Below the pieces are notes generated by a model. It worked only from the letters and a program-made list of their open reading frames with translations. It made no database searches and was not told where the DNA came from. Shown piece by piece: positions 1 to 64,000 of a stretch of DNA of 64,000 nt. How positions within the stretch are numbered: the first letter of the stretch is position 1; the number at the start of each line of letters is the position of its first letter. The DNA is from Armatimonadota bacterium (GTDB lineage: Bacteria > Armatimonadota > Fimbriimonadia > Fimbriimonadales > Fimbriimonadaceae): the NCBI GenBank assembly GCA_031400935.1, contig JANNQV010000018.1, forward strand, positions 1 to 64,000, given 5' to 3'. Both the position numbers and the translations under genes were made by a program.

Positions 1-872
1 TCGCGGCCCAAGATTTCCAACACGCCGAGAAGGTTTCCACCGGTAATCAACGGCCAAACAGAGATCGCTCCGGGCTGAAGGTAGCAAAACCTGCCTTCGA
101 GATCGGCGGTCAGGGATTGCCCATGAACGCTTGGCATAAAAAACGGCTGGCGATTTGCGGCAACTAGTTCAGCCACACAAGAATTGCCGCCAAAGGCATT
201 AAGCTTTGCAAGTGCCATTGTTCCAGAGCGATTTGCACCGGTGCTGGCGACGAGTTCAAGAGCGCCCGATTCTGGCGAAACCGTCCAGAGAAGCACGGCG
301 GCAAGTTCCGCGACGCTCGCGATTTCGTGAACTGCGGCATAAGCAAGCGGAACGACCGACTGATTCATGTTTAAAGCTCGTCCAATTTTTTTGAGCGCAT
401 CGGCTTCACGCGAATGAAGGATGGCTTGTCGTTTGGCTTGCTTTTCTTCGCCGGCATAAGTGACCATGATCATTACACCGCTCGGTCCGTCAGCATCGTT
501 TGCGGCGACATAAAATCGGTAACCGTCGTAATAGAGCGACCCATGAACCCCTTCAAAAGCGCTTTGAACTAATGGGCCAATTTCTGTAAGAAAAGTGCTT
601 TCTCCAGTTCGAAACCAGCGAAGCCTCTTCGCTAGCCCCCACGCTCTCTTGACAGTTCCATGCGAGTCAAGCCAGGCGACGCCAAGCACATCGGGGTCCA
701 TCGTCCCGACAAGAGGTGGTTCGCTAAGTTCAAGCGCAAGCGGCGGATTATCAATCTGCCGAAGCAAAAGCGGAAATCCGTTCAACGTGTCGCGCTTGCG
801 AGGATCAACCACCCGAAATCCATATTTTTGAAGAGCTGCCAGCAATTCTTCGTATATGTCGGAATATGCCAC
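1..872 (-). CDS. GAF-domain-containing sensor/signalling protein, partial (runs off the left edge)
   Basis: Missing from the ORF track. Hand translation from GTG at 872 is open to base 1 (MAYSDIYEELLAALQKYG...ALKKIGRALNMNQSVVPLAYAAVHEIASVAELAAVLLWT...LELVASTG...SVWPLITGGNLLGVLEILGR), which has a GAF-like pattern. Confidence 0.7.
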   Translation of the reverse strand, partial: MAYSDIYEELLAALQKYGFRVVDPRKRDTLNGFPLLLRQIDNPPLALELSEPPLVGTMDPDVLGVAWLDSHGTVKRAWGLAKRLRWFRTGESTFLTEIGPLVQSAFEGVHGSLYYDGYRFYVAANDADGPSGVMIMVTYAGEEKQAKRQAILHSREADALKKIGRALNMNQSVVPLAYAAVHEIASVAELAAVLLWTVSPESGALELVASTGANRSGTMALAKLNAFGGNSCVAELVAANRQPFFMPSVHGQSLTADLEGRFCYLQPGAISVWPLITGGNLLGVLEILGR

Positions 873-1010
873 GGTACTGGAATTTTCGGCTTATTTTGGA
901 CTCGCATTGCTCGTAATGGTATTGGGTTTGATCGAAACAATTGATGCGCATTTGAAAATTCACCGAACCTTATGCGCTACAAGAGCATCAATCAAGCTAG
1001 AATGATCGGA

Positions 1011-2768
1011 ATGCATCGGTTTACTGTTGGGTTACTCATTGCGCTGACTTTGCTTCTTTCTGCTGGTTGCGGCGGTAGCGGAAGTGGACCTTCAAACCTA
1101 AATTACGTTACGAACTGGAGCGGCACCGACGCTGGAGGGATCACAGGCGCTTCGCAACGCGTCGCCATGTATTCGCTTGACGGACTTTTGTTGTCTTCCG
1201 CTGTCCTTAACAACCCTGGCGGATCTTTGCAATCGTTTCAGTTCTTTTTGCCGAATGGCTCGTATCATCTATCGGTTGAGCTTTATGCATTAGCCAACCT
1301 AGGTGGCGCAAGAGTCGGCACGATTGACACTCTAGTTTCAATTAACGGGACAACAAATTTTCGCACCGAGGTCGGAGCAGCAATCGTTGGCGCACAGGTC
1401 ACCCCTTCTTCAACAACGTTTCAAGTTCAAACCAGCAAACAGTTTTATGCCGCAGTGACTGCTGCATCTGGGCATGTAACTTTTTCTGAGCCAAATGGCT
1501 TCACATGGCAAGCGTTTGGCGGACACGTCACTGTCAATGAATCCGGACTTGCGCTCGCCACATCTGAAGGTTCAGGCTCAATTCGGGCAACCCATGGCCT
1601 TTCTGGAGAATTCAACAGCGCATCCTATACGGTCGAGCCCTTTGAGACAACAACCACCAAATGGACTGTACTTGTTTACATCAATGCAGCGAACGATTTG
1701 TATCCATTTTCGACCCTAAACATGAACCAAATGGAAGCGGTGGCGCAAAACTCCGAGGTTCGTTTCGTAGTCCAATGGAAGCAAAGCCAGAGCCTGTTCC
1801 CAGCCTCCAGTTTTAACGGCACCCGAAGGTATTTGGTCAAACCAGATACCACAAATCAGATCGCGAGCCAGCTAATTCAAAACATGGGAAGCGGTGTTGA
1901 TATGGGGCAGCATTCAACTTTGCTTGACTTCGTTAATTGGGGAGAGACGTATTTCCCTGGCACGCGGACCTGCTTAATCGTTTGGAATCACGGTAACGGC
2001 TGGCGACGACGCCCAGCGCCAGACGAGCCAATTTCAAGGGCCGTCAGCTATGACGACGAAACTGGGAATGCAATTCAGATTTGGCAATTGGGGCAGGCAC
2101 TTGGAAGCAACCATTTCGATATTCTTGCTTGGGATGCGAGCCTCATGCAAATGCTTGAAGTTGCTTACGAGGTAGAAGATCAAGCTTCATATGTAGTAGG
2201 CAGCGAAGAAAGCCCTCCAGGCGAAGGTTATCCATACGATCTCATTTTCCAACAGTTTCGTGACAATCCTGATAATTCGACGGCGATCTTGACGAAAGCA
2301 TTTGTGGATGGAATGCTCGCCGTGCCTTCCTATGCAACCAGGAAGATCACGCAAAGCGTCTTAGACACTTCGAAGCTCGACGATCTTTCTAATGCTCTAA
2401 GCCAACTAGGCACGGCATTGCAAGCCAATGCGGGAGCCTTGAGTTCGGATACGATCACAATTCGCAATCAGTCGCAGAGCTACAGCCCAACTTCCAATCG
2501 CGTTTTTCGAGATTTGATTGACCTTTGCGACAGGTACCTGGCACTTTCTGGGTTACCTGTAGCCGTCCAAACTGCTGCAACAAACACGAAAGCGGCGGCA
2601 CTTGCCGCGCTTGTTTGGGAGGGGCATAACTCGCATTCTCCAGGAAGCAAGGGCATTTCGATTGACTTTTCTTCCGGAGCTACATTCGCACCATCAGCAG
2701 CTGACTACGCCAATTTGAAGCTGGCTCAGTTGACTCAGTGGAACGAATGGCTGACCGTTGCTCCGTGA
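1011..2768 (+). CDS. Clostripain-family (C11) cysteine peptidase lipoprotein with N-terminal Ig-like region
   Basis: Lipobox LSAGC; motifs KWTVLVYINAANDL and WNHGNGW; GSEESPPG. The catalytic Cys position appears as WDASLM instead of DACLM. The ORF track starts at 972; ATG 1011 follows TAGAAT. Confidence 0.8.
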   Translation: MHRFTVGLLIALTLLLSAGCGGSGSGPSNLNYVTNWSGTDAGGITGASQRVAMYSLDGLLLSSAVLNNPGGSLQSFQFFLPNGSYHLSVELYALANLGGARVGTIDTLVSINGTTNFRTEVGAAIVGAQVTPSSTTFQVQTSKQFYAAVTAASGHVTFSEPNGFTWQAFGGHVTVNESGLALATSEGSGSIRATHGLSGEFNSASYTVEPFETTTTKWTVLVYINAANDLYPFSTLNMNQMEAVAQNSEVRFVVQWKQSQSLFPASSFNGTRRYLVKPDTTNQIASQLIQNMGSGVDMGQHSTLLDFVNWGETYFPGTRTCLIVWNHGNGWRRRPAPDEPISRAVSYDDETGNAIQIWQLGQALGSNHFDILAWDASLMQMLEVAYEVEDQASYVVGSEESPPGEGYPYDLIFQQFRDNPDNSTAILTKAFVDGMLAVPSYATRKITQSVLDTSKLDDLSNALSQLGTALQANAGALSSDTITIRNQSQSYSPTSNRVFRDLIDLCDRYLALSGLPVAVQTAATNTKAAALAALVWEGHNSHSPGSKGISIDFSSGATFAPSAADYANLKLAQLTQWNEWLTVAP

Positions 2769-2865
2769 TTTGGGTGAACTGGATGATTCGTGACCTGGGT
2801 GAAGCCTTGTATGCGAATCACCCAGGTCACCCACTTCACCCCATTCATCCAAATCACCCAAGTCA
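2766..2865. repeat. Imperfect nested palindrome of GGGTGA/TCACCC units right after the clostripain stop
   Basis: GTGACCTGGGTGA (2790-2802) pairs with TCACCCAGGTCAC (2818-2830); TGATTTGGGTGAA pairs with TTCATCCAAATCA. Confidence 0.75.
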
Positions 2866-2899
2866 AAAAAGGGGGCCGATCGGCGAAATCGGCCCAGGG

Positions 2900-3193
2900 T
2901 TGGAGGGTATTTGGAGGGTATTTGGCGACTGTCGGCGCTGCGTTTAGCTTTATGCGCTGACATGAGGGTTGTTCCTGTATTCGGAGCCACAACTTCCTTC
3001 GATTTGTACCTGGACAATGAAAACGGGGAGGAATACGGGGACTCTCCATTTTGGATTGTAGATTGTGGATTGTTGATTAAAACGGATGGCGGAGAGCGGA
3101 CCAGCGCAACCAATAACTAATTAACAATAACAGACGACGAACCTACAGCAACTTGCCCACCACCTGCCGACCACTTGCAAACCACTTGCCGAC
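2900..3193. repeat. Cluster of short tandem repeats (11-mer, 7-mer, 11-mer)
   Basis: TTGGAGGGTAT x2 (2900-2921); GGATTGT-type 7-mers (3053-3080) facing CAATAAC-type 7-mers (3111-3131); ACCACTTGCCG-type 11-mers (about 3151-3193). Confidence 0.65.
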
Positions 3194-3223
3194 ATCCAAT
3201 ATCCCAACAGGTACCCTTTCCAA

Positions 3224-4927
3224 ATGCCCGAAATCGCATTCGACCGCTACTACCGATTCGATGAGATAACCAACCTTCTCAACGAATTCGCTTCTGAGTT
3301 TCCAAACTTAGTTTCCGTTGAGTCCATCGGAAAATCGCACGAGGGCCGAGATATTTGGATCGCAACAGTTACTAACAAGAAAACAGGAAGTCCGCTCGAC
3401 AAGCCCGCATTCTGGGCCGATGGAAACATCCACGCAAGCGAAGTGAGCGCATCTGCGGCTGTGCTTCATCTTCTGAATAAGGTCTGCACGAGATACGGAA
3501 AGGATGAGCAAATCACTCGTGTGCTTGACACAAGAACGCTGTATCTCGTTCCGCGTTTGAACCCGGATGGAGCCGAATGGTCGCTAGAATCCCCTCCTCG
3601 GGTAGTTCGTTCCAGCACTCGCCCTTACCCTTATGAAGAGGAAGATATTGAAGGCCTAGAACGAAGTGACTTGGACGGCGACGGACGAATTCTTTCGATG
3701 AGAATTAAGGACTCGAACGGACCTTGGAAATCGTGCGAAGCGGAGCCTCGCATTCTGGTTCGTCGGGAGCCAACCGACGTTGGCGGCACATACTATCGCC
3801 TTCTTCCCGAAGGTCTGCTGCATAACTGGGACGGAGTCACCTTGAGGCCGAAGAGGATTCAGCAAGGGCTCGATATGAACCGAAACTTCCCTTCTGGATG
3901 GCGGCAAGAGCACGAGCAATTTGGTGCAGGGCCGTATCCGACAAGCGAACCAGAAATCCGGGCCGCCGTTGAAGCAATAGTTGACCGTCCGAACATCTGC
4001 GGGGCTGTCGCATTTCACACATTTTCAGGCGTCCATTTACGACCGCCAAGCCGATATGCGGACGACGAAATGCCGAGCGAAGACCTCTGGGCGTTCCAAA
4101 AAATCGGGCAGGTTGGCACGGAAATGACGGGCTATCCGGCGATCAGCACCTACCACGAATTTCGATACCACCCTAAAGAAGTAATCACTGGCGTCTTTGA
4201 CGACTGGATGTATGAGCATCAAGGCGTTTTTCCCTGGATTACCGAAATTTGGTCGCCCCAAAGGCAAGCGGGCATTACCGATTACAAGTACATCGAGTGG
4301 TTCCGAGAGCACCCAATCGAGGACGACATCAAGCTCTTGAAATGGTCAGATGAAAGGCTCGATGGGCTTGGGCATATTGATTGGAAGGCGTTCACGCATC
4401 CCCAGCTTGGCGAAGTCGAAATCGGAGGATGGGACGCTCACTTTGCTTTTCGTAACCCGCCACCACAGTTCTTGGAAGCAGAGATTTCGCCGCTCGGAGA
4501 TTGGATCATTTGGCAGGCGCTTTGTTCACCGAAATTAGAGTTGCGCGAGGTCAAAATTGAACCTGCTGGGACTGCGTTTCGTGTTCGGGCAATCGTTCAG
4601 AATGTCGGCTGGCTCCCAACAAACGTTACGGAGAAAGCAAAGAAGAACAAGCTTTGCCGGGGTGTTCGTGCCGAAATTTCGCTCAATGGACAGGCCCTTT
4701 CGGGAGCAGGGGAGAGTGCGCCAACTTGGCTTCATGGAGGCAAATTGAGACAGGACGCAGGACAATTGGTCGGTCGAAACCATGTGAGTGCGGGAGGATT
4801 TGGGTATCAGTTCAACGACACTTCTGATGTTGCAGTTTTTGAATGGGTAGTATCGTCCGGCGAGTATTCAATTGTGATTGAGCATGAACGGGCTGGGAAG
4901 ATTTCAGCGCAAATTGTATGCGCGTAA
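3224..4927 (+). CDS. M14-family zinc carboxypeptidase
   Basis: GNIHASE (HxxE), NPDG, DMNRNF, SEPE and FHTFSG motifs. Confidence 0.9.
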   Translation: MPEIAFDRYYRFDEITNLLNEFASEFPNLVSVESIGKSHEGRDIWIATVTNKKTGSPLDKPAFWADGNIHASEVSASAAVLHLLNKVCTRYGKDEQITRVLDTRTLYLVPRLNPDGAEWSLESPPRVVRSSTRPYPYEEEDIEGLERSDLDGDGRILSMRIKDSNGPWKSCEAEPRILVRREPTDVGGTYYRLLPEGLLHNWDGVTLRPKRIQQGLDMNRNFPSGWRQEHEQFGAGPYPTSEPEIRAAVEAIVDRPNICGAVAFHTFSGVHLRPPSRYADDEMPSEDLWAFQKIGQVGTEMTGYPAISTYHEFRYHPKEVITGVFDDWMYEHQGVFPWITEIWSPQRQAGITDYKYIEWFREHPIEDDIKLLKWSDERLDGLGHIDWKAFTHPQLGEVEIGGWDAHFAFRNPPPQFLEAEISPLGDWIIWQALCSPKLELREVKIEPAGTAFRVRAIVQNVGWLPTNVTEKAKKNKLCRGVRAEISLNGQALSGAGESAPTWLHGGKLRQDAGQLVGRNHVSAGGFGYQFNDTSDVAVFEWVVSSGEYSIVIEHERAGKISAQIVCA

Positions 4928-5100
4928 CCACGGACCGCTAACGAACGCAAAATCAGAAAATTCCGTCTAATTTGCGCCTAGGTTCTATTTCAATGTACTA
5001 GTTTTGCAATAAAAACACTCGTATTTTTGAAAAACTGATTGCAATTGTCCTCAAAATGAAGGACAATGTAGATTCCTATTGTGTGTTTTCGGGAGTAGAA

Positions 5101-7710
5101 ATGATTTCAATTCTTGCTGGTACCTTACTTGCCGCTTCGGGACAAATTCCTGAGATCGTTGTTGATTCAACGAGAGCTGGCTCTATTGTTCGTTATTCCG
5201 ATGGCCTTAGACTTCGAAGCACTCAATCCAAAGTCGCTAGTGCACGATCCATTGAAATTCCAGGCACGCCAGTCCGAATCGCGATGTGGAACGAAGGTTC
5301 AAAAGGCGCTTCTACGCCTTACTATGCGATTTCGCTCGATGGCCGAACTGTTCAGCGAGTAACGCCGACGAATTACAGCATAGTGCTACAGTATGGTTCG
5401 TTCGATCCCACAGTCAAACAGCCAACCGTTCCAAGCAATTTGACTGCAAATACGAACAACGAAGTCTTCATTGTTCAGTTTCATGTTCAGCCTCTTCAAG
5501 AATTTCGCGATGCAATTGAATCTGCTGGTGGAAGCATTAAGTCCTACCTGACAAACCATGCATATCTGGTTCAAATGGATTCGGATACAAAAGATCGCGT
5601 AGCGGCTCTAGGATTTGTGAGGGCGGTAGTTCCTTACCATCCTGCTTACCGAACGGATGCCGGGCTTCGCGCGAAAATTGCAAACGGCACATTGCCAGCA
5701 AGCCAGCTTTACAATATCCAGGCGATGGACTACTCCGAATCCACGATGAAGGAGCTAACTGGAACCATCGAAATGCTCGGTGGCGAAGTCACACGTGCCA
5801 TCACCGCCAATGCCTTTTTGACTGCCCGTCTTAATCCAGAACAATTTGTTCAGTTACTTCACCTTAACGAAGTCAGCTTTGCCGATCTATGGTCAGAGCC
5901 GCAAACAGATATGAATTTGTTGAGGCAGCTTGGTGGAGTTGACGCCGTCAACACTTTTGGAACCTTTGCTGGAGCAGGACTTCGTGGGGCAGTTATGGAT
6001 GGCGGAGTCATAACGAATCACATTGCGTGGGCAACCCGAATGCCAATCATGCAAACGGCCAACCTTGCTCCCAGCCAGTCGAACCATGGCACCGCCTGTT
6101 TTGGCATCAACTTTGGCGATGGGAACGGTAATGCTTCGGGCAAAGGAGTATTGCCTTTGGGCCAAGGAATATTCGCGGGTTACACAGGTTACTTGAGCGG
6201 TGCAGGAGACAGGAATTTGTTGACTGCAGGTGTCTTGACAAACGAAGGCTGTTATCAATCGAATTCGTGGGGTGATACGTTGGGCACGACATATACGACG
6301 ATTTCGGCTCAAATGGACAGCATTTTGTTCAATAACGATATCGTTATACTTCAGTCCCAATCCAATGCAGGATCCACTTCATCTCGACCGCAAGCTTGGG
6401 CTAAAAACATTGTGTCAGTAGGTGGTATCAAGCACCTAGATAACCTCAACTGGAATGATGATAATTGGACAAATGGAGCATCAACGGGTCCGGCTGCGGA
6501 TGGAAGAATAAAGCCTGACATCAGTAATGCGTATGACCTTGGAATCACGACATACACGACAACTACAACGGGCTACGCTAACTTTAGCGGAACATCACAA
6601 GCTACGCCGCTTTCTGCTGGACTATTCGGAGTTATGTTCCAGATGTGGGGACAGGGCTATTTTGGAAACTCATGTCTCGGGTCTTCCTTTTTTGCCAATC
6701 GTCCCAAGGCGCCATTGGCGAAAGCTCTGATGGTGAATTCGGCTCGGATGTACGATTCGGCGATCAATACAGACATCACGCGAGTTCGACAAGGTTGGGG
6801 TGTTCCAAATGTAGAGAACCTCTGGAATGCTCGGAACGGAATGTTCATCGTTAACGAAACAGATGTTTTGACAAACCTGCAAACCAGATCGTACCGATTG
6901 CACGTTGCTGCTGGCACACCACAGCTAAAAGTCACTATGGCTTACCTTGATCCAGCCGGAACGGTTGGTGCTGGCGTCGCAAGAAAGAACAATTTGAGCC
7001 TCAAAGTGACATCCCCTGGCGGCACTGTATATTGGGGCAACTTTGGAATGGGAACTACTTCGAACGTTTCGGTTTCTGCGGGTGCAATCGAGAATAATGT
7101 TGACACAGTCGAAAATGTGTTCCTTTTAGCACCAGCAACGGGAACATGGACAGTTGACGTGATTGGCAGCGACATAAATACTGATGCACGAGTAGAAACT
7201 GTCGGCACCATTGACGCTGACTTTGCTTTGGTTGTGTCAGGCGTGAATTATTCAATGGCCCCATCGAGCTTTACTGCTCAATTTGGATCGCTTACTTCTG
7301 GCGGACTTAATGAGCTAAATCGAAGCGAGAACGCCCACATGGTTTTGGGTGAACCAACAAATTCCGAAAACATCGAACAAACTCGCACTTTGATTACAAG
7401 AGCCACTTCGCCGACGGCAACGATTTCGAAAATCGAATTCCAAATTGAAGCTAGAACTGGACGCCCGCTTGGTAGGGCAAAGATCGAAGCCTGGAATTAC
7501 TCGACAAATAGTTGGACAAGCTTTGGCTATGTGAACTTTGGATTGACAGATTCAGCAAGCACTGTTGGAACTAGCGTAAATGCAAGCAACTACGTGAACC
7601 CTTCTACCCGCGAAATGCGATTGCGAACTACGTTTGGCGACCCTGATACAGGAGTGGATGTCCTTTGGAGCGCAAATGTTGAGCAGATCAGATTCCTAGT
7701 GAATCCATAA
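5101..7710 (+). CDS. Secreted S8 subtilisin-like serine peptidase with prodomain and C-terminal accessory domains
   Basis: Catalytic triad motifs VMDGG, NHGT and SGTSQATP; DGRIKPD; QGWG; GGAG RBS before ATG 5101. Confidence 0.9.
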   Translation: MISILAGTLLAASGQIPEIVVDSTRAGSIVRYSDGLRLRSTQSKVASARSIEIPGTPVRIAMWNEGSKGASTPYYAISLDGRTVQRVTPTNYSIVLQYGSFDPTVKQPTVPSNLTANTNNEVFIVQFHVQPLQEFRDAIESAGGSIKSYLTNHAYLVQMDSDTKDRVAALGFVRAVVPYHPAYRTDAGLRAKIANGTLPASQLYNIQAMDYSESTMKELTGTIEMLGGEVTRAITANAFLTARLNPEQFVQLLHLNEVSFADLWSEPQTDMNLLRQLGGVDAVNTFGTFAGAGLRGAVMDGGVITNHIAWATRMPIMQTANLAPSQSNHGTACFGINFGDGNGNASGKGVLPLGQGIFAGYTGYLSGAGDRNLLTAGVLTNEGCYQSNSWGDTLGTTYTTISAQMDSILFNNDIVILQSQSNAGSTSSRPQAWAKNIVSVGGIKHLDNLNWNDDNWTNGASTGPAADGRIKPDISNAYDLGITTYTTTTTGYANFSGTSQATPLSAGLFGVMFQMWGQGYFGNSCLGSSFFANRPKAPLAKALMVNSARMYDSAINTDITRVRQGWGVPNVENLWNARNGMFIVNETDVLTNLQTRSYRLHVAAGTPQLKVTMAYLDPAGTVGAGVARKNNLSLKVTSPGGTVYWGNFGMGTTSNVSVSAGAIENNVDTVENVFLLAPATGTWTVDVIGSDINTDARVETVGTIDADFALVVSGVNYSMAPSSFTAQFGSLTSGGLNELNRSENAHMVLGEPTNSENIEQTRTLITRATSPTATISKIEFQIEARTGRPLGRAKIEAWNYSTNSWTSFGYVNFGLTDSASTVGTSVNASNYVNPSTREMRLRTTFGDPDTGVDVLWSANVEQIRFLVNP

Positions 7711-7727
7711 GATTCTGCGTTCAAACC

Positions 7728-7765
7728 AAAAATCGGCAACAGGGCAACCTGTTGCCGATTTTTTT
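7728..7765. terminator. Bidirectional Rho-independent terminator
   Basis: AAAAATCGGCAACAGG-GCAA-CCTGTTGCCGATTTTTTT between convergent genes. Confidence 0.9.
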
Positions 7766-7800
7766 AGTCAAGCCGAGTGTTCCTGTACAAGATTGGCAAC

Positions 7801-9258
7801 CTAGGATTCTAGTTTTGAAGGCCTTCCGACGGAAACGAAGTAGATCGGTATCCCGAAAAGAATTCCACCCAGAACCGCAAGCGTCAGAATTCGCGAAGTC
7901 GGATCAATTAGCGCATTCACAAGCAGCATGATCGTCGAAAGCACGAACAAAGCTGGCACGACTGGATAGAGTGGCGTCCGAACGGGCGGGTCGTAAGGCG
8001 GGCTATTGAGGATTGAGCCTTCAGCATCCGATTCAGCTGCATCTGACGCGATTGGCTCGATGTCCCCGTACTCCATTCTAACGCGGCCAGATGACTTCTC
8101 ACGTGCTCGAAAAACGAAAATAGAAGCGACTGCAAGGCAATAAAACGGGACCATTGCGGTCACAAACGCATCTGCAAGGTCTCCGAATTTTGCAACAGAA
8201 ACGTACACAATTCCTAGGCAGGCCGTCATTAGTGTCGAAACAAAAGGCGTCTCAAATTTTGGGTGGACCTTGGCGACAGCAGGGAAAAACAGCTTGTCTT
8301 CCGCTAACGCAAAGAAGACTCGTGGCGAAGTAAGCATTGATCCATTCAAAGTTCCAAAAGTTGAAATCATCACTGTTGCCACGATAAAGACAAGTCCAAT
8401 TGGTCCAATGAGAGCCTGCATTACATCTGCGGCGACTTGAGGGCTCTTTTGAATTTGGCCAATCGAAAAAACGGATAAGTAAGCCAAATTGGATAGGAGA
8501 TAGAAGGCAGTAATAATCAGAGTGCCCCATAAAATTGCTCGGGGTAGATTTTTACGCGGGTTGATTACTTCTCCTCCCACATACGTTACGTCAGACCAAC
8601 CATCAAATGCCCAAAGCACTGAAACGAGTGCAAGTCCAAACGCTGAAAATGAAAAACTACCATCTGTAAATACGGGCGAAAAGTGCCCTCCTGTTTTGGG
8701 AAGACCGATAGCAAACGCCAATACAATGAGGACGAGAAGGCCCGCGCACTTCGCAATCGTCGTTGCGACTTGCACGGCCGCACCCCAAGTCACGCCTCGA
8801 TAATTGACGACAGCAACAAGTACTATCGCTCCAATTGCTAGGAATGTCGAACTTCTTGCAAATTCGGCTGATTCTGGGTTTCCACCGGTCAAGCGCATCG
8901 CATATTCGCCGAAAACAAGTGCGACTGCTGCAATGGAGACTGGGCGGATCAGTACAAGTTGCGCCCATCCAAAAAGGAATGCTGTAAGCCTTCCATAGGC
9001 TTCCCGAATGAACACATACAGTCCTCCGGCGTAAGGAAATGCTCCGCCAAGTTCCATAAGGGTGAGCGCCCCGCAAAGAGCAAAGATTCCACCAAACACC
9101 CATGCCGCCATCATAGGTCCAGGCGCAGGAAGTTTTTCAGCAATGCCAGAAGGAGACCGAAAGATTCCAGAACCAATTGTGCTTCCGACGACAATGGCAA
9201 TGGCGCTGACTGCGCCAAGTTTGCGGATGAGGTGGGGTTGCTGAGTATCCGAAGGCAT
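7801..9258 (-). CDS. APC-family amino acid permease
   Basis: GSTIGSGIF, GGLYVFIREAYG, WAFDGW and NPRKNLP motifs; about 12 TM segments. Confidence 0.92.
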   Translation of the reverse strand: MPSDTQQPHLIRKLGAVSAIAIVVGSTIGSGIFRSPSGIAEKLPAPGPMMAAWVFGGIFALCGALTLMELGGAFPYAGGLYVFIREAYGRLTAFLFGWAQLVLIRPVSIAAVALVFGEYAMRLTGGNPESAEFARSSTFLAIGAIVLVAVVNYRGVTWGAAVQVATTIAKCAGLLVLIVLAFAIGLPKTGGHFSPVFTDGSFSFSAFGLALVSVLWAFDGWSDVTYVGGEVINPRKNLPRAILWGTLIITAFYLLSNLAYLSVFSIGQIQKSPQVAADVMQALIGPIGLVFIVATVMISTFGTLNGSMLTSPRVFFALAEDKLFFPAVAKVHPKFETPFVSTLMTACLGIVYVSVAKFGDLADAFVTAMVPFYCLAVASIFVFRAREKSSGRVRMEYGDIEPIASDAAESDAEGSILNSPPYDPPVRTPLYPVVPALFVLSTIMLLVNALIDPTSRILTLAVLGGILFGIPIYFVSVGRPSKLES

Positions 9259-9312
9259 GCGTTGCAGATTCGCCGCGGTATGTCGTTTTCCTGCTTGGTA
9301 GACTATTGAGAC

Positions 9313-9483
9313 CTACTTATCTGGATGTTTTTCTACTTCGGTGCCGATGTGCTTCTTCACATGCTCACTAAGAATCTTCTCGATTTGCCCATTGACGCTC
9401 CGAAACTCTTGCGATGCGATTCGTTGAATCGCATCGAAGAGTTCTGGGCTTAGGCGCAAGGGAAACGTTTTCTTTTCTGACAT
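9313..9483 (-). CDS. Arc-like ribbon-helix-helix DNA-binding protein (56 aa)
   Basis: Below the ORF-track cutoff. Hand translation MSEKKTFPLRLSPELFDAIQRIASQEFRSVNGQIEKILSEHV... shows the FPLRL and RSVNGQI Arc pattern; it lies directly downstream of the SPFH gene. Confidence 0.85.
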   Translation of the reverse strand: MSEKKTFPLRLSPELFDAIQRIASQEFRSVNGQIEKILSEHVKKHIGTEVEKHPDK

Positions 9484-9505
9484 AGCAATTTCATATCGCT
9501 AGTTC

Positions 9506-10396
9506 TTATGGGTATAGCGTGCCTGTGTTCACAACCGGTTGAGCCGCCGTTTCCGAGCATAAAACCACCATTAGATTGGAGACCATTGCCGCCTTTCGAT
9601 CATCGTCTAGTGTCACTACATTTCGCGAACTGAGACTATCCAACGCCATCTGCACCATTCCAACTGCTCCGTCAACGATTCGCTGCCGAGCGGCGATTAC
9701 GGCCGCAGCCTGTTGCTTTCGAAGCATTACGCTGGCAATTTCTGGCGCATAAGCGAGGTGAGAAAGCTTAGCTTCGAGCACCCTAATTCCGGCTCGGTCG
9801 AGCTTGGTTTGTATCTCGCTGAGCAAGTGCGCCGATACTTCATCGGTGTTTCGCATCAGCGAAATCATATTGTCATCGGCATCATATGGATAGCTCGAAG
9901 CCGAATGACGCAAAGCTGTTTCCGTTTGGAGAGCCACATACTGCGAATAATTTTCAACATCAAAGCTAGCCTTGTAGGTGTCGTCAACTTGCCAAATGAT
10001 AATCGTTGCGATCTCAACCGGATTACCTACCGAATCGTTCACCTTCATTCGCTCTCCGTTCAAGCTTTGCGCACGCAAAGACAGCGATTGTTTGCTGTAA
10101 AACGGATTTGCCCAAAAGAAGCCATCACTCTTGATCGTGCCCTTGTACTTTCCAAATAGGACGAGGACTTTGGCCATGTTCGGCTGGACGACAAAGAATC
10201 CAGGCATGGTCAAAACGAAAAGGATCAAGAATCCAAACATCTTGATGAAATGCATAGCAGTGAGCCCTGGGCCACCTTGATCCGGTGCATTTCGAATGAG
10301 GTCTGTAAAAGACCAGACAAATCCTGCGAGGAACGCGATTACGGCAAGGATCATAACTCCACCGGGAACCGCTCTTGTTTCTTTTTCTTTAGTCAT
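9506..10396 (-). CDS. SPFH/band 7 domain membrane protein
   Basis: Two N-terminal TM segments; [33 protein letters not shown] and VVNTGTLY motifs. Confidence 0.92.
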
Positions 10397-10463
10397 TATT
10401 TTCTCCTGACATCATTATGATACTAATTATACATCATTTTGGTTGCAAGATTTTTTTTTGGGA

Positions 10464-10611
10464 GCGTTAGCTGTTGGCGGTTAGCGGTTAGCAGATGTCG
10501 GAAATCATAAGCCGTATTGCCAAAATCCTTGAATGAGGGGGGGCAGGAGTTGGAAACTGAACAAAGTGATGTCATCCAGTTTCCCCAAACCGCTAACTGC
10601 CAACTGCCAAC
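10464..10611. repeat. Inverted pair of 7-mer tandem arrays (GCGGTTA / CCGCTAA-CTGCCAA)
   Basis: GCTGTTG GCGGTTA GCGGTTA (10464-10492) versus CCGCTAA CTGCCAA CTGCCAA (10590-10611). Confidence 0.75.
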
Positions 10612-10640
10612 AAGACTGCCTCCCGGTAAACTCTCTCCCA

Positions 10641-11756
10641 ATGAACTCCCCCGTCCAATCCCCGACCGAACTCAGCGATCATGCATGGATCGAGATTGAC
10701 TTGAACCGGATTCGCCAGAATTTGAAAACGATTCAAGCGTTCATCGGCAAAGAATGCGGAATCATGGCGGTTGTCAAATCGGACGCATACGGCCATGGTA
10801 TCGAACCCATCGCAAAAGTCTGCGACGAATGGGGAGTCGCCAGTTTCGCCGTCATCTCCCTTCAAGAAGCCAGAAGGGCGCGAAGCGTAAGCAATCGAGA
10901 CGTGCTCATCATGGGCTATCTGACTGACAGCGATTATGGGCAAGCGATTCAAGAAGGATTTCTTCTCAGCCTGTACGAAGCGGATCTAGTCCCGATTCTA
11001 GAGAGTGCCGCGGTTACCGCTAAGCAAAAGGCGAGGGTCCACCTTAAAGTAGAAACCGGCTTAAATCGCCTTGGAATTGAGCCAGCGGAATCAATTCGTC
11101 TTTTGAAGGAACTGGATCATAACGAAAACTTCGTAGTTGAATCCGTCTTCAGCCATCTTGCCAATTCGGCGGATCAAAGAGAAAATGCCAAGCAGTGGGA
11201 CAGGTTTCAACCCGTTTTAGATGCCGCAAGGGCGTTGAATGTGGAGATTTCAGCTCACCTTACTAAGAGCCACGCACTCAAACCATTTCCCGAAAGCTTT
11301 CTCAGCTTTGTTCGGGTCGGGCTTGCCATCTATGGGTTCGAAGAAGTCATTCCCGGGCTAGTCCCAGCCTTAACCGCAAAGAGCGTTGTCATGCAGCGCA
11401 AGAAACTTCGAGCCGGAGAAGGCGTTTCCTACCTTCATCTTTTCAGGGCGCCGCACGATATGGAAATTGCAGTCGTTGCGATGGGTTACACAGAAGGGCT
11501 GAGCGTTTCGATGTCCGAGAAGATTGACATGCTGGTAAACGGCAATCGCGCTAGACAACTGGGCCGAATCTGCATGAATCTTTCGATGATTGATGTCACC
11601 GGCATCCCTGCCAAACGGGGGGATGAAGTGGTAGTCATCGGCACACAAGACCGCGAGACGATTCGCGCTTGCGACATCGCTGAGCGCACCGGGCTGAGGC
11701 AGCACGAGATCGTGACAAGGATTGGGAAAAGTCTGCCGAAGAGGTATTTTGAATAG
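10641..11756 (+). CDS. alr: Alanine racemase
   Basis: AVVKSDAYGHG (PLP lysine), HLKVETGLNRLG and GRICMN motifs; start moved to ATG 10641. Confidence 0.88.
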   Translation: MNSPVQSPTELSDHAWIEIDLNRIRQNLKTIQAFIGKECGIMAVVKSDAYGHGIEPIAKVCDEWGVASFAVISLQEARRARSVSNRDVLIMGYLTDSDYGQAIQEGFLLSLYEADLVPILESAAVTAKQKARVHLKVETGLNRLGIEPAESIRLLKELDHNENFVVESVFSHLANSADQRENAKQWDRFQPVLDAARALNVEISAHLTKSHALKPFPESFLSFVRVGLAIYGFEEVIPGLVPALTAKSVVMQRKKLRAGEGVSYLHLFRAPHDMEIAVVAMGYTEGLSVSMSEKIDMLVNGNRARQLGRICMNLSMIDVTGIPAKRGDEVVVIGTQDRETIRACDIAERTGLRQHEIVTRIGKSLPKRYFE

Positions 11757-11921
11757 GTGCTGCCATTCATCGTGACAAATGTTCGACTAGCGAAATCCAT
11801 CCGAAATCAGAGGAACCGCTCGGTATGTACACGATGTTGCATTCTGATCTCGAAATCGCAAATTCATGTTGATTTGTTCAAAATCCTTGTTGTAAAAGTG
11901 AATCTAAGGTAGAACTTTCGC

Positions 11922-12863
11922 ATGGGAATCGCTCTGCTCGCATGTGGGCTCTCAATGTTTGTCGCGGGATCAACGCCTCAATCTGAGCAAGCCATCATCA
12001 ACCTAGAGCGTGATGGCGCGCTTTCAAACCTTCGAGACGGCATCCCTGTTATTGTTCAGCTACGGAATCGCAGAATCAAATTGACTGGCGTGTCGGTGCC
12101 TATGAAACCGCTAAGGGCATCGGCTGGCAAACTCTCTGTAAGCATTTCGCCAGATGGAACCAATCTGGCGATCATCAATTGCGGAAAGGAGTCAACCATC
12201 AGCGTAAGAACTGTCAATAATGAGGCATTTGCAACAGAATCGCTTTGGCCAAATCATAAGAGCTTCAACGACGCTAGATATACGAACGGTTTGGGGGGCA
12301 TGCCACGGTTTATGCAAATAGTCTCGTGTAAGTCAAGAATATTTGTTGTATTTCGCATCATTGCCGGTCACCAATCTACTGGTAACCAAAACACCTTCGC
12401 GTATGGGCTTCTTTTTGTTGAATCTAACAGCTCAAAACCGAAACTGATTCGCCTTTGGCCGTCCGGCGGGTACCGCGAAATGTTTCCAGTGCCTTGCATG
12501 ACCACCTTGAACGGTAGAGCCTGGGCAGCCGTCATGGCAAGAGATAATACATTTGAGCTGTTCGATCTCGGTTCAATGAAAATTGTCAAGTCTGGATTGC
12601 CACACAACTTTGGCGCCTTTGTTGGCAATGAGGCGATTTTCTATGAATCAATTAGAGAATTGAGTGGGAATCTGGCTGATGCAACAATTGTCAACCTTGA
12701 TACATTTCGAGCCCTAACAAAACGGGTTGAGCACGATGCGTTGGGTCCAATTGCAATCAGCATGGGCGGCGCAATCTTCTTTGAGTGGGGTTGGAAGCCG
12801 GTAGCACAATTTTATGATGCAGCAACGAGAAGATTTTATCCAGCCAAGTTTAAGGATGAGTGA
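11922..12863 (+). CDS. Hypothetical secreted protein
   Basis: 313-aa ORF with a signal-like N-terminus; no family recognised. Confidence 0.6.
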   Translation: MGIALLACGLSMFVAGSTPQSEQAIINLERDGALSNLRDGIPVIVQLRNRRIKLTGVSVPMKPLRASAGKLSVSISPDGTNLAIINCGKESTISVRTVNNEAFATESLWPNHKSFNDARYTNGLGGMPRFMQIVSCKSRIFVVFRIIAGHQSTGNQNTFAYGLLFVESNSSKPKLIRLWPSGGYREMFPVPCMTTLNGRAWAAVMARDNTFELFDLGSMKIVKSGLPHNFGAFVGNEAIFYESIRELSGNLADATIVNLDTFRALTKRVEHDALGPIAISMGGAIFFEWGWKPVAQFYDAATRRFYPAKFKDE

Positions 12864-12913
12864 ACTGGCGTTTTCACTAACTAGTAGTACATTTCGATGA
12901 AAATCGGAATCCA

Positions 12914-15448
12914 CTAATCAGAATCAGCAACTTTCAAGTTTCGAAACCTCTTTGGAACTTCCTTCCCTGTGATCGCCCGCCACACAATCTCCGTCTGCTC
13001 TTCATCAAACCCAGGATCGGCGATCAGCCGGGGGAACAGTTTTTCGCTCTTCTTCGCCCCAAAAGCCGTCGCCTTGTTTTGCTCTGCCATGATCTCTCGA
13101 TCTGGCAGAATCGCATCAAAGACGTCGTCATTTTCAGGCTTCGCAGAAAAGATCGCCATCGGCCGAGCGACTGCGTCGAACTGGTTCATCGGCTTCATTC
13201 CCAGAATCAATTCCATAGTCCTCAGCACCGAATCCGTGTTGTAAAACCGGCTATCCAAAAAGTTTTTCTTTACAAATGGGCTTACCACGTAACACGTGGA
13301 ACGGTGCGCGTCAACGCTGTCGTAGCCTGCCTGGGCGTCGTCTTCCAGAATGAAGATCGCCGTCTGCTTCCAAAATGGACTCTTTGAAACGGCTTCCACT
13401 AGTTGTCCTACGGCGTAGTCGTTGTCGGCAACCATTGCCCTGGGACTTGCCGATCCAGCGCGAGTTCCGGATGTGTGGTCAGTTCCCATGCGTACCAATT
13501 GGAGCCTTGGCATCGAGCCTTTCTGTACGAACTCATCAAATTCTCGTTTCCAAACGGTGAATCTTGAAGGAGCTCTATGCGGGCCGAATTCCTTCATCTG
13601 ACTTGGAAAAAATGCGTTGTGCTTCAGATACGCTTCACCGTCTGCGTAAGCCAAGTCGTAACGCCGAAAATCGAGGCAAGTACTTCCAGTAAGAGCTTTC
13701 TTTGCTGGTTTCTGGTCAACGGCTCCAGGCGTGTTTCTCTTATCGCCTGGATCGTCAAAGGTGAGAAACATTCCATAATTGCGGAAGCTGACACCGTGCT
13801 TGATTGCTTGCTCCCAAAGGTAACCACCAGGAGCCCTTGCCACATCTTTGAATCCCAACAGATCAACTGCAACCCCGCTGTTCGCGCCTTCAAAGTCGTA
13901 ATTGCGCCCTCTGCCGGAATAGTTGTAGACCGTGTTCCTAGAGGTGTAAGGATTCGCCATACCGGAAGTTGACCAATTCCATCCATCCGCAGAAACCTCA
14001 GCGCAAACATAGAAGTTGTCAAATTGCACGAACCTTTCCGTTATTGCGTGTTGGTTTGGAGTGACTGCCCTTGGAAAAAGGCAAAGGCTAGCGTCTCGAA
14101 CGCCTCGCGGAATGTCGCTCAAAACCTGATCGTACGTTCTGTTTTCCTTAACGATATAGATAACGTACTTAATTCCAGGGTTAGTGAAATCAGGATGAGT
14201 TGACGAATTCAAGTTTGGCACGATTCGGTTGTTTAGCGCGACTGTTGCAGTGTGTTTTTCAAGCTTTGAAAACTCGGAAATTGGAATTCGGGAAACTGTT
14301 CCAACGATGACATCTTGAATATAGCGGCCCAAGTCGCCAACTGGTTTTCCGTTCGGATTTCGGGACTTGACGCCCTTTGCGCTAGCTACAATCACACCTG
14401 ATCCGTCCGGATCGCAAGCAATCGCAGTCGGCAGCCAACCGGTTGGAACATAGCCTTCAACGGAACCCGAAACAGGATTCACTTGGGCGATGCAGTTCAT
14501 ATCGGAAAGGGCTACCAGAAGCTTCTTTCCATTTGGAGTCAGGCACATTCCAAGGGGAGAAACTCCTGGCAAACCGCGTAGTGCCGGTGGACGAAGGAGG
14601 GCGGTAGCTAGAACTCGGTCGTTCGAAGTATCAATAATCGAAACCGTGTCGCTACTGGCGTTCGCGACGAAAAGCCGCGATTGATCTGGGCTTAAGTACA
14701 TCATCGTCGGTTGCGAGCCTGTTGCGATCATTCGATAGGAACGGCCGGTTTCAGGGTCATAAGATGCCACAACTCCGTCTCGCTCACTTGAAACATAAAT
14801 CTTCTTGTCTTTTGCTGTGCCCTTTGTGATCGCGATGACTCCAAACGGAAACCCCGGAGTGGAAATTCTTCTCACCAGATTTCCGGAAGCTACATCATAG
14901 ACGCCAAGTCCGCCTTGCATTTTTGTGAAGGGCGAAGTTTGATTCTGAGCCGCATATATCTTTGTGCAACCGGAACTAAGCGCAATTCCCGCAAAATGGA
15001 GCGGCAAATTCGAACCCTTGGTGCGTTTATCCGAGATTTTCTTGCCCGTTGCCTTCAGAATTCCTTCCCCGCTTAGTTCGAATTCCGAAATAATGTCTTG
15101 TGCTCCTTGCGAAGCGTAAATCAGAGTCTTTCCGTCAACATAACAGATCGCTAAGCCATAGTAGAGGCCGTTTCCTGGGCGGACAAATGGAATTTGAGAA
15201 ACAACTTTTCCGTCGCTGATCCGAACCGAGGAAAGGAATTGGCGAAACCCAATGTTGCTCACAACGGCAAATTTGCCGCCATGCGCGATCTTCATATTGA
15301 TCGGATAGCTGCCGATGTCGGCGTGTGTTCCTATCGGCGTGATTCTTTTCCCGGTGGAGTTGAGGTCCCAGTCGGGGAGGGGATTACTTTGCGAAAAGCC
15401 CAAGGCGGGAATTGCTAGCGCGATGAAGAGTAAGAGTTGGCGGATCAT
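12914..15448 (-). CDS. YncE/YVTN beta-propeller fused to an alkaline phosphatase/phosphoesterase domain
   Basis: Signal peptide; LFVANASSDTVSIID propeller repeats; YIVKENRTYDQV, DHTSG, ADNDYAVG and EDDAQAG motifs. Confidence 0.88.
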   Translation of the reverse strand: MIRQLLLFIALAIPALGFSQSNPLPDWDLNSTGKRITPIGTHADIGSYPINMKIAHGGKFAVVSNIGFRQFLSSVRISDGKVVSQIPFVRPGNGLYYGLAICYVDGKTLIYASQGAQDIISEFELSGEGILKATGKKISDKRTKGSNLPLHFAGIALSSGCTKIYAAQNQTSPFTKMQGGLGVYDVASGNLVRRISTPGFPFGVIAITKGTAKDKKIYVSSERDGVVASYDPETGRSYRMIATGSQPTMMYLSPDQSRLFVANASSDTVSIIDTSNDRVLATALLRPPALRGLPGVSPLGMCLTPNGKKLLVALSDMNCIAQVNPVSGSVEGYVPTGWLPTAIACDPDGSGVIVASAKGVKSRNPNGKPVGDLGRYIQDVIVGTVSRIPISEFSKLEKHTATVALNNRIVPNLNSSTHPDFTNPGIKYVIYIVKENRTYDQVLSDIPRGVRDASLCLFPRAVTPNQHAITERFVQFDNFYVCAEVSADGWNWSTSGMANPYTSRNTVYNYSGRGRNYDFEGANSGVAVDLLGFKDVARAPGGYLWEQAIKHGVSFRNYGMFLTFDDPGDKRNTPGAVDQKPAKKALTGSTCLDFRRYDLAYADGEAYLKHNAFFPSQMKEFGPHRAPSRFTVWKREFDEFVQKGSMPRLQLVRMGTDHTSGTRAGSASPRAMVADNDYAVGQLVEAVSKSPFWKQTAIFILEDDAQAGYDSVDAHRSTCYVVSPFVKKNFLDSRFYNTDSVLRTMELILGMKPMNQFDAVARPMAIFSAKPENDDVFDAILPDREIMAEQNKATAFGAKKSEKLFPRLIADPGFDEEQTEIVWRAITGKEVPKRFRNLKVADSD

Positions 15449-15527
15449 TGGTCTATGTAATTCGCTATGGACTATCGAATTCCTTTGAGAGATGTGTTAA
15501 GATTTGGTCAGATTAATCCACTTGATG

Positions 15528-15863
15528 CTAACTAGCCAAAATAGATTCGACTTCTCGAATCAAAACAGGCACACGGCTTTCAATAGCGGCAACAATGCGT
15601 TGAGGGCTGATCGCATCATAGCCATGTGCAATTACGTTTCTCATTCCAATGATAGCTGCAGCGTCAGTAATTTGGTTCAGTAGATCAGGATCAGCGTCTC
15701 GAATTCGCACCAACGCCTCGCCAATAATCTCAAACAGCCGTTCGATTGCAAGGGCATCGCGGCGCGAGGCCTAATAAAATTCTCCCTTAGGTCCTCCAAT
15801 TTCTAGTATTTCTGTTGCCGACGCCCGAATATCCGCTAGAAATCCGCGCGTTTCAGGCCGCAT
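15528..15863 (-). pseudogene. HepT-like (DUF86/HEPN) toxin with an in-frame stop
   Basis: Reads MRPETRGFLADI...GEFY*ASRRDALAIERLFEIIGEAL...GMRNVIAHGYD. The RX4H motif is intact; TAG at 15771-15773. Confidence 0.85.
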
Positions 15864-16176
15864 AAATCTCCAGTGCTTGGCTGTCAACCACTTCCTTAAA
15901 GTTCTGTTTGCGAATCGCTTCACGTTCAACAAGATCAACTCGTCTGTTAAACAACTTCTCAAGCTCTACTTGGAGTACGAAAAGCTGGGAAAAGAGGTCA
16001 ATTCCTTAAGGAGGCGGATCAAATTCAACTAGCAAATCAAAATCACTTGACTTTGGTTCCCAGCTTGATGAGAGTGCGGAACCGAAGAGCTAAAGTCGTC
16101 TGACTCCGAACTGCTTGCACAATTTCTTGAGTTCAACGCGAGAGCTCTCCAATGCAACTTTTGCGACCGGATTCAT
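15853..16176 (-). pseudogene. MNT (minimal nucleotidyltransferase) antitoxin with two in-frame stops
   Basis: Reads MNPVAK...LCKQFGVRRL*LFGSALSSSWEPKSSDFDLLVEFDPPP*GIDLF...RRVDLV. The GS and DxD motifs are intact; TAG at 16090-16092 and TAA at 16006-16008. Confidence 0.85.
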
Positions 16177-16293
16177 ACCTGCTAGTTTACAGCTAATATC
16201 AAAAGACTAATTGACGCTTACTCCCAATTTCCTCTGATTGGAACTGATTGGGAAGGAGGAAGGGGAATCCGAACCTCATTAAGTTGGCGACAA

Positions 16294-19179
16294 CTAGCCC
16301 CCGCCCTTCTTCACAGGCTCAAAACCAAAGTTCTGCCCCTTTTGAATTGCGGGGACTCCCTCAGCCATCCACTTTGGCAATGGCCCATCTTTCAGATAGT
16401 AATCAAAGAACTGGTGGAGCCGCATCGAGAGGTCTTTCTGGTTTGGCCGCTTGCTCAGATTGTGCTTGTCACCGTTGTAATTGAGCATCCAAGCTGTTTT
16501 TCCAAGCCTACGCAAGGCTGTGAACATCTCCACGCCTTGCTGGAACGGCACCGCGTCGTCCGCATCGTTGTTCATCATGAGAACTGGCGTTTGAACCTTG
16601 TCAGCATAGAATAGCGGTGAGTTCTCAAGATAGCGAAGCGGAAAATCCCAGATTGAACCGCCAATTCGGCTTTGCCCAACTTCGTATTGAAACTGCCGAA
16701 CTAAACCAGATCCCAATCGAATTCCACCGTAGGCGCTTGTCATATTTGAAACTGCTGCTCCGGCTCCAGCCGCCGCATACAATTTCGTTCGAGTGATGAG
16801 GTGCATAACTTGGTAGCCGCCCCAACTTTGACCTTGAATTCCGATGCGCTTCGAATCAACATAACCCCGCCGGATGACTTCTAATGTCCCTGAAATAATT
16901 GCTTTTTCTGCACTTTCTCCGGGATAGCCAATTGTATATGGAATATCGGGCATGAAAACCAAATAGCCGTTGCTTGCAAACATCGTCGGATTTATGGTTG
17001 AAGCGCTTGGCGATGGAACTCGGTGCTGGTGCAGGTCCGTTGAAGAAATCTCGTAAAAGTAAACGATCATCGGATACTTCTTGCCAGGGTCAAAGTCTTC
17101 TGGTTTGATGAGTGTTCCCTTTAGTGGAACGCCATCAGCAGATAGCCAATTCACCAATTCCGATTTTCCCCAGTTGTAATCCTTTTGCTGTGGATTGGTA
17201 TCACTGACTTTAGTCAAATTTGCAAACGATGTATCTGTTACGAATAGTTCGGGATAGTCGCTAAACGAACCTTTTCTAACAAGCATCTCATTAGAGTCAG
17301 CTGCTTTTCCACTAATTACAAATGAAAAGTTACCCATTACTAACGACTTAGGCGAATCCTTGCCATAAAATTGGTCAACGAAAACTCCATTTGCCATTGT
17401 GTCCTGGTTAAGAACTCTTAGCAAAACGGGTTGCTTCGAATTCAGTCCGACCACGTCATCTTCTCGAGGAAATGCCTGAATGGAGAATGTCCAGTTTTGG
17501 AATCGCCCCATGCCATCTGTAAAGCACGTTGGCCGCTTCGAGCCATCAATGCTTAGTACCCAAAGGTCCCGCGAATCCGAAACAACGAGATCGCCATTAT
17601 CCAAATACTGCACCGGCCCAGCTGGCGTTAGCCTAATCGGATGGTCGTCCGTCGTATCCCAAAGTGGCACTGTGATACCTGCACTGACATTTACTGTTTT
17701 GCCGGAGGAGAGTTCAACAGACATATAATGCTTTGCTTCGCCGTCAAAGTAAACAAAGTGTGTTCCCGCCGGATTCAACGAACCATTGTCATAGAATGCT
17801 TTGCGAAGCAAAGACGTTGAGCCTGATTGAGTGTCGAAAACATAAACATCGTTTGGCGTTTCAGTCCAAGATGAAGCAGCCCGATATGGGTCGTCATCAT
17901 TAGCGATTCCGTACCTGCCATCTCCTCGATTGCCAATCGTTACGTTTTTCAGAGCCACGTTTTCAACTTGTGTGACCTTGCCAGTGGCAACGTCTAACAT
18001 GGCTTCATACGTTCGATTTTTCTCCGTCGTGGTTTGAAGCAACTGCTGAGGCATAAGCACTTTGTCAGTCCACGCCCAAACATCAACGACGGCTTTCTCT
18101 TCATCTGGATCTGCTGGCTTTGGCTCTGGAAGCGGCTTCGTGCCTGTCGCAAAAAACACACGATTTCCGCTGAACGAAAACCTCAAACTGCCTCGGCTTA
18201 GGACGACAAAGTCTTTGCCGATACTTGCGTTTCCATCTGCAGCTACTTCTTTAGATTTCGAATTACCTGTATTCCATATGTGCAATGCGAACTCAGAAGG
18301 GTCCTTTTCGTATCGGTCACGGTCAGTTAGAAAGGCCACGCGACCAGTCCCTTTATGAACAATCGCGTTCTTGTATTGTGCCTTCCCGGAAGCGATAGTC
18401 GTGGTCCTGTTTGCAGCTAAATCGAGCCAATACAAACCGTCTTTTTCGCCCGTTTTGTCCGAAACCGAGTAAACCGCAGCGCTCCCAGCATCGTTGAAAA
18501 GTAGGTCACCAACATCGGTCAATTTCACTTCTGTGGCGTCGTCAATCTTGCGAAGAATCCATTCGGAACCAACGGCGTGCTCCTTCTTTTTCTTGGGCTC
18601 GTCCTTCTTTGGTTCTTCTTTTTTGGGCTCCTGATTTGCGCCTTGAACTTCAGAATCTGACGGAGGTTTCGTTTCAGGTTTTGCAGGAGTAGGGGCGGGA
18701 GGGGATGGTGCCTCATCCAGTTGATAGGCAAACCAACCTGAATCCTTAGTCGGCAACCGCCAAGTTTTGACCCTTTCGATAGAAACAACCGTTCCGGTCG
18801 CCAAATTCAAAATTGAAAGGCTGTTTTTCGGCTGATCTTTGGCAGCTTTCTTTTCCTTCTTCGCCTTATCAACATCTGCCTTAGATGGCACGGTAGTAAA
18901 AAGAGCAAAATTGGAATCCGTGGTGAATCGCAATGCGGTTCCGCGAGGATATGGTTTTGAAGTTTTTGAATTTGAGTCCCCTACAAACAGGTTCCCGTCG
19001 CCGACTTGCGGATTGATTGTATACGCGAAATTTGCACCATTTCGCGAAATAGCTGTCCCAGCAAGTGCCTTCCAACTATCGTAAACATCATGAGTCAGCG
19101 GCTTCTTTACAGTTTGAAACGCAAAAGCAGCAGGCAGGGCAATCAAAAGGGTAAAAGCAATATATCGGATGCGACGCAT
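16294..19179 (-). CDS. Secreted S9 prolyl oligopeptidase / acylaminoacyl peptidase
   Basis: GQSWGG nucleophile motif, NDADDAV and KHNL; signal peptide. Confidence 0.92.
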   Translation of the reverse strand: MRRIRYIAFTLLIALPAAFAFQTVKKPLTHDVYDSWKALAGTAISRNGANFAYTINPQVGDGNLFVGDSNSKTSKPYPRGTALRFTTDSNFALFTTVPSKADVDKAKKEKKAAKDQPKNSLSILNLATGTVVSIERVKTWRLPTKDSGWFAYQLDEAPSPPAPTPAKPETKPPSDSEVQGANQEPKKEEPKKDEPKKKKEHAVGSEWILRKIDDATEVKLTDVGDLLFNDAGSAAVYSVSDKTGEKDGLYWLDLAANRTTTIASGKAQYKNAIVHKGTGRVAFLTDRDRYEKDPSEFALHIWNTGNSKSKEVAADGNASIGKDFVVLSRGSLRFSFSGNRVFFATGTKPLPEPKPADPDEEKAVVDVWAWTDKVLMPQQLLQTTTEKNRTYEAMLDVATGKVTQVENVALKNVTIGNRGDGRYGIANDDDPYRAASSWTETPNDVYVFDTQSGSTSLLRKAFYDNGSLNPAGTHFVYFDGEAKHYMSVELSSGKTVNVSAGITVPLWDTTDDHPIRLTPAGPVQYLDNGDLVVSDSRDLWVLSIDGSKRPTCFTDGMGRFQNWTFSIQAFPREDDVVGLNSKQPVLLRVLNQDTMANGVFVDQFYGKDSPKSLVMGNFSFVISGKAADSNEMLVRKGSFSDYPELFVTDTSFANLTKVSDTNPQQKDYNWGKSELVNWLSADGVPLKGTLIKPEDFDPGKKYPMIVYFYEISSTDLHQHRVPSPSASTINPTMFASNGYLVFMPDIPYTIGYPGESAEKAIISGTLEVIRRGYVDSKRIGIQGQSWGGYQVMHLITRTKLYAAAGAGAAVSNMTSAYGGIRLGSGLVRQFQYEVGQSRIGGSIWDFPLRYLENSPLFYADKVQTPVLMMNNDADDAVPFQQGVEMFTALRRLGKTAWMLNYNGDKHNLSKRPNQKDLSMRLHQFFDYYLKDGPLPKWMAEGVPAIQKGQNFGFEPVKKGGG

Positions 19180-19203
19180 TGCGAAAGGCTACCCAAATGA
19201 AGT

Positions 19204-19330
19204 AGGGGTTTAGGTTTTAGGTATTGGGCCCTAGGGTGAAATGGGTGAAGGGGTCATTAGGTGAAGCTATTGGCAAGGACGACAAGATTAGTCCAAAACC
19301 CAAAAATCTAACCAGTTACCCAGTGGCCCA
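19204..19330. repeat. Degenerate inverted 8-mer arrays between the S9 gene and the sigma factor
   Basis: GGGGTTTA GGTTTTAG... and GGGTGAA repeats, facing CCAAAACC CAAAAATC; overlaps the 3' end of the sigma gene. Confidence 0.55.
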
Positions 19331-19913
19331 AATTCTCCGAATCACCTTTCAGCGAATTCAATTTTGCCCGCATAGCCTTATGCGCCCGGTGCAATCTGGA
19401 TCGAATCGTCCCGATTGGCTTACCAAGAATGCTCGCGATTTCTTTATATGGAACCTGCTCGATATCAGCCAGCGTGATGAGCAATTGCTGCTCAGGGCTG
19501 AGGGCATCAAGGGTCGTCTGAACCTCTTCGCAAAACGTATGGTTCATCAAAACTTTTTCGGGATCGAGTGTTTGGTCCGGAACATCAAAGTAAAGCTGAT
19601 CGTTAGAATCGCTATTGAGCGGAGCATCATATGAAATTGTTGTAACGCGACGCTTTTTGCTCCGAAGCAAATCAAGAAATAGGCGATTCACGATTCTAAG
19701 AATCCAGTTTTCAAACGGCTTATCTCCTTCAAAATGCTCAAATCCGCGATAGGCGCGGAAAAATGCTTCTTGAGTTAGGTCTTCTGCATCCACACGATTT
19801 CCAACCAAGCGATAGGCCATGTTATAGACCTTTCGATAGCTTCGGTTCATCAAATCCTGAAATCTCTCTTCTTCAGGGTACGAGAATCGTGGAATTGTCA
19901 TCGTGTTTTGCAT
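19308..19913 (-). CDS. ECF-family RNA polymerase sigma-70 factor
   Basis: DAEDLTQEAF, WILRIVNR and YKEIASILGKPIGTIRSRLHRA motifs. Confidence 0.93.
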   Translation of the reverse strand: MQNTMTIPRFSYPEEERFQDLMNRSYRKVYNMAYRLVGNRVDAEDLTQEAFFRAYRGFEHFEGDKPFENWILRIVNRLFLDLLRSKKRRVTTISYDAPLNSDSNDQLYFDVPDQTLDPEKVLMNHTFCEEVQTTLDALSPEQQLLITLADIEQVPYKEIASILGKPIGTIRSRLHRAHKAMRAKLNSLKGDSENLGHWVTG

Positions 19914-20246
19914 CAAAAATCCCTAGAGCACCCGCGCAGTTGCTGGCACTCATAAAGCTAAACAGGTTCAAGCCCCCAGAAGTTCCGTTTTGGAAGGACT
20001 TTTGACCCATCTTCAGGCTCGAATGTCGGAAATTACTGGGTTTGCCGTTGCATTGCTCAATTGCGGGCCTGTACTTCGTAAATAGTGCAGCGTGCTCCTG
20101 TTCGTTATGATGGCTTGAATGCCATTGTAAAGAAAAGCCCACTCTTTCACGGACACAAATCAACCGACTTGAATCTTTGAATTGAAATAGCGTGGTCTGG
20201 AGTGAATCAAGTAGGGCATCGAATTGATCGGTGCCACGGAGTAAAA

Positions 20247-20333
20247 ATTTCAACCCAGACAATCATCATCATTATCGTTCTCATACTGCCTTTCGGTGGC
20301 GGTGGCTGGTTCTACCGCGGACGTAATAGGTAG
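20247..20333 (+). CDS. Possible small membrane peptide (DUF3309-like), with a non-canonical or mutated ATT start
   Basis: GGAG RBS, then ATT-STQTIIIIIVLILPFGGGGWFYRGRNR*: a hydrophobic helix, a GGGG-aromatic stretch and a basic tail. Confidence 0.45.
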   Translation: MSTQTIIIIIVLILPFGGGGWFYRGRNR

Positions 20334-20475
20334 CTGAGAGAGGCAACTGAATCAAAGGACTTCCCGTGCCTAGGAAGCACATGCCAATTCAATGCAGAAT
20401 TTGACGCTTCCTGAATACTAAAGGAACTTTGAATCAAAGAGTTGGTGCTCACTTATGGTCCATGTCGTTTGGGTC

Positions 20476-21129
20476 CTATTGCCGTAAGGGTACTTTCGCT
20501 AATGCCCGCCAGCCGTTTTTCACACGTACCGGCGTGACGATCAATGCCTGAGATGGCTCGCGAGTGCGCATTGCTGAAGTGATGCGAGGATCATCCGAGA
20601 ACCATATTTCGCTCACGAAAGCACGCCCTGTCTTTACATGGAAATGGATGTGTTGGGGAAGGTCGCCCCCAGGGTAGCCGGCTGGGCGGATAGTAATCAG
20701 TGTTGCTTTGCCATCCGGTCCAGTTTTGACGTAAGCGAAGAGCCTGGCATACTTAACGTCCCCAGAGTTACCACTAATATGGACTCCGTTCGCTCCATAT
20801 GCGCCTCTTGCATCGGTATGGTAACCGTAGATGAGTTGATCCGGTTTGCCGAGATCCAGTGTGAGTTCCAACCGCTCGCCTGGTTCAATCGGGGTTACCA
20901 TTGTAACTGGCTTGCTACTTGCGTTCTTCTTGATTATGTCGCGGAAGCGCAAGTATGGGCGAACGGGGTCGTAATTGGCATTGGAAAGTACGGCCGTGAC
21001 GCCGAGCGTAACCACTTCCTTCTCGGCAAGGTCAATCAGGGCCCGTATCTGCGGTGTCTCTGCACCCGGCGGATCCTGCCACTTGGGAACCTGGACCTGC
21101 GTGATGACTGTCAGTAGTAGAGCGATCAT
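20476..21129 (-). CDS. Secreted intradiol ring-cleavage dioxygenase-like protein
   Basis: EPGERL, YHTDARGAY, TIRPAGYP and PQHIHF motifs; signal-like N-terminus. Confidence 0.78.
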   Translation of the reverse strand: MIALLLTVITQVQVPKWQDPPGAETPQIRALIDLAEKEVVTLGVTAVLSNANYDPVRPYLRFRDIIKKNASSKPVTMVTPIEPGERLELTLDLGKPDQLIYGYHTDARGAYGANGVHISGNSGDVKYARLFAYVKTGPDGKATLITIRPAGYPGGDLPQHIHFHVKTGRAFVSEIWFSDDPRITSAMRTREPSQALIVTPVRVKNGWRALAKVPLRQ

Positions 21130-21297
21130 TACGCTGAGTTACGAAGTCAGGTTGCTAAGAGGTTCCAGAGCGCTCACGCATTGCTGCAAGCTAGCCGGAC
21201 CTTGTTCTCTCGTCGAATTGAATTGTTATCTAGGACTACTCATACGAGCCTAGGTTCACTGCGATACATCTACTGGCTCAGTAATATCTCGGGAGTT

Positions 21298-22473
21298 TCA
21301 CGCCGCCGACCGAAAATGCGGAGGCAAATACGCAGGAACTATCATCGAAGCGTTCTTAGGGGCAAGAACTACTGCCCGCTCCATAGTGTTCTCCAATTCC
21401 CTTACATTCCCCGGCCAAGAATAGCCCTGAAGCAATGAGAGCGTTCCCGTATCTAGCGCTAAAGGCTCACGACCATTTTCAGCGCAAAAAATCGATGCAA
21501 AATGAGCGCAAAGCGGTGCGATGTCTTCAACCCGTTTCCTGAGAGGCGGAATGCAAATTTCAACAACCTGCAGCCGGTACATCAGGTCAAGGCGGAATGT
21601 GCCTTCCTCTACTGCTTGCTGCAGTATGCGATTGGTAGCCGTAATGAGCCGAACATCAACTTTGGTCGGTTTGCTCGAACCAAGCCTCTCCACTTCACGC
21701 TCTTGAAGCACTCGAAGCAGCTTTACTTGGACAGTGAGAGGGACTTCGCCAATCTCGTCTAGAAATAGAGTTCCTCCATGGGCATTTTCAAATCGTCCCG
21801 GCTTCGCCCCCACCGCACCTGTGAATGCTCCTTTTTCGTACCCAAAAAGTTCACTTTCCAAAAGTGTTTCTGGCAGGGCCGCGCATGAAACGGCTACAAA
21901 CGCATCGTTCGCTCTCGAGCTCCATTTATGGAGTGCTTTCGCGACGATTTCCTTTCCAACACCGCTTTCGCCAGTAATGAGTACTGTTGCCTTTGAATCT
22001 GAAACCTGCCTAACCAGTTCAACTAACTCTTTCATGGCTGGAGATTCCGCAATGAAAGAAAAATCGCTTTCCGTGCTTCGTTTTCCTTTGCCAGGTTTTG
22101 GACCACTATCAGAAACAGCTGACGCCACAACTTTTTTGAGTGTTGCAAGATCAACAGGCTTTGTCAGGTATTCAAAGGCTCCATTTCGCATCGAGCTAAC
22201 CGCTTGGGGAATGGTTCCAAATGCGGTCAGAATGATAACAGGAAGACCCGGCCAACCGTTCACAACTTTAGAAAGGAGTTCATATCCAGTTTGACCCGGC
22301 ATGGTTACATCGGTAATGATGCAGTCGAAGGCTTTTTGATCGAGTAGTGAGAGTGCCGCCGAAACGTTTTCGGCCGTATCAACAACATATTTGTCCTTTT
22401 CAAACGCAACCTGAAGCACTCTTCTAATGTGCGCTTCATCATCTACGACTAATAGCCTTTTCGATTCCTTCAT
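21298..22473 (-). CDS. NtrC-family response regulator (receiver + sigma54 AAA+), lacking the C-terminal HTH
   Basis: VVDDE, DVTMP, GESGVGKE, ESELFGYEKGAFTGA, LFLDEIG and WPGNVRELEN motifs; the protein ends about 30 aa later. Confidence 0.92.
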   Translation of the reverse strand: MKESKRLLVVDDEAHIRRVLQVAFEKDKYVVDTAENVSAALSLLDQKAFDCIITDVTMPGQTGYELLSKVVNGWPGLPVIILTAFGTIPQAVSSMRNGAFEYLTKPVDLATLKKVVASAVSDSGPKPGKGKRSTESDFSFIAESPAMKELVELVRQVSDSKATVLITGESGVGKEIVAKALHKWSSRANDAFVAVSCAALPETLLESELFGYEKGAFTGAVGAKPGRFENAHGGTLFLDEIGEVPLTVQVKLLRVLQEREVERLGSSKPTKVDVRLITATNRILQQAVEEGTFRLDLMYRLQVVEICIPPLRKRVEDIAPLCAHFASIFCAENGREPLALDTGTLSLLQGYSWPGNVRELENTMERAVVLAPKNASMIVPAYLPPHFRSAA

Positions 22474-24029
22474 GCAGCTTTTTCACCCCAATTCACAACA
22501 AACTCTGTGCCTTCCTCGACCTTTGATTTCACTGAAATCGCAACTCCATGAGCATCCACAATTTTTCGAACGGTTGATAGTCCCAGGCCAGTTCCATCGG
22601 GTTTGGTGGTAAAGAAAGGCGTAAAGAGTTTGTCCAATACAATTTGTTCCATACCAATGCCGTTGTCTCGAACCAAAAACTCACCGTTTTTGCATTCAAT
22701 TCTTACAATTTCACCAGCCTTGCAAGCTTGTAAGGCATTGAGCAGTAAGTTTCTCGCTACTTGGATGAACCGATTTCGGTCCGCGGTGATGAGTTGAACA
22801 GGAGAGTCTAGGCTTACGACGAGTTCAACTCCTGCATCGGAAAACTCCTTCAAATGTTGTTCGGCAAGCCGCAATACGATTTGACAAAGATCGAACTCGG
22901 AAATCTGCAGTTCCAACGGCCTCGCAAAATCCAAAAATCCGTTGCAAAGTTCTGCCAATTTAGTAACTTCATCTTCAATAATTTTTCCGAATTCGGCGGC
23001 ATGTTCTGGGGCAGTTTGGATAACTTGCGCCGCGCCTTGCATAGCCCACAATGGATTACGAATCTCATGGGCGATTGTGGCGGTCATTTGGCCAATTTCA
23101 GCTAACCTCCTGACTCGGGCAATTTCTCGCATGACGTGTTCATGTTCGGTGGAATCTTGAATTGCAATGGTTGACCCGCCGCCGGGAAGTGGGGATCCAA
23201 TCAGGGAAAATGCTTGGCCGCTAAGCTCATCTCTCGCAATTGCCGTGCTCTTAGTTCCGCTCAAACTGCCGGATGCGACCTGTCGTAGGCTCGATTGGAG
23301 GAAATCTGGAGCTAGTCTGGCAAGTTCGCTAAACGGATGACCGATGCAGTGAACTCCGTCCACCAAGGCAACAGCTTCAGGATTGGCGTGAGTTACGGTT
23401 CCGTGAGATTCCACGACAACAATCGCCACTGCAAGGGAAGACAAAATTGTGTCGAGCTTGGCATGAAGTTGCGTTGCTTGGGCTACAGACTGTCGCAACT
23501 TGCTCAACAGCCTTCCATTCGCAACAGCGAGAGCAATATGACCGGCAATTGATCGGGCATAACGCAAATCTTCATCGGCAAACGTAGTCTCATCCATGGA
23601 ACGCGACAAGTTGAGAACGCCGATGCACTCGCTATCTGGAGTCAAAAGCGGAACAACCATCGAGGAACCCAAACGCTGATTTCTGCGCTTCACCGATTTG
23701 GCCAAAGCGGGATGGGTCATCGGATTTTCCAGCAAAATCGGTTCTCGATTTACAATGCAGGTGCCTGCGATTCCGATTCCTGCTTCAATTTTCGCATCGT
23801 CAGGAACCGAACTTTCATGGCCGGCCTTTGCGGCGAGCACGTACCGGTTCGTGCCTTCTTCTAGCAAGAAAATTGAAGCGCCGGAGGCCTTGAACCACTC
23901 TGCGCATCGGTCAAGAACGACGGTTAGGTAAGCATCAAGCGTAGTTTGGTTAGCGCGAGAAGTATCAAAAAGCGTCCAGACATCGTCTACGTAACGGTTC
24001 AATATCTTCGTTGTATTTTGGCGCGGCAC
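22470..24029 (-). CDS. GAF/PAS sensor histidine kinase
   Basis: N-terminal GAF domain; AHEIRNPL, NLLLNA, DNGIG and FTTKPDGTGLGL motifs; 4-bp overlap with the regulator. Confidence 0.92.
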   Translation of the reverse strand: MPRQNTTKILNRYVDDVWTLFDTSRANQTTLDAYLTVVLDRCAEWFKASGASIFLLEEGTNRYVLAAKAGHESSVPDDAKIEAGIGIAGTCIVNREPILLENPMTHPALAKSVKRRNQRLGSSMVVPLLTPDSECIGVLNLSRSMDETTFADEDLRYARSIAGHIALAVANGRLLSKLRQSVAQATQLHAKLDTILSSLAVAIVVVESHGTVTHANPEAVALVDGVHCIGHPFSELARLAPDFLQSSLRQVASGSLSGTKSTAIARDELSGQAFSLIGSPLPGGGSTIAIQDSTEHEHVMREIARVRRLAEIGQMTATIAHEIRNPLWAMQGAAQVIQTAPEHAAEFGKIIEDEVTKLAELCNGFLDFARPLELQISEFDLCQIVLRLAEQHLKEFSDAGVELVVSLDSPVQLITADRNRFIQVARNLLLNALQACKAGEIVRIECKNGEFLVRDNGIGMEQIVLDKLFTPFFTTKPDGTGLGLSTVRKIVDAHGVAISVKSKVEEGTEFVVNWGEKAA

Positions 24030-24056
24030 AGATTCATTTTCGGTTCGATAGCCACA

Positions 24057-24188
24057 AGGTTTTAGGGTTCTGAGGTTTTATGGTCTTGAGGGATTCAGGT
24101 AAATGAATTGCACATTGGCACCTTAACACCTTAGCAACTTAAAACCCTATCAGTTCTAGACCGCCAACCGCTAACTGCTAACTGCCAA
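24057..24188. repeat. Inverted 8-mer arrays followed by a 7-mer array
   Basis: AGGTTTTA GGGTTCTG AGGTTTTA (from 24057) versus CCTTAACA CCTTAGCA ACTTAAAA (24121-24149); then CCGCCAA CCGCTAA CTGCTAA CTGCCAA (24161-24188). Confidence 0.75.
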
Positions 24189-24387
24189 CCAATCCAAAAA
24201 CTTCCAGCCCATTTACCAGCACCACCCCGTCACTACCGTGGAACAAACCGTTCGGCGAAGGCACCTGGCTAAGAACGAGATTGAAATGCCTCATGCCAAA
24301 AGCACTACGATTGTGGCAAACTGCCCGAGGCGTTACCATGGGGCTCGGGATTTGCCCGGTCGGTCGCAAAACTATAGAGGGCAAAGC

Positions 24388-25869
24388 TTGAAGGTTTTAT
24401 TCGTGTCCGTCGAAGTGTCTCCATACGCCAAAGTTGGCGGACTTGCCGATGTTGCAGGCTCCCTTCCCACGGCGCTGGCCAAGCTTGGCCACGACGTTCG
24501 CACTGTCATGCCGCTCTACAAAATTGTAGAAACCAACCCCGATTTGAAGCTTAAAACCGTGCTTTCGGATGTCAAAGTGAGCATCAATCCTTGGTGGCAC
24601 AAAAGGGCAACGGTCAAAGAAAAGCAACCGAACGGAGTCAAAACCTATTTCATCGGAACAGACGAATGGTTCAACGAAGTTGACAAGAGCGAAAAAATCT
24701 ATGCGCCCGGAGTAGATGCCTACCTCTTCTTTGCCCAGGCCGTCCTTCGTATGTGCGAAGAATTGAACTGGATTCCTGATGTGATTCATTGCAACGATTG
24801 GCATTCCGGCATGATTCCCGTGCTTTTGCGAGAGCAAGCTGGCGAAAGATTCTCAGAAACTGGGACGCTTTTCACCATTCACAACTTGGCCTATCAGGGC
24901 GAATTCGGCATTGATACGCTCGATAAATTAGGCCTTTCTCGCCAGTTGTTCGATCATCATAGGTTAGAAACATACGGTTTGGTAAATTTTATAAAGTCGG
25001 GTTGCGCTTATGCCGATGCGGTGAATACCGTCAGCGAGAGCTATTCTAAGGAGATTCAAACTCCGGAATACGGTTGTCGCCTCGATGGAATGATGCGGCA
25101 TCTTACAGATCATGGAAGACTTCATGGCATCCTGAATGGGATTGACCAAGATGAATGGAATCCTGCTACTGACCAGAGAATTGCGGGCAATTTTGATGCT
25201 GATCATCCTCAAATGAAGTCGAAGTGCCGTGACGCACTTTTCAAAGCCTTGAATTGGGAGCCGATTGAAGGTGCGCCCGTTGCCGGAATAGTGAGTCGGC
25301 TCAGCGAACAAAAGGGGATGGATCTCATTCTTCGCGCAGCGAAACGACTATTCGAGCTTCCCGTACAAATTGTTGTTCAAGGGCTCGGCGATCCTTGGCT
25401 TGCTGGCGAGTTCCGCAAACTAGAAAAGAAGTACCCAAAGTACTTTCGATTTGCACAGAAATTCGATGTTCAACTTGCACAAAACGTATATTCTGGCTGC
25501 GACATATTCCTCATGCCAAGTGCGTTTGAACCTTGCGGCCTGGGGCAATTGATCGCCATGCGTTACGGCACGATTCCAGTAGTTCGTGCAACGGGTGGGC
25601 TTGCGGATACTGTATTTGAATGCACGCCAACCGCTAACCGCCAACCGCAAACTCCGAACGGTTTTGTCTTCCAAAACCGCGACCACTGCGAATTCGCCGA
25701 CTGCGTCGAGCGAGCTGCTAAGGCGTTTTCAACCAAGGCTCAATGGGCGCAGATTGTAGACAATGCGATGCGCAGCGACCATTCTTGGACCGTCAGCGCC
25801 GCCAAGTACGAACAGCTTTATTTGAAGTGCGTCATGGCGAGACGGTCGAGCGAAGCTAAAGCGAGCTAG
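24388..25869 (+). CDS. glgA: Glycogen synthase
   Basis: KVGGLADV, HCNDWH, TIHNLAYQG and FEPCGLGQ motifs; TTG start at 24388. Confidence 0.95.
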   Translation: MKVLFVSVEVSPYAKVGGLADVAGSLPTALAKLGHDVRTVMPLYKIVETNPDLKLKTVLSDVKVSINPWWHKRATVKEKQPNGVKTYFIGTDEWFNEVDKSEKIYAPGVDAYLFFAQAVLRMCEELNWIPDVIHCNDWHSGMIPVLLREQAGERFSETGTLFTIHNLAYQGEFGIDTLDKLGLSRQLFDHHRLETYGLVNFIKSGCAYADAVNTVSESYSKEIQTPEYGCRLDGMMRHLTDHGRLHGILNGIDQDEWNPATDQRIAGNFDADHPQMKSKCRDALFKALNWEPIEGAPVAGIVSRLSEQKGMDLILRAAKRLFELPVQIVVQGLGDPWLAGEFRKLEKKYPKYFRFAQKFDVQLAQNVYSGCDIFLMPSAFEPCGLGQLIAMRYGTIPVVRATGGLADTVFECTPTANRQPQTPNGFVFQNRDHCEFADCVERAAKAFSTKAQWAQIVDNAMRSDHSWTVSAAKYEQLYLKCVMARRSSEAKAS

Positions 25870-25909
25870 CAAGACGGTTCAAAAGTTCTTGACCAGCAAA
25901 AACCGACCA

Positions 25910-28603
25910 CTATTTATCCAGCGTAACCTTTACCCTCTCCCGAATCGCCGCCTGCGCCGCAGAAAGCCTTGCAATTGGAACTCGAAACGGGGAGCAGCTA
26001 ACATAGTCCAGCCCTAACTCATGACAGAAGTAAATGGATTCTGGATCTCCGCCGTGCTCGCCACAAATTCCGCATTTCAGCCCTTCTCTAGCGGCTCGCC
26101 CTTCGGTGACAGCCATTCTCATCAATCGGCCTACACCCGTGAAGTCAATCGTTTCAAACGGGTTGATCGAAAGGATTTTTTGTTCCACGTAACGCTGAAG
26201 GAACTTGCCTTCGGCATCGTCTCTGCTAAAACCAAAAGTGGTTTGAGTAAGATCATTAGTCCCAAAGCTAAAGAACTGCGCGTATTCGGCGATTTCGCCT
26301 GCAGTCAGCGCAGCGCGTGGCAACTCAATCATGGTTCCAAACATGTACGGAATCTCGGCGCCTTGCTCTTGAACAATTTTCTTCGCTTCGCTTTCAAGCT
26401 GATTTTGAACAATTCGAAGCTCATTTACAGTTGAAACCAGCGGAATCATGATTTCGGGATAAACACGTTTTCCTTGTTTGATCAACTTTGCTGCTGCTTG
26501 AAGTATCGCTCTAGTCTGCATGATGACTAGGCCAGGCATAATGATAGAAAGGCGAACTCCACGCAAACCAAGCATCGGATTTGATTCCTTCATCGCCTCG
26601 ACAGCATGCATCAATTTGACCTTTTCTTCTAGTACATCCGCGAGTTCATCATGGCCATGCACTATCCTTGTCTTTAGTTCGGTCGTTTCGCGAAGAAGAG
26701 TTTCGTAATTTGGAAGGAACTCGTGAAGAGGAGGATCAATTAGCCGAATCGTCACTGGCTTTCCTTCCATCGCCTCGAAAATCCCTTCAAAATCTGCTTG
26801 TTGCACGATTTGAAGTTTATCGAGGCAGGTTTTGCGCACTTCTTCGTCTTTTGTCAGAATCATCTGCTGCACGATGGGAAGCCTTTCGGCTTCAAAAAAC
26901 ATGTGCTCTGTTCGGCAAAGTCCGATCCCTTCAGCCCCAAATTCAATGGCTTGAATCGCATCCCGGGGGTTATCGGCGTTTGCCCTTACTTTCATCGTTC
27001 GGTACTGATCTGCCCATGACATTAAGGTTGCGAAATAGCCGCTAACTTCTGCATCAATTAAGGGAAGGGCACCCAGATAAACCGCTCCGGTGCTACCATC
27101 GAGCGTAACCCAGTCGCCACGATTGACCACGTTTGCGCCTACGGTCATTCGCTCATCTTCGGTGTTCACAGTAATCGAGTCGGCACCAGCAACGCATGGA
27201 ATTCCGAACCCTCTTGCAACGACCGCCGCATGGCTGGTCTTGCCGCCCCGTGCGGTCAGAACGCCTTGCGCCGCGAGCATTCCGTGCACGTCATCGGGAT
27301 TCGTTTCGTCCCGGATCAATACAACTCGCTTTCCTGCGCCGCCATGAACCCCCATTTCGGCAGCCGTGTCGGCATCAAAGACAGCTTTGCCAACCGCAGC
27401 GCCAGGCGATGCCGCAAGTCCAATAGCTATGGGTTTTGAGCTTGCAATAGCCTCGGGGTCAATTCGAGGATGCAAAAGCTGATCGAGGTGGGAAGCTGAA
27501 ATTCGTAGAAGAGCCTCTTCCTTCGTAATCAAACCTTCTTCCACCATTTCTACAGCAAGACGAACAGCTGCTGGGCCAGTGCGCTTTCCAGATCGGCATT
27601 GAAGCATATATAGCTTGCCATGCTCAATCGTGAATTCAAGGTCTTGCATGTCTTTGTAATGCTTTTCGAGCAAATTGCAAAGGCGAATGAACTCGTTAAA
27701 TACTTCAGGATTCTGCTTTTCAAGTTCGCTGATTGGGACTGGAGTTCGGACTCCAGCAACTACGTCTTCGCCTTGGGCGTTCATCAAGTATTCGCCATAC
27801 GTGTGTCGCTCGCCAGTGCTTGGATCGCGAGTAAATGCAACGCCGGTACCGCAATCGTCGCCGGCGTTTCCATAAACCATAGACTGAACGGTAACTGCAG
27901 TGCCGATTTCTTCTGGAATTTTCTCAGTTCGGCGGTAGACAATGGCGCGGTCGTTATGCCAACTCTTGAATACGGCTTCGATGCTGAGCGCAAGCTGCTC
28001 CCAAACATCAGTTGGAAATTCTCGACCCGCATGATCCGAAACGTATTGAAGGAAGAGAGCGCATATCTCTTTAAGGTTCTCTGCTGAAAGGTCTAGGTCT
28101 TCTTTCGCGCCAACCCGGTTCTTAAATGCCTGAAAAATCTCTTGATCAAAATGGTGCTTACTGAGCCCAAAAGCCACGTCGGAAAACATCATGATGAATC
28201 TGCGATAGCTGTCATAAACAAAGCGGGCATCGCCCGTTTCTTGGATCAAAGCTTCGACGGTCATTGGGTTCAAACCTAGGTTGAGAACAGTGTCCATCAT
28301 GCCTGGCATGGAGAACTTCGCGCCAGATCGAACAGATACCAATAGCGGTTTTTCCGCCCCACCAAACGTTCGTCCCATTTGGTTTTCAAGGTCTGCAATT
28401 GCGGCTCTTGTTTCAGAAATTAGACCGTCAGGCAACTTTGCGCCTTGAGCGTAGTATTCATTGCAGGTTGCTGTGGTAATGGTGAAACCAGGGGGAACAG
28501 GGAGCCCGATATTGGTCATTTCGCAGAGGTTTGCACCCTTGCCTCCGAGAAGATCGCGCATGGAAGCATTGCCATCGCGAAACAGAAAGACACGTTGAGT
28601 CAT
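25910..28603 (-). CDS. ppdK: Pyruvate, phosphate dikinase
   Basis: LLGGKGANL, SMPGMMDT, TSHAAVVAR, GLCRTEHMF, SFGTNDL and GICGEHGG motifs. Confidence 0.97.
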   Translation of the reverse strand: MTQRVFLFRDGNASMRDLLGGKGANLCEMTNIGLPVPPGFTITTATCNEYYAQGAKLPDGLISETRAAIADLENQMGRTFGGAEKPLLVSVRSGAKFSMPGMMDTVLNLGLNPMTVEALIQETGDARFVYDSYRRFIMMFSDVAFGLSKHHFDQEIFQAFKNRVGAKEDLDLSAENLKEICALFLQYVSDHAGREFPTDVWEQLALSIEAVFKSWHNDRAIVYRRTEKIPEEIGTAVTVQSMVYGNAGDDCGTGVAFTRDPSTGERHTYGEYLMNAQGEDVVAGVRTPVPISELEKQNPEVFNEFIRLCNLLEKHYKDMQDLEFTIEHGKLYMLQCRSGKRTGPAAVRLAVEMVEEGLITKEEALLRISASHLDQLLHPRIDPEAIASSKPIAIGLAASPGAAVGKAVFDADTAAEMGVHGGAGKRVVLIRDETNPDDVHGMLAAQGVLTARGGKTSHAAVVARGFGIPCVAGADSITVNTEDERMTVGANVVNRGDWVTLDGSTGAVYLGALPLIDAEVSGYFATLMSWADQYRTMKVRANADNPRDAIQAIEFGAEGIGLCRTEHMFFEAERLPIVQQMILTKDEEVRKTCLDKLQIVQQADFEGIFEAMEGKPVTIRLIDPPLHEFLPNYETLLRETTELKTRIVHGHDELADVLEEKVKLMHAVEAMKESNPMLGLRGVRLSIIMPGLVIMQTRAILQAAAKLIKQGKRVYPEIMIPLVSTVNELRIVQNQLESEAKKIVQEQGAEIPYMFGTMIELPRAALTAGEIAEYAQFFSFGTNDLTQTTFGFSRDDAEGKFLQRYVEQKILSINPFETIDFTGVGRLMRMAVTEGRAAREGLKCGICGEHGGDPESIYFCHELGLDYVSCSPFRVPIARLSAAQAAIRERVKVTLDK

Positions 28604-28734
28604 AGAGTTTCAATTCGTCCGGCGAGTTGAAATTGTTGATGCGGCGGCAGTGGCGCAAGAAATCTCGTCGGGAGGTTCCAGTTTACCGCAGAGCGCGAAT
28701 TGCAGGCGAGTTGTCGGTTGCCCGATCAAATTCG

Positions 28735-28757
28735 GACCGAGCCGTGCAAGCCCGGTC
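28735..28757 (-). terminator. Hairpin just downstream of the tRNA 3' end (probable native tRNA terminator)
   Basis: Minus strand GACCGGGC-TTGCACG-GCTCGGTC: an 8-bp stem 17 nt past the CCA, with a weak U-tract. Confidence 0.45.
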
Positions 28758-28774
28758 AAACCCCAACAAAATTC

Positions 28775-28822
28775 TGGTGGGCGATGAGGGGCTCGAACCC
28801 CCGACATCCTCGGTGTAAACGA
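28775..28822 (-). pseudogene. 3' half of tRNA-Val(TAC); att-type fragment
   Basis: Minus strand TCG-TTTACAC-CGAGG-ATGTC-GGGGG-TTCGAGC-CCCTC-ATCGCCC-ACCA. The anticodon loop, T-arm, acceptor 3' strand and CCA are present. There is no D-arm or GGGCGAT 5' strand upstream. Confidence 0.85.
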
Positions 28823-29140
28823 AATGGCATGGCACTGGGTTAGGGTTCGAAATGGTGGTTCTGAACCTGAAACGATTGCGGATTCGCCCGCAAGATGTTC
28901 TGGTGTGCGCTGATGTCTGCCTAAAGTTTATGCAAAGACTAACTCAGGAGGATTAATAGAGAAAGCAAGCGTCGAGTTCGAGAAGTGGCACTCGTCCTTG
29001 GGTCATTATGAACCCGAATTGGCACCATTGAGGTCGAATCAGTCTCCGATCAAAGCACTTTGATACGATCGTCACTTTCTGCAAATATACGCAGATGCCG
29101 ACACTTTTTGCGACTTGCACTTCTTAAACTTCTCGCAATT

Positions 29141-29154
29141 ATGATCCGTGTCAT
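29141..29154. promoter_or_regulatory. Crp/Fnr-type operator, one mismatch (ATGAT-ccgt-GTCAT)
   Basis: Intergenic; a -10-like TAATCT starts 24 nt after the motif end; upstream of the porin gene. Confidence 0.65.
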
Positions 29155-29200
29155 AGGCGAATCGCGCCCGACCTTCCTAATCTATTTTAGGAAAGTGATC

Positions 29201-30358
29201 ATGTTCATAGTGCCAATTCAATTTCACCAATTTGACTTTACGCCATATCTCGATGTTCGATTTCGTGCAGAAAGACGGCTCAATCGCGATTTCTTTTCGC
29301 CAACTAACGACGATCGGACCGACATCTTCTCGCGATTTCGACCAGGCGTGCAGTGGAAATCCGGCAAAAACTGGTCAGGCGACCTGCAATACCAGTTCGC
29401 TGACGACAAGATTTACAAAACGGCTTCGACGACAAGCGACGAGTTCAGCGATCTCAATCTGGCGTTTGCCAAATACAAAGACAAGAAGATCGAGGTGACC
29501 TTTGGCCGACAAAAGATCAATATTGGCTCGGAGCGATTGATCGGGACCCTAGAGTGGGCGACAACCGCTCGATCCTTTGATGGAGTTCGTATCAAATCAG
29601 GACTGTGGGACGCGTATGCGTTCAAGGTTGGAGTTGCGCGACCAATGCCCGGGCGCACGCGAATTGTTGGTGCCTCTTTTTCAGGAAAAGCGGGCCAATC
29701 TTCGCTCATTTTTAAGAATGATGATCGCTCTTCTATTGAAATTTGGACGCTTTCCCATTTTTGGCAGAAGCAATGCGGAAAGTGGAGCTTCGATGCTGAG
29801 GGAGCAGTTCAAACAGGTAACGTGGCAGGGCGCGACCTCGAAGCTTGGGCTGACCATTATTCTGCAACTTACAGTTTTTCGAAAGCAACCCGCGGCTATA
29901 TTGAACTCAATGCAGCCAGCGGCGGCGGAAATTCAACTACCTCGCGCACTTTCGACAACCTTCTTCCAACGAATCACAAGTTTTATGGCTCGATGGACAT
30001 GCAATCTTGGCGCAACATGGAAGAAATCGCCTTAGGATTCGAGCATCAATTCAATCCAAAGTGGACTGCAAAGACGAGCATCCGCAGTTTTGCACTTCGG
30101 GATGCAAGGGATGCTTGGTACGGCGCAGGCGGGGCTCCAAACGTCGGCGGAGCAGGCACTTTTGTAGACCCTACCGGTGCATCTGGCCGTGATATCGGAC
30201 GGGAATTCAACCTCGAATTCGGCTGCAAGCAAAGTTCAACAATGAACATTTCGGCGGGGTTCGGAGCCTTCTTACCAGGTGATTTCATCAAGATTCGGAA
30301 TGGCGGTCAAGCGGACACGCAGTATTGGGGATACGTTATGGCTCAAGTGAGGTTTTGA
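29201..30358 (+). CDS. Alginate-export-family outer-membrane beta-barrel porin
   Basis: FGRQKINIGSERLIG, RSFDG and FDNLLPTNHKFYGSMD motifs; C-terminal Phe. The start is uncertain and no clear signal peptide is visible. Confidence 0.8.
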   Translation: MFIVPIQFHQFDFTPYLDVRFRAERRLNRDFFSPTNDDRTDIFSRFRPGVQWKSGKNWSGDLQYQFADDKIYKTASTTSDEFSDLNLAFAKYKDKKIEVTFGRQKINIGSERLIGTLEWATTARSFDGVRIKSGLWDAYAFKVGVARPMPGRTRIVGASFSGKAGQSSLIFKNDDRSSIEIWTLSHFWQKQCGKWSFDAEGAVQTGNVAGRDLEAWADHYSATYSFSKATRGYIELNAASGGGNSTTSRTFDNLLPTNHKFYGSMDMQSWRNMEEIALGFEHQFNPKWTAKTSIRSFALRDARDAWYGAGGAPNVGGAGTFVDPTGASGRDIGREFNLEFGCKQSSTMNISAGFGAFLPGDFIKIRNGGQADTQYWGYVMAQVRF

Positions 30359-30362
30359 GAAG

Positions 30363-31397
30363 ATGGTTGACTCTGAAATGAAATTGCCCGTCTCCGACAA
30401 TCCGGCCATCGAAATGGTTCACATAACAGAAGCCGAGTCGGAGCTAAGAGCGAAATTTGAGCAGGCTCTAGCTCCAGAACTGCTCTCAACGAATTCAGGC
30501 ACCATAGATATCCATAAAATTCCCAGCAAACAGAGGGTCCACACCCTTTGTATCACGGTTCGATCGAAAGTTGGGAAAGCAGAAATGGATGCCTTGCCTA
30601 ATCTCAAGTTAGTTGCGACAGGTTCCGTTGGAATAGACCATGTTGATTTTGCGGAAACGCGACGCAGAGGTATTACTGTCTGCAATGTGCCTGAGTACGG
30701 CTCTGCGGTTGCCGAATTCAATATCGCTCTGATGCTTATGCTGTCCCGCAGATTGCATTTGGCTTATTTGCAAACTTCCCAGCGTGACTTTTCTTTGAAC
30801 GGCCTGCTCGGGCGAAATCTCGAAGGTAGAGTTCTCGGAGTTGTTGGCACAGGAAATATCGGCATGAACGTTGCCAGATTGGCAAATGCACTTGGCATGA
30901 CGGTAATTGCAGTAGATCCGAACCCGCGACCGCATGATTTTCTGCACTTTGTAAAAATGCCGGAACTACTGGCGGCATCAGATATCATCGCGATTTGCTG
31001 CCCGCTGACCAAAGAGACAACCCATCTTATCGGCCCTGAAGAGTTTGAAAAAATGAAGCGAGGAGTTATCATCGTAAATACTTCGCGCGGAGCAGTGCTT
31101 GATACGCACGCTTTGGTTTGGGCGCTCGATGAAGGCATTGTCGAAGGTGCCGCGCTTGATGTTTTGGAGGGCGAAGTTCTTCTTCCGCCGAAGGCTCTGA
31201 TGTCAACTTTGGCTGGCGAACCGACATTTGATCAGGCTCAAACCATCGCCGAGGACCTCACGCTGATGCGTCATCCAAAGGTCATCGTAACCCCTCACAT
31301 GGCGTATTACACCCAGGATTCGCTGGACCGAATTCGGCAGGTCACCGTTGAAAATGTTAAGTCATTTCTTGCTGGAGACCCGCAAAACGTTTGTTGA
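30363..31397 (+). CDS. D-isomer-specific 2-hydroxyacid dehydrogenase (D-lactate dehydrogenase-like)
   Basis: GVVGTGNIG, NTSRGAV, ALDVLEGE and TPHMAY motifs. Confidence 0.88.
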   Translation: MVDSEMKLPVSDNPAIEMVHITEAESELRAKFEQALAPELLSTNSGTIDIHKIPSKQRVHTLCITVRSKVGKAEMDALPNLKLVATGSVGIDHVDFAETRRRGITVCNVPEYGSAVAEFNIALMLMLSRRLHLAYLQTSQRDFSLNGLLGRNLEGRVLGVVGTGNIGMNVARLANALGMTVIAVDPNPRPHDFLHFVKMPELLAASDIIAICCPLTKETTHLIGPEEFEKMKRGVIIVNTSRGAVLDTHALVWALDEGIVEGAALDVLEGEVLLPPKALMSTLAGEPTFDQAQTIAEDLTLMRHPKVIVTPHMAYYTQDSLDRIRQVTVENVKSFLAGDPQNVC

Positions 31398-31430
31398 TTC
31401 AACTAAAAAGCTGGATTTCTTGGGCCCAGC

Positions 31431-31444
31431 ATGACCCCGGTCAT
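31431..31444. promoter_or_regulatory. Crp/Fnr-type operator ATGAC-cccg-GTCAT
   Basis: Perfect palindrome centred 42.5 nt before the narK ATG at 31480. Confidence 0.75.
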
Positions 31445-31479
31445 AGTGACAACCACTCCATGGTTGTCATCATTAGAGT

Positions 31480-32988
31480 ATGAGCGAAAGAGCAACCTCA
31501 AATCGCGTTCTCTTTATGAACACTCTCGCCTTCACAGTCTGCTTTGCAGTTTGGACCATGTACGGCGTTTTGATCACTTTTTTGGTTGACAATCGCTACC
31601 TGATCGCCGACAAAGCGCAATTGGGGTGGCTCATTGGAATTCCGATTCTGACGGGCTCAATTGTCCGTCTCCCCGTCGGATTGATGACTGACCGGTATGG
31701 AGGAAAGCCTGTCTATCTTTCGGTAATGGTGTTCGCTGCGCTTTCGCTCTTCGTGACGAGCCAAGTTTCTACGTTTGCCGGATTTATTGTTGGGGGCCTG
31801 CTCTTCGGAGTAAGCGGCTCTGCATTTGCCGTTGGAATTGCCTACTCTTCTATGTTCTTTCCCAAAGAAAGGCAAGGTACAGCCCTAGGAATTTTTGGTA
31901 TGGGAAATGCCGGAGCGGCAGTAACAACACTAGCTGCACCGACCATGCTGAAAAACTTCACGAACGGCGGCGAGAACATAGAAGGCTGGCGAATGCTTCC
32001 GATCGTTTACGGAATCGCTCTCCTCGTGATGACGGCACTCTTCGCGATATTCACAGTCAATCGAAAAGTAGATGAAGCTGGGCAAAAGACGATCGGACAG
32101 ATGCTAACTCCTCTCGGCGATGTGCGAGTTTGGCGATTTGGCCTTTACTATTTCTTGGTGTTCGGCGCTTTTGTGGCGCTTGCACAATGGCTGGTGCCCT
32201 ACTACCTAAATGTCTATGGAATGAGCCTGGCCATGGCTGGTTTGCTGGCTTCTGTATTTTCGCTGCCGTCAGGAGTGATTCGTGCATTGGGCGGCTGGGC
32301 GAGCGACAAGTTTGGAGCACGGTCCACGATGTATTGGGTGCTTTCGTTTTGCGCAATATGCTTCTTCTTGCTCATCGCCCCGCGAATGGACATCCGCTCG
32401 CCGGGCGAAGGCGTAATGGCCGATCGGGCTGGCAAAGTGGCCTCGGTAGAACAGAATCAAGTGGTCGTTGATTCCTCTTTAGTGAACCAAGAGACGATAA
32501 AGGTCGCCGACCTCAAGACTTACAAGCTGAAAACCGAAGTCGCACTCGACCCCAATTTGCTGGAAGAAGGCGTTCTCGTTTGGCCGACGTTCCGTTCTTG
32601 GCAAGAGCCCGCCGTCAAGCCGGGGCAAGTAGTCAAGAAAAAAGAACTTCTTGCTAAAGGCGTGACTCACGTGTATTTTCAAGCCAACGTCTGGGTGTTC
32701 ACCGGGCTAGTTTTTGTTGCTGGAATCATGATGGGAATCGGCAAAGCGGCTGTTTACAAACACATTCCCGAATACTTCCCGAAAGACGTGGGAGTTGTCG
32801 GCGGAATTGTTGGCGTTATTGGTGGACTAGGCGGCTTCTTCTGTCCGATCCTGTTCGGATATCTGCTGAAGCTCACCGGCCTCTGGACGTCGTGCTGGCT
32901 GTTCCTTGGACTGCTGAGTATCGGGTGCTTAATCTGGATGCACTTAGTGATTTTGAGGATGACAAAAGACATGACACCCGAGAAGTGA
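31480..32988 (+). CDS. narK: NarK-family nitrate/nitrite MFS transporter with a ~100-aa soluble insertion
   Basis: GSIVRLPVG, GTALGIFGMGNAG, YFLVFGAFV, RALGGWASD and GIGKAAVYK motifs. Confidence 0.9.
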   Translation: MSERATSNRVLFMNTLAFTVCFAVWTMYGVLITFLVDNRYLIADKAQLGWLIGIPILTGSIVRLPVGLMTDRYGGKPVYLSVMVFAALSLFVTSQVSTFAGFIVGGLLFGVSGSAFAVGIAYSSMFFPKERQGTALGIFGMGNAGAAVTTLAAPTMLKNFTNGGENIEGWRMLPIVYGIALLVMTALFAIFTVNRKVDEAGQKTIGQMLTPLGDVRVWRFGLYYFLVFGAFVALAQWLVPYYLNVYGMSLAMAGLLASVFSLPSGVIRALGGWASDKFGARSTMYWVLSFCAICFFLLIAPRMDIRSPGEGVMADRAGKVASVEQNQVVVDSSLVNQETIKVADLKTYKLKTEVALDPNLLEEGVLVWPTFRSWQEPAVKPGQVVKKKELLAKGVTHVYFQANVWVFTGLVFVAGIMMGIGKAAVYKHIPEYFPKDVGVVGGIVGVIGGLGGFFCPILFGYLLKLTGLWTSCWLFLGLLSIGCLIWMHLVILRMTKDMTPEK

Positions 32989-33046
32989 ACCTACGACACG
33001 AAGCTTTGATGATCGTGCCGTATGACAGGGTAGTCTGAACGCAACA

Positions 33047-34081
33047 ATGGGAAAACTTGGGAGAGCGCAATCAATCTCCACATGTGCCGCGCTTGGCGTA
33101 GCTTTCCTAATTATGGCTGGCATCTATTTTGGTTCTGGCGCCCTGACTCGATTTGATACGCCATTGGCGGCTTATGCCGCAGCCACAGTTTTCGCCGGAT
33201 TTGCAATTACTTACCGGTACACGATGTGGATTCAACGTCCGCCTACTTGGCACTATTTCAAAGCAGGTTGGAGGCTCTTTCTTCGGCCCAAGCATCTATT
33301 CCCAAATATGCTCAAACTGGCAGGGCTACTTTGGAACCAGATCGTTGCTCAAAGATTTATTGAACGAAGGAGCAGGCAACGATGGGCAGCGCACATGTGT
33401 TTAGCTTGGGGATGCCTGATTGCCTTTGCCATAACTTTTCCGCTGAGCTGGGGTTGGGTGCAATTTGGCATAGCCGAAAACGGGCGCGACTACGTGGTTG
33501 AGTTCATGGGGATTCCGCAAATCGCATTCCCGCCAGATGGTGTGCTGGCGTTTTTCATGTTCAATGGACTTAACATTAGTGCGGTAATGGTTCTCACCGG
33601 TGTGGCACTTGCAATGCACAGAAGGCTTTTCGATCGTGGATCTCAGGCCGTTCAAACTCTTGCGAATGACCTCATTCCCTTGTTTCTGCTTTTCGCGGTG
33701 TCTGTCACGGGACTAATGATAACGGCAAGTTACAAGCTGATGGGAGGAGAGAACTATTCGTTTCTTTCGCTATTGCACGCATTCACGGTTGTGATTTTGC
33801 TACTTTGGCTTCCCTTTGGCAAGCTTTTCCACGTCATCCAGCGGCCAGCTCAATTGGGTGTTGCCTACTATAAGGAAGAAGGAGCAAGGACAGAGCAAGC
33901 GCACTGCGTACGAACCAGGGAAGGGTATATGAGCAAGATGCATCACGACGACCTTGTGCTTGTTATGCGTCAGTTAGGAATAGACTTTGGGGAGCATCAA
34001 GACCTATCGCCAGCAGCAAAGCGGAACCTAATCGCTTTGAACCAAGCTACACTTATCGAAGGCCAGCCTTTTGTGGGCTGA
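33047..34081 (+). CDS. NarI-like heme b membrane subunit, probably serving the adjacent Nas-like module
   Basis: Multi-TM protein with WAAH and H-x17-H (LLH...PFGKLFH), the same spacing as NarI H187/H205. Confidence 0.7.
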   Translation: MGKLGRAQSISTCAALGVAFLIMAGIYFGSGALTRFDTPLAAYAAATVFAGFAITYRYTMWIQRPPTWHYFKAGWRLFLRPKHLFPNMLKLAGLLWNQIVAQRFIERRSRQRWAAHMCLAWGCLIAFAITFPLSWGWVQFGIAENGRDYVVEFMGIPQIAFPPDGVLAFFMFNGLNISAVMVLTGVALAMHRRLFDRGSQAVQTLANDLIPLFLLFAVSVTGLMITASYKLMGGENYSFLSLLHAFTVVILLLWLPFGKLFHVIQRPAQLGVAYYKEEGARTEQAHCVRTREGYMSKMHHDDLVLVMRQLGIDFGEHQDLSPAAKRNLIALNQATLIEGQPFVG

Positions 34082-34125
34082 TTGAGGCTCATAACACTAT
34101 CCCTCAGATAAAGTCGCAACGGTAA

Positions 34126-34353
34126 CTACCCCTTGCGCATTCGGGTGATGCCTCGCAGCATCCAAAAATTTACGCCGAACAAGGCGATGCTTGCGATCGC
34201 AGCAGGTAGAGCCATCTCGGAACGGCCCCCGATTAGGCCCTCCAACACGCTCACGAAGAGCCAGAGCTGCAGGAGGATCAACACTAGGTTGAACAGCAAA
34301 AGTGCAACGATGACCGTACCATGCTGCCGTCGAATAGTATCGCTAGGCTTCAT
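34126..34353 (-). CDS. Small two-TM membrane protein (DUF6755-like)
   Basis: 75 aa with LLQLWLF and two hydrophobic helices; ATGA overlap with the Rieske gene. Confidence 0.7.
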   Translation of the reverse strand: MKPSDTIRRQHGTVIVALLLFNLVLILLQLWLFVSVLEGLIGGRSEMALPAAIASIALFGVNFWMLRGITRMRKG

Positions 34354-34850
34354 TCAATAACCTCGCTTCGTTTAACACCGACAGCCCACAATTCGCCGCC
34401 TCGTTCTTCGATCAGAATCTGAGGCAGCGGATGCGGAGGCGGCCCTTGTAGAACTCTGCCATCCTTCACTGAAAAGGCTCCATTGTGGCAAGGACAATAC
34501 AATCTGTCCTTGTCAGGCTGGTAGTCAACTGGACATGAGAGATGCGTGCACCTGCGGGAGAAAGCGGCCACCGTACCATCCGAATGGCGAACCAGAATAC
34601 ATAGGTCGTTTTTTCTGGGATAAGTAAAAGCAAGTGAGGAGCCTGGAATAACATCCTCTAGCCTCGTAATACGCATCGGCTCGAAGTGTCGCTCATCCCG
34701 ACTCATTTGCGACCAAGCCGCAAGGCCAACCGATCCGATTGCGAGGCCGCCACTGGCCAACGTCATGAACTTGAAAAATTCTCTGCGGGAAACGAAGCCG
34801 TCTTCCTCCCAATCAATAGGAAAATCTTCGATTAGCTTCTCGTCCATCAT
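34350..34850 (-). CDS. Tat-signal Rieske [2Fe-2S] protein
   Basis: SRREFFK followed by a TM segment; CTHLSC and CPCHNG; GPPPHPL. Confidence 0.9.
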
Positions 34851-35446
34851 GATAACCTCGAAACTTGCAAAAGATCGCTTTTTCGAATGAGTACTTCCTG
34901 TTTGACTTCCAGTTTTTGAGTTCCGGCAGGCATCATTAGGTTCACCCTTGTCTTGATCGTTCTGACACCGAATACGAACTCGTTGATCGGGGTTCCACTA
35001 CGTTGAGCCGCTATCTCCTCTGGTGTGCAGTACATGAGTGCTTGCGAAGGGCAAACGGTCGCGCACATTGGCTTTTTGCCTACTGATGTGCGGTCGTAAC
35101 ACATATCGCATTTCATCATCTGGTCAATCTCAACGTCGTACTTTGGTACCCCGAATGGGCAAGCGTAAACGCAGTTTGTGCATCCGATGCAACGAGGCTT
35201 CAGCGACGTCTGGACGACACCGTCGGGCGTACGCTTTATTGCGTCGGCTGGGCAGACCATCGCGCATGCAGGTTCTTCACAATGCATGCAGATTACCGGC
35301 GTGGTTTGAACGCTTTCACCCCGCTGGATGGTCTCGAGATGAATCATCGAGACTCCGGCATGCGTGTCGCATTCTGCACAGGCGGCCACACAGGCGTTGC
35401 AACCAATACACCTGCTCGGGTCAATGTAAAACTGCCTCTCGCTCAA
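34847..35446 (-). CDS. 4Fe-4S dicluster electron-transfer subunit (DmsB/FdhB-like)
   Basis: [28 protein letters not shown] and KCDMC motifs. Confidence 0.92.
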
Positions 35447-35793
35447 GCGCTTGTACCTCCAACAGGTGGGCGCACCATGTTTGGCATCAACCCCCTTCGA
35501 CGCTTATGGATGTTAACATAAGTTAACTCTCCCTGCGATGCATGAATGCTGCGATGGCAGCCCTTTGGAAGCACGACAATTGACCCAACACAAAGGGTAG
35601 TTGACTGGCCGTCAACTGTGATTTCGCCCTCTCCGCCAATAACAACCATGATGACGTCCACTTCATCGTTCTGATGATTTCCTACACCCGAACCATCGGT
35701 CCATCGCACCAATGTGGCATTCAAGTCTTCCGTTTCGGTACCCCAAAGAGCACCGTCTGCGCCATCCATGCTTAACGCTTCAACTGCGATCAT
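35443..35793 (-). CDS. Cupin-domain protein
   Basis: HQNDEVD...GEGEITVDG...LPKGCHRS; overlaps both neighbouring genes by 4 bp. Confidence 0.8.
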
Positions 35794-37982
35794 GCAATGG
35801 CCTCCTGATCAGCAGATGAACTGATTCGGACAACCGACTTTTTGTATTCAGGAATCTTGCTCAGCGGGTCGAGTGCGCGGTTCGTGAGGTTGTTCGCAGA
35901 CCGTTTGCCGGGCCAATGGTAAGGGATGAAGATGGTGTCGGGGCGTATCGTAGAAACCACTTTTGCGCGAAGTACAACCTCGCCGCGGCGACTCTCAACC
36001 TTCATCCAACTGCCGTCTTCAATACCGTAATCGGCCGCAAGCGTCGGATGAATTTCAACATACGGCTCAGGGCACATGTCAACCAAACCGCCGATACGAC
36101 GTGTTTGTGTACCGCTAAGATACTGCGAAACGACGCGGCCAGTTGTGAGAATTATGGGATATTCTTCGTCTGGCTCTTCTGCGCTGAGGCGATAAGCCGT
36201 GGGGTGAAAGTGCGCTTTGCCGTCCGGGGTATGAAACTTCATTGTCTCGAACAGTCGCGGAGTGCCAGGGTGGCCGATCTCGGGGCAAGGCCAAAATACG
36301 CCCATCTCGTCCTCGATCCTTTGATAGGTAATCCCGAAATAGTCTGCAGTTCCGCCCTTGCTCGCAATTCGCAACTCGTTGAAAATGTCCTCGCTGGTCT
36401 TAAAGTGATCGAAATACTTGCCCCTGCCAAGCCGCCGGGCGAGTTCGAGAATGATCTCTGTGTCGGCTTTTGCTTCTCCTGGTGGATCAACTGCCTTTCG
36501 AATCCGAATCACACGGCCCTCTGCACTTGTGCTTGTGCCTTCCTCTTCTTCGTGCAATGAGCCAGCGAGCACGATATCTGCGTGGTGGGCGGTCTCATTT
36601 AGAAAGAAATCTATTGCAGAATAGTGCTCGAGTCTGCCAAGTGCGTCCCTCGTGAAGTTAGAATCCGGCAACGAAACCAGTGGGTTGAAGCAAATCGAAA
36701 CGAGTGCTTTGATCGTGCCCTCATGGATCATGTTCATGATCTCTTGAGCGGTGTGTCCCTTTCCGGGCATCTCGCTCTCTTCGATTCCCCAAACAGAGGC
36801 TATGTACGCACGATGCTCCGGATTCTCGATGTCGCGATTACCCGGAAGCTGGTCGCATTTGTGGCCATGTTCTCGACCGCCCTGTCCATTCCCTTGGCCG
36901 GTAATCGTGCCGTATCCGCAACCGGGCTTCCCGAGTCTTCCGGTAGCGAGGACGAGGTTGATGCAGCCGAGCACATTGTCCACACCTTTGGTATGGTGCT
37001 CAATCCCTCGCGCATGTAACAGAAAGCTCGTCTTGGCTTCGCCCCACATTCGGCCCGCCTTCTGGATGTCCTCGACTCTGACGCCGCTAATCCTGGAGGC
37101 CTCCTCCAAGGATTGAGCAAGCGCGCTGGCCCTCGTCTCTTCCCAACCGCTCGTGTGCTCTTGGATGAATGCCTCATTCACAAACCCATCTTCGATCAGG
37201 ACACGCAATATCCCAGTTAACAGAGCACTGTCTGTCCCTGGCCTTACCGGCAAATGCAGATCGCATGTCCGCGCTAGGGGTGTAACGCGAGGATCAATCA
37301 TGATCAGCTTTGCACCACGATCCCTCGCCCGCCAGATATAGTCGGTCGTGATCGGAGAGCACTCCGCTACATTTGTTCCGGCGCAAAGAATTACATCCGC
37401 AAGGACAATGTCGTCCCAAGAATTCGCCGCGCGATCTATGCCAAACGCCTTTTTGTTGCCAGTCCCAGCGCTCACCATGCAAAGTCGCCCGTTGTAGTCT
37501 AATTCTTGTGTTTGCAGAGCAACGCGGGCGAACTTGCCCATGAGGTAGCTCTTTTCGTTCGTCAAGGAGACGCCTGAAAGCACTGCGACGGCATTCTTGC
37601 CGTATTTTTCCTGAACACGCTGAATCTCTCGAACTGTAGTGGAGAAAGCTTCCTCCCATGAAATCGCTTCAAAACCCTTTCCTTCAACCCTTTTCAAAGG
37701 AGAGGTCAGGCGATCTGGGTGGTTGCCTTGCATGTATCGCTTCACGCCCTTTGGGCAAAGCTTGCCTCTGTTGAACGGAAACTCCTCCCAAGGCTCAAAG
37801 CCGATGACCTTGTTCTCTCTAACTTTTAGTTGGATCCCGCATTGTTGGCCGCAAAAACAGCAGTGGGTTTTAACTAGTTTGTCCGGTTCGCCGCGTCCTT
37901 TCCATCCGCCCGGTGGAGTGTCATTTAGGTGAGGGCCAAAGGAGTCTATGAGTTTTTCGACGGCTACCGGTGGTCTCGCCAT
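35790..37982 (-). CDS. Mo-bisPGD oxidoreductase, Nas/Nap/Fdh clade (probable nitrate reductase catalytic subunit)
   Basis: CCFCGQQC...[14 protein letters not shown] (Cys ligand, compare Nas/Nap RLCM); [10 protein letters not shown]; no Tat signal. Confidence 0.85.
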
Positions 37983-38162
37983 AATCTTTTCCAGAGTATA
38001 CGCCAAAGTGAGTTTTCACCAAAAGGCGATCTGAATTGTTCGAGCGATGTTGGGTATTGGTCTGAATGCACCTACTGAGTTTTTTGATCCCAACAGACAT
38101 GACACCGGCAGAGAGACCGGCAATGTGCAATGGCCGACATCAACAATGCTCGCTCCGCCCCC

Positions 38163-39557
38163 TCACCCCAAAAGAACATCAATCACGTCATCAGCGGAAT
38201 ACGATTCTGCCCCAGGCTTCAAATACCGAGACACATTAACCAAATCATCTCCGGCAGTAATCAGCGGAGGTTCATGAATGCCATTTCGAACCTGCCCGAG
38301 ACCGATTGTTGCAGTCAAACCGTTGCAAACGCACTTCCTGCCCGCAGTCGCTGCCAAATCGCCCCCTTTGCTAATGTAGTCCTCGATTGGTTCTGCTGGA
38401 CAACGGTAGCCGATTCCCCCATCGGGCTTTTGGTACAAAGTGCGTAGATAGCCAAGATCGCAAATCCGCTCTCTGTTTTCGGTAACACTCGGATCAGAAA
38501 CTGATCCCGGAAAATCAACAACTTTGAATGGAAATCCTGTGGGGGACGCACTTGGGTCTGTAAACACATTTGCCACTCCAGCAAGACTTCGCCGAATCAC
38601 CTCCGCCTTTATTTGGGGACAAAGACCTGACTCATTGCAAAAAGCGAATCCTGTGCCGACCTGAATCCCCTCCGCGCCAACTGCAAGAGCTTCCTCGAGC
38701 CGTTCATGAGTTCCGTAGGAGCCTGCAATCCAAAACGGAAGCCCCAATTCGCGAAACTTTTCAAATTCGGGCATGTCCCGTTCGCCATAAAGTGGTTCGC
38801 CTTGCTCGTTAAGTTGAAGTGCACCACGAGGCGGAGCATTGTGACCTCCAGCAGTAAAACCCTCGACGACAAAGCCATCGGCAGGCGGATCGCACTTTCT
38901 CGCCAGAATTTGAGCCAACGACGCCGACGAAACAATGGCGAAAAACTTGGGTCGCTTCAATTTCTGGCCCCAGAACACAGACGGATCAAAGCGCGTTGCG
39001 ACCGGGTCGCCGCCCGCAACATCAACCTTGATTTCGGCGGGTTCACCATCCGCAAATTTGTCGAGAATTCCCGGAATCGCCCTCGGAATTCCTGCGCCCA
39101 TCAGCACCACATCCACGTCTGCAAGCATCGCGCCGTAAAGTGAGGGCAAAGTTCCAAGCTGGATTTTCTCGAGCAAATTTATCCCGACAATCCCTTTATG
39201 CCCTTGCTTGGCGAGCCAAGTTTCAACGAAATTTGCAACAATTGTCAGTTCTAAAAACGCTTTGCCAGGATTAATTGTCGGGACGGGTTTTGACTTAAAA
39301 GGTGCGTCTTCAGCTTTTCCGCCGGGTACAAAATAGCGTTCCCAGACCCGCATCGCCATTGCTTTGACTGGGAAGTGGGCAAGAGCTTCGGCCATGTGAC
39401 CGCCGATGTCGCCTAATTGAAGCCTTCGCGCAAAAACCGTATCAAGCGCAGTGCCGCTAATCACCCCCACTTGACCTCTCAAAGAGACGGCTCGAGCTAA
39501 GGGCCATGAGGAAACGGCGACGCCCATGCCGCCTTGAATGATTTGTGGGTAAGTCAT
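38163..39557 (-). CDS. Nitronate monooxygenase-family FMN oxidoreductase
   Basis: IIQGGMG, MGAGIP, EGFTAGGH and QVGTGF motifs; C-terminal cysteines. Confidence 0.85.
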   Translation of the reverse strand: MTYPQIIQGGMGVAVSSWPLARAVSLRGQVGVISGTALDTVFARRLQLGDIGGHMAEALAHFPVKAMAMRVWERYFVPGGKAEDAPFKSKPVPTINPGKAFLELTIVANFVETWLAKQGHKGIVGINLLEKIQLGTLPSLYGAMLADVDVVLMGAGIPRAIPGILDKFADGEPAEIKVDVAGGDPVATRFDPSVFWGQKLKRPKFFAIVSSASLAQILARKCDPPADGFVVEGFTAGGHNAPPRGALQLNEQGEPLYGERDMPEFEKFRELGLPFWIAGSYGTHERLEEALAVGAEGIQVGTGFAFCNESGLCPQIKAEVIRRSLAGVANVFTDPSASPTGFPFKVVDFPGSVSDPSVTENRERICDLGYLRTLYQKPDGGIGYRCPAEPIEDYISKGGDLAATAGRKCVCNGLTATIGLGQVRNGIHEPPLITAGDDLVNVSRYLKPGAESYSADDVIDVLLG

Positions 39558-39677
39558 GTATTATTCCTTTGCTGGCAAAAGCGGTAAATGTGGTGCTACA
39601 GAGGTTCGTTAGCGCAAAACATTTCCTTGCCTCTTCAGCCTTTGATACAGTGTATAACTCCAGCAGTATTTCTTCCT

Positions 39678-39691
39678 ATGACAGCCGTCAT
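39678..39691. promoter_or_regulatory. Crp/Fnr-type operator ATGAC-agcc-GTCAT
   Basis: Perfect palindrome in a divergent intergenic region; a -10-like GAGAAT lies 23 nt after it. Confidence 0.75.
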
Positions 39692-39739
39692 AGTGCACGA
39701 GAATACTTTCGGCGAGAATGTAATTGGAGTCCATCCGAT

Positions 39740-41080
39740 ATGTCAACTGCAAACAACAAAGACACGATTGAAAACTGGCAACCAAACGAACCCGAATTTT
39801 GGGAATCTACGGCAAAACCGATCGCATGGAGGACTCTTTGGGTCACTACATTCTGCCTTTTGTTGAGTTTTGCGACCTGGTTCATGGTCAGTGCAATCGT
39901 TGTAAAGCTCACTGGAATTGGGTTCAAATTTGACAAATCGCAGCTATTTTGGCTCAACGCAATGCCTGGTCTGGCGGCTGGAACGTTGAGAATAGTTCAC
40001 ACATTTCTGATCCCGATTTACGGAACCCGAAAAGTCGTGGCAATCTCCACGCTTTTGCTCGCAATTCCGGCGATCGGATGGGGAATGGCTGTTTCTAACC
40101 CGGAAACCAGCTACAGCACGTTTATGATTCTCGCCTTCTTAGCGGGATTGGGCGGTGGTAATTTTAGCTCATTCATGCCCAGCACTTCATTGTTCTTTCC
40201 AAAGAAACTGCAAGGCACAGCGCTTGGGATTCAGGCTGGAATCGGCAACTTTGGCGTCTCCGTTGCCCAGTTCATGATCCCCGTTGTAATTGGCATGTCA
40301 ATGGTTGGCTCCAGCCAGCACTTCGTTGACAAGAAGGGCGACAAGATCGTCAAAGAAGCCGACATCTTCCTTCAGAACGCCGCATTCATATGGGTTCCCT
40401 TTATTATATTGGGAGCGTTGGCGGCATGGTTCTGGCTCAAAAGCGTTCCGGTCCAAGCAAATTTCAAAGAGCAACTTGATATCTTCAAGGAAAAGCACAC
40501 TTGGCTGATGACAAGCCTCTATATCGCAACATTTGGCTCATTCAGCGGATTTGCAGCCGTCTTCCCATTGCTGATAAAGGAAACTTACGGCAAGTTTCCA
40601 GACGGGCCAGATGCGCTGAAATTTGCCTTTCTTGGGCCACTCGTAGGGGCATTGGTTCGTGTTCTCGCAGGGCCCTTTGCCGACAAGTTCGGCGGGGCAA
40701 GAGTGACAACAGTGAGTTTGATCGGCATGTTCGGATTTGCGATTGCTGTCACGCAATTTACGCACCCGACCGACCTTTCGACCTGGGGCGGATTCTTGTG
40801 GTGCATGTTAGGGCTCTTCTTCTTTAGCGGAATCGGTAACGCGAGCACCTTCAAGCAAATGCCAATGATCTTCCCTCCGCGCCAAGCAGGTGGCGTAATT
40901 GGTTGGACGGCCGCCATTGCAGCATACGGGCCGTTTGTGTTCTCCGTGTGCTTCGGAGCGATCATCGCTCGAACAGGCAATGGAACGGCGTTCTTCTACT
41001 GCGCGGCAGTATTTTATGCAATCAACTTTTTCATTAACTATTGGTACTACGACCGAAAGAATGCGGAGAAGCCGTGCTAA
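39740..41080 (+). CDS. narK: NarK2-type nitrate/nitrite transporter
   Basis: WQPNEPEFW, AGLGGGNFSS, GIGNFGVS, FGSFSGF, GIGNASTF and AIAAYG motifs; GGAG RBS before ATG 39740. Confidence 0.92.
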   Translation: MSTANNKDTIENWQPNEPEFWESTAKPIAWRTLWVTTFCLLLSFATWFMVSAIVVKLTGIGFKFDKSQLFWLNAMPGLAAGTLRIVHTFLIPIYGTRKVVAISTLLLAIPAIGWGMAVSNPETSYSTFMILAFLAGLGGGNFSSFMPSTSLFFPKKLQGTALGIQAGIGNFGVSVAQFMIPVVIGMSMVGSSQHFVDKKGDKIVKEADIFLQNAAFIWVPFIILGALAAWFWLKSVPVQANFKEQLDIFKEKHTWLMTSLYIATFGSFSGFAAVFPLLIKETYGKFPDGPDALKFAFLGPLVGALVRVLAGPFADKFGGARVTTVSLIGMFGFAIAVTQFTHPTDLSTWGGFLWCMLGLFFFSGIGNASTFKQMPMIFPPRQAGGVIGWTAAIAAYGPFVFSVCFGAIIARTGNGTAFFYCAAVFYAINFFINYWYYDRKNAEKPC

Positions 41081-42096
41081 GAATCGTTGATGAGGGAGGG
41101 CAGCAGTCGCCACATCTTCCTCCCGGCTTGTCGGAGACCCCGTTGGTCGAAATCGAAGGCATCTTTGTAAAACTAGAGTGCCTCAACTCGTGCGGAAGCG
41201 TGAAGGATCGCATTGCCGCCTATATCATTCGAGAAGCGACGAAGTGCGGCGATCTGAAACCGGGGCAACCCATCGTCGAAGCGACGAGCGGCAACACCGG
41301 CATCGCGTTTGCGAACTATGGACGACTTGCGGGGCATCCAGTGACGATTGTCATGCCCGAGCACATGACCGAAGAGCGAAAGGCGATCATTCGTGCGCTT
41401 GGAGCTGAACTAGTGCTGTGTTCTAAAGAAGGTTCCTTTGCTGAAGCGGCAGAGATTCGAGACCAAATTGCAGAAGAAACAGGTGCATTCAATCCTAACC
41501 AATTTGCAAATTTGCTTAACGTTGAATGTCATCAGTTGACAACGGGCGCCGAAATCGTTCGGCAAATGGCACACGCCGATGCGCCATTGGGGCAAGTAGC
41601 TTTCGTTGCAGGAGTTGGCACGGGCGGAACGTTGATTGGCGTGGGATCGGCGCTGAAGGACGCTTGGAACGATGTCAAAATCTTCGCTGTCGAGCCTGCG
41701 GAGGCTGCTGTAATGTCGGGCGGCCCGAATGGCCCTCACGGGATCGGCGGAATCGGAGACGGTTTCATCCCTGATCTTGCGAGCGATGGTGAGGGCGGCA
41801 TGCATCCAATCATTGATGGCGTCGAAGTGACCTCGACTGATGAGGCGATGGCAGTTGCACAGGAGCTGAGCGAACGGCACACCTTGTGTGTTGGTGTTTC
41901 GTCTGGAGCAAATTTCGCGGCTGCAAGGCGGCTCAAAGTGCGATTTGCGACTGTCATAACCGTTTTCGCAGATGGGCATCAGAAGTATCAAAGCGCAGGG
42001 CTTTCCAAGCCAGATCAGGCGCGATGTCCGTATAGCCGCATTTGTGAGCGAAGCACTCTGAGTCAGGTGATGGCTCAAATCAAAACTGAGGAGTAG
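41074..42096 (+). CDS. PLP-dependent cysteine synthase-family protein
   Basis: GSVKDRIA, EATSGNTG, GVGTGGT and GVSSGAN motifs; the GTG start overlaps the narK stop. Confidence 0.88.
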   Translation: MLRIVDEGGQQSPHLPPGLSETPLVEIEGIFVKLECLNSCGSVKDRIAAYIIREATKCGDLKPGQPIVEATSGNTGIAFANYGRLAGHPVTIVMPEHMTEERKAIIRALGAELVLCSKEGSFAEAAEIRDQIAEETGAFNPNQFANLLNVECHQLTTGAEIVRQMAHADAPLGQVAFVAGVGTGGTLIGVGSALKDAWNDVKIFAVEPAEAAVMSGGPNGPHGIGGIGDGFIPDLASDGEGGMHPIIDGVEVTSTDEAMAVAQELSERHTLCVGVSSGANFAAARRLKVRFATVITVFADGHQKYQSAGLSKPDQARCPYSRICERSTLSQVMAQIKTEE

Positions 42097-42279
42097 GTCC
42101 GCCGTCTTCTGTTGCCGCTTCGATGAACCCCTCCTTCCCCCGTTAATCGGATCAAGGTTCGATGACGTCAGATTTCCTTGGAGGGTTGGATGTTGAGATG
42201 GGGGCACGATTGGATTTTTTCGAATTCACCCCACGTCGGGTATTTCTGTTTCTCGCCCTGCGAAGTCACCCATCTGATA

Positions 42280-42609
42280 CTAGTTCCCAGGCTCGGATAG
42301 GTCGTGCCCATCAATTCTGGCGATGACAATTCTGGACTTGTCATCCGTTTCGAATTGAATCGTCCATACATCGTCGGCTCTGGTTCCCCAGAAAAAGCGA
42401 TTGCCCTGCTGGCCAAAGAATCGCTCAGCCTCTGATAGTGGGCGGTGTTCTGCCACAAGTTTCTTGCACCACTCTCTCACTTGTTCTGATTGAGTAATCC
42501 ATCGGCTGGCGTCAAACGATCGGAGTGATTGGCCCACCAATATCAGAACGCCAAGCACAAGGTTTAGTAGAAGGCTCAATGTCAGCAAGACTACAAAACT
42601 TGACTTCAT
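42280..42609 (-). CDS. Hypothetical membrane-anchored protein
   Basis: MKSSFVVLLTLSLLLNLVLG... with a single TM segment, in the same orientation as the upstream operon. Confidence 0.5.
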   Translation of the reverse strand: MKSSFVVLLTLSLLLNLVLGVLILVGQSLRSFDASRWITQSEQVREWCKKLVAEHRPLSEAERFFGQQGNRFFWGTRADDVWTIQFETDDKSRIVIARIDGHDLSEPGN

Positions 42610-42716
42610 ACATGCAAGACGAGCCTTTCGCAGTTGATGCTCCATTTCAGGTGCAGGGTAACCCAAGAAACTTGTCCACGACCGTTTCGCGAAGAAAGCG
42701 ACGTGCAATCAAACTA

Positions 42717-43901
42717 CTAATGCTCTGAAGTAGCAATCCCTTCCGGCGCAATGTGAACCGGAGTTTCCAAAATCCCTTTCATCGTCATCAGGCCGATGAG
42801 GAGAATCACAAAAACCCCTGCAACGATCACGAAACCTCGTTTCGCAGGGTGCCTGGATTCAGACTTGTCAATCCAAGGCAAAGCAAACATCCCTATAGTT
42901 ATGGCTCCAGGAATGATGAGCGTTGCCACCATCTCCCATCCAGCAGGCATGATCTTTAGAAGTTCAAAAAGACCGAGGAAGTACCATTCCGGCCTTGGCG
43001 CAAATTCGGTTCCCGTTGGATCAGCCCTGCCCTCTAGGCCAGCAGGAAATGCATTCGCGAGAGCAAATATGATAGCAAGTCCCGCCACGACGACGACGGC
43101 GTCCTTGAAGAGCTGCCCAGGAAAGAACGGCTGCGGCTTGCCCTTTTGCGGAATGACTGGACCTGCGATGTGGTGACGACGAACTAGGTAAAGATGAATT
43201 CCTACAAATGCCATGAGAGACGCGGGCAATAGCATGACGTGCGCCGCATAAAAGCGAGTCAGAGTCAATGCGCCGACCTCGTTTCCTCCACGAATTAGCA
43301 CCATCATCATGTCGCCAACGACGGGAATCGTTCCTGCGATACGAGTTCCAACAACAGTCGCCCAATACGCCTTTTGATCCCATGGAAGCAGGTAGCCAGT
43401 GAATGAAAAGGCGAGCATGACTTGGAAGATCAGAACGCCAAAAACCCAAGTCAGTTCTCGCGGCTTTTTGTACGATCCCCAGAAGAAAACTCGAAGCGTG
43501 TGCATGACCATTGCCACGACAATCGCCGTCGAGCCCCAAATATGGAGTCCTCGCACTAACGAGCCAGCCGTCACGCCCTCTGTGATGTGTTTGACAGAAT
43601 CGTATGCCGATTGCGGGCTCGGGCTGTAGTACATCGCCAGGGCAACGCCGGTTGTAAATTGGAAAACCAATAGCGTCAAGAGCAAGTTGCCCAAAGTCTG
43701 CCACCAACCGACACCAGGAGGCATGGGCTCATCCAGATTCTTTCGAACAAATCCCCACCAGCCAATGCGCAGTTCAAGCCAGTCTTTGAGCCCAGGACGC
43801 TCACGGACCATCTGCTGCTCTGGCTGCTCGGGGCCGATTGTGACGATGGGACGTTCGATCGTCTCGCTTTTGGGTGTGGAAGTTGGTGGTTCCTTTATCA
43901 T
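42717..43901 (-). CDS. Cytochrome b subunit of a Rieske/cytochrome b complex (unsplit)
   Basis: RGLH...MHTLRVF, GYLLPWDQ, RFYAAH-x14-H and PEWY motifs. Confidence 0.93.
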   Translation of the reverse strand: MIKEPPTSTPKSETIERPIVTIGPEQPEQQMVRERPGLKDWLELRIGWWGFVRKNLDEPMPPGVGWWQTLGNLLLTLLVFQFTTGVALAMYYSPSPQSAYDSVKHITEGVTAGSLVRGLHIWGSTAIVVAMVMHTLRVFFWGSYKKPRELTWVFGVLIFQVMLAFSFTGYLLPWDQKAYWATVVGTRIAGTIPVVGDMMMVLIRGGNEVGALTLTRFYAAHVMLLPASLMAFVGIHLYLVRRHHIAGPVIPQKGKPQPFFPGQLFKDAVVVVAGLAIIFALANAFPAGLEGRADPTGTEFAPRPEWYFLGLFELLKIMPAGWEMVATLIIPGAITIGMFALPWIDKSESRHPAKRGFVIVAGVFVILLIGLMTMKGILETPVHIAPEGIATSEH

Positions 43902-43904
43902 GGC

Positions 43905-44468
43905 TTATACCTTTCGGCTCACAAAAATCTTGCCGTTTTCGATTTTGACGGGGTGCTCGACAAGTCCAGAAGGCGGCGGTCCAGAAACCACTTTGCCGAC
44001 TTCGTCAAAGACCCCTCCGTGGCACGGGCAGAAATATCGCTTCTGATCGTCTTGAAAATTGACTTTGCATCCCAGGTGGGTGCAAGCAGGATCAAAGCAC
44101 TTGACATCAGATTCAGTTCGGTGCAAAAAAACTGTGTATTTTCGGTCTACGGCTTGGTAGCCATCTACGATGTTCATCACATACGAAACTTCCCTCGTTT
44201 GGCCGAGTGCAAGGTCAGCGTCGTCCAAAATAGGCATCCATCGTTCGGTTAGCTTTGTTGAAATTGGAGCTGCCGCGAAGCGTACAACGGGAATTGCGAG
44301 AGCTAGTCCGACCGCGATGTTTATTCCAGTGACCAGCCATCGGAGAGCGGTTCTGCGGCTTACCGATTCGACATGCTCAGGCTCAAGATTGGTGCCGCAC
44401 GAACAAGCAGGAGGGCATCTCTTGCTTGGATCGGGTCCATCGGATTTAAATACATTCAGTTCTTTCAT
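43905..44468 (-). CDS. Rieske iron-sulfur subunit of the Rieske/cytochrome b complex
   Basis: SRRTAL followed by a TM segment; CTHLGC; CPCHGGVF; SGPPP. Confidence 0.92.
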   Translation of the reverse strand: MKELNVFKSDGPDPSKRCPPACSCGTNLEPEHVESVSRRTALRWLVTGINIAVGLALAIPVVRFAAAPISTKLTERWMPILDDADLALGQTREVSYVMNIVDGYQAVDRKYTVFLHRTESDVKCFDPACTHLGCKVNFQDDQKRYFCPCHGGVFDEVGKVVSGPPPSGLVEHPVKIENGKIFVSRKV

Positions 44469-44480
44469 AGCAGTGATCTG

Positions 44481-45611
44481 TTAGGGGTAATAGCGAATCG
44501 TGATTTCCTTTGCCGGTTCGTCGTAGACTCGAGCAACGACGTCCTCAGCGATTCGAAGCGACTTGTGATGGCGTCCTGGGCTTGGTTCTCGAAGGAATCC
44601 AATTTCAACTCCGGAAGCTGTTACCGCTTCGGTCACTTTCGTTAGAGACACCATGATCGGGACAATCCATGCGTGTTGGAACCGTGTGAACGGTGCCGAA
44701 ATCATGAGCGCACACACAAAAGCTAGGTGGTAGATGTAAATCGGCATTACCCAGCCAAATGCGGTTGTCCGATTGATTACGAGCGTGAGAATGCCGCTCA
44801 ATACGGTTTGGAAGAGTAGGAATACAAACAGATAATCGCGGCCAAGAGTTAGCCCGTTGTCAATGTACTCGTCGGTTTTGTACCGCTTCATGACGTAAGC
44901 GACGCCGATCAAAACCATGACTCCGGCAAAAATCGGAAGGATCTTCAGGGGGTTACTCAACGCCAAATCGGCTCGAGTCGGATTGAAAATCTGCATCAAA
45001 ATGTCAGCAGTAGCAAGGCCGATCATTCCATAGAGCATCAGACCGTGCATCGCCCATAGGTGCTTGCTCTTTCTCCAAAGGGATCCGACGAAGAGGCCGT
45101 CGAAAATGAGCGACTTCAAGGCAACACCGAGCGCTTTACCGTATCCAAACCTTCGTAGGGCTGGTTTCATATATTTGAATCCAGCCAGCTTCACCCAATA
45201 AGCGATTCCTCGAATCACGAAAATGAAACTGAACAAAGAAACTGCGAGGAAGATTTTGGCTACGTTTTTTGTAGTCAACATTGAGCCAACTTTAAAGGCA
45301 AGCGGGATCTGCTCTTCATTCCACGGCCTAGCTTTTACGTCATCGTAAATGGTCTTAGCATCCTCGTTTGACAGTTGTTCGACAGGCGTGCCCGGCATCA
45401 TGCCCTTTCCGTTTCGAACTGTGTTGAGGAACTCGATTTGTTCAAGTTTGGTCTGTGCTAGGGGAGGTCCTAAGCCGCCCATTGCAGTCATTCCATGGCA
45501 GCCCATGCATGACGAGCTTTCAAAGGCATCTTTCTTTTTGAGGTCAGTCTGGGAACCTGAAATGGTAACAATTAGAATCAGTAATCCGAGAATTGAAATC
45601 AGTTTTCTCAT
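44481..45611 (-). CDS. Fusion of a monoheme cytochrome c and a NarI-like membrane heme b domain
   Basis: Signal peptide; CMGCH with GP and a distal MP; then about 5 TM segments with WAMH and H-x17-H (YH...PFTRFQH). Confidence 0.8.
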   Translation of the reverse strand: MRKLISILGLLILIVTISGSQTDLKKKDAFESSSCMGCHGMTAMGGLGPPLAQTKLEQIEFLNTVRNGKGMMPGTPVEQLSNEDAKTIYDDVKARPWNEEQIPLAFKVGSMLTTKNVAKIFLAVSLFSFIFVIRGIAYWVKLAGFKYMKPALRRFGYGKALGVALKSLIFDGLFVGSLWRKSKHLWAMHGLMLYGMIGLATADILMQIFNPTRADLALSNPLKILPIFAGVMVLIGVAYVMKRYKTDEYIDNGLTLGRDYLFVFLLFQTVLSGILTLVINRTTAFGWVMPIYIYHLAFVCALMISAPFTRFQHAWIVPIMVSLTKVTEAVTASGVEIGFLREPSPGRHHKSLRIAEDVVARVYDEPAKEITIRYYP

Positions 45612-46300
45612 GGTGCAACCTCCTCAAAAACTTCGGGCTTTGCCGCTTGACCAAGAGTCGAGACGTCTTGCGATGCCATCGGTCCAAGATATCGTCCCGA
45701 TGGTTTTGTTCCTGCTTCTGGCAACAGGCAGAACGGATCACGATCCGTTTCATCCTGCTGCTCTTTGATGTACATTCTCAGTTTGCCTTTGGGGTCGTCT
45801 AGATCGCCAAAAATTCTTGCAGTTGTCGGACAAGCCACAACACACGCTGGGTCAAGTCCTTCATCTACCCGGTGAGCGCAATACGTGCATTTCCTCGCGA
45901 TTCCAGAGTTCAATCTTGGCTTGACATTGTCCCTTTCATAAGGCTCATCTTCGTTCAAATACCAAAGTTCGGATTCTTGAAGAATGATGTTTCCGTACGG
46001 GCATGCGGATACGCATGCGCCAGTCCCACGGCATCGGTCTTGGTCAATCAAAACGATCCCATCGTGCCTCTTTACGATTGCCTTGTTCGGGCAGGCCTTT
46101 AGGCAAGGAGGGTCCTCGCAGTGATTGCAAAGGACTGGGATGTAGAGCCGTTTTACATTTGGATAAGTGCCCGACTCTACATTGATCACTCGCGCAAAGA
46201 AGACATCCATGGGGGTGCCGTTTTCTTGTTTGCAAGCCACCGTGCATGCATCGCACCCAATGCATCGGGTGAGGTCAATGAGCATAGACATCTTAGGCAT
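45608..46300 (-). CDS. 4Fe-4S dicluster subunit (NrfC/DmsB/PsrB-like)
   Basis: CIGCDAC, CNHCEDPPC, CRGTGACVSACP (one Cys replaced by Thr) and KCTYC motifs. Confidence 0.92.
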   Translation of the reverse strand: MPKMSMLIDLTRCIGCDACTVACKQENGTPMDVFFARVINVESGTYPNVKRLYIPVLCNHCEDPPCLKACPNKAIVKRHDGIVLIDQDRCRGTGACVSACPYGNIILQESELWYLNEDEPYERDNVKPRLNSGIARKCTYCAHRVDEGLDPACVVACPTTARIFGDLDDPKGKLRMYIKEQQDETDRDPFCLLPEAGTKPSGRYLGPMASQDVSTLGQAAKPEVFEEVAP

Positions 46301-48738
46301 TACTTCACGCTCCTAATGTCGACACGAGTATCTTTCCAGTGCTGACCAGGTGCATAGACAGCAGGTAGATAGTAGTTTTCGTGAGTTGCTTTCACCTTTT
46401 GATGGGTGTGGACAGAATGGTACTTTCCGCCTCCCAAATACCGGTCCCACCAACCGTGGTCAACGCAAAGCACACCGGGTTTGATCGTTTCCGTCAGCAA
46501 TGCCCAGAGCTTGTAGGATCCGTTGTAATTGAAGATTTCGACCGGGTCGCCATCGCGAATCCCGCGTGCAGCGGCATCGCGCGGATTGATTTCGACGACG
46601 GCTCCCCGGTTCAGGTTGAGCAACAGTCGATTGTTGCTGTGAGTCGAGTGAACTCGCCACTTACTGTGGGGAGTAACGATGCTAAGTGGGAGTTTTTGAT
46701 CCTCGACTGGCAGGTGTGAAAACGCAGGTTTGTAGATTGGAATTGCCTCGCCGAATTGGCGAAACACATCTTCCTCTTTGTAAAATTCCATCCGTCCGGT
46801 CTTTAGGAACTCGCGCTGAGCGCCTTCGGGGAATGGATACGCTCGAGGAGGGAACAGCTTGTCTTCCAGAAATTGCTCATCACATCCGACTTCAGGATCG
46901 TGAACATTAAGTCGAACAGGGCCCTGCAGAAGCTTTTCGTAAGTTATTCCTGCGACTTCTTTGCCGCCGCTTGCAAGCATCATGTCGATGATTTCCGGCT
47001 CTTCAAAGTCCATTTCTTTGAAAAGAGTTGGGTCTACTCTGCGAACAATTTCTTTAACCATCCAGAGTTCAGTTCTGCTATCGTATTGTGGGGAAACGAC
47101 CTCCTGTTGGATTTGAAGGTATGGGTGGCACGATGTCCCAACCAACTCTTTCTTTTCCCAAAAAGTCGGGGCAGGAAGAACGACATCGCTGTAATCACAC
47201 GTCGGCGACATCGAAAAATCAATCGTCACGAAAAGATCAAGCTTGTCGATCGATTCCTTTAGTGGCGTCGAGAATTCAGTGACTAACGGGTTTCCGTGAG
47301 AAACAAACAGTGCTTTGAAACCGTTTTTTGGATACTTGATCTTCGGGTTAATCGTTTCCGTCGGCTGACCCATCACAAAGTAGTGCATTGGCACACCGTT
47401 CGGTCTCTTTCCATCTGGGAACCACCATTTGCTCACATCTAGCCTAAAATGGTGTTGGCCGGAGTAAATGGAAACGGATTCGCCTGGCTTTCCGTGTGCA
47501 CCCACCAATGCAGATAGAAGCAAAATTGAGCGAATAGTAAGGTCGCCGTGAAGTCTGTGATTGACGCCCATTCCAATGATGATCGAACTTGGCCGATTGA
47601 GGGCATATTCCTTTGCAATCTCACGTATGGTTTCGGCTGGTATGTCGCAAGTCTTCGCTACGATTTCGGGCTTGTATTCATCCCGCATGATCGTGTCTTC
47701 GAGCGTTTGGAAGACAGGCGTGACCTTTACTTGGTTTCCGCCAATGGTAACAGTTTGCGTTCCTCTAAAGGATGGCTTTAGACCTTCAGGAAGCTTCAGT
47801 GATTCGGTTGGCAGCTTAGCCAAGGAATCCGTTGTCTCATCCCAAACCATGAACTCCATATCGGTTCCCGATCCAACATCAGATGCCCGGAGACGCTGGC
47901 CGTTGTCTTCTCGAATGAGAGTGCAGACGTCCGTGTATTTTCTTAGGAATTCCCAATCAACCCAGCCGCCTTCTAGCACGGTGTAGCACATGGAAAGGGC
48001 TAAGAGTCCGTCTGTGCCTGGGTGGATCGGTGCCCAAAGGTCGGCACCCTTGGCAGTTTGGCTGCACCGTGGATCAATGACAATGATCTTGCAGTTGTTT
48101 CGCTGTTTGGCGACTGTAGTAAGAAATTTTGCGTCTGGAATTCGAGTTTGAAACACATTGCTTGACCAAAGAATGGCAGTTTTGGCGTGCCCCCAACTCT
48201 TGGTTTCGCATTCGACGCAGTCAATGCCCATGGTATGGGTAAAACCCATCGAAATGTCGCCATTGAAATCGTATGCTGTCGCAAAGCTCATCCCGAGAAG
48301 CGCTGCCATTCGTACTTGGGCGCCCTTTTGCACATATCCTGTTCCAACAACTTGGTTGAAAAGGAGCATACTTTCAGGGCCGTAGTTGTCCCGAATGTGA
48401 GTCATTTTGTCGGCGATGTAGTCAAGGGCTTCATCCCAGCTAACTTCTCGCCATTTTCCTTCGCCTCTCTCGCCAGCCCGAATGAGAGGCTTTTTGACTC
48501 GATCCGGCCCATAGATCAAGTGGGTCATCGCCATTCCGCGCAAGCAACCGCGAGGATTGTATTCGGTGCAAGGATAATCTGCAGCCGGCTTCAGGTCTAC
48601 AATAACGTCGTCAACAACCGTCGCCAACCAGCCGCATGCGCCCGTGCAATTTGGACTATCGGTGGTGCGCACTACGCGAGTTTCGCCAGGTGCCTTGGTC
48701 GCGCCTTGTCTGCCGGGAACCGAATATCGAGTTGCCAA
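46300..48738 (-). CDS. Mo-bisPGD oxidoreductase, type II (Asp-ligated; Nar/Pcr/Ser/Nxr-related), substrate unassigned
   Basis: DSPNCTGAC...NPRGCLRG; AYDFNGD; TRIPDA; TPHSKWRVHST; 812 aa; no twin-arginine signal; GAGGAG RBS with TTG start. Confidence 0.85.
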   Translation of the reverse strand: MATRYSVPGRQGATKAPGETRVVRTTDSPNCTGACGWLATVVDDVIVDLKPAADYPCTEYNPRGCLRGMAMTHLIYGPDRVKKPLIRAGERGEGKWREVSWDEALDYIADKMTHIRDNYGPESMLLFNQVVGTGYVQKGAQVRMAALLGMSFATAYDFNGDISMGFTHTMGIDCVECETKSWGHAKTAILWSSNVFQTRIPDAKFLTTVAKQRNNCKIIVIDPRCSQTAKGADLWAPIHPGTDGLLALSMCYTVLEGGWVDWEFLRKYTDVCTLIREDNGQRLRASDVGSGTDMEFMVWDETTDSLAKLPTESLKLPEGLKPSFRGTQTVTIGGNQVKVTPVFQTLEDTIMRDEYKPEIVAKTCDIPAETIREIAKEYALNRPSSIIIGMGVNHRLHGDLTIRSILLLSALVGAHGKPGESVSIYSGQHHFRLDVSKWWFPDGKRPNGVPMHYFVMGQPTETINPKIKYPKNGFKALFVSHGNPLVTEFSTPLKESIDKLDLFVTIDFSMSPTCDYSDVVLPAPTFWEKKELVGTSCHPYLQIQQEVVSPQYDSRTELWMVKEIVRRVDPTLFKEMDFEEPEIIDMMLASGGKEVAGITYEKLLQGPVRLNVHDPEVGCDEQFLEDKLFPPRAYPFPEGAQREFLKTGRMEFYKEEDVFRQFGEAIPIYKPAFSHLPVEDQKLPLSIVTPHSKWRVHSTHSNNRLLLNLNRGAVVEINPRDAAARGIRDGDPVEIFNYNGSYKLWALLTETIKPGVLCVDHGWWDRYLGGGKYHSVHTHQKVKATHENYYLPAVYAPGQHWKDTRVDIRSVK

Positions 48739-48806
48739 ATCGTGTACTCCTCAAGAAGCGAACAGCTTCAATGAGGATATTTTTGTATGTTTCTGGCTTT
48801 CTGACC

Positions 48807-48820
48807 ATGACCGTCGTCAT
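48807..48820. promoter_or_regulatory. Crp/Fnr-type operator ATGAC-cgtc-GTCAT
   Basis: Perfect palindrome about 70 nt upstream of the type II molybdoenzyme operon. Confidence 0.75.
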
Positions 48821-48862
48821 ATTTGGATTGTTTTGTTCGGGGAACAAGTTAAATGAGTCGGC

Positions 48863-49000
48863 TAGGACTTGCAGGTCAAATAGGACTTATTCGACAAATG
48901 TAACAGATGGCACCTATCTGTCTTACCCGTCCTATTTGACCAATAAGTCCTATTTTGGAAGGCAAACCCGAACCAAGCCGAACTAACCCGAACCTCGCCC
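48863..49000. repeat. Nested palindrome plus 10-mer tandem repeats
   Basis: GGTCAAATAGGAC pairs with GTCCTATTTGACC, and ATAGGACTTATT with AATAAGTCCTAT; CCGAAC recurs with period 10 at 48965-48995. Confidence 0.7.
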
Positions 49001-49704
49001 TAATTCCTCAAAACTAGCTCAAGCGCATTTGGGTCGGCAATGGTGATGTGCTGATGCTCGGTCGTCACCATGCTGATTTTGTTCCACTTTGATAACGTTC
49101 GAATCGTTGTCTCGGTAGTTGTTCCAGACATCTCACCGAGTTCTTGGCGTGTGAGGGGAATCGTCAATCGAATAGCGTTTCCATTTTTCTCGCCATAAGA
49201 TTCTGCAAGCAAAAACAAGATAGCGGCGATTCTTTCCTCGACTCTGCCAGTCGAGAGCCTCGCCATAAAGTCAAGCTTTGAGTGCATTTGTAGGGCGACT
49301 TTCTTGACAAGCCTTTGCTGAATCACCGTGCTTGCCTCATAAATCGGCGTAAAAACGCGCTTTGGAATCCTGAGATACTGCGTTTTTGTCAGTCCGTAGG
49401 CGCTTAGCGGGCAGCCATCGCCGCTTACAGTTCCAAGCAAGCCGAAAATCTGCCCCGGTCCCATGATTTCGAGGGTAACTTCTATTCCGCTCGAATTGCT
49501 GCGGACCATCTTTACAAAACCAGCCCCGACAAGTCCAAAAAAATCGGTCTGGCTTCCGTCAAACCAAATTAGCTCGCCGCGATCGCACTTTGAGAGGCGC
49601 GACTGTTCTGCCAATCTTTCAAAGTCGGCTTCCGAAATGCCTCCGAGAAGTGTATTTGAACGCAGAACTCTTCGAACCGAATTCTCTAAAGCTACGGACC
49701 GCAT
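49000..49704 (-). CDS. Crp/Fnr-family transcriptional regulator (DNR/HcpR-like, no N-terminal Cys cluster)
   Basis: cNMP-binding-type domain (GPGQIFG), VEERIA, and HTH LTRQELGEMSGTTTETTIRTL. Confidence 0.92.
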   Translation of the reverse strand: MRSVALENSVRRVLRSNTLLGGISEADFERLAEQSRLSKCDRGELIWFDGSQTDFFGLVGAGFVKMVRSNSSGIEVTLEIMGPGQIFGLLGTVSGDGCPLSAYGLTKTQYLRIPKRVFTPIYEASTVIQQRLVKKVALQMHSKLDFMARLSTGRVEERIAAILFLLAESYGEKNGNAIRLTIPLTRQELGEMSGTTTETTIRTLSKWNKISMVTTEHQHITIADPNALELVLRN

Positions 49705-49771
49705 ATTCAGTTAGTTTGGCATAACTAGATCAAGTTCATTCTTGAACGTGGCCATTCGCGAAATGAAGCTG

Positions 49772-50554
49772 CTATGCTGTCCCAGCAACAACTCCGCCAA
49801 CGTGCCCAGCCCACGAGAGAATAAACATTCCGGCTGCGGCAAGAATGTAGTAGATGATCCTCATTGTGACGTTCATCTTCTCGTGCCGATGGACACGCAT
49901 AAACACCAATGTCCACATTATCACCGTGGCAAGCAGAGTAAAAATCAAATGCTGCTGGACATTTCCTCGCAACGGGAACTTCATCATTACCATCGCACCC
50001 AATCCAGTGACAACCGCAGCCAAGGATGTGATAGAGGCAAGGACAATGTTGTACCAGCCTGCATGAAGCAGAGTTTTGTCTTTCCGTACCAACCCAAGAA
50101 AGTCTAAGAGCAATCCAGCGATGAACAAGGCAATTGGAAAGTGGACAATCGCCGGATGATGGGCTGACTTTGGAAGCATCGGGTTTTCCCTTTCTTCGGC
50201 TTCAACTGGTACAGAGGTTGTGGCCTTTGCACCACCAAGCTTAGGATCACCTGGAACTCCGCCATTTTTCCACTCGTCGCCATTCGAGACGCCGTCACCG
50301 TCTGAGTCCTCGGATTCAACTGCCAGAAAGAGTGCTGGACCCAGTTCCAGACCCTTTGTATTTATGGCGCTGCCATATTTGTTAAATTCAAAGTCATCGT
50401 TTGAAACATGGCAATTCGCACATTCCCGTTTTCCAGCATCCGACTCTGCCGAGAAATTGTATTGCTTTTTTAGTGCAACCAAATACTCCTCTGTTGCCGT
50501 CGAAGCCGGCATTAGAACTGCAAACAATAATGTGATTCCGATCCATCGGATCAT
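49772..50554 (-). CDS. Monoheme cytochrome c domain fused to a DUF2231-like four-TM domain
   Basis: Signal peptide; CANCH; DSDGDG; HPAIVHFPIAL, QQH and GHVGG motifs. Confidence 0.82.
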   Translation of the reverse strand: MIRWIGITLLFAVLMPASTATEEYLVALKKQYNFSAESDAGKRECANCHVSNDDFEFNKYGSAINTKGLELGPALFLAVESEDSDGDGVSNGDEWKNGGVPGDPKLGGAKATTSVPVEAEERENPMLPKSAHHPAIVHFPIALFIAGLLLDFLGLVRKDKTLLHAGWYNIVLASITSLAAVVTGLGAMVMMKFPLRGNVQQHLIFTLLATVIMWTLVFMRVHRHEKMNVTMRIIYYILAAAGMFILSWAGHVGGVVAGTA

Positions 50555-50580
50555 TGAATTCCTCCTATTCCAAGCGCAAA

Positions 50581-50898
50581 TTACGGCAAAACGTCCTTTT
50601 TGATGCTAGCTCCGTTCTTCACACCATCTCCATTTGAGTCAAGATTCTCGACAGCTGCGAGAATTGCAGGAGTCAACTTCTTCGTGTTAGCCGCTTTCAT
50701 TGCGGCAGTCAAATCCTTGCCATAGCTGTTTAGCGGACCACCCTTTGCAGACATGTGGCAAAGTTTGCAACCTGCTGCTGCAATCGCCGAGCCTTCCTTG
50801 ACTTCGTACTTTTTGTCAAATACTTTGTCGTATGAGGTCAATGCCATGGCTGCTGCAGCGATGCCAGTTAACAATAGTAGTGTTGCTATTCTTTTCAT
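50581..50898 (-). CDS. Small secreted monoheme cytochrome c
   Basis: Signal peptide; CKLCH; NSYG; DSNGDG. Confidence 0.82.
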   Translation of the reverse strand: MKRIATLLLLTGIAAAAMALTSYDKVFDKKYEVKEGSAIAAAGCKLCHMSAKGGPLNSYGKDLTAAMKAANTKKLTPAILAAVENLDSNGDGVKNGASIKKDVLP

Positions 50899-50908
50899 GA
50901 TTTTTCTC

Positions 50909-53299
50909 CTAAATTGGTATGAATGGTCGTTTCAAAACTTCAAGTTCGCCGGATTCGACTTTCTTGGCGCGAACTGCGACTTTGCGAGCGACTCGGCGAT
51001 AGTAGGCAGACATGAATCCACCCATCGTCATAATTGCTGTACCTAGCCACACAAGACTAGTCATCGGCTTCACATAAATCTCTAACGGGTACATCGGCTT
51101 GGCAAGCTGAACTTGCAAAGTAACCGCTTTTGTTGCTGCATCCATGCCAGTCATTTGAACCTCAAACGAGTCGCCCAGTTTGCCTGCGTGCTGTTTCGTG
51201 CCAGACATTCCTAGTTCCATTTTGGGAGTTGTTGTAAAGGCTCCCTGTGCTGATTTGACGTTTAACTCGGCACCGAATTTCGTCCCCGCCATACCTGAAT
51301 CGCCGTCACGAACCATCTTTTTGTAGGTCATCGTATAGCCGGAAAACTCGCGCGATTCGCCCGGCTTCAAAGTGAAAGGCTCGGTTGCATCGCGCTGGGG
51401 CTCATGCATCGTAAAATAGAGGTCGTAAAACGCTGTTCGCTGAACGTGCGGCCACGCCATCGGGTCTTTGTGTCCGTCATCCTCGATGTAATAGAATCCA
51501 GGCGAAGCCACAAACTCGACTGGTTTTGAACCGTTCGCCGAAATGACTTCAAATTGCATCTTGTTTTCTCTATCGGCAAAGTTTGAAGTCATTCCCTTGT
51601 ACCGAATGGCGTAATCCATGAGAGTTCCAGGGTGGCCGTCCATGACGAACGTTTGAATCTTGCGCTCGAATCCGCGGGAAACAATGAGTCCAGCCATAAG
51701 CATCGCGATTCCGCTATGGGCGATGAACGAAGCCCAAGCCAGCTTGGAAGCTTTGCGAAGCTCGTACATTCGCCACGCTGTACCGACCAAAATCAAAACG
51801 CTGAGTCCAGCTAAGAACACAACCCATGCAAGATTCGAAATTTTCAATCCAAACGGGAAACTCGAAGTACCCGTCAGATCAGCTAGCTTGCCTAGAGGGC
51901 TGAAAACGACAGCTAAGAGAATGAATCCGCAGGCTCCGACCGCAATGCAGAACAATGAATAGGCTCGCTTTAGAATGTCCTTCAAGGATGCGCCGTTCCA
52001 CGCCACAAACGGAGCAATCGCCATGAGGATCATTATCGGCACGAATATCCAAGGAAGCACTTTGTGATAGGTAGCTTCTTCGACGACCTTTGGGGGCCTG
52101 CCCTGTAATGCCATAAAGAAGGGAATGCTCATCCCGATCATCGTCGCCAAACCCATGGTGCCCAAAAGCATCGCGCCAATGCGATAGATTCCTTCCCTGT
52201 GAAAGCCTTTGATTTCAGCGACAGGCGGCTCAACAATCTTTCGAGATTGGATGGCGCGAAAGCTCCAGAGTCCGAAAAACGATACGCTGGAAATCGCCAT
52301 CACGCCCATGAGCAAACGCAGTGCAGAGCGATCCATTTCGGCAAAGCTATGAACGCTTGCTTCGGCGAGAAATCCGCTTCGGGTCAAAAAAGTCCCATAT
52401 ACGAAGGTCAGAAACGGCAGCCCTCCCATGAGAAGATTTGCCATCTTCCACTTGTTCTTTACAACTTGGACAATGACCCCATGAATGAAGGCAGCGCAAA
52501 GACACCAAGGAACAAAGCTCACGTTCTCGACGGGATCCCACATCCAAAATCCGCCCCAGCCGAGAGTCTCGTAAGCCCAGAATCCGCCCATGCAAAGGCC
52601 GACTCCGACGAGAGTTGTCGAGAGGATCGCCCATGGTCGAACGATTCCAATCCATGCGTCGTGTTTATTGGTGATTAGAGCCGCCAAGGCAAGTGCAAAT
52701 AGAACGGTAAGCGAACCAAAGCCCATGAAGATAACTGGCGGATGAATCGTAACCCAGTAGTTTTGAAGAGATGGAGCCAGTCCTCTGCCATCGGCAGGAA
52801 CAACGGCTGCCCCTTCTGACAGGATGAGCTTGAAAGGAGACTCGTAGGCTAAGATCGCTACAATGGCACCTAGGAATCCCGAATAGATAATGCTGTACCA
52901 GCGGCGATATTCCCCAGTTCTGCCTACCGCAAGTAAGCCAAAAACTGCTGCAGCGACCGCCCAGAGCAGGAAGCTGCCTGGCTGGCCGGACCAGACTGCT
53001 GCAAGCTTGTAAATCAGCGGGTTCCTCAGATCTGAATGTGCCCAAATATATTCAAACTCAAACCGATTGTTGAGGAAGAGCGTTGCCAAACTCACAAAAA
53101 TCGCAATCGTCGACAGGCAACCTGCGGCAAAGGCGAATTTGCCGACTTTTTCGAACCGCGCATCTGACTTGCCGAAGAGCCATGCAAGTGCAGCGATCCC
53201 GAAAAACGCGACGGCGACGAGGACGCTTAAGCGTCCTGCGTCGCCGACGGTAAGAGACCATGCGGGCGGAGTAGCAACAGTTAGTGTATTGGCGTCCAT
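50909..53299 (-). CDS. ccmF: CcmF/NrfE-type heme lyase (cytochrome c maturation)
   Basis: WSGQPGS, IHPP, WAYETLGWGGFWMWDPVEN, GTFLTRSG and SVHSF motifs. Confidence 0.92.
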   Translation of the reverse strand: MDANTLTVATPPAWSLTVGDAGRLSVLVAVAFFGIAALAWLFGKSDARFEKVGKFAFAAGCLSTIAIFVSLATLFLNNRFEFEYIWAHSDLRNPLIYKLAAVWSGQPGSFLLWAVAAAVFGLLAVGRTGEYRRWYSIIYSGFLGAIVAILAYESPFKLILSEGAAVVPADGRGLAPSLQNYWVTIHPPVIFMGFGSLTVLFALALAALITNKHDAWIGIVRPWAILSTTLVGVGLCMGGFWAYETLGWGGFWMWDPVENVSFVPWCLCAAFIHGVIVQVVKNKWKMANLLMGGLPFLTFVYGTFLTRSGFLAEASVHSFAEMDRSALRLLMGVMAISSVSFFGLWSFRAIQSRKIVEPPVAEIKGFHREGIYRIGAMLLGTMGLATMIGMSIPFFMALQGRPPKVVEEATYHKVLPWIFVPIMILMAIAPFVAWNGASLKDILKRAYSLFCIAVGACGFILLAVVFSPLGKLADLTGTSSFPFGLKISNLAWVVFLAGLSVLILVGTAWRMYELRKASKLAWASFIAHSGIAMLMAGLIVSRGFERKIQTFVMDGHPGTLMDYAIRYKGMTSNFADRENKMQFEVISANGSKPVEFVASPGFYYIEDDGHKDPMAWPHVQRTAFYDLYFTMHEPQRDATEPFTLKPGESREFSGYTMTYKKMVRDGDSGMAGTKFGAELNVKSAQGAFTTTPKMELGMSGTKQHAGKLGDSFEVQMTGMDAATKAVTLQVQLAKPMYPLEIYVKPMTSLVWLGTAIMTMGGFMSAYYRRVARKVAVRAKKVESGELEVLKRPFIPI

Positions 53300-53382
53300 G
53301 GTCTTTTCAGCTTGAGAATGAAGATCGTTTACAAGAGATTTGGTGGGTGCCGGTCAGGGGAAATGACCGGCACCCTCAGCGG

Positions 53383-54828
53383 TTAGTGATCATTCTCCGT
53401 CATATCCGCAACAGATGCTTTCTTCGCATCTCTCTCCAGTATCTGAAGCTTTGCAGCGACAGAGATGTTTGTTGGTCGAGCCGGAGGAATCGTAAGATCG
53501 TCCATGTTTTGGTTGGCAATCATGATTAGGTGCTTTGCATACGGAGCGTTATGGGCTCCATAGTCACCAGACCGGATGACGAAGTAGTAGTTGTGCCGTG
53601 AGCGTTTGATCTGAATCGGCACGCCAGACTGCGTTGGCGGCGTACCACCTTCAGCTGTGATGTTTGACGTGTATTCCCAATACAGGTCATTGCCATACGT
53701 AGTTGTTGCCCAAGCTTCCATGCGCAGTTTCAACGCATATAGCTGGTTTATGATCGTGTCCTTTTCGTTCTGAATACGAACAGCGGCATCTTGGGCCGTG
53801 TGGCAAGGCGAACAGCTCTTATCATAGCTAACCGTGAACGTATGCCGCGAATCGGGCATGTGGCACTTGCTGCATTGCCCCGGAATTGTTGCATGGGTCG
53901 TGTTGCGTTCCACCGGCCCAGATCCTTCAACACCTCCAAAACCCATCAGCATGTTGTATTGATTGCTGTCATGCATGCTCGGGCGGCTTGTACCTGAGTT
54001 CAGCTTTGCATCAGCAGGATCAGTACCCCTTCCGTTGTGGCATTGTGCGCAACTGTGATCGAATGTAGTGAAAGAAGCTGCTGTGCTGCTTGGGCCAACA
54101 GGTGTAATGTCCGTGTTGAACGTCTTTCGACGCAATTGCACTTCCTTTCCATCATCAGTCAGGTTTCCAGTTTTGCCGTGCGGATCGTGGCAGCTCACAC
54201 AGTCAGCGACATGTGGAACTGGACCCATGGTTGCTCGGCAATACTCTTGTATTTCGGCATCCGTCATAGCCCCCAAATCTGCCCCATTGTTGATCGCAGC
54301 ACGAACAACGCCGCTATGGCAGGCTATGCATCGGGACGTCCTGCCGTATTGGCCGGGATTCAAAATCGCATTTGCCACGGGGCTTGCAACGAGCTTGCTA
54401 TGTTGCGAGACGTTGAATTGGTCATGCGCGGTCCCATGGCACTGGCCGCAGATCACTGGAGAAGCCGTAAGTGGGAAAGTGAGGATTTTGCCTACGGTTT
54501 CCGGATCAGCGGCATGCTCGCTTCCAGGCCCATGGCATCGCTCGCAACCGACACCTTTGTCGAAGTGAACCGTGTCTCTCCAATGCTCATATATTGTTTC
54601 TCCATCGGTTGCTCCACCATGGCAAACGGCAGTAGCACACGATTCGCTACCGATATAGGTTGCATCCCTTTGTTCCGGTGAAAGAAGTGCTAGGAACGCC
54701 GCAGTAGGTGCAGGAAGCCCTCCAGGATTCCCCGTCGGACCACCTTCGCCGCCACAGCTTTGCAACGCCAGCAAGGCCGCTGCAAAAGGGATGGCTGCGA
54801 ACGCTGTTAAAAACCATTTATATTTCAT
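53383..54828 (-). CDS. Octaheme cytochrome c lipoprotein
   Basis: Lipobox LQSC; CATAVCH plus seven CxxCH motifs (CERCH, CGQCH, CIACH, CVSCH, CAQCH, CSKCH, CSPCH); helical C-terminus with GAHNAPY. Confidence 0.88.
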   Translation of the reverse strand: MKYKWFLTAFAAIPFAAALLALQSCGGEGGPTGNPGGLPAPTAAFLALLSPEQRDATYIGSESCATAVCHGGATDGETIYEHWRDTVHFDKGVGCERCHGPGSEHAADPETVGKILTFPLTASPVICGQCHGTAHDQFNVSQHSKLVASPVANAILNPGQYGRTSRCIACHSGVVRAAINNGADLGAMTDAEIQEYCRATMGPVPHVADCVSCHDPHGKTGNLTDDGKEVQLRRKTFNTDITPVGPSSTAASFTTFDHSCAQCHNGRGTDPADAKLNSGTSRPSMHDSNQYNMLMGFGGVEGSGPVERNTTHATIPGQCSKCHMPDSRHTFTVSYDKSCSPCHTAQDAAVRIQNEKDTIINQLYALKLRMEAWATTTYGNDLYWEYTSNITAEGGTPPTQSGVPIQIKRSRHNYYFVIRSGDYGAHNAPYAKHLIMIANQNMDDLTIPPARPTNISVAAKLQILERDAKKASVADMTENDH

Positions 54829-54877
54829 TGCTTTTCTCCGCAGATTTGTCGCTTTATCATCAAATTCATTTTTCTTT

Positions 54878-56533
54878 TCAAAACTTCGTTGCAAAACTAA
54901 CTGAAACCACCGTTGCGCGATAGCCCATTTGGCTTACGAGCCGATCCGTGTAGCTCCAAGGAGCAACAGTTACTTCAAACCGCCTGTCCTCTTTCAGCTG
55001 CTTTAGATAGTGCAGCGTCAATTGGGTGCTTCGGATGTTGCCACCATCCAACAGGAGAGGGTTTTCATTCCTTGCGAAGAAATGAGACACTCCTAGAGTC
55101 AGGCTCGATGTTGGCCCCAGCGTCCAAGTTGCCCCACCAGCAAGCGAGATGCCGGAAGGAAAGAATTGGTCAAGTCGAATTCCTGTTTCTTCGAATCCGT
55201 GGCTGACCGAATAGGTTTCTGCAATCATCTCCAAATATGCAGAAGTTGCCTCGTTGGCCAGCCAATTGCCGCCCAGAGTTAACGTATGGCCATAAACATT
55301 GACTGCCCTCGGTCCATTCTGATCGTAGCTAAAATCGTAAACTCCATAGCCGCTGAAATTTTCATTGCCGCCGTCCAACTTAAATTGGCCACGGATCCTT
55401 TCATCGAAGATCAGTTGCCTCTCGTCCCCGCCGATGGGCCGAGGAGGGTTGTTCGCGTGATCCCAGCTTCCCTTCATGGCGTATCGAAGATCGCCTGGGA
55501 GTTTGCTCGACCACTTGGCTTCTATTCGATCGAAGGACGGCACGTCAACGAATTCGAAATCGTCGCGAAACCGTTCTGATTCTTTATGGCGAATCCCGAA
55601 CTGGAATGTGCCGTTAGGCTGTCGGTTTCGGAAACTGACGCCCGCATCCATTCGCTTGCGAACGAAATTGTTCTCAGCGTTCGGAAGTTCGAAACTCTCG
55701 TTTCTTGCATAAAAGCTGACGGTGGTGTCATCGGCTATTTCCATTAGTCCCTCGAGACCCCATCGGGTCGCTTGGCTGTCGAAGAAGAAGTTCTGCTCGA
55801 TGTTCGTTCGGGAGTACGAGCCGCTCAAACTGAAGTTCGGGCTCACTTGAACGCCGTAAGACGCATTCAGGCTTCGCCTCGTCGAATTCGGATTCTCACC
55901 TGTTCGATCTAAATAGCGATAATTCGAGTAGGTTAACGCTGCATCGCCGCCAAACAATGTTCCCGAAATTCCGGCAAGTGTTTGTCGAGTTCGATCCAGA
56001 ATCTCTTCTTTGGGAGGCTCGTAGTATCGGTTTTGGCGGCGTTCGTCAACTTGAACAAACGCAGAAAGCGAGGGCGTTACCGCATAAGTCAGACTTCCTT
56101 GCAATGCTCGGTTTCGGCTCTCTTCTATCGGAATTGGGGTTGGGTCGTAAGAGCGATTTTCGATCCCTTGCAACCGAGCGAAAATCCGCCCGCCAAACAC
56201 TAGCTCGGCTTCACCTGCAATGTCTCCATCTGCCACTCCTCGAACGCCAAATCTGAATGAGCTTCCACGTTCGTTTGAGGGAGAAACCATCCCGAAATCG
56301 CGAAGCACGAAACCCATTGGAACCGTTGCATATTGGTTTAACCGATGGCGATTACCAGATAATCCGCTCCAATCCGCAAAGCCTGCGTCAATCCACCATC
56401 GCTTCGCAGGCTTAACTACTTCGTCCTCAGGCACTGGAACAGCGGGGGGAGTTTCTTGCGCCGCAGCCACGACCGCAAACGCCGTCACGGCGAGGATCAT
56501 CGTGGCTTTTCGGTTACGGCTGGCAAACATCAT
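54878..56533 (-). CDS. MtrB/PioB-like outer-membrane beta-barrel
   Basis: Signal peptide, amphipathic strands and C-terminal Phe; directly downstream of the decaheme gene; AAGGAG RBS. Confidence 0.75.
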   Translation of the reverse strand: MMFASRNRKATMILAVTAFAVVAAAQETPPAVPVPEDEVVKPAKRWWIDAGFADWSGLSGNRHRLNQYATVPMGFVLRDFGMVSPSNERGSSFRFGVRGVADGDIAGEAELVFGGRIFARLQGIENRSYDPTPIPIEESRNRALQGSLTYAVTPSLSAFVQVDERRQNRYYEPPKEEILDRTRQTLAGISGTLFGGDAALTYSNYRYLDRTGENPNSTRRSLNASYGVQVSPNFSLSGSYSRTNIEQNFFFDSQATRWGLEGLMEIADDTTVSFYARNESFELPNAENNFVRKRMDAGVSFRNRQPNGTFQFGIRHKESERFRDDFEFVDVPSFDRIEAKWSSKLPGDLRYAMKGSWDHANNPPRPIGGDERQLIFDERIRGQFKLDGGNENFSGYGVYDFSYDQNGPRAVNVYGHTLTLGGNWLANEATSAYLEMIAETYSVSHGFEETGIRLDQFFPSGISLAGGATWTLGPTSSLTLGVSHFFARNENPLLLDGGNIRSTQLTLHYLKQLKEDRRFEVTVAPWSYTDRLVSQMGYRATVVSVSFATKF

Positions 56534-56540
56534 AAACTCC

Positions 56541-57518
56541 TTAGGGTTGCAAGAAATGAGGGCTCGAGTTGCTACCGTGCGATGCAACATGGCACCCGGC
56601 AGTCCAGCAGGTTCGGCCAGGATAGTGCGATCCCAACTTTTCGGTATGGCATTGGGCGCAGAGACCGCGAGAAAAAGATTTCAGCATTTTGGGATTGCCG
56701 GAGCCGTGAGGCTTGTGGCATTCCATGCATCCTTCCGCACTATGTCCCGCTACCGGATCGTGCTCAAAAGCAAAAGGCCCTTCAAATTGACTGTGGCAAG
56801 TAACGCAGTTATCCTTTGTGTGCGCGACTTTGCCTTTTGCCGATTTCGAGGGATGAACGGTGTGGCAGTCACTACAAACCATTCCACCCTCTGGGACGGG
56901 GTGATGAGACGGTAATCTGAATTTGGCGACTTCGCTTGCATGGCATTGGCCGCAAAGTGTGATTTCGTCGGCCATCAATAGTGCTTTCGCCTTAATTTTT
57001 GCGACGTGCACCGCTTCTTTTGGATTTTGAGGCGGCGGCTTTCCAGATCGTGTAACCCAATTGGGTTCGCTGTCAGGGTGAATCTGATGGCACGAAACGC
57101 ATGAGAGGTCGGCTTGGCTGTGGGAGGAAAGTTTCCAATGACGCTCGCTCAGCGTGGATTCGTGGCATCGGAGACAAGCTGCGGAGGACTCCTTTGGCTT
57201 CATAGTTCGGAACGCAATGACTTCTGGGTTCTCGTCAGCTTGGTGAATGAATCCGGCGCCGTGGCACCCTTCGCAACCTTGCTTTTCAAGCGGCGCGTTC
57301 GGGTTCTTCATATAGGCTTCGTGGCCGGATCCCAGAAATGCCGCAACTTTCTTTGCGTGGCAGTCATTGCAACCCGAATCGCCCATAAAGTCATCGGCCT
57401 TAGCGCGGGCAAAAATCTTTTGGGCTTGGCTAGGAGCAGTCCTTTGCTGATTCGCCGCAACGCCAGCGACAAGGAAAGTGGCTATTCCTGCGGCTAAGAT
57501 GATTGCTTCGATTCGCAC
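56541..57518 (-). CDS. MtrA/MtoA/DmsE-family decaheme cytochrome c
   Basis: Nine CxxCH motifs plus CWTAGCH; FRLPSHHPVPEG and GPFAFEHDPV motifs; signal peptide. Confidence 0.9.
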   Translation of the reverse strand: MRIEAIILAAGIATFLVAGVAANQQRTAPSQAQKIFARAKADDFMGDSGCNDCHAKKVAAFLGSGHEAYMKNPNAPLEKQGCEGCHGAGFIHQADENPEVIAFRTMKPKESSAACLRCHESTLSERHWKLSSHSQADLSCVSCHQIHPDSEPNWVTRSGKPPPQNPKEAVHVAKIKAKALLMADEITLCGQCHASEVAKFRLPSHHPVPEGGMVCSDCHTVHPSKSAKGKVAHTKDNCVTCHSQFEGPFAFEHDPVAGHSAEGCMECHKPHGSGNPKMLKSFSRGLCAQCHTEKLGSHYPGRTCWTAGCHVASHGSNSSPHFLQP

Positions 57519-57795
57519 GAGATTCTCCTTGTTTTGCCGAACCTTTCTTTAGCTACACAACTCTCTTTCCATCTGGCTTTAGATAGGTTCGCCTGAACTC
57601 ATTGTATCAATCAAGTTGGTGTTTTTACAGGTAGTTTGCCTCCATAAAACTATGAAAAAAAGTATAGTTTGAGGTTTAGGTTCAACGAAACAAATGAAAC
57701 TTTACAATTCTTACATTTCAATAAATAGTGAAAGTTGAAATTGGTTGCAAAAGCAGCTCATTCGTTCGCTGTTTCCCTTAGACTTTGTCAAGCCG

Positions 57796-60700
57796 TCAGT
57801 TGGTTTCGCCGACATCCCGCGAAGCTTCTTCGTCAGGCTCGTTAACCGGCCAAGACCATTCCCTCCCGAGAAACGTCCTGTTGATCCAGCAAATGAAGTC
57901 ATCCACGTACGTGTGCATGATCGGGATGTCGAAGAGGCTGAGGATCGTTCCCATTATCAGGCCGCCAACTACCGCCATAGCTAGCGGTTGGTAAGCATCT
58001 AGCCCTGTCTTTGGCGCAAAGGCAACAGGCATCATGACAAGGAGCGTTATGCCGACGGTCATGAGAATAGGGCGTAGCCGGTCAGGGCATGCCCTTATAA
58101 TTGCCTCGTCTCTTGGAATCCCCTTGTCTCGATACCGCATGATGAGGTCAATCATCAGAACGGCTGTCGTGATGTCCATGCCCGTAAGAACAATGATTCC
58201 GAGTATCGAAACGGTCGAAAAAGCTTGGTGAGCCAGCCAAAGTGCGATGAAAACGCCTGCAAGTTCCAATGGAAGCGACGCAAGCATTTGCAGAGGCTGC
58301 AAAAAGCCTCGGAACTGGATGACTAGGACCAAATACATGAGCACCAAAGCTAGCCCAAGCCCGCTGACGAGGCGCCGAAAGCTGTCCATCATCTGAGTCA
58401 TGTCGCCGCGCATTTCCATACCGTAACCGGGCGGAAAGTTGACTGGTTTGATCCCGAGTTTCTCGTTGCCACCGTATGCATTGGCGACGAGATTCATAAC
58501 CACATCCATGCTTGGCAAGTCTCCAATTCGGTAATAGCCGGATACCCCCATCACCCGCTTCAGCCCGTCATGCTCGATTGCGGTCGGTGCGACATGGCGC
58601 TGGATTTCGGCTACAGATTTGATTGGAATCTGCTCGCCAGTTCCAGTCGTGATGTATAGATTTTCAAGATCGGTTGGGGTCTCACGATCCTCTTTGTCGT
58701 ATCGCACAAGAATCGTGTTCTGGCGGAGATTCGGTAAGCGGTAGAACTCATTAGTCAGTCCACCGCGAAGTGCATAGTAAGCTTGTTGCGAAATGGATTC
58801 TGGGGAAAGCCCAACTTCTTGCGCTCTTTGAGGATCAACTTTGATCTGATAATCCGGCAAGCCCATTGACCATGTTCGCGACGACTGATACATCTCTGGC
58901 ATCTTGTGTGCAACAGCCTCGACTTCTCGCCCAAGGCGATCAAGTTCGAAGAGGTCTGGGCCGTAGATGTTCACATGGATCGGCGCAGCGGCAGTCGCCA
59001 TGACATCCGATCCCATTTCCTTAATCTGGATTCGCCGAAGCCCGGGAATCGTTTCCAAAGCTTCTTTGTGGATTGCATCCATTATCTGAAATATCGTTTT
59101 GCCGCGCGAATCCTTATCACTGAACGTCAACATCATTGCCGCGGCATTCACTTGTGGCATTTGGTAGCCCGTGTAAAACGGAGTCCACGTCTCAAACATG
59201 GATTCAGCACCGATTTCAATGCTCGCTTTTTCAAGCTCGGGGTGTTTTGCGATGATCGTCTCAAGCTTTTTGACTGCGTTTTCCGTACCCTTGTAGGAAG
59301 TTCCAGGCTCCATTTCCATGAACCCCACGGCTTGTCCAGTATCGGCAAGAGGCATCATTTCTGAACCAATAAAGTAGTAGAAAGAGAATCCGATTATCAG
59401 AACAGCAAGCACGCGCGTGAAGTTAAGAAACCGATGCTTGAGAGTCCAGGCAATAGCCCGTGAATACCAGCCCTCCAATCTGTCAAGCCCTTGTTGGAAT
59501 GGGTCTAGCAAGACATAGAGCCATTTGAGAAGTGGCTTCTTTCGGTCTTCGTCCCGTGCTTCTTCGTGGCGAAGCAGTTTGGCGCAAAGCAAAGCGTTCA
59601 ATGTGAACGAAACAAGCATCGAGGCAAGTAGCCCAAAAATGAGCGGCCAAACGAGCTCGACAAACATGAGCCCCACAATGCCGCCAGAAAATAGAAGAGG
59701 CAACAACGCAAGCACGATCATCAGGGTGGAAGCGATGACTGCCACTCGAACTTCAGCGATTCCATCAATTGTAGCTGTCTTTGGGTCTTTGCCCATCCGC
59801 AGGTGCCGCTCGACAGCGTGGATGTCAATGATGCTGTCGTCCACCAACCTGCCGATGGAAAGCAAAAGCCCGATCAAAGTCCCGCTATTGAAAGTCATGC
59901 CGAAGGGCAGCATCATCAGAATCGCAAGTGCCAAGGAAGTTGGCAAGGTGACCATCGCAATGACGGTGCCACGCCATTCCCCCAAGAAAAGGAGAACGGC
60001 AATCGCTGTAAGAAGAATCGCAAGCCCAAGCTCATGCCAGACGTTGTTAAAGAGAATTTCGACAAAACTTGCGTTGTCGTAAGCGACTTCGATTTTTAAT
60101 CCCGGATTCTCGCTTTCAATTTGCTCAACGACCGTCATGATTGCTGGAACGACGGTAGCCGAACTTGCCCCTGGGTTTTGGATGATGGAGACTTCAATTG
60201 CTTCAGACACCACCGCTGCTTTATTTTTGTTTTGGCTGAGGAAGCGGTAACCGCTACGCTTTTCCCAATGCGAATCCTCAACCCGAGCCACATCCCTTAC
60301 GTAAATGACCCGAGGAGATCGCTTAGCACCACCATTTGAATTTCCTTGAACAACCGAACTAGATGGAGCCGAACCGCCGCCCATTCCCATTGCTCCGCCT
60401 CCTGAGCTAGGTTGAATAGGAGTGACATTGCTTGTATCTCCGAATCCAGTAACCGGATAACTGAGCACATCTTCAGCAGATGTGGCACGTGAATCCACTC
60501 GAACAATTCCTTCCGTCGAACCTTGCGTAAGGGTTCCAGAAGATCGGGTCACGTTAAAGCGGTCAATGGCGTCTCGCACGTTCAAAATGGAAAGTCCGTA
60601 CCCTGCCAGCTTTTCCCGGTCCACAACTACTTGCATTTGCCTGCGGTATCCGCCGAAAGGCACTACGGAATACACATTCGTCACTGCTTTCAGGCGGCGA

Positions 60701-61254
60701 ACCATTTCGTTGTCTGCAAATTCGCGAACCTTTACGGGGTCCCATCCCTGCGCTTTATCGCCTGTCAAGGCAAGCGAGAGAATTGGCAAGTTCAATGGGT
60801 CAATCGGAACGACGAAAGATGGTTTCAGGTTTGCGCCAGTTGCAGGCAGATTCGATTGCGTGACGTTCATTAGCGTCTGCACATCAACAAGCGCCCGCTC
60901 CATGTTAGTCCCATAAGGAAACTCGAGAGTGACAATTGAAAACCCGTCTTGCGAAGTCGAGCGGATATAGCGCACGCCCTTGAGGTTTACAAGTTGTTCT
61001 TCAATCGGCTTGGAAATGTACAGTTCCATTTCCTGCGGAGACAAACCTGGCATCATCGTCACGACACCGATCATTGGGCTTTCAACATAGGGCGCGAATC
61101 GCCTCGGAATTACCCCTGTGACCGCCATCCAGGCAAGCGCAAGCACTCCAACATAGAAAGCGATGATCGCGTACGGATGCTCGATAGACCACCGGTGGAT
61201 CATGTGCAGCGGGTTATGCCGCTTCGTTTCGAACTTTAGGGGTTCTCGCTTCAA
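57796..61254 (-). CDS. RND efflux permease (AcrB/CusA-like, Met-rich)
   Basis: PGLSPQEME, GRLVDDS and RLRPILMT motifs; about 12 TM segments. The start is uncertain (TTG 61254 overlaps the upstream stop; ATG 61203 is an alternative). Confidence 0.92.
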   Translation of the reverse strand: MKREPLKFETKRHNPLHMIHRWSIEHPYAIIAFYVGVLALAWMAVTGVIPRRFAPYVESPMIGVVTMMPGLSPQEMELYISKPIEEQLVNLKGVRYIRSTSQDGFSIVTLEFPYGTNMERALVDVQTLMNVTQSNLPATGANLKPSFVVPIDPLNLPILSLALTGDKAQGWDPVKVREFADNEMVRRLKAVTNVYSVVPFGGYRRQMQVVVDREKLAGYGLSILNVRDAIDRFNVTRSSGTLTQGSTEGIVRVDSRATSAEDVLSYPVTGFGDTSNVTPIQPSSGGGAMGMGGGSAPSSSVVQGNSNGGAKRSPRVIYVRDVARVEDSHWEKRSGYRFLSQNKNKAAVVSEAIEVSIIQNPGASSATVVPAIMTVVEQIESENPGLKIEVAYDNASFVEILFNNVWHELGLAILLTAIAVLLFLGEWRGTVIAMVTLPTSLALAILMMLPFGMTFNSGTLIGLLLSIGRLVDDSIIDIHAVERHLRMGKDPKTATIDGIAEVRVAVIASTLMIVLALLPLLFSGGIVGLMFVELVWPLIFGLLASMLVSFTLNALLCAKLLRHEEARDEDRKKPLLKWLYVLLDPFQQGLDRLEGWYSRAIAWTLKHRFLNFTRVLAVLIIGFSFYYFIGSEMMPLADTGQAVGFMEMEPGTSYKGTENAVKKLETIIAKHPELEKASIEIGAESMFETWTPFYTGYQMPQVNAAAMMLTFSDKDSRGKTIFQIMDAIHKEALETIPGLRRIQIKEMGSDVMATAAAPIHVNIYGPDLFELDRLGREVEAVAHKMPEMYQSSRTWSMGLPDYQIKVDPQRAQEVGLSPESISQQAYYALRGGLTNEFYRLPNLRQNTILVRYDKEDRETPTDLENLYITTGTGEQIPIKSVAEIQRHVAPTAIEHDGLKRVMGVSGYYRIGDLPSMDVVMNLVANAYGGNEKLGIKPVNFPPGYGMEMRGDMTQMMDSFRRLVSGLGLALVLMYLVLVIQFRGFLQPLQMLASLPLELAGVFIALWLAHQAFSTVSILGIIVLTGMDITTAVLMIDLIMRYRDKGIPRDEAIIRACPDRLRPILMTVGITLLVMMPVAFAPKTGLDAYQPLAMAVVGGLIMGTILSLFDIPIMHTYVDDFICWINRTFLGREWSWPVNEPDEEASRDVGETN

Positions 61255-63611
61255 CGAACGACCACCTTGCCATCGAACATATCCATTCCACAAGAAAAGC
61301 GAAGGATGCCTTTTTTCGTTGGCGTGAAGGTGACTTCAACTGGTTTGTTCAAGGGAAGCGGCTTATTGATCTTTAGGTCGGGGAAAACGATTTCCGTGCC
61401 ACAGCCCTGTTCCGATCTCCGGATAAATGTGATCGTGATCGGTTTGCCAACTTCAGCATCAACGGTGTCGGGTTTGTAAGAAACAGAAGTGACTTCAACA
61501 ACGTTTCCTTTGGATTCAACCTCAGTAACTTGAGCTGAAACGGTTCCCCCTTCGCGCAAATACATGGCCCCAGCAGTTACAACTTGTTGCCCTTCTTTAA
61601 CACCGCTGAGAATCTCAGTCAGCTTTCCGTTTGTCGCACCGGCTTCAATTTCGGCTCGCCTGATTGTGAATTGCCCAGCCTCCCCGTTAGGCTCGGCGAT
61701 CCAAACATAGGGTTTGCCTCCTTCATCCCCCGGTGGGTGCTGGATTGCTTCCTTTGGTGCAACCAAAGCATCTTGAATTGCACTAATCTCGATGTTCATT
61801 GAAACGAACTGGCCCGGAAGGAAGCGAGCGTTTGCATTTTGCCAAACGACTTCTACCACCCCAGTTCGTGCTTGAGGATCAACCGACGGAGAGATAGAAC
61901 TCACATTCGCTTGAATGTCCACACCTTTTTTGTCTCGGGAGCTTATCGTGACTCTTGCGCCAACCGTGATCTTTGCTAGATCGGCTTCAGTCACATTTGC
62001 CTGTAGGCGAATTGGAGAAATTTGCGCAACTTTTAGAACGGTTTGCCCAGGGTTTACCAGAACGCCTGGACTAATCAGCCGTTGAGTGATTACTCCATCA
62101 ACCTCAGCTTTTAGCTCGGCATATCCCTCCTGAGCAGCAGCGCTTTGATACCCAGCTCTTGCCTGTGCAACTCCAGCCTGTTCCTTGGCAATGTTGCGTT
62201 TTGCAGCTTCGGCAGCGCTTTGTTTGCTCTTGATCATGGCTTCTGCCGCGCGGACGTCTGCCTGCGACTGCAATATCCGCTGCTTGGCTGCTGCGATCAT
62301 CGCGACGGACTTTCTAACGCTTGCCTTTGCAGCGGAAACCTTCGACTCAGCTAGCCGCACCATTGAATTGGCCTGCTTCAGTTTTGATTGGGCTTCTGCT
62401 GCTTCCGATTCGGCTTGCTGTAGTTCCGATCGGCTCACTGCACCTTGAGCAAAAAGTTGTTGCGCCCGCTTGAGTTCATCGGTTCGGAAACGGGAATTCT
62501 CCGTTGCCGCTACTACCTCGGACCTGGCGGCTTCCAATTCGTTTTGCGTCGCCAAGACTTCGGATTCCATGACCTCTTTGTCCTGGAGTGCGGCTGCATG
62601 CATCGCTAGGGCCTCATCCACGATGCCTCGTTTTGCCGCAGCTTCCGCGCGACCTTGGACAATTTCTTGTAGAGCAGTTTGGTACTCACTCGCGGCGACT
62701 CCGACGCCTTGTGCCGCCATGTTGGTCATCGCTGCCTTTTCAGCGAGTTGTGGATTCAATTGAGAAGTATCAAGCCGCGCCAGCACTTGCCCTTTTTTCA
62801 CCTTGTCGCCAACATAGTAGGGCATCCAGATGATGACCCCCGTTCCTCGCGGAATCACATCTTGCTCGACGAAACCAACGGCTTGTCCGGTGTAAGTAAC
62901 CGTTTCAGAAAGCAGTCCGCGAGTTGCTGTCGCAAGTTCCACTGCGGTGCTTCCCGGAGGCGCAGGGGTGTTCATTTCCATTACTTGCGCTTCAAGAGGC
63001 GTCATCGCACCTTGGCGTCGCCAATTATTGACCGCATAGACTGCAATTGCCAACATCGCCCCTAAAAGGAGAACGCCGCCAAGGGTTCCGCGATTGAAAA
63101 TACTCTTAACATCGAGTTTCTGACCGGACGCCCTCACGCGAACAACGACAAAGATAACTATGGCAAGCAAAACTAGCCACGGAATCAAACTCAAAACCGA
63201 AAAGCCCGCGCCAGATGTTCCACCGGTGTCTTGTCCGGTCTTTAGAGGAATGGAAGCCGTTGCAGCTCCCATATGTCCGCTTATTTTGAGGTCAACCGAG
63301 TAACGGCCTGCCATCGGAAACGCGGCTAGCATCGCGTACACCCCAGGTTCGCCAGGCAAAGAATTGGCTTTAAGCTCTCGCTCGCCCATAAACATGCCCG
63401 GCATTTTGGCAATTGCGCGGACATCTAGCCCCTCCATTCTTTTGCCAGAAGAATCCGAAATTGCAAAGACGAGTTTTGCCTGGCCAACTGGAATTACCTT
63501 AGGCTGAGTTGAGAGCGAAATTCGGTAGGGTCCAGCTTGCGCTTCAACGCTTGCTTGGCAAAGCGCTGATAATAGGGCAAGGAAAATGATGAGTAAGCGG
63601 TGTAGTTTCAT
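61251..63611 (-). CDS. RND periplasmic adaptor with N-terminal YtkA/FixH-like and C-terminal cupredoxin-like domains
   Basis: MPGM...FPMAGRY (YtkA-like); VGDKVKKGQVLARLD; long coiled coil; GCG...FSCGMDMFDG (cupredoxin-like). Confidence 0.88.
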   Translation of the reverse strand: MKLHRLLIIFLALLSALCQASVEAQAGPYRISLSTQPKVIPVGQAKLVFAISDSSGKRMEGLDVRAIAKMPGMFMGERELKANSLPGEPGVYAMLAAFPMAGRYSVDLKISGHMGAATASIPLKTGQDTGGTSGAGFSVLSLIPWLVLLAIVIFVVVRVRASGQKLDVKSIFNRGTLGGVLLLGAMLAIAVYAVNNWRRQGAMTPLEAQVMEMNTPAPPGSTAVELATATRGLLSETVTYTGQAVGFVEQDVIPRGTGVIIWMPYYVGDKVKKGQVLARLDTSQLNPQLAEKAAMTNMAAQGVGVAASEYQTALQEIVQGRAEAAAKRGIVDEALAMHAAALQDKEVMESEVLATQNELEAARSEVVAATENSRFRTDELKRAQQLFAQGAVSRSELQQAESEAAEAQSKLKQANSMVRLAESKVSAAKASVRKSVAMIAAAKQRILQSQADVRAAEAMIKSKQSAAEAAKRNIAKEQAGVAQARAGYQSAAAQEGYAELKAEVDGVITQRLISPGVLVNPGQTVLKVAQISPIRLQANVTEADLAKITVGARVTISSRDKKGVDIQANVSSISPSVDPQARTGVVEVVWQNANARFLPGQFVSMNIEISAIQDALVAPKEAIQHPPGDEGGKPYVWIAEPNGEAGQFTIRRAEIEAGATNGKLTEILSGVKEGQQVVTAGAMYLREGGTVSAQVTEVESKGNVVEVTSVSYKPDTVDAEVGKPITITFIRRSEQGCGTEIVFPDLKINKPLPLNKPVEVTFTPTKKGILRFSCGMDMFDGKVVVR

Positions 63612-63614
63612 GAG

Positions 63615-64000
63615 CTATTGCATTACGACGAAGTCATACGTGGCTTCGCCGGGGTGCCCCTCCTGATCCACACTCACCTTCGCCTGCCAATCTCCACCCA
63701 TTGAAAGTTCGGCTTCGCCTTCATACATGCCGTCTTTCGTGAATTTCAAACGCACCTCTGATTCACCCATGTTCATCGAGGGCATCGAAAAGCTCAATTT
63801 CACAGTTGCTCCATCCGTAGGTTCGCCATGATGAAGGAGTTTGACAATGAACTTGGCCTTTCCGACCTTTAAATCGGTTGGCTCGGATGTCAAAGTGACC
63901 GAGAAGTGGTCTCCGACGACTTCGCTGCCCAAGGTGCTGCCTTTTTGAGCTATTGCCGCATCCGAAGTGCCAGAACTTGCTGATGCTTGAGGTGCAGCAG
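63615..64000 (-). CDS. YtkA/FixH-family protein, partial (start beyond the right edge)
   Basis: FSMPSMNMG, YEGEAELSMGGDW; the frame stays open to the window edge. Confidence 0.78.
   Translation of the reverse strand, partial: AAPQASASSGTSDAAIAQKGSTLGSEVVGDHFSVTLTSEPTDLKVGKAKFIVKLLHHGEPTDGATVKLSFSMPSMNMGESEVRLKFTKDGMYEGEAELSMGGDWQAKVSVDQEGHPGEATYDFVVMQ

Follow-up and report, generated by a model that had tools for sequence, protein, structure and literature searches.

The window analysed here, bases 1–64000 of contig C18 (139,154 bp) in the genome under study (G000; 2.97 Mb in 67 contigs), carries half of a tRNA gene on its minus strand at 28775–28822. Genome comparison gave 48/48 identity between this fragment and positions 29–76 of tRNA-Val(TAC), starting at the third base of the 5' anticodon-stem strand and ending with CCA, so that its description in the earlier note as the 3' part of this tRNA from the anticodon stem onwards was confirmed. 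The replacement of the 5' half, also claimed there, was borne out as well, because the 76 nt leading up to the CCA of the fragment do not fold into a cloverleaf, as the intact gene does, and ARAGORN reports no tRNA in the 64-kb window. Scanning of 27500–30500 against Rfam yielded no match at E up to 1, which is uninformative for a half tRNA.

The intact tRNA-Val(TAC) gene, predicted to lie in direct orientation to the right of base 64000, was found at C18:66921–66996 on the minus strand and is the sole copy among the 47 tRNAs detected by ARAGORN in G000. Identity between the gene and the fragment continues for 3 bp beyond the CCA, and the direct repeat is therefore 51 bp long, with copies at 28772–28822 and C18:66918–66968 that are 100% identical, located on the same strand and separated by 38,146 bp; the chance expectation for such a match is about 1e-24. 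The first copy (minus strand; 28775–28822 plus the 3 bp) is referred to below as attR and the second, inside the intact gene and beyond the window, as attL (C18:66918–66996), these assignments being based on repeat identity and, for attL, on the cloverleaf. The intact tRNA and its matching 3' fragment thus stand as bounding direct repeats, which extend from the anticodon loop, where crossover would restore the gene, through the CCA.

On the outer side of attR lies ppdK (25910–28603, minus strand; 897 aa, Pfam PPDK_N and PEP-utilizers domains), a host gene outside the island that does follow the fragment, as had been stated; its start at 28603 places the fragment 171 bp upstream on the same strand, and host-side homology to the sister species (G001) stops at 28691. 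A terminator-like hairpin had been described between the two. A hairpin with a 9-bp stem is present at 28735–28757 (minus strand, from folding), but a terminator behind the fragment was ruled out, since the hairpin has no U-tail, the terminator scan returned no sites, and the folding of the region does not surpass that of shuffled versions (z −1.18). Farther to the left of the island, at 972–7710 of the window, there are three tandem peptidase genes of the clostripain, M14 and S8 families.

The inner side of attL is occupied by what is left of an integrase gene. A 67-codon stub, interrupted by a stop at codon 41 and lacking the catalytic domain, was located by tblastn at C18:66648–66848 (minus strand); it begins 72 bp past the CCA end of the intact tRNA-Val, on the same strand, and shows 69% identity over these 67 codons to a full 319-aa integrase at C23:56003–56959. 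The integrase expected beyond base 64000 is thus there in position, directly behind the tRNA gene, but not as a working gene: the four PF00589 matches in G000 fall on C12, C15, C23 and C58 and none on C18. The search for an intact integrase inside the island, by tblastn with six and then two further integrase queries, returned only the stub. The full-length C23 integrase, which has a PHROGs integrase match and scores below the XerC and XerD cut-offs, is located directly behind tRNA-Gly(GCC) in the same arrangement as at the Val stub, and tRNA, spacer and gene start of the Val and Gly(GCC) elements are 78% identical at the nucleotide level over 292 bp; the latter element has a 66-bp copy of the 3' part of its tRNA on C45. 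This locus, with its intact Xer-like integrase of 319 aa, spans C23:55855–56962 (L071:15856–16963). The C23 enzyme is a candidate for acting on the Val island in trans.

Integrases of this type are associated with tRNA genes beyond G000. The closest full-length relatives in GTDB genomes, at loci L096 (60%) and L097 (58%), each lie behind a tRNA-Val gene; ARAGORN detected a tRNA at 6/10 integrase-relative loci in these genomes, five of the six being at most 500 bp upstream of the match, and at eight of the 12 loci in a second set. None of 36 candidate stretches in viral contigs carried a relative of the integrase.

Between the two repeat copies lie two blocks of cargo genes. The respiratory block (29140–57826, 28.7 kb) was delimited by its 84–89% nucleotide identity to G001 contigs. 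According to Pfam and NCBIfam, its part within 29060–41080 encodes a porin of the alginate-export family, a 2-hydroxyacid dehydrogenase, two NarK-like MFS transporters, a NarI-like subunit, Rieske and 4Fe-4S proteins, an NMO-family protein and, at 35790–38006, a NasC-like molybdoenzyme (838.8 bits with the NasC model, cut-off 1100). Within 42717–49704, on the minus strand, the same profile collections identify cytochrome b, Rieske, cytochrome c/NarI-like and 4Fe-4S proteins and a Crp/Fnr regulator, and this cytochrome b/Rieske/cytochrome c set is linked to an 812-aa DMSO-reductase type II alpha subunit (46300–48738, minus strand; TIGR03479, 475.6 bits against a cut-off of 984.75). The latter subunit recurs in other genera at 80–89% identity. 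No NarGHI or NapAB system was recognized, as the NarG model reached only 257.2 bits in the region of the DMSO-reductase type II subunit (cut-off 1084) and the NapA model 282 (cut-off 904); the best fits are NasC and DMSO-reductase type II, both below their curated cut-offs. A third group, within 50909–57518 on the minus strand, includes a CcmF/NrfE-like heme lyase and a 7-CXXCH cytochrome (Pfam, NCBIfam), followed by a 570-aa outer-membrane protein resembling MtrB/PioB and, beside it, a 9-CXXCH DmsE-like cytochrome (179.7 with the DmsE model, cut-off 192.2). The 570-aa protein has no Pfam match and was assigned through an Atlas feature match to the PF11854 cluster (0.95, rank 4). Judged from their sequences, these cytochromes and the 570-aa protein may together form a porin-cytochrome conduit.

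The second block, from 57796 to the end of the window at 64000 on the minus strand, encodes by profile an RND efflux permease, a membrane-fusion protein with YtkA and cupredoxin-like domains and a YtkA protein, and the island extends beyond the window through a gene of the TolC family and two small ones up to C18:66573. The permease scores below the CusA/CzcA cut-off. The nitrate and copper cargo proposed earlier is therefore a guess at the level of protein families; with both molybdoenzymes and the permease below the curated cut-offs, "respiratory nitrate reduction" and "copper" are likely labels. Among the main island ORFs, Pfam and NCBIfam detected no gene for a relaxase, a coupling protein or type IV secretion, which speaks against an ICE or IME; transposase, replication, transfer and phage genes were likewise absent from the Pfam, NCBIfam and PHROGs scans of the scanned ORFs, and the small ORFs gave no PHROGs match, so that the island does not qualify as a prophage or phage satellite either.

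In tRNA integration, the target gene is restored at one end of the incoming DNA and its own 3' fragment is displaced to the other. Classification of tRNA-integrated islands by the crossover position of their integrases, including the anticodon loop, reportedly goes back to Williams in 2002 and is summarised in PMC8371274. We read the fragment at 28775–28822 as attR of a 38.1-kb tRNA-integrated genomic island whose integrase was later lost, and assign this reading a probability of about 0.8. A circular element bearing its own copy of the tRNA-Val(TAC) 3' half would have been integrated by a small (~320 aa) Xer-like tyrosine integrase with crossover at the anticodon loop; in this way the tRNA would have become complete again at attL, with the host gene's 3' half remaining at 28775–28822, and the integrase would have been broken afterwards. 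With its integrase broken, the island would now be unable to excise by means of its own enzyme.

Including the Val-TAC fragment, six tRNA 3' remnants were found in G000, and the feature itself is thus an ordinary one in this genome. The others are Thr-TGT (C41:807–852), Arg-TCT (C35:65491–65524), Val-GAC (92%; C20:52795–52845, ~6.6 kb from its tRNA), Trp-CCA (C28:220402–220448, ~13.5 kb from its tRNA) and Gly-GCC (C45:120853–120918); the Val-GAC and Trp remnants probably bound further islands. These five also bear on the idea that the fragment has nothing to do with integration and that selection maintains it, whether as a processed RNA element or as part of the ppdK promoter, for which its mutation-free state and its position so close upstream of ppdK on the same strand would speak. 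Selection of this kind would leave aside the other remnants, the presence of an integrase stub at the partner copy and the coincidence of the start of the fragment with the cut position of anticodon-loop integrases; moreover, the region upstream of ppdK in G001 is 85–87% identical and lacks the fragment. We consider such an origin extremely improbable.

The possibility of an assembly artefact was evaluated using the sequencing runs. In the two probable source runs, the assembly is reproduced without a difference by two unitigs, one reaching the repeat from the ppdK side and the other starting within it and extending across the cargo; the junction between fragment and cargo is also present in a third run. 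All three runs come from a single study and do not provide evidence independent of the assembly. The Logan unitigs end within the repeat, the cargo-side unitig containing 30 repeat bases, one short of the bridging rule, and contigs alone therefore cannot separate the integrated form from an empty site plus a circle. An assembly that fused an empty-site chromosome with a free 38-kb circle via the 51-bp repeat, or that mis-joined contigs, would be compatible with this break. Unitig depth, however, is equal on both sides (26.6 vs 25.1 and 33.9 vs 33.6) and about double in the repeat unitig (61.2), the scanned ORFs include no gene for replication, a functional integrase is lacking, and the fragment is an att site whichever path through the graph is taken. 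An artefact is accordingly very unlikely in our estimation. Runs X4 to X7 contain 6–11% of the words, and X4 covers 19/30 bins with many differences. Loose ends at 28822 leading into a tRNA 5' half were considered as evidence of excision and rejected, since the attL copy and the DNA of other organisms would produce them anyway.

The history of the island became clearer from G001, the only other genome of the genus (85% complete, 560 contigs with foreign-looking tails; the parts beyond C474:27763, C467:1–491 and C439:716–1439, with 62.5, 65.4 and 56.2% GC, were set aside as probably chimeric). Nearly all of the cargo is present there at 84–89% nucleotide identity, but at two places. The respiratory block, corresponding to 29140–57826, starts 80 bp behind tRNA-Asn(GTT) on C474 of G001 and ends on C522, and the outer flanks of these two contigs match both sides of the tRNA-Asn locus on C27 of G000, where only a short spacer occupies the place of the block. 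The efflux block of G001 continues into small genes and a P-type ATPase gene, which was called copA-like by eye from its motifs and has its 3' end upstream of ppdK; the link between the efflux block and ppdK rests on a 59-bp overlap of two contigs. This ATPase has no ortholog in G000 (best match 30%). Upstream of ppdK, G001 has neither a tRNA nor a tRNA remnant, which counts against the integration reading inasmuch as it provides no empty site. The integrase behind its tRNA-Val is a different one and has decayed; between tRNA and integrase, on C189 (L036:5051–5181), there are two degenerate tRNA-Asn halves in opposite orientations, which may be left over from an element with tRNA-Asn as its target.

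In G000 the two blocks meet at 57821–57826, a 6-bp microhomology in which both parent pieces of G001 have the same hexamer, and the last codons of the RND permease derive from the non-coding flank of the respiratory block. This junction is read as a derived fusion. The respiratory block most likely stood behind tRNA-Asn in the ancestor of the genus, and there are about even odds that an older efflux island at the tRNA-Val site captured it from there; capture would have taken place by illegitimate joining, with loss of the P-type ATPase. The composite may have arrived by transfer from a congener or have been put together within this lineage. The earlier suggestion that the cargo is one integrated element consequently holds in that an att-bounded unit exists here and fails for any single ancient element, the blocks being apart in G001.

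Composition and divergence were examined next. The island has a GC content of 50.8% vs 48.7%, higher than in all 98 genome windows of 38 kb (those overlapping it included), and only one of these 98 lies further from the genome in tetranucleotide distance, so that its composition is atypical in both respects. For the synonymous divergence between G000 and G001, 70 ORF pairs minus 20 shadow-frame rows and one saturated core row were used; the median dS was 0.98 for core genes (16 pairs), 0.74 for the respiratory block (25) and 0.80 for the efflux block (8). The nearness of cargo dS to core dS is what vertical descent would also give and counts against the integration reading. The repeat itself, on the other hand, has accumulated 0/48 mismatches (95% bound 0.06 per site), and a neutral fragment of 48 bp dating from the species split would have had a probability of ~3e-10 of staying unchanged. 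Set against the divergence of the species, the mutation-free repeat indicates that the duplication is recent, while the cargo belongs to an old gene pool of the genus; we infer that integration came much later than the divergence from the sister species. Some of the cargo was at this locus before the young repeat, given that the efflux block neighbours ppdK in G001 as well. Within the island, dS against G001 drops to 0.05–0.6 at 33026–38900 and 50909–53299 (core about 1.0), a sequence pattern that suggests recombination or gene flow between the lineages after they separated.

The empty site was found neither in 40 relatives nor in the single other genus member. The check proposed earlier, for relatives with an intact tRNA-Val beside ppdK, came out negative among the matches listed for 150 and 134 family genomes and compared by eye: in none of the 29 genomes with both on one contig are they adjacent, the nearest pair being 17 kb apart, and the empty site is therefore deduced instead of observed. 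A metagenome scan with the host-side flank gave no matches, and a further scan gave two loci, of which the close one ends before the tRNA.

Part of this evidence would suit another history, in which a small integrase element produced only the tRNA duplicate and the 38 kb never moved as a whole; the efflux block already resident there and a relocated respiratory block would have come to lie between attL and attR through later rearrangements within the chromosome, which would also have removed most of the integrase. The location of the efflux block next to ppdK in G001, a cargo about as diverged as the core genes, two or more illegitimate junctions (one at 57821–57826, one following the integrase stub) and the missing empty site would all be accommodated by such a course of events. 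For attR to end up next to ppdK, however, it would have to move past the efflux block, and this additional swap of blocks must fit into the short time set by the mutation-free repeat, whereas a single integration directly yields the observed order of attL, integrase stub, efflux block, respiratory block, attR and ppdK. We regard stepwise rearrangement as unlikely and retain the single integration of a tRNA-Val island as the preferred reading.

Relatives of the host provide further cases of tRNA-linked modules. The NasC-like gene is patchily distributed, occurring in 82/175 family genomes. Other genera have related modules as well, amid tRNA-Arg(CCT) remnants (G003, G007) or immediately after tRNA-Gln (G106), and in ten further module neighbourhoods a tRNA was present within the examined stretch in three and absent in seven. 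Extra 3' fragments of tRNA-Val(TAC) were detected in 4/40 relatives, making this tRNA an integration target in the family; in one of them (G014), the extra fragment comes with a full 467-aa integrase and a span of 46 kb. In another genome (G018), C5:57460–73570 (L045–L046) contains a tandem array with three extra tRNA-Val 3' fragments, between which YD/RHS-like genes were seen by eye.

The motif TGAACC(T/C) accompanies several of these sites. It occurs within 60 bp behind 5/47 G000 tRNAs (binomial p 1.4e-4), although the 7-mer is common in this genome (657 copies), and also behind the tRNAs at the integrase-relative loci L089, L096, L097 and L098; in inverted orientation it is located just inside both attR sites. 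At the Val site, the copy at 28862–28868 (TGAACCT) points into the island from the 317-bp spacer inside attR (28823–29139), for which sequence searches found no match in G001. The motif may be a binding site of this integrase clade, at the Val site possibly an integrase-binding arm. Arm repeats common to both island ends amount to 7-base matches only, with no 8-mers. Behind tRNA-Asn (C27:137994), tRNA-Lys (C47:4407) and tRNA-Ala (C4:21699) the motif is present and no integrase gene was found; these sites may be scars of the same element family. The non-coding DNA of G000 also contains abundant low-complexity intergenic repeats of GTTGTTGG-like words, enriched more than 10-fold.

By its repeats, the site is a textbook tRNA-integrated island with a close precedent in Azospira. 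Integrases that target tRNA genes are described as crossing over at the anticodon loop (PMC8371274), and sites of this kind are routinely detected by Islander (PMC4048246). As in islands of the Islander type, an intact tRNA, an identical fragment from anticodon stem to CCA and integrase sequence directly inside attL are found; unlike them, the integrase here is a broken stub, no phage, replication or conjugation genes were found, and the empty site was not observed. The perchlorate island of Azospira suillum PS is bounded by a 48-bp tRNA-Pro repeat with a XerD-like recombinase inside the repeats (PMC4623255). The two islands share an anaerobic-respiration cargo, tRNA repeats as bounds, a tRNA that is often targeted in relatives, and cores located at different sites in different hosts (PMC4623255). 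The Azospira island has tRNA-Pro, perchlorate genes, a Rhodocyclaceae host and a documented empty site (PMC4623255), which was not found here, whereas the present one combines tRNA-Val with NasC-like, DMSO-reductase type II, porin-cytochrome and RND cargo in the Armatimonadota. Mobile mtrCAB clusters, one of them between tRNA genes, are also described (PMC8805035), and they resemble the present case in having a multiheme cytochrome and an outer-membrane porin at variable, sometimes tRNA-linked sites (PMC8805035); here, by contrast, no Pfam family matches the porin, and the cytochrome, with its 9 CXXCH motifs, falls below the DmsE cut-off. The string "Armatimonad" has no occurrence in the text of PMC8805035, and the literature searched, mostly outside subscription journals, contained nothing on this island or on tRNA islands in the phylum.

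A broader proposal may be put forward tentatively, and with more doubt than confidence: that an Armatimonadota clade of small Xer-like integrases, marked by the inverted motif just inside both att sites and without any phage or conjugation genes, moves entire modules for anaerobic respiration and electron conduits from one tRNA gene to another within a genus, the island being a recent, stranded product that the tRNA-Gly paralog might excise in trans. The site contributes a dated snapshot of respiratory capacity being reshuffled in a little-studied phylum, with the same block at tRNA-Asn in the sister species and in a tRNA-Val island in G000. The fused block with its precise ends is a defined unit in which the two molybdoenzymes and the porin-cytochrome pair can be tested. 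Since the same or related blocks stand at different tRNAs, the nitrate-type reduction and electron-conduit genes of this family should not be predicted from taxonomy.

Follow-up and report, generated by a model that had tools for sequence, protein, structure and literature searches.

The conserved five-gene set described here encodes an inward-facing molybdenum enzyme that is unstudied and is most likely a nitrate reductase missed by standard gene surveys. The chances are about even that it belongs to an uncharacterised clade of respiratory nitrate reductases, faces the cytoplasm and receives its electrons from a dedicated menaquinol-oxidising Rieske/cytochrome b complex. The novelty lies in the operon and the catalytic clade; the four-charge mechanism is less new than the first-pass annotation of this DNA had implied. 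The literature search, with most subscription journals outside its scope, found no description of the operon or clade and no enzyme assay of a clade member.

The operon and its catalytic clade

The window (the whole stretch analysed, 64,000 nt) contains the following features, with the type of evidence in brackets.

46300..48738, minus strand: Mo-bisPGD catalytic subunit, 812 aa, TTG start, Tat-less, Asp161 ligand (sequence, profiles, alignment, tree)
45608..46300, minus strand: four-cluster FeS subunit, 230 aa, signal-less (sequence, profile, alignment)
44481..45611, minus strand: signal peptide, class I cytochrome c and five-helix NarI/QmoC/EMO-type anchor (profiles, fold match, alignment)
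43905..44468, minus strand: Rieske protein of low-potential type (CPCHGGVF box), twin-arginine membrane anchor (profile, alignment)
42717..43901, minus strand: cytochrome b, full-length and unsplit, PEWY 304-307 (profile, alignment)
48807..48820, no strand: palindromic operator ATGAC-N4-GTCAT upstream of the five-gene operon (motif count)
49000..49704, minus strand: Crp/Fnr-family regulator that probably reads the operator (profiles, locus comparison)
39678..39691, no strand: operator ATGAC-N4-GTCAT upstream of narK2 (motif count)
39722..41080, plus strand: narK2, NarK/NarU-type nitrate/nitrite transporter (profile)
31431..31444, no strand: operator ATGAC-N4-GTCAT upstream of narK1 (motif count)
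31480..32988, plus strand: narK1, NarK-family transporter (profile)

The tight linkage of the five minus-strand ORFs (812, 230, 376, 187 and 394 aa) was read at their junctions, as annotated. The Mo and FeS genes meet in a TAATG overlap at 46300, the FeS and cytochrome c-anchor genes share an ATGA overlap (45608-45611), and spacers of 12 nt (44469-44480) and 3 nt (43902-43904) precede the Rieske and cytochrome b genes, respectively. A GAGGAG ribosome site precedes the TTG start of the Mo gene. The 142-aa ORF past cytochrome b (42280-42708) had no match in 64 loci and no Pfam family, and was set aside. The annotated absence of a NarJ/TorD chaperone extends to the source genome, G000 (95.6% complete), where no match to these families, including PF02613, was obtained and the controls were found.

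The best NCBIfam match of the Mo subunit was TIGR03479 (476 bits, under the cut-off of 985). The NarG model TIGR01580 scored 257 bits against a cut-off of 1084, and the subunit lies on a branch separate from NarG. The Asp-type Mo site proposed earlier is borne out by Asp161, which aligns with NarG Asp222 and the PcrA Mo ligand and is invariant in 61/61 rows. The FS0 motif is D27-C31-C35-C65 (D-x3-C-x3-C) rather than His-Cys3, with Asp replacing the NarG His; Asp27 is present in 59 of 60 clade rows, the remaining one having a gap. Near the active site are A155 and H429, where NarG has Phe and Glu. In the sequences, neither the Mo nor the FeS subunit begins with a twin-arginine leader, in agreement with the Tat-less reading, and the combination typical of periplasmic type II enzymes (Tat signal plus TIGR03479 above cut-off) is lacking. 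Features of the periplasmic NxrA type (about 1150 aa, CSPNDTHAC motif, high 7B04 score) were also not seen; the score to 7b04_B was 119 bits, versus 1701 for the separate enzyme in locus L103.

Phylogenetic trees were built from 93 rows, including 62 of 150 library matches picked by length and rank, and from 34 of these rows under the LG+G4 model, not a mixture model. The type II grouping with the NarG/Nxr/Clr lineages was recovered as a 27-row clade (support 100/100). Within the rows sampled, from which the named PcrA, SerA, DdhA and EbdA sequences are absent, the catalytic subunit stood apart from NarG, pNar, Nxr and Clr in a Tat-less clade of its own. Database labels of the clade members are generic or perchlorate reductase.

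The FeS subunit, annotated at first as dicluster, has four Cys groups (13/16/19/23, 58/61/66/70, 90/96/100 and 138/141/153/157), which correspond to three [4Fe-4S] clusters and one likely [3Fe-4S] cluster. In 21 of 49 relatives a membrane helix joins the FeS domain to the periplasmic cytochrome c. The Mo/FeS head is therefore read as facing the cytoplasm, a location shown by the topology of these fusions and the one first proposed.

The clade is present in 39 of the 161 Fimbriimonadales genomes searched, many of them from anammox and wastewater reactors. The search for the same synteny found the five-gene order in 41 of 49 loci of sufficient length; in L007, L008 and L024 the Mo gene is separated from the remaining genes. 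These genomes are related, and the co-occurrence counts given below are not independent. A distant lineage (L111) keeps the cytochrome c fusion and has no adjacent Rieske/cytochrome b genes. The Bacillota have three-gene forms with no cytochrome c, adjacent bc pair, Tat signal or Rieske protein, and strict anaerobes are among the carriers of the core. The three-gene form of the cultured Desulfosporosinus paludis SB140 adjoins hcp and a hemerythrin gene. The metagenome scan gave three loci, one of them informative. Two organisms were rejected as sources of a characterised relative: the NarG of Acididesulfobacillus acetoxydans is 52% identical to E. coli NarG and hence canonical (PMC10949509, accessible part), and the Sporomusa ovata nitrate reductase is described as NapA. 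The annotation had named two sequence-testable findings that would count against it, nesting of the catalytic subunit in a characterised clade with this layout and loss of the neighbouring Rieske/cytochrome b genes; neither was found.

Operator, NarK and the probable substrate

The exact motif ATGAC-N4-GTCAT occurs three times in the whole window, preceding the Mo gene and both narK genes and nowhere else, which confirms the shared operator. With one mismatch allowed, 7 matches were counted versus 1.98 expected, and 0/100 shuffles were as high. The narK2 start at 39722 is likelier, since the longer ORF from 39545 would run through the operator.

The two narK genes had been taken to indicate a nitrate/nitrite substrate. 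The window also holds a NasC-like nitrate reductase candidate (35790-38006), which could by itself explain them, and the narK argument was therefore given a separate test. Among 95 genomes without a NasC-like gene, narK2 was found in 10 of 14 enzyme-positive and 0 of 81 enzyme-negative genomes; in the remaining four of the 14, a NarK-family gene lies about 10 kb away or closer. NarK lies inside 35 of 63 loci, 27 of them without a NasC-like gene, and directly upstream in L111.

In the Bacillota, a NarK-family match was found in 2/5 genomes and none in D. paludis; a SLAC1-family channel, not NarK, lies beside the genes. D. paludis SB140 grows with nitrate, and no narG or napA was seen in its genome, which also has several other Mo enzymes. 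Since narG is absent from all 39 enzyme-positive genomes, NarK travels with the enzyme, and narG/napA-less D. paludis respires nitrate, we hold with good confidence that nitrate is the substrate, as first supposed.

The proposed electron route and its alternatives

The cytochrome b has H120, H134, H221, H236, PEWY 304-307 and D267, and no haem ci cysteine. The Rieske boxes, four haem His and PEWY are invariant in 43/43 cases, and the Rieske-then-cytochrome b gene order and Tat anchor are present. An orthologue of this cytochrome b (at least 68% identity) was found in 38/39 enzyme-positive and 0/122 enzyme-negative genomes, as expected of a dedicated pair. No second Rieske/cytochrome b pair was found in G000, whose single haem-copper oxidase is presumably served by an alternative complex III (ACIII). 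Energetic support comes from the menaquinone pathway gene mqnC, present in 5/5 genomes, from the low-potential type of the Rieske protein and from a span of about 505 mV, judged sufficient (PMC7931247, accessible part).

The fusion protein combines a PF13442 cytochrome c with a weak PF02665 NarI match. Its class I, periplasmic cytochrome c (C35-C38-H39, Met72) carries the sole c haem of the operon, where no c1/f gene was found, and is the only candidate acceptor subunit for the Rieske/cytochrome b complex. The anchor has five helices, H189, H295 and H313, and invariant D203 and K223. The annotated cytochrome c-NarI fusion therefore stands in its periplasmic cytochrome c and NarI-like fold, but only three of the four NarI haem His are kept; the helix-2 distal-haem His is gone in 50/50 anchors. 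On the distal side, His+10 Leu and His+14 Asp occur in 44/44 cytochrome c-fused anchors, and Met and Thr at these positions in 6/6 anchors without cytochrome c. The best NCBIfam match was QmoC. The best fold match was Mycobacterium smegmatis EtfD (9OJN; Z 12.4, rmsd 4.8, 245 aligned), and NarI folds gave Z 9.5-10.7, scores to be read with the caution due to helical bundles; Foldseek returned nothing with an E value of 0.001 or lower. For K223 as a possible counterpart of NarI Lys86, a profile alignment set Lys86 against P221. Among solved three-His relatives, MsEMO has one proximal haem and a quinone site and SaEMO three haems; the best fold match, EtfD, has one haem with menaquinone next to it (PMC13083937; bioRxiv 10.64898/2026.08.18.745454; accessible parts). 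Complex prediction of the anchor with cytochrome b and Rieske protein gave 0.46 versus 0.00 for the best control (contact agreement between runs of 51% or more, partner pLDDT of 70 or more), a weak support, as the mark at 0.60 or below was reached by 18/157 solved complexes and both passing mismatches.

At low oxygen, the Crp/Fnr regulator would turn on the operon and the NarK transporters. Menaquinol would be oxidised at the Qo site, whose sequence features are present, in a Q-cycle; the Rieske protein would pass electrons to the fused cytochrome c, which would replace cytochrome c1. From there they would cross the membrane inward via the anchor's distal and proximal b haems, the weakest step, and reach the Asp-ligated Mo by way of the four FeS clusters and FS0, where cytoplasmic nitrate, the substrate suggested by genetics, would be reduced to nitrite. 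About four charges would be moved per two electrons instead of two. This serial route hinges on the putative distal haem, and we regard it as evenly balanced. Marginally less probable is the fuller picture of a hard-wired menaquinol:nitrate supercomplex, in which an undescribed, early-branching clade lost its Tat signal, acquired a NarI/EMO-type anchor and later added both a bc complex of its own and a cytochrome c fusion, the distal haem site being remodelled and possibly Asp-ligated or twin. Such a supercomplex would join a Q-cycle to an inward wire, move about four charges per nitrate and represent one more type of respiratory nitrate reductase missed by narG/napA surveys.

The anchor might instead oxidise menaquinol itself like NarI. 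The cytochrome c and bc pair, regulated together with it, would then serve as a side branch to acceptors in the periplasm (NrfA, oxidase), and the nitrate step would move at most two charges per two electrons. The core can probably take quinol electrons directly, because the three-gene Bacillota forms work with neither cytochrome c nor a neighbouring bc pair. The three-His anchor is nearest the single-haem EtfD, and the invariant D203 and K223 lie on the periplasmic side, where they might make up a quinol site, perhaps like that of NrfH; NrfA is present in 3/5 genomes. However, G000 keeps an intact bc pair with no NrfA or NirK and one haem-copper oxidase, so a side branch there would probably have little to feed, and none of the 122 enzyme-negative genomes has the cytochrome b orthologue. 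Thermus NarC offers a side-branch precedent (PMC7694296, accessible part), but takes the place of complex III; the present operon encodes the complex itself. We consider this reading unlikely, though to be taken seriously. The same parts also suit the outward direction (PMC7694296, accessible part), as in a cytoplasm-facing nitrite oxidoreductase like that of Nitrobacter, with electrons passing from nitrite through Mo, anchor and cytochrome c to an oxidase and the bc pair reversed. NarK serves both directions, and a relative (BBO22827.1) occurs in Ca. Nitrosymbiomonas proteolyticus, called a nitrite oxidiser from its nxrAB genes. In a comparison by product name, its nxrA (NPRO_14140) differs from BBO22827.1, and the supplement rows listed give no expression value for the clade member. 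Reverse flow would probably have little purpose, because RuBisCO is absent in 5/5 genomes, yet the bc pair is kept in 38/39; moreover, an NxrA-type enzyme with Tat export is encoded separately in 7/39, the core is found in strict anaerobes, and the operator is FNR-like. Nitrite oxidation is thus improbable.

We give equally little weight to a substrate other than nitrate (chlorate, selenate, an N- or S-oxide) or to a dehydrogenase reducing menaquinone for the bc pair. The sisters of the clade are uncharacterised, A155 and H429 alter the surroundings of the active site, the best plasmid relative (32% identity) adjoins chlorite dismutase, and the Bacillota loci have the SLAC1-family channel; against these stand the NarK linkage and genome profile, the shared operator and the nitrate growth of D. 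paludis. Enzymes of this family would be expected to show side activities with chlorate or selenate. Export of the Mo/FeS head on the Rieske Tat signal, as in arsenite oxidase, would give an enzyme like haloarchaeal pNar. The Rieske twin-arginine anchor, Tat-exported sister lineages and the known haloarchaeal pairing of Rieske/cytochrome b with periplasmic Nar would fit; however, the FeS-helix-cytochrome c fusions, the Bacillota forms and the NarK linkage make it very improbable.

Comparison with known systems

A Q-cycle-driven cytoplasmic nitrate reductase has so far been an open proposal resting on Streptomyces spores. Here every needed part lies within 6 kb, some in one polypeptide, which makes the idea directly testable, and the natural three-gene and five-gene forms are a built-in comparison. 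The system may give wastewater and soil bacteria about twice the usual energy from nitrate respiration. If it reduces nitrate, its carriers are overlooked nitrite suppliers, and the growth of D. paludis is accounted for.

For the Nar1 and bcc-aa3 supercomplex of Streptomyces coelicolor, a Q-cycle-to-cytochrome c-to-NarI haem bD route with 4 H+ rather than 2 has been proposed (PMC7931247, accessible part). Cytoplasmic nitrate reduction with electrons from a Q-cycle via cytochrome c is thus common to both proposals; whereas that is a canonical NarGHI borrowing an aerobic supercomplex, with the route a hypothesis, here the operon itself encodes the bc pair and a cytochrome c whose haem domain is fused to the anchor, and the Mo subunit belongs to a different clade. 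Thermus thermophilus NarCGHI (L098) shares the cytoplasmic Mo/FeS head, NarI-family anchor, periplasmic cytochrome c, and a Crp-family regulator and transporter next door. Its NarG is about 1200 aa and accompanied by NarJ, and its NarC, a stand-alone protein with two haems, is proposed to pass electrons outward (PMC7694296, accessible part).

Haloarchaeal pNar (Haloferax mediterranei, L097; NarB/NarC) also has low-potential Rieske and cytochrome b genes with an Asp-type Mo enzyme; in the part of PMC3509893 available, its catalytic subunit is Tat-exported, TorD is present, and no NarI-type anchor or c haem appears. Identity is about 30%, on a different tree branch. With E. coli NarGHI (1Q16) and PcrA (4YDD) the enzyme shares the Asp ligand, YD-x3-D motif, His near Mo and NarI fold. 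PcrA 4YDD was among the two best solved matches (339 bits), but belongs to another group, because it scores 922 bits with the pNar-like P0129. Compared with E. coli NarGHI, the subunit has 812 rather than 1247 aa, an FS0 Asp for His, a 230-aa FeS partner and a three-His anchor. The EMO/EtfD, HdrE and QmoC membrane domains have the same five helices, three conserved His and 18-residue helix-5 spacing; whereas a fused periplasmic cytochrome c or Mo enzyme is described for none in the accessible parts of PMC13083937 and bioRxiv 10.64898/2026.08.18.745454. The anchor Asp 14 residues past the helix-2 His corresponds, by counting rather than alignment, to Ala101 in SaEMO and Ser in HdrE.

Operon structure, catalytic clade and conservation

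The features compared were:
42717..48738, minus strand: five-gene operon for a molybdenum (Mo) subunit, an FeS protein, a cytochrome c with a membrane anchor, a Rieske protein and cytochrome b
31480..32988: narK1, a NarK-family transporter gene
39722..41080: narK2, a NarK-family transporter gene
35790-38006: NasC-like gene

The ORFs and the window sequence contained the five linked genes with the overlaps and gaps described in the first-pass annotation. Family scans placed the Mo subunit closest to the type II DMSO reductase model (476 bits, cut-off 985), and the NarG model gave 257 bits (cut-off 1084). The supposed dicluster subunit was instead a four-cluster FeS protein; the fusion of cytochrome c with a NarI/QmoC-like domain, the Rieske protein and a cytochrome b in unsplit form were recovered as expected. 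The top solved relatives of the Mo subunit were 5E7O/4YDD (339 bits), which we take to be perchlorate reductase, followed by EbdA (236 bits) and NarG (219 bits). By its named homologues, the window belongs to the Fimbriimonadaceae (Armatimonadota) or close to them. In the alignment, its Mo ligand is Asp161, and the first FS0 ligand is Asp27, where His would stand. A 142-aa single-helix ORF (42280-42708), without a family or a counterpart in the related loci, lies 8 nt past cytochrome b, and a small membrane protein gene (~155 aa) is located between the Mo and FeS genes in loci L012, L041 and L043.

The MopB tree proposed earlier was reconstructed from E. coli and Thermus NarG, Haloferax NarG and DmsA, ClrA, an NxrA-type enzyme and library hits, PcrA and EbdA being absent by name. 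The Tat-less enzymes formed one clade (100/100) inside uncharacterised Tat-bearing proteins (100/98); the whole lineage was the sister of the group with NarG, pNar, Nxr and Clr (99/97), and a 93-row FastTree was in agreement. 4YDD was assigned to the NarG/pNar side because it scored 922 bits with the pNar-like protein P0129 and 601 bits with P0176. Armatimonadota go unmentioned in the available text of a family survey (PMC10100899). The genome of the window (G000) also encodes a 909-aa Tat-less Mo enzyme following a fused FeS/NrfD-like gene (G000:C4:25681-30012).

A scan of species genomes gave 64 loci, leaving 63 after removal of one (L063) from a Tat-bearing sister group. The same gene order is complete in 41 of the 63, including two from Acidobacteriota, and 14 of the 63 stop too early for judging it. 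The Mo gene is separated from its partners in 3/63 loci, and 5/63, from Bacillota, hold only Mo, FeS and an anchor without cytochrome c. Among 161 genomes of the order Fimbriimonadales, each at least 90% complete, the enzyme was found in 39. A cytochrome b orthologue occurs in 38 of these and in none of the 122 enzyme-negative genomes; the surveyed genomes are kin, and the counts show a pattern rather than independent trials. In G000, a single haem-copper oxidase and a cluster that is presumably alternative complex III are encoded, but no further Rieske/cytochrome b pair. At L024:10001-12431 the Mo gene is frameshifted near its end with the partner genes absent downstream, possibly through decay or an assembly error. 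L035, titled as a methanogenic archaeon, carries an Armatimonadota-type gene (79% identity) with matching neighbours and is probably a misbinned contig.

Substrate and direction

Nitrate reduction is the likely activity of the enzyme. Canonical narG was found in 2/161 genomes, neither enzyme-positive. The genomes were split by the NasC-like gene, because that of the window could account for the narK genes. Among the 95 genomes lacking it, narK2 is present in 10 of 14 enzyme-positive and 0 of 81 enzyme-negative genomes, and in the other 4 of the 14 a NarK-family gene lies no more than about 10 kb from the enzyme. A NarK gene lies inside the fetched locus in 35/63 cases (27 without a NasC-like gene), and directly upstream of the enzyme in a distant metagenome contig. 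The operator thought to be common to the operon and narK was also recovered: 43/57 loci have ATGAY-N4-RTCAT or an FNR-like variant in the 300 nt ahead of the Mo gene (1/57 coding controls), and the operator precedes narK1 in 15/20. Desulfosporosinus paludis SB140 is described as using nitrate as electron acceptor and containing MK-7 (PMC11771766). Searches of its genome matched neither narG nor anything at the level of NapA; the other Mo enzymes examined were DmsA-like, PhsA-like or unplaced, and its clade member neighbours hcp, hemerythrin and a SLAC1-family channel.

Only 2/5 Bacillota genomes have a NarK-family match, which counts against nitrate. A different substrate is considered unlikely. 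The operon parts would also fit nitrite oxidation of the Nitrobacter type (PMC7694296). This direction appears improbable: RuBisCO was not found in 5/5 genomes, a separate periplasmic NxrA-type enzyme is present in 7 of the 39 enzyme-positive genomes, the core genes are carried by strict anaerobes, and the bc pair would be required for the forward route and not for oxidation in a heterotroph. The enzyme is present in a record named Ca. Nitrosymbiomonas proteolyticus, an organism for which a paper reports a gene as nxrA.

The NxrA-type enzyme occurs in 10/161 genomes of the order; one Tat-bearing operon of this type (L103:3706-11784, genome G138) scored 1701 bits against 7B04. A second nitrate reductase candidate of the window (33047-38006) combines cupin, FeS and Rieske genes with a Mo subunit of NasC-like type (839 bits against a cut-off of 1100), and behind narK1 it has a NarI-like gene with three His. 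The NasC-like gene occurs in 66/161 genomes. A further Mo enzyme that appears linked to a bc-type set is encoded in D. paludis (L120:3223-9003), where a PhsA-like Mo operon precedes apparent genes for a Rieske protein, a split cytochrome b and a cytochrome c.

Sidedness and electron route

The haem of cytochrome c is attached outside the membrane. In 21/49 relatives a single reading frame runs from the FeS domain through a hydrophobic helix (19-residue mean hydropathy 1.40 to 2.72) and cytochrome c into the anchor; because the FeS domain is fused via the helix to this cytochrome c, it lies inside together with the bound Mo subunit, with or without later cleavage of the helix. The proposed cytoplasmic Mo site is backed by these fusions. 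Export of the Mo/FeS head to the periplasm on the Tat signal of the Rieske protein is very unlikely, being disfavoured by the fused frames and by the Bacillota forms, which have neither a Tat signal nor a Rieske gene. Anchors with two or three cytochrome c domains also exist.

An even chance is given to a nitrate reductase fed in series, in which menaquinol would enter a Q-cycle at Rieske/cytochrome b and electrons would pass through the fused cytochrome c and the anchor to the cytoplasmic Mo site. The potential-setting positions of the Rieske box are Gly (42/43) and Phe (43/43), described as the low-potential type (PMC3509893), and mqnC is present in 5/5 genomes. Cytochrome b keeps the four haem His, PEWY and Asp267 (43/43) and lacks the haem ci Cys. 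The anchor is the weak link of this route. Its model (pLDDT 82.6) resembles EtfD and NarI in structure comparison and has three His; solved three-His domains vary in haem content: M. smegmatis EtfD has one proximal haem and menaquinone, and Syntrophus EMO has a distal twin haem besides the proximal one (PMC13083937; bioRxiv 10.64898/2026.08.18.745454). The cytochrome c-fused anchors have Leu at His+10 and Asp at His+14 (44/44), and the Bacillota anchors Met and Thr (6/6); these groups are two lineages, and the difference may reflect one event. Visual inspection places the distant L111 anchor with the fused type. These residues suggest that the distal site was rebuilt upon cytochrome c arrival. 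Complex prediction of the anchor with cytochrome b and Rieske gave 0.46 (best control 0.00), graded as weak support. Parallel wiring, with cytochrome c and the bc pair as a side branch, seems the lesser possibility; neither NrfA nor NirK nor another haem-copper enzyme was found in G000 that such a branch could feed.

Two other cytochrome loci were observed. Window positions 50909-57518 encode CcmF, a 7-haem cytochrome, a 570-aa familyless protein and a 9-haem DmsE-like cytochrome, possibly a porin-cytochrome conduit. G000:C28:188099-189325 encodes a divergent cytochrome b with a fused C-terminal cytochrome c motif and no adjacent Rieske gene.

Relationship to known nitrate reductases

The operon is real, conserved and uncharacterised, and a literature search found no paper on it or its clade. 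Judging from its sequence, the putative enzyme may work like Nar; it departs from NarGHI in its size, its clade, the number of His and the chaperone. For S. coelicolor Nar1, nitrate reduction in the cytoplasm has been proposed to be fed by a Q-cycle at 4 H+, based on genetic dependence and co-purification (PMC7931247). The Nar of Thermus also bears a cytochrome c (PMC7694296); haloarchaea have a Rieske/cytochrome b pair too, but their Nar is exported (PMC3509893). The novelty is the distinct catalytic clade with its dedicated bc complex.

Follow-up and report, generated by a model that had tools for sequence, protein, structure and literature searches.

Gene content of the locus

The window, a stretch of 64,000 nt from an Armatimonadota bacterium (assembly GCA_031400935.1, contig JANNQV010000018.1, forward-strand positions 1-64,000), contains between positions 49772 and 57518 six open reading frames, all on the minus strand and separated by intergenic gaps of 10, 49, 83, 10 and 26 bp. 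The co-oriented run of decaheme, barrel, octaheme, CcmF, monoheme and monoheme-DUF2231 genes listed in a preliminary description of this DNA is thus confirmed, as is the position of the regulator and the molybdoenzyme operon, which follow downstream after 67 bp and a further 261 bp respectively:

56541..57518, minus strand: predicted MtrA/DmsE-like periplasmic decaheme cytochrome
54878..56530, minus strand: 26-strand short-looped outer-membrane beta-barrel, by its structure model a structural homologue of MtrB
53383..54828, minus strand: octaheme lipoprotein folded like OcwA/OmhA (NrfA-like), possible terminal cytochrome at the cell surface
50909..53299, minus strand: CcmF/NrfE-family heme lyase (PF01578, PF16327, TIGR00353 below cut-off)
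50581..50898, minus strand: small, secreted c-type monoheme protein carrying an acidic DxDxDG repeat, putative electron shuttle of the periplasm
49772..50554, minus strand: monoheme c domain fused to the membrane domain DUF2231 (PF09990, E 1.4e-17), candidate inner-membrane quinol link
49000..49704, minus strand: Crp/Fnr-family regulator (PF13545, PF00027)
48807..48820, no strand assigned: ATGAC-N4-GTCAT palindrome, 5' of the molybdoenzyme operon
42717..48738, minus strand: separate operon for DMSO-reductase type II molybdoenzyme alpha and beta subunits, cytochrome c/NarI-like, Rieske and cytochrome b proteins

Promoter and terminator scans gave matches no better than chance.

The porin-cytochrome core

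Judged from its sequence, the decaheme cytochrome is MtrA-like, matching MtrA (6r2q_A) at E 1.5e-27 and scoring under the curated cut-off of TIGR03508 (179.7 versus 192.2 bits). It carries nine CxxCH motifs and one non-canonical CX4CH motif, on which the count of ten depends, and, as ten additional histidines are invariant in 53/53 aligned rows, its hemes are probably all bis-His ligated.

The barrel open reading frame, 550 aa when counted from the second ATG and ending in Phe, has no match in Pfam or NCBIfam, and the MtrB_PioB family PF11854 is matched by none of the 55 aligned barrel members nor by anything else in the genome of the window. The structure model (26 strands, pLDDT 88.5) finds its best match in MtrB (6r2q_B) with Z 26.0, an rmsd of 2.8 Å over 489 aligned residues and 10% identity, which points to structural homology with MtrB and disposes of the earlier concern that the barrel is too small to hold the decaheme. 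Among the chains compared, the second-best follows far behind at Z 16.7; a TonB-dependent receptor or LptD, reaching at most this value, was rejected. Of 37 distant barrel relatives, ten match PF11854 at E<=0.01, one of them over the cut-off, and three are decaheme-barrel fusions. Only four proteins resembling the barrel came from a word-based search, and the family was recovered via gene neighbourhoods and profile search.

The octaheme lipoprotein possesses seven CxxCH motifs and one non-canonical CX4CH motif, without which the count would not reach eight, and a lipobox (LQS-C25) whose Cys25 is kept in 120/121 rows. Its closest folds are OcwA (6i5b, Z 16.7) and OmhA (6qvm, Z 16.4), which are also matched at the profile level (E 6.8e-11 and 1.8e-12, respectively), with 26-28% identity over about 300 residues and with the NrfA-like heme core and the C-terminal three-helix bundle in common; ONR and NrfA come next at Z 11-13. 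This kinship with OcwA and OmhA, which the available text of the respective reports describes as cell-surface cytochromes of extracellular electron transfer (EET; 10.1101/641308; PMC7829351), had not been seen in the preliminary description. The lipoprotein does occupy the place of MtrC, as had been proposed, but MtrC itself was rejected: the protein has eight hemes where the MtrC/OmcA family is decaheme, no match to TIGR03507, and OcwA/OmhA as closest folds. By alignment, heme 1 corresponds to OcwA heme 1 and heme 2 to OcwA heme 3. Among the matches listed, a metagenome scan gave only distant cytochromes. The genome encodes a type II secretion GspD over cut-off and an Omp85, and the octaheme may be located at the cell surface in contact with barrel and decaheme; a complex prediction for barrel and octaheme scored 0.00 and carries no weight for or against binding.

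The CcmF of the operon, whose gene was found in 33/61 related loci, is probably dedicated to the conduit; the only other copy encoded by the genome (43% identity) is located on contig C46. The small monoheme protein, found in 26/61, has a single CxxCH motif, matches NF041762 weakly and falls into an Atlas cluster of 144 hypothetical proteins, mostly from Armatimonadota (score 0.98).

Conservation and relation to known systems

The octaheme was detected in 64 of the 401 Armatimonadota genomes searched (16%); the barrel is present in 59 of these 64 and, with coordinates compared by eye, adjoins the octaheme in 56. Decaheme and barrel lie 5' of the octaheme in 52/54 informative loci by BLAST, and at locus L047 the barrel is present too, as found by HMM. 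Distant octaheme relatives with nine hemes are located near multiheme proteins and probable barrels (L120, L127, L130 and L132).

The arrangement resembles MtrCAB of Shewanella (PDB 6R2Q) in that an MtrA-like decaheme, an MtrB-fold barrel and a multiheme lipoprotein share one operon. It differs in that the lipoprotein is an OcwA-fold octaheme whereas MtrC is a decaheme, in a barrel about 140 aligned-chain residues shorter that fails to match PF11854, in the lack of CymA and in the addition of CcmF and two monoheme proteins. With MtoAB(CD) and PioABC it has in common the MtrAB-type core and a periplasmic monoheme and, in relatives, a CbcL/MtrH/MtoC-like inner-membrane protein; here, however, DUF2231 holds the MtoC slot, and a conserved multiheme lipoprotein accompanies the core, while those systems lack MtrC according to the portion of PMC8805035 available. 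OcwA of Thermincola potens (6I5B) and OmhA of Carboxydothermus ferrireducens (6QVM) have the octaheme fold including the C-terminal three-helix bundle, but their hemes number nine or eleven, two of the sites being five-coordinate, in contrast to the eight motifs here, one heme fewer than OcwA. Both serve Gram-positive iron reducers as terminal reductases at the surface, and the present conduit would join their fold to a diderm MtrAB core. Sequence-divergent porin-multiheme clusters with OcwA-like and MtrA-like cytochromes are also described, as far as the accessible main text goes, in the peat clusters EET1-EET4 (bioRxiv 10.64898/2026.05.27.727921) for Acidobacteriota and Verrucomicrobiota, with Armatimonadota unmentioned there; the architectures may have more in common than this text shows.

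The putative inner-membrane link

In agreement with the preliminary description, a search of the genome (95.6% complete) gave no match to CymA/NapC (PF03264). In relatives, the triad of decaheme, barrel and octaheme is adjoined by heptaheme-cytochrome b and NapC-like multiheme proteins resembling the Geobacter-type quinol oxidoreductases CbcL/MtrH/MtoC and ImcH; ImcH-like matches occur in 9/64 octaheme genomes. The genome of the window has neither, including no ImcH-like match, and the slot is occupied by the non-homologous monoheme-DUF2231 fusion, which has one c-heme, whereas CbcL/MtrH/MtoC combine a HydC/FdnI-like cytochrome b domain with 3-23 c-hemes.

New here is an alternation in the slot after the small monoheme gene: a CbcL/MtrH-like heptaheme cytochrome b in 47/64 octaheme genomes, a monoheme-DUF2231 of the close clade (delimited by E<1e-90 against a profile made from the copies next to conduits) in 9/64, neither in 8/64 at the thresholds used and both in 0/64, the genomes counted including non-independent kin. 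In the family of the window, seven of the 11 octaheme genomes have the CbcL-like gene and four monoheme-DUF2231, none having both or neither. On a quick tree the two states are not clustered: six changes are needed, at least three of them forced by starred branches, and 95 and 84 of 500 shuffles gave equally low numbers. The close clade also occurs in two genomes with no octaheme match, and in one genome (G138) its gene lies about 1 Mb away from the triad. The alternation is absent from the preliminary description.

That the two genes alternate in one slot points to monoheme-DUF2231 as a substitute inner-membrane quinol link. His133, 138, 202 and 251 of the DUF2231 domain are invariant (10/10 rows), and heme b binding and quinol chemistry may be inferred for it; with the CbcL cytochrome b domain it shows no homology (hhalign probability 4.9%), and its profile finds no solved relative but only weak calmodulin-like EF-hand matches through the acidic repeat. 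No DUF2231 fusions of greater length turned up in a dedicated search, a result of little weight. Tentatively, and at somewhat less than even odds, DUF2231 can be regarded as a minimal heme-b quinol:cytochrome c oxidoreductase family that has been swapped repeatedly with CbcL/MtrH at the inner-membrane entry of an MtrAB conduit ending in an OcwA-type cytochrome.

It is possible, if rather doubtful, that the conduit works as such but monoheme-DUF2231 is no quinol oxidoreductase, acting perhaps as an accessory that handles copper or heme, and that alternative complex III, encoded on contig C4, or the Rieske/cytochrome b pair within the window feeds electrons in via the small monoheme. The lack of homology to CbcL fits such a role, as do the invariant histidines, which could bind copper, and the wide occurrence of more distant monoheme-DUF2231 genes, present in many genomes that lack the conduit as well as in four octaheme genomes that carry the CbcL-like gene too. 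An accessory function leaves unexplained, however, why the close clade and the CbcL-like gene co-occur in 0/56 octaheme genomes having either and why they use a common slot.

Direction of electron flow and terminal partner

Taken together, the locus is proposed to encode a complete and self-contained porin-cytochrome EET conduit that most probably carries respiratory electrons out of the cell under oxygen shortage, a reading to which we assign a probability of about 0.65. Electrons from quinol would enter monoheme-DUF2231, whose membrane domain would bind heme b through histidines, with heme c outside, and would pass via the small monoheme, the candidate periplasmic shuttle, to the MtrA-like decaheme inside the 26-strand barrel and on to the surface-anchored OcwA-like octaheme. 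The final acceptors would be Fe(III), humic quinones, electrodes or partner cells, and maturation of the 20 c-hemes of the conduit would fall to the additional CcmF. Outward export is the best reading of the direction, which, like the acceptor, is inferred.

Alternatively, the conduit might serve a catalytic lipoprotein after the DmsEF-DmsAB design, the octaheme being an outer-surface or periplasmic enzyme that reduces a soluble compound, nitrite or hydroxylamine for instance, at an open site formed by heme 4 and His286. The NrfA-like fold with ONR and NrfA as next matches, the eight hemes at positions kept in ONR/HAO and the nitrite reduction by OcwA in vitro (in the part of 10.1101/641308 available) are compatible with such an activity, and the genome combines a Nar-like enzyme and NarK transporters with no NrfA, NirK, NirS or NirA/B over cut-off. 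This role is nevertheless unlikely. There is no CxxCK catalytic heme motif in the octaheme open reading frame, and the His-His pocket of OcwA (H380/H381), a family rule taken from the accessible text of PMC9250108, is not kept: the first histidine is replaced at position 285 by Met (40/59), Phe (9/59) or Tyr (3/59), while His286 is retained in 59/59 rows, a mapping made by sequence alignment and not coordinates because a search with the C-terminal octaheme fragment returned no OcwA. Eight near-invariant additional histidines for eight hemes allow an entirely bis-His wire, and a periplasmic enzyme would not need the conserved MtrAB pair. Phylum-wide replacement of NrfA by the octaheme was rejected, as 35/64 octaheme genomes have a separate gene of the NrfA/ONR family.

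While the preliminary description's view of an Mtr/Mto-like conduit stands, the specific feeding of the neighbouring nitrate reduction does not. A molybdoenzyme lies beside the conduit in none of the 40 related loci with >=7 kb downstream, adjacency being restricted to the genome of the window, and it is missing from 50/64 octaheme genomes; no DMSO-II molybdoenzyme at E<=1e-60 is present in 47/64. The ATGAC-N4-GTCAT box (eight exact copies in the genome versus about 2.8 expected) is, as initially described, absent upstream of the decaheme gene, with exact copies in the window at 48807, 39678 and 31431, and precedes 8/11 related molybdoenzyme genes but only 3/49 decaheme genes. The Crp/Fnr regulator, of which a homologue is present in 1/63 related loci (L025), does not belong to the conserved gene set of the conduit. 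A conserved operon linkage was accordingly rejected. The proposed check of co-occurrence, negative at the locus level, holds at the genome level, with the octaheme in 14 of the 20 genomes that have a molybdoenzyme (3.2 expected) and the molybdoenzyme in 8/11 octaheme genomes of the family (about 2 expected), which fits a shared low-oxygen lifestyle; the conduit is weakly tied to nitrate respiration, and nitrate is only a putative substrate of the molybdoenzyme.

Use of the same conduit for Mto/Pio-like electron uptake from Fe(II), reduced humics or partner cells to nitrate, via the adjacent molybdoenzyme, or to oxygen would find a basis in this adjacency and co-occurrence, in the narK genes flanking the conduit on both sides at L009, in an Armatimonadota decaheme annotated as MtoA (available text of PMC9671151) and in MtrAB homologues and decaheme trees that do not separate by electron direction (PMC8805035, as far as accessible), but is the least probable reading given the missing molybdoenzymes and box, a surface partner resembling terminal reductases and the ImcH-like genes of some relatives. 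In the excerpt of PMC6295460 available, ImcH is reported only from Fe(III) reducers, and CbcL/MtrH/MtoC homologues are found in reducers and oxidisers alike, so that the latter do not fix the direction.

Implications

If export through a complete conduit is right, 16% of the sampled Armatimonadota genomes carry an EET system only partly visible to standard annotation, because the porin has no family match and the lipoprotein is labelled a generic cytochrome. The core is that of the known Mtr systems; unusual are the OcwA-like surface cytochrome and a small membrane protein, so far uncharacterised, through which electrons may enter. The locus suggests that the carriers in this little-studied phylum are able to respire on extracellular material. 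If the role proposed for DUF2231 is true, it would represent a fourth kind of EET quinol link alongside CymA, CbcL and ImcH, and the domain, scarcely mentioned in the literature searched, would gain a testable function. Many Armatimonadota, wastewater and anammox-reactor lineages included, would then be electroactive in a manner unseen by current HMMs.

Conduit genes and the MtrAB-like core

The six genes that the preliminary description had read as one co-oriented run were all recovered as ORFs on the minus strand, with intergenic gaps of 10 to 83 bp, on contig C18 of a 2.97-Mb genome of 95.6% completeness:

56541-57518 (-), decaheme cytochrome
54878-56530 (-), barrel protein
53383-54828 (-), octaheme lipoprotein
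50909-53299 (-), CcmF
50581-50898 (-), small monoheme protein, one heme motif
49772-50554 (-), monoheme-DUF2231 protein, one heme motif

Directly upstream, RND efflux genes of the heavy-metal type with YtkA and cupredoxin domains occupy 57796-63932 (-); comparable genes occupy this position in only a single related locus (L015). Apart from the conduit, only two respiratory-type multihemes were recognised in the genome: contig C54 encodes a protein with a tetraheme domain, and an alternative complex III cluster on contig C4 includes a pentaheme. The genome further encodes an Omp85, a GspD over cut-off and another copy of CcmF.

The decaheme, with nine CxxCH motifs and one CX4CH motif, scores 179.7 bits against TIGR03508, below the cut-off of 192.2; its match to MtrA in the solved Mtr structure has E 1.5e-27. 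Ten histidines outside the heme motifs are invariant in 53/53 aligned relatives, as expected if the ten hemes are bis-His. The barrel is without any Pfam or NCBIfam match, and none of the 55 members of its family matches PF11854. Its predicted structure (pLDDT 88.5) has 26 long strands, the strand count of MtrB, and the closest structure is MtrB 6r2q_B (Foldseek E 2.4e-10, TM 0.70). The superposition covers 489 residues with rmsd 2.8 A and Z 26.0, against Z 16.7 for the next entry. A profile search gave 220 barrel relatives, 150 of them listed; among the distant ones listed, 37 were scanned. Ten of these reach E<=0.01 on PF11854, a single one exceeding its cut-off, and in three a decaheme of this type and a barrel of this type are fused. 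The structural match to MtrB, the PF11854 matches and the fusions together identify the pair as a divergent MtrAB, which bears out the core proposed earlier.

The single-chain decaheme-barrel fusions of this family are P0227, P0248 and P0246 (988-1054 aa, the last partial), and loci L042 (3633-9926) and L089 carry the pair duplicated, two each.

The porin-cytochrome system is real and conserved: the octaheme is present in 64/401 Armatimonadota genomes, 59 of which also have the barrel, and decaheme and barrel precede the octaheme in 52/54 informative loci. CcmF follows in 33/61 loci, and 26/61 contain the small monoheme, many of these loci being incomplete.

The proposed inner-membrane link

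Our main reading, with a probability of about 0.65 for the whole path, is that quinol would give electrons to monoheme-DUF2231, which would pass them to the small monoheme, from there to the decaheme seated in the barrel, onwards to the octaheme at the cell surface and finally to an extracellular acceptor. The folds, the gene order and the alternation described below are shown by the data; the surface position of the octaheme, the contacts between the proteins, the heme b, the flow direction and the acceptor are putative. No NapC/CymA match was found in the 95.6%-complete genome, in agreement with the previously noted absence of CymA. In relatives, the gene position directly after the small monoheme is filled by monoheme-DUF2231 in 11 loci, plus one inverted, or by a fusion of a heptaheme with an FdnI-like cytochrome b in eight loci, plus two nearby, and no related locus has both; the latter protein fits the CbcL/MtrH/MtoC architecture as given in the available text of PMC6295460. 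Across the 64 octaheme genomes, 47 have a CbcL-like gene and nine a member of the close DUF2231 clade; no genome has both, and eight have neither. In the window's family the 11 octaheme genomes divide into seven and four, respectively. Placing the 22 labelled rows on a quickly built tree of 57 octahemes takes six changes of state, of which at least three are forced, so that the swap looks repeated. The four invariant histidines of DUF2231 would face the periplasm by the topology we infer.

An accessory role of DUF2231, bearing on the first step alone, is a serious but less probable alternative. Counted against a quinol link are that DUF2231 shows no homology to CbcL, that distant paralogues are common in genomes without the conduit, that conduit-adjacent copies served to define the close clade, that genome G138 carries its close-clade gene far from the decaheme-barrel-octaheme triad, and that G375 has one with no octaheme match.

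ImcH-like genes occur in 9/64 octaheme genomes and adjoin the conduit in G335 and G174. The available text of PMC6295460 reports no mtrAB/mtoAB adjacent to imcH, which G335 appears to contradict. Loci L085 (G335) and L023 have ImcH-like and CbcL-like genes together next to the triad. In L047 (12253-19278) a CbcL-like gene comes after the conduit, and then a NapC-anchored protein with 28 hemes and more multihemes.

The octaheme lipoprotein

The octaheme has seven CxxCH motifs and one CX4CH, with no CxxCK in the ORF. As had been suggested, it takes the place of MtrC as a lipoprotein: the lipobox Cys25 is kept in 120/121 aligned homologues, and its model (pLDDT 89.4) is nearest to OcwA (Z 16.7) and OmhA (Z 16.4; described in PMC7829351, as far as its available text goes), with octaheme nitrite reductases and NrfA ranking behind (Z 13.1 or less). 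Heme 1 aligns on OcwA heme 1 and heme 2 on OcwA heme 3, hence the first open site of OcwA seems to be lost. At the second, a His-His pocket in OcwA (10.1101/641308; PMC9250108, available text), the octaheme instead reads Met-His, with His286 in 59/59 rows and position 285 variable. Since eight extra histidines are invariant or nearly so, the alignments suggest that either every heme is bis-His or heme 4 is open. A catalytic lipoprotein is improbable. No nitrite reductase match over cut-off was found in the window's genome, so that the octaheme may have a side activity on nitrite. Of the octaheme genomes, 35/64 have an NrfA/ONR-family gene of their own.

Close octaheme relatives are labelled Fimbriimonadaceae, Chthonomonas or Armatimonadota. 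Locus L046, titled Methanoregulaceae archaeon, has an octaheme clustering tightly with Fimbriimonadaceae and is probably a mislabelled or misbinned contig. Between barrel and octaheme, the lineage of L033, L035, L038-L041, L043 and L045 carries a different, second octaheme lipoprotein of about 370 aa with a weak ExtM-like match, and L022 (8288-9850) has the octaheme gene doubled in tandem.

Neighbouring nitrate genes

29060-41080, NasC-like nitrate reductase with Fe-S and Rieske partners, two NarK transporters, NarI-like membrane protein and alginate-export-type porin
42717-48738 (-), DMSO-reductase type II operon: molybdoenzyme, then Fe-S subunit, cytochrome c/NarI-like protein, Rieske protein and cytochrome b
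29141, 31431, 39678 and 48807, ATGAC-N4-GTCAT palindromes before porin/narK genes and the molybdoenzyme, conserved in relatives
49000-49704 (-), Crp/Fnr regulator, which may act on this box

The molybdoenzyme falls below every curated cut-off, is closest to 5e7o/4ydd, and has no visible twin-arginine signal at its N-terminus and Asp-Ser-Pro-Asn-Cys as first cluster motif; nitrate is a plausible substrate. Of the proposed association with the conduit, co-occurrence stood, as 14 of the 20 molybdoenzyme genomes (20/401; the 19 others with 72-86% identical copies) have the octaheme, for which kinship and lifestyle may account. Conserved adjacency did not: the molybdoenzyme is absent from all 40 related loci that extend far enough, and lies about 40 kb from the conduit in G335. 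Of the octaheme genomes, 47/64 are without an enzyme of its class at E<=1e-60. The box precedes 8/11 related molybdoenzyme genes versus only 3/49 decaheme genes, and none precedes the window's decaheme gene, as noted before. Electron uptake feeding nitrate or oxygen reduction is about as improbable as octaheme catalysis.

Relation to known systems

The conduit would work like Mtr, yet the system belongs neither to MtrCAB nor to MtoAB nor to OcwA proper. No published account of the Armatimonadota operon was found in the literature searched, which covers few subscription journals. In their available text, PMC9671151 has a gene annotated as MtoA in a single Armatimonadota MAG, PMC13055281 iron-reduction genes in a Fimbriimonadales MAG, and PMC8805035 mtrCAB in three phyla, Armatimonadota going unmentioned in its main text; the portions available of PMC12133095 and PMC6137239 hold nothing specific on this operon. 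The closest precedent, compared by its text and with supplements that may bear on novelty, describes porin clusters with OcwA-like cytochromes in Acidobacteriota and Verrucomicrobiota (bioRxiv 10.64898/2026.05.27.727921). The lead most open to testing is the DUF2231 swap.
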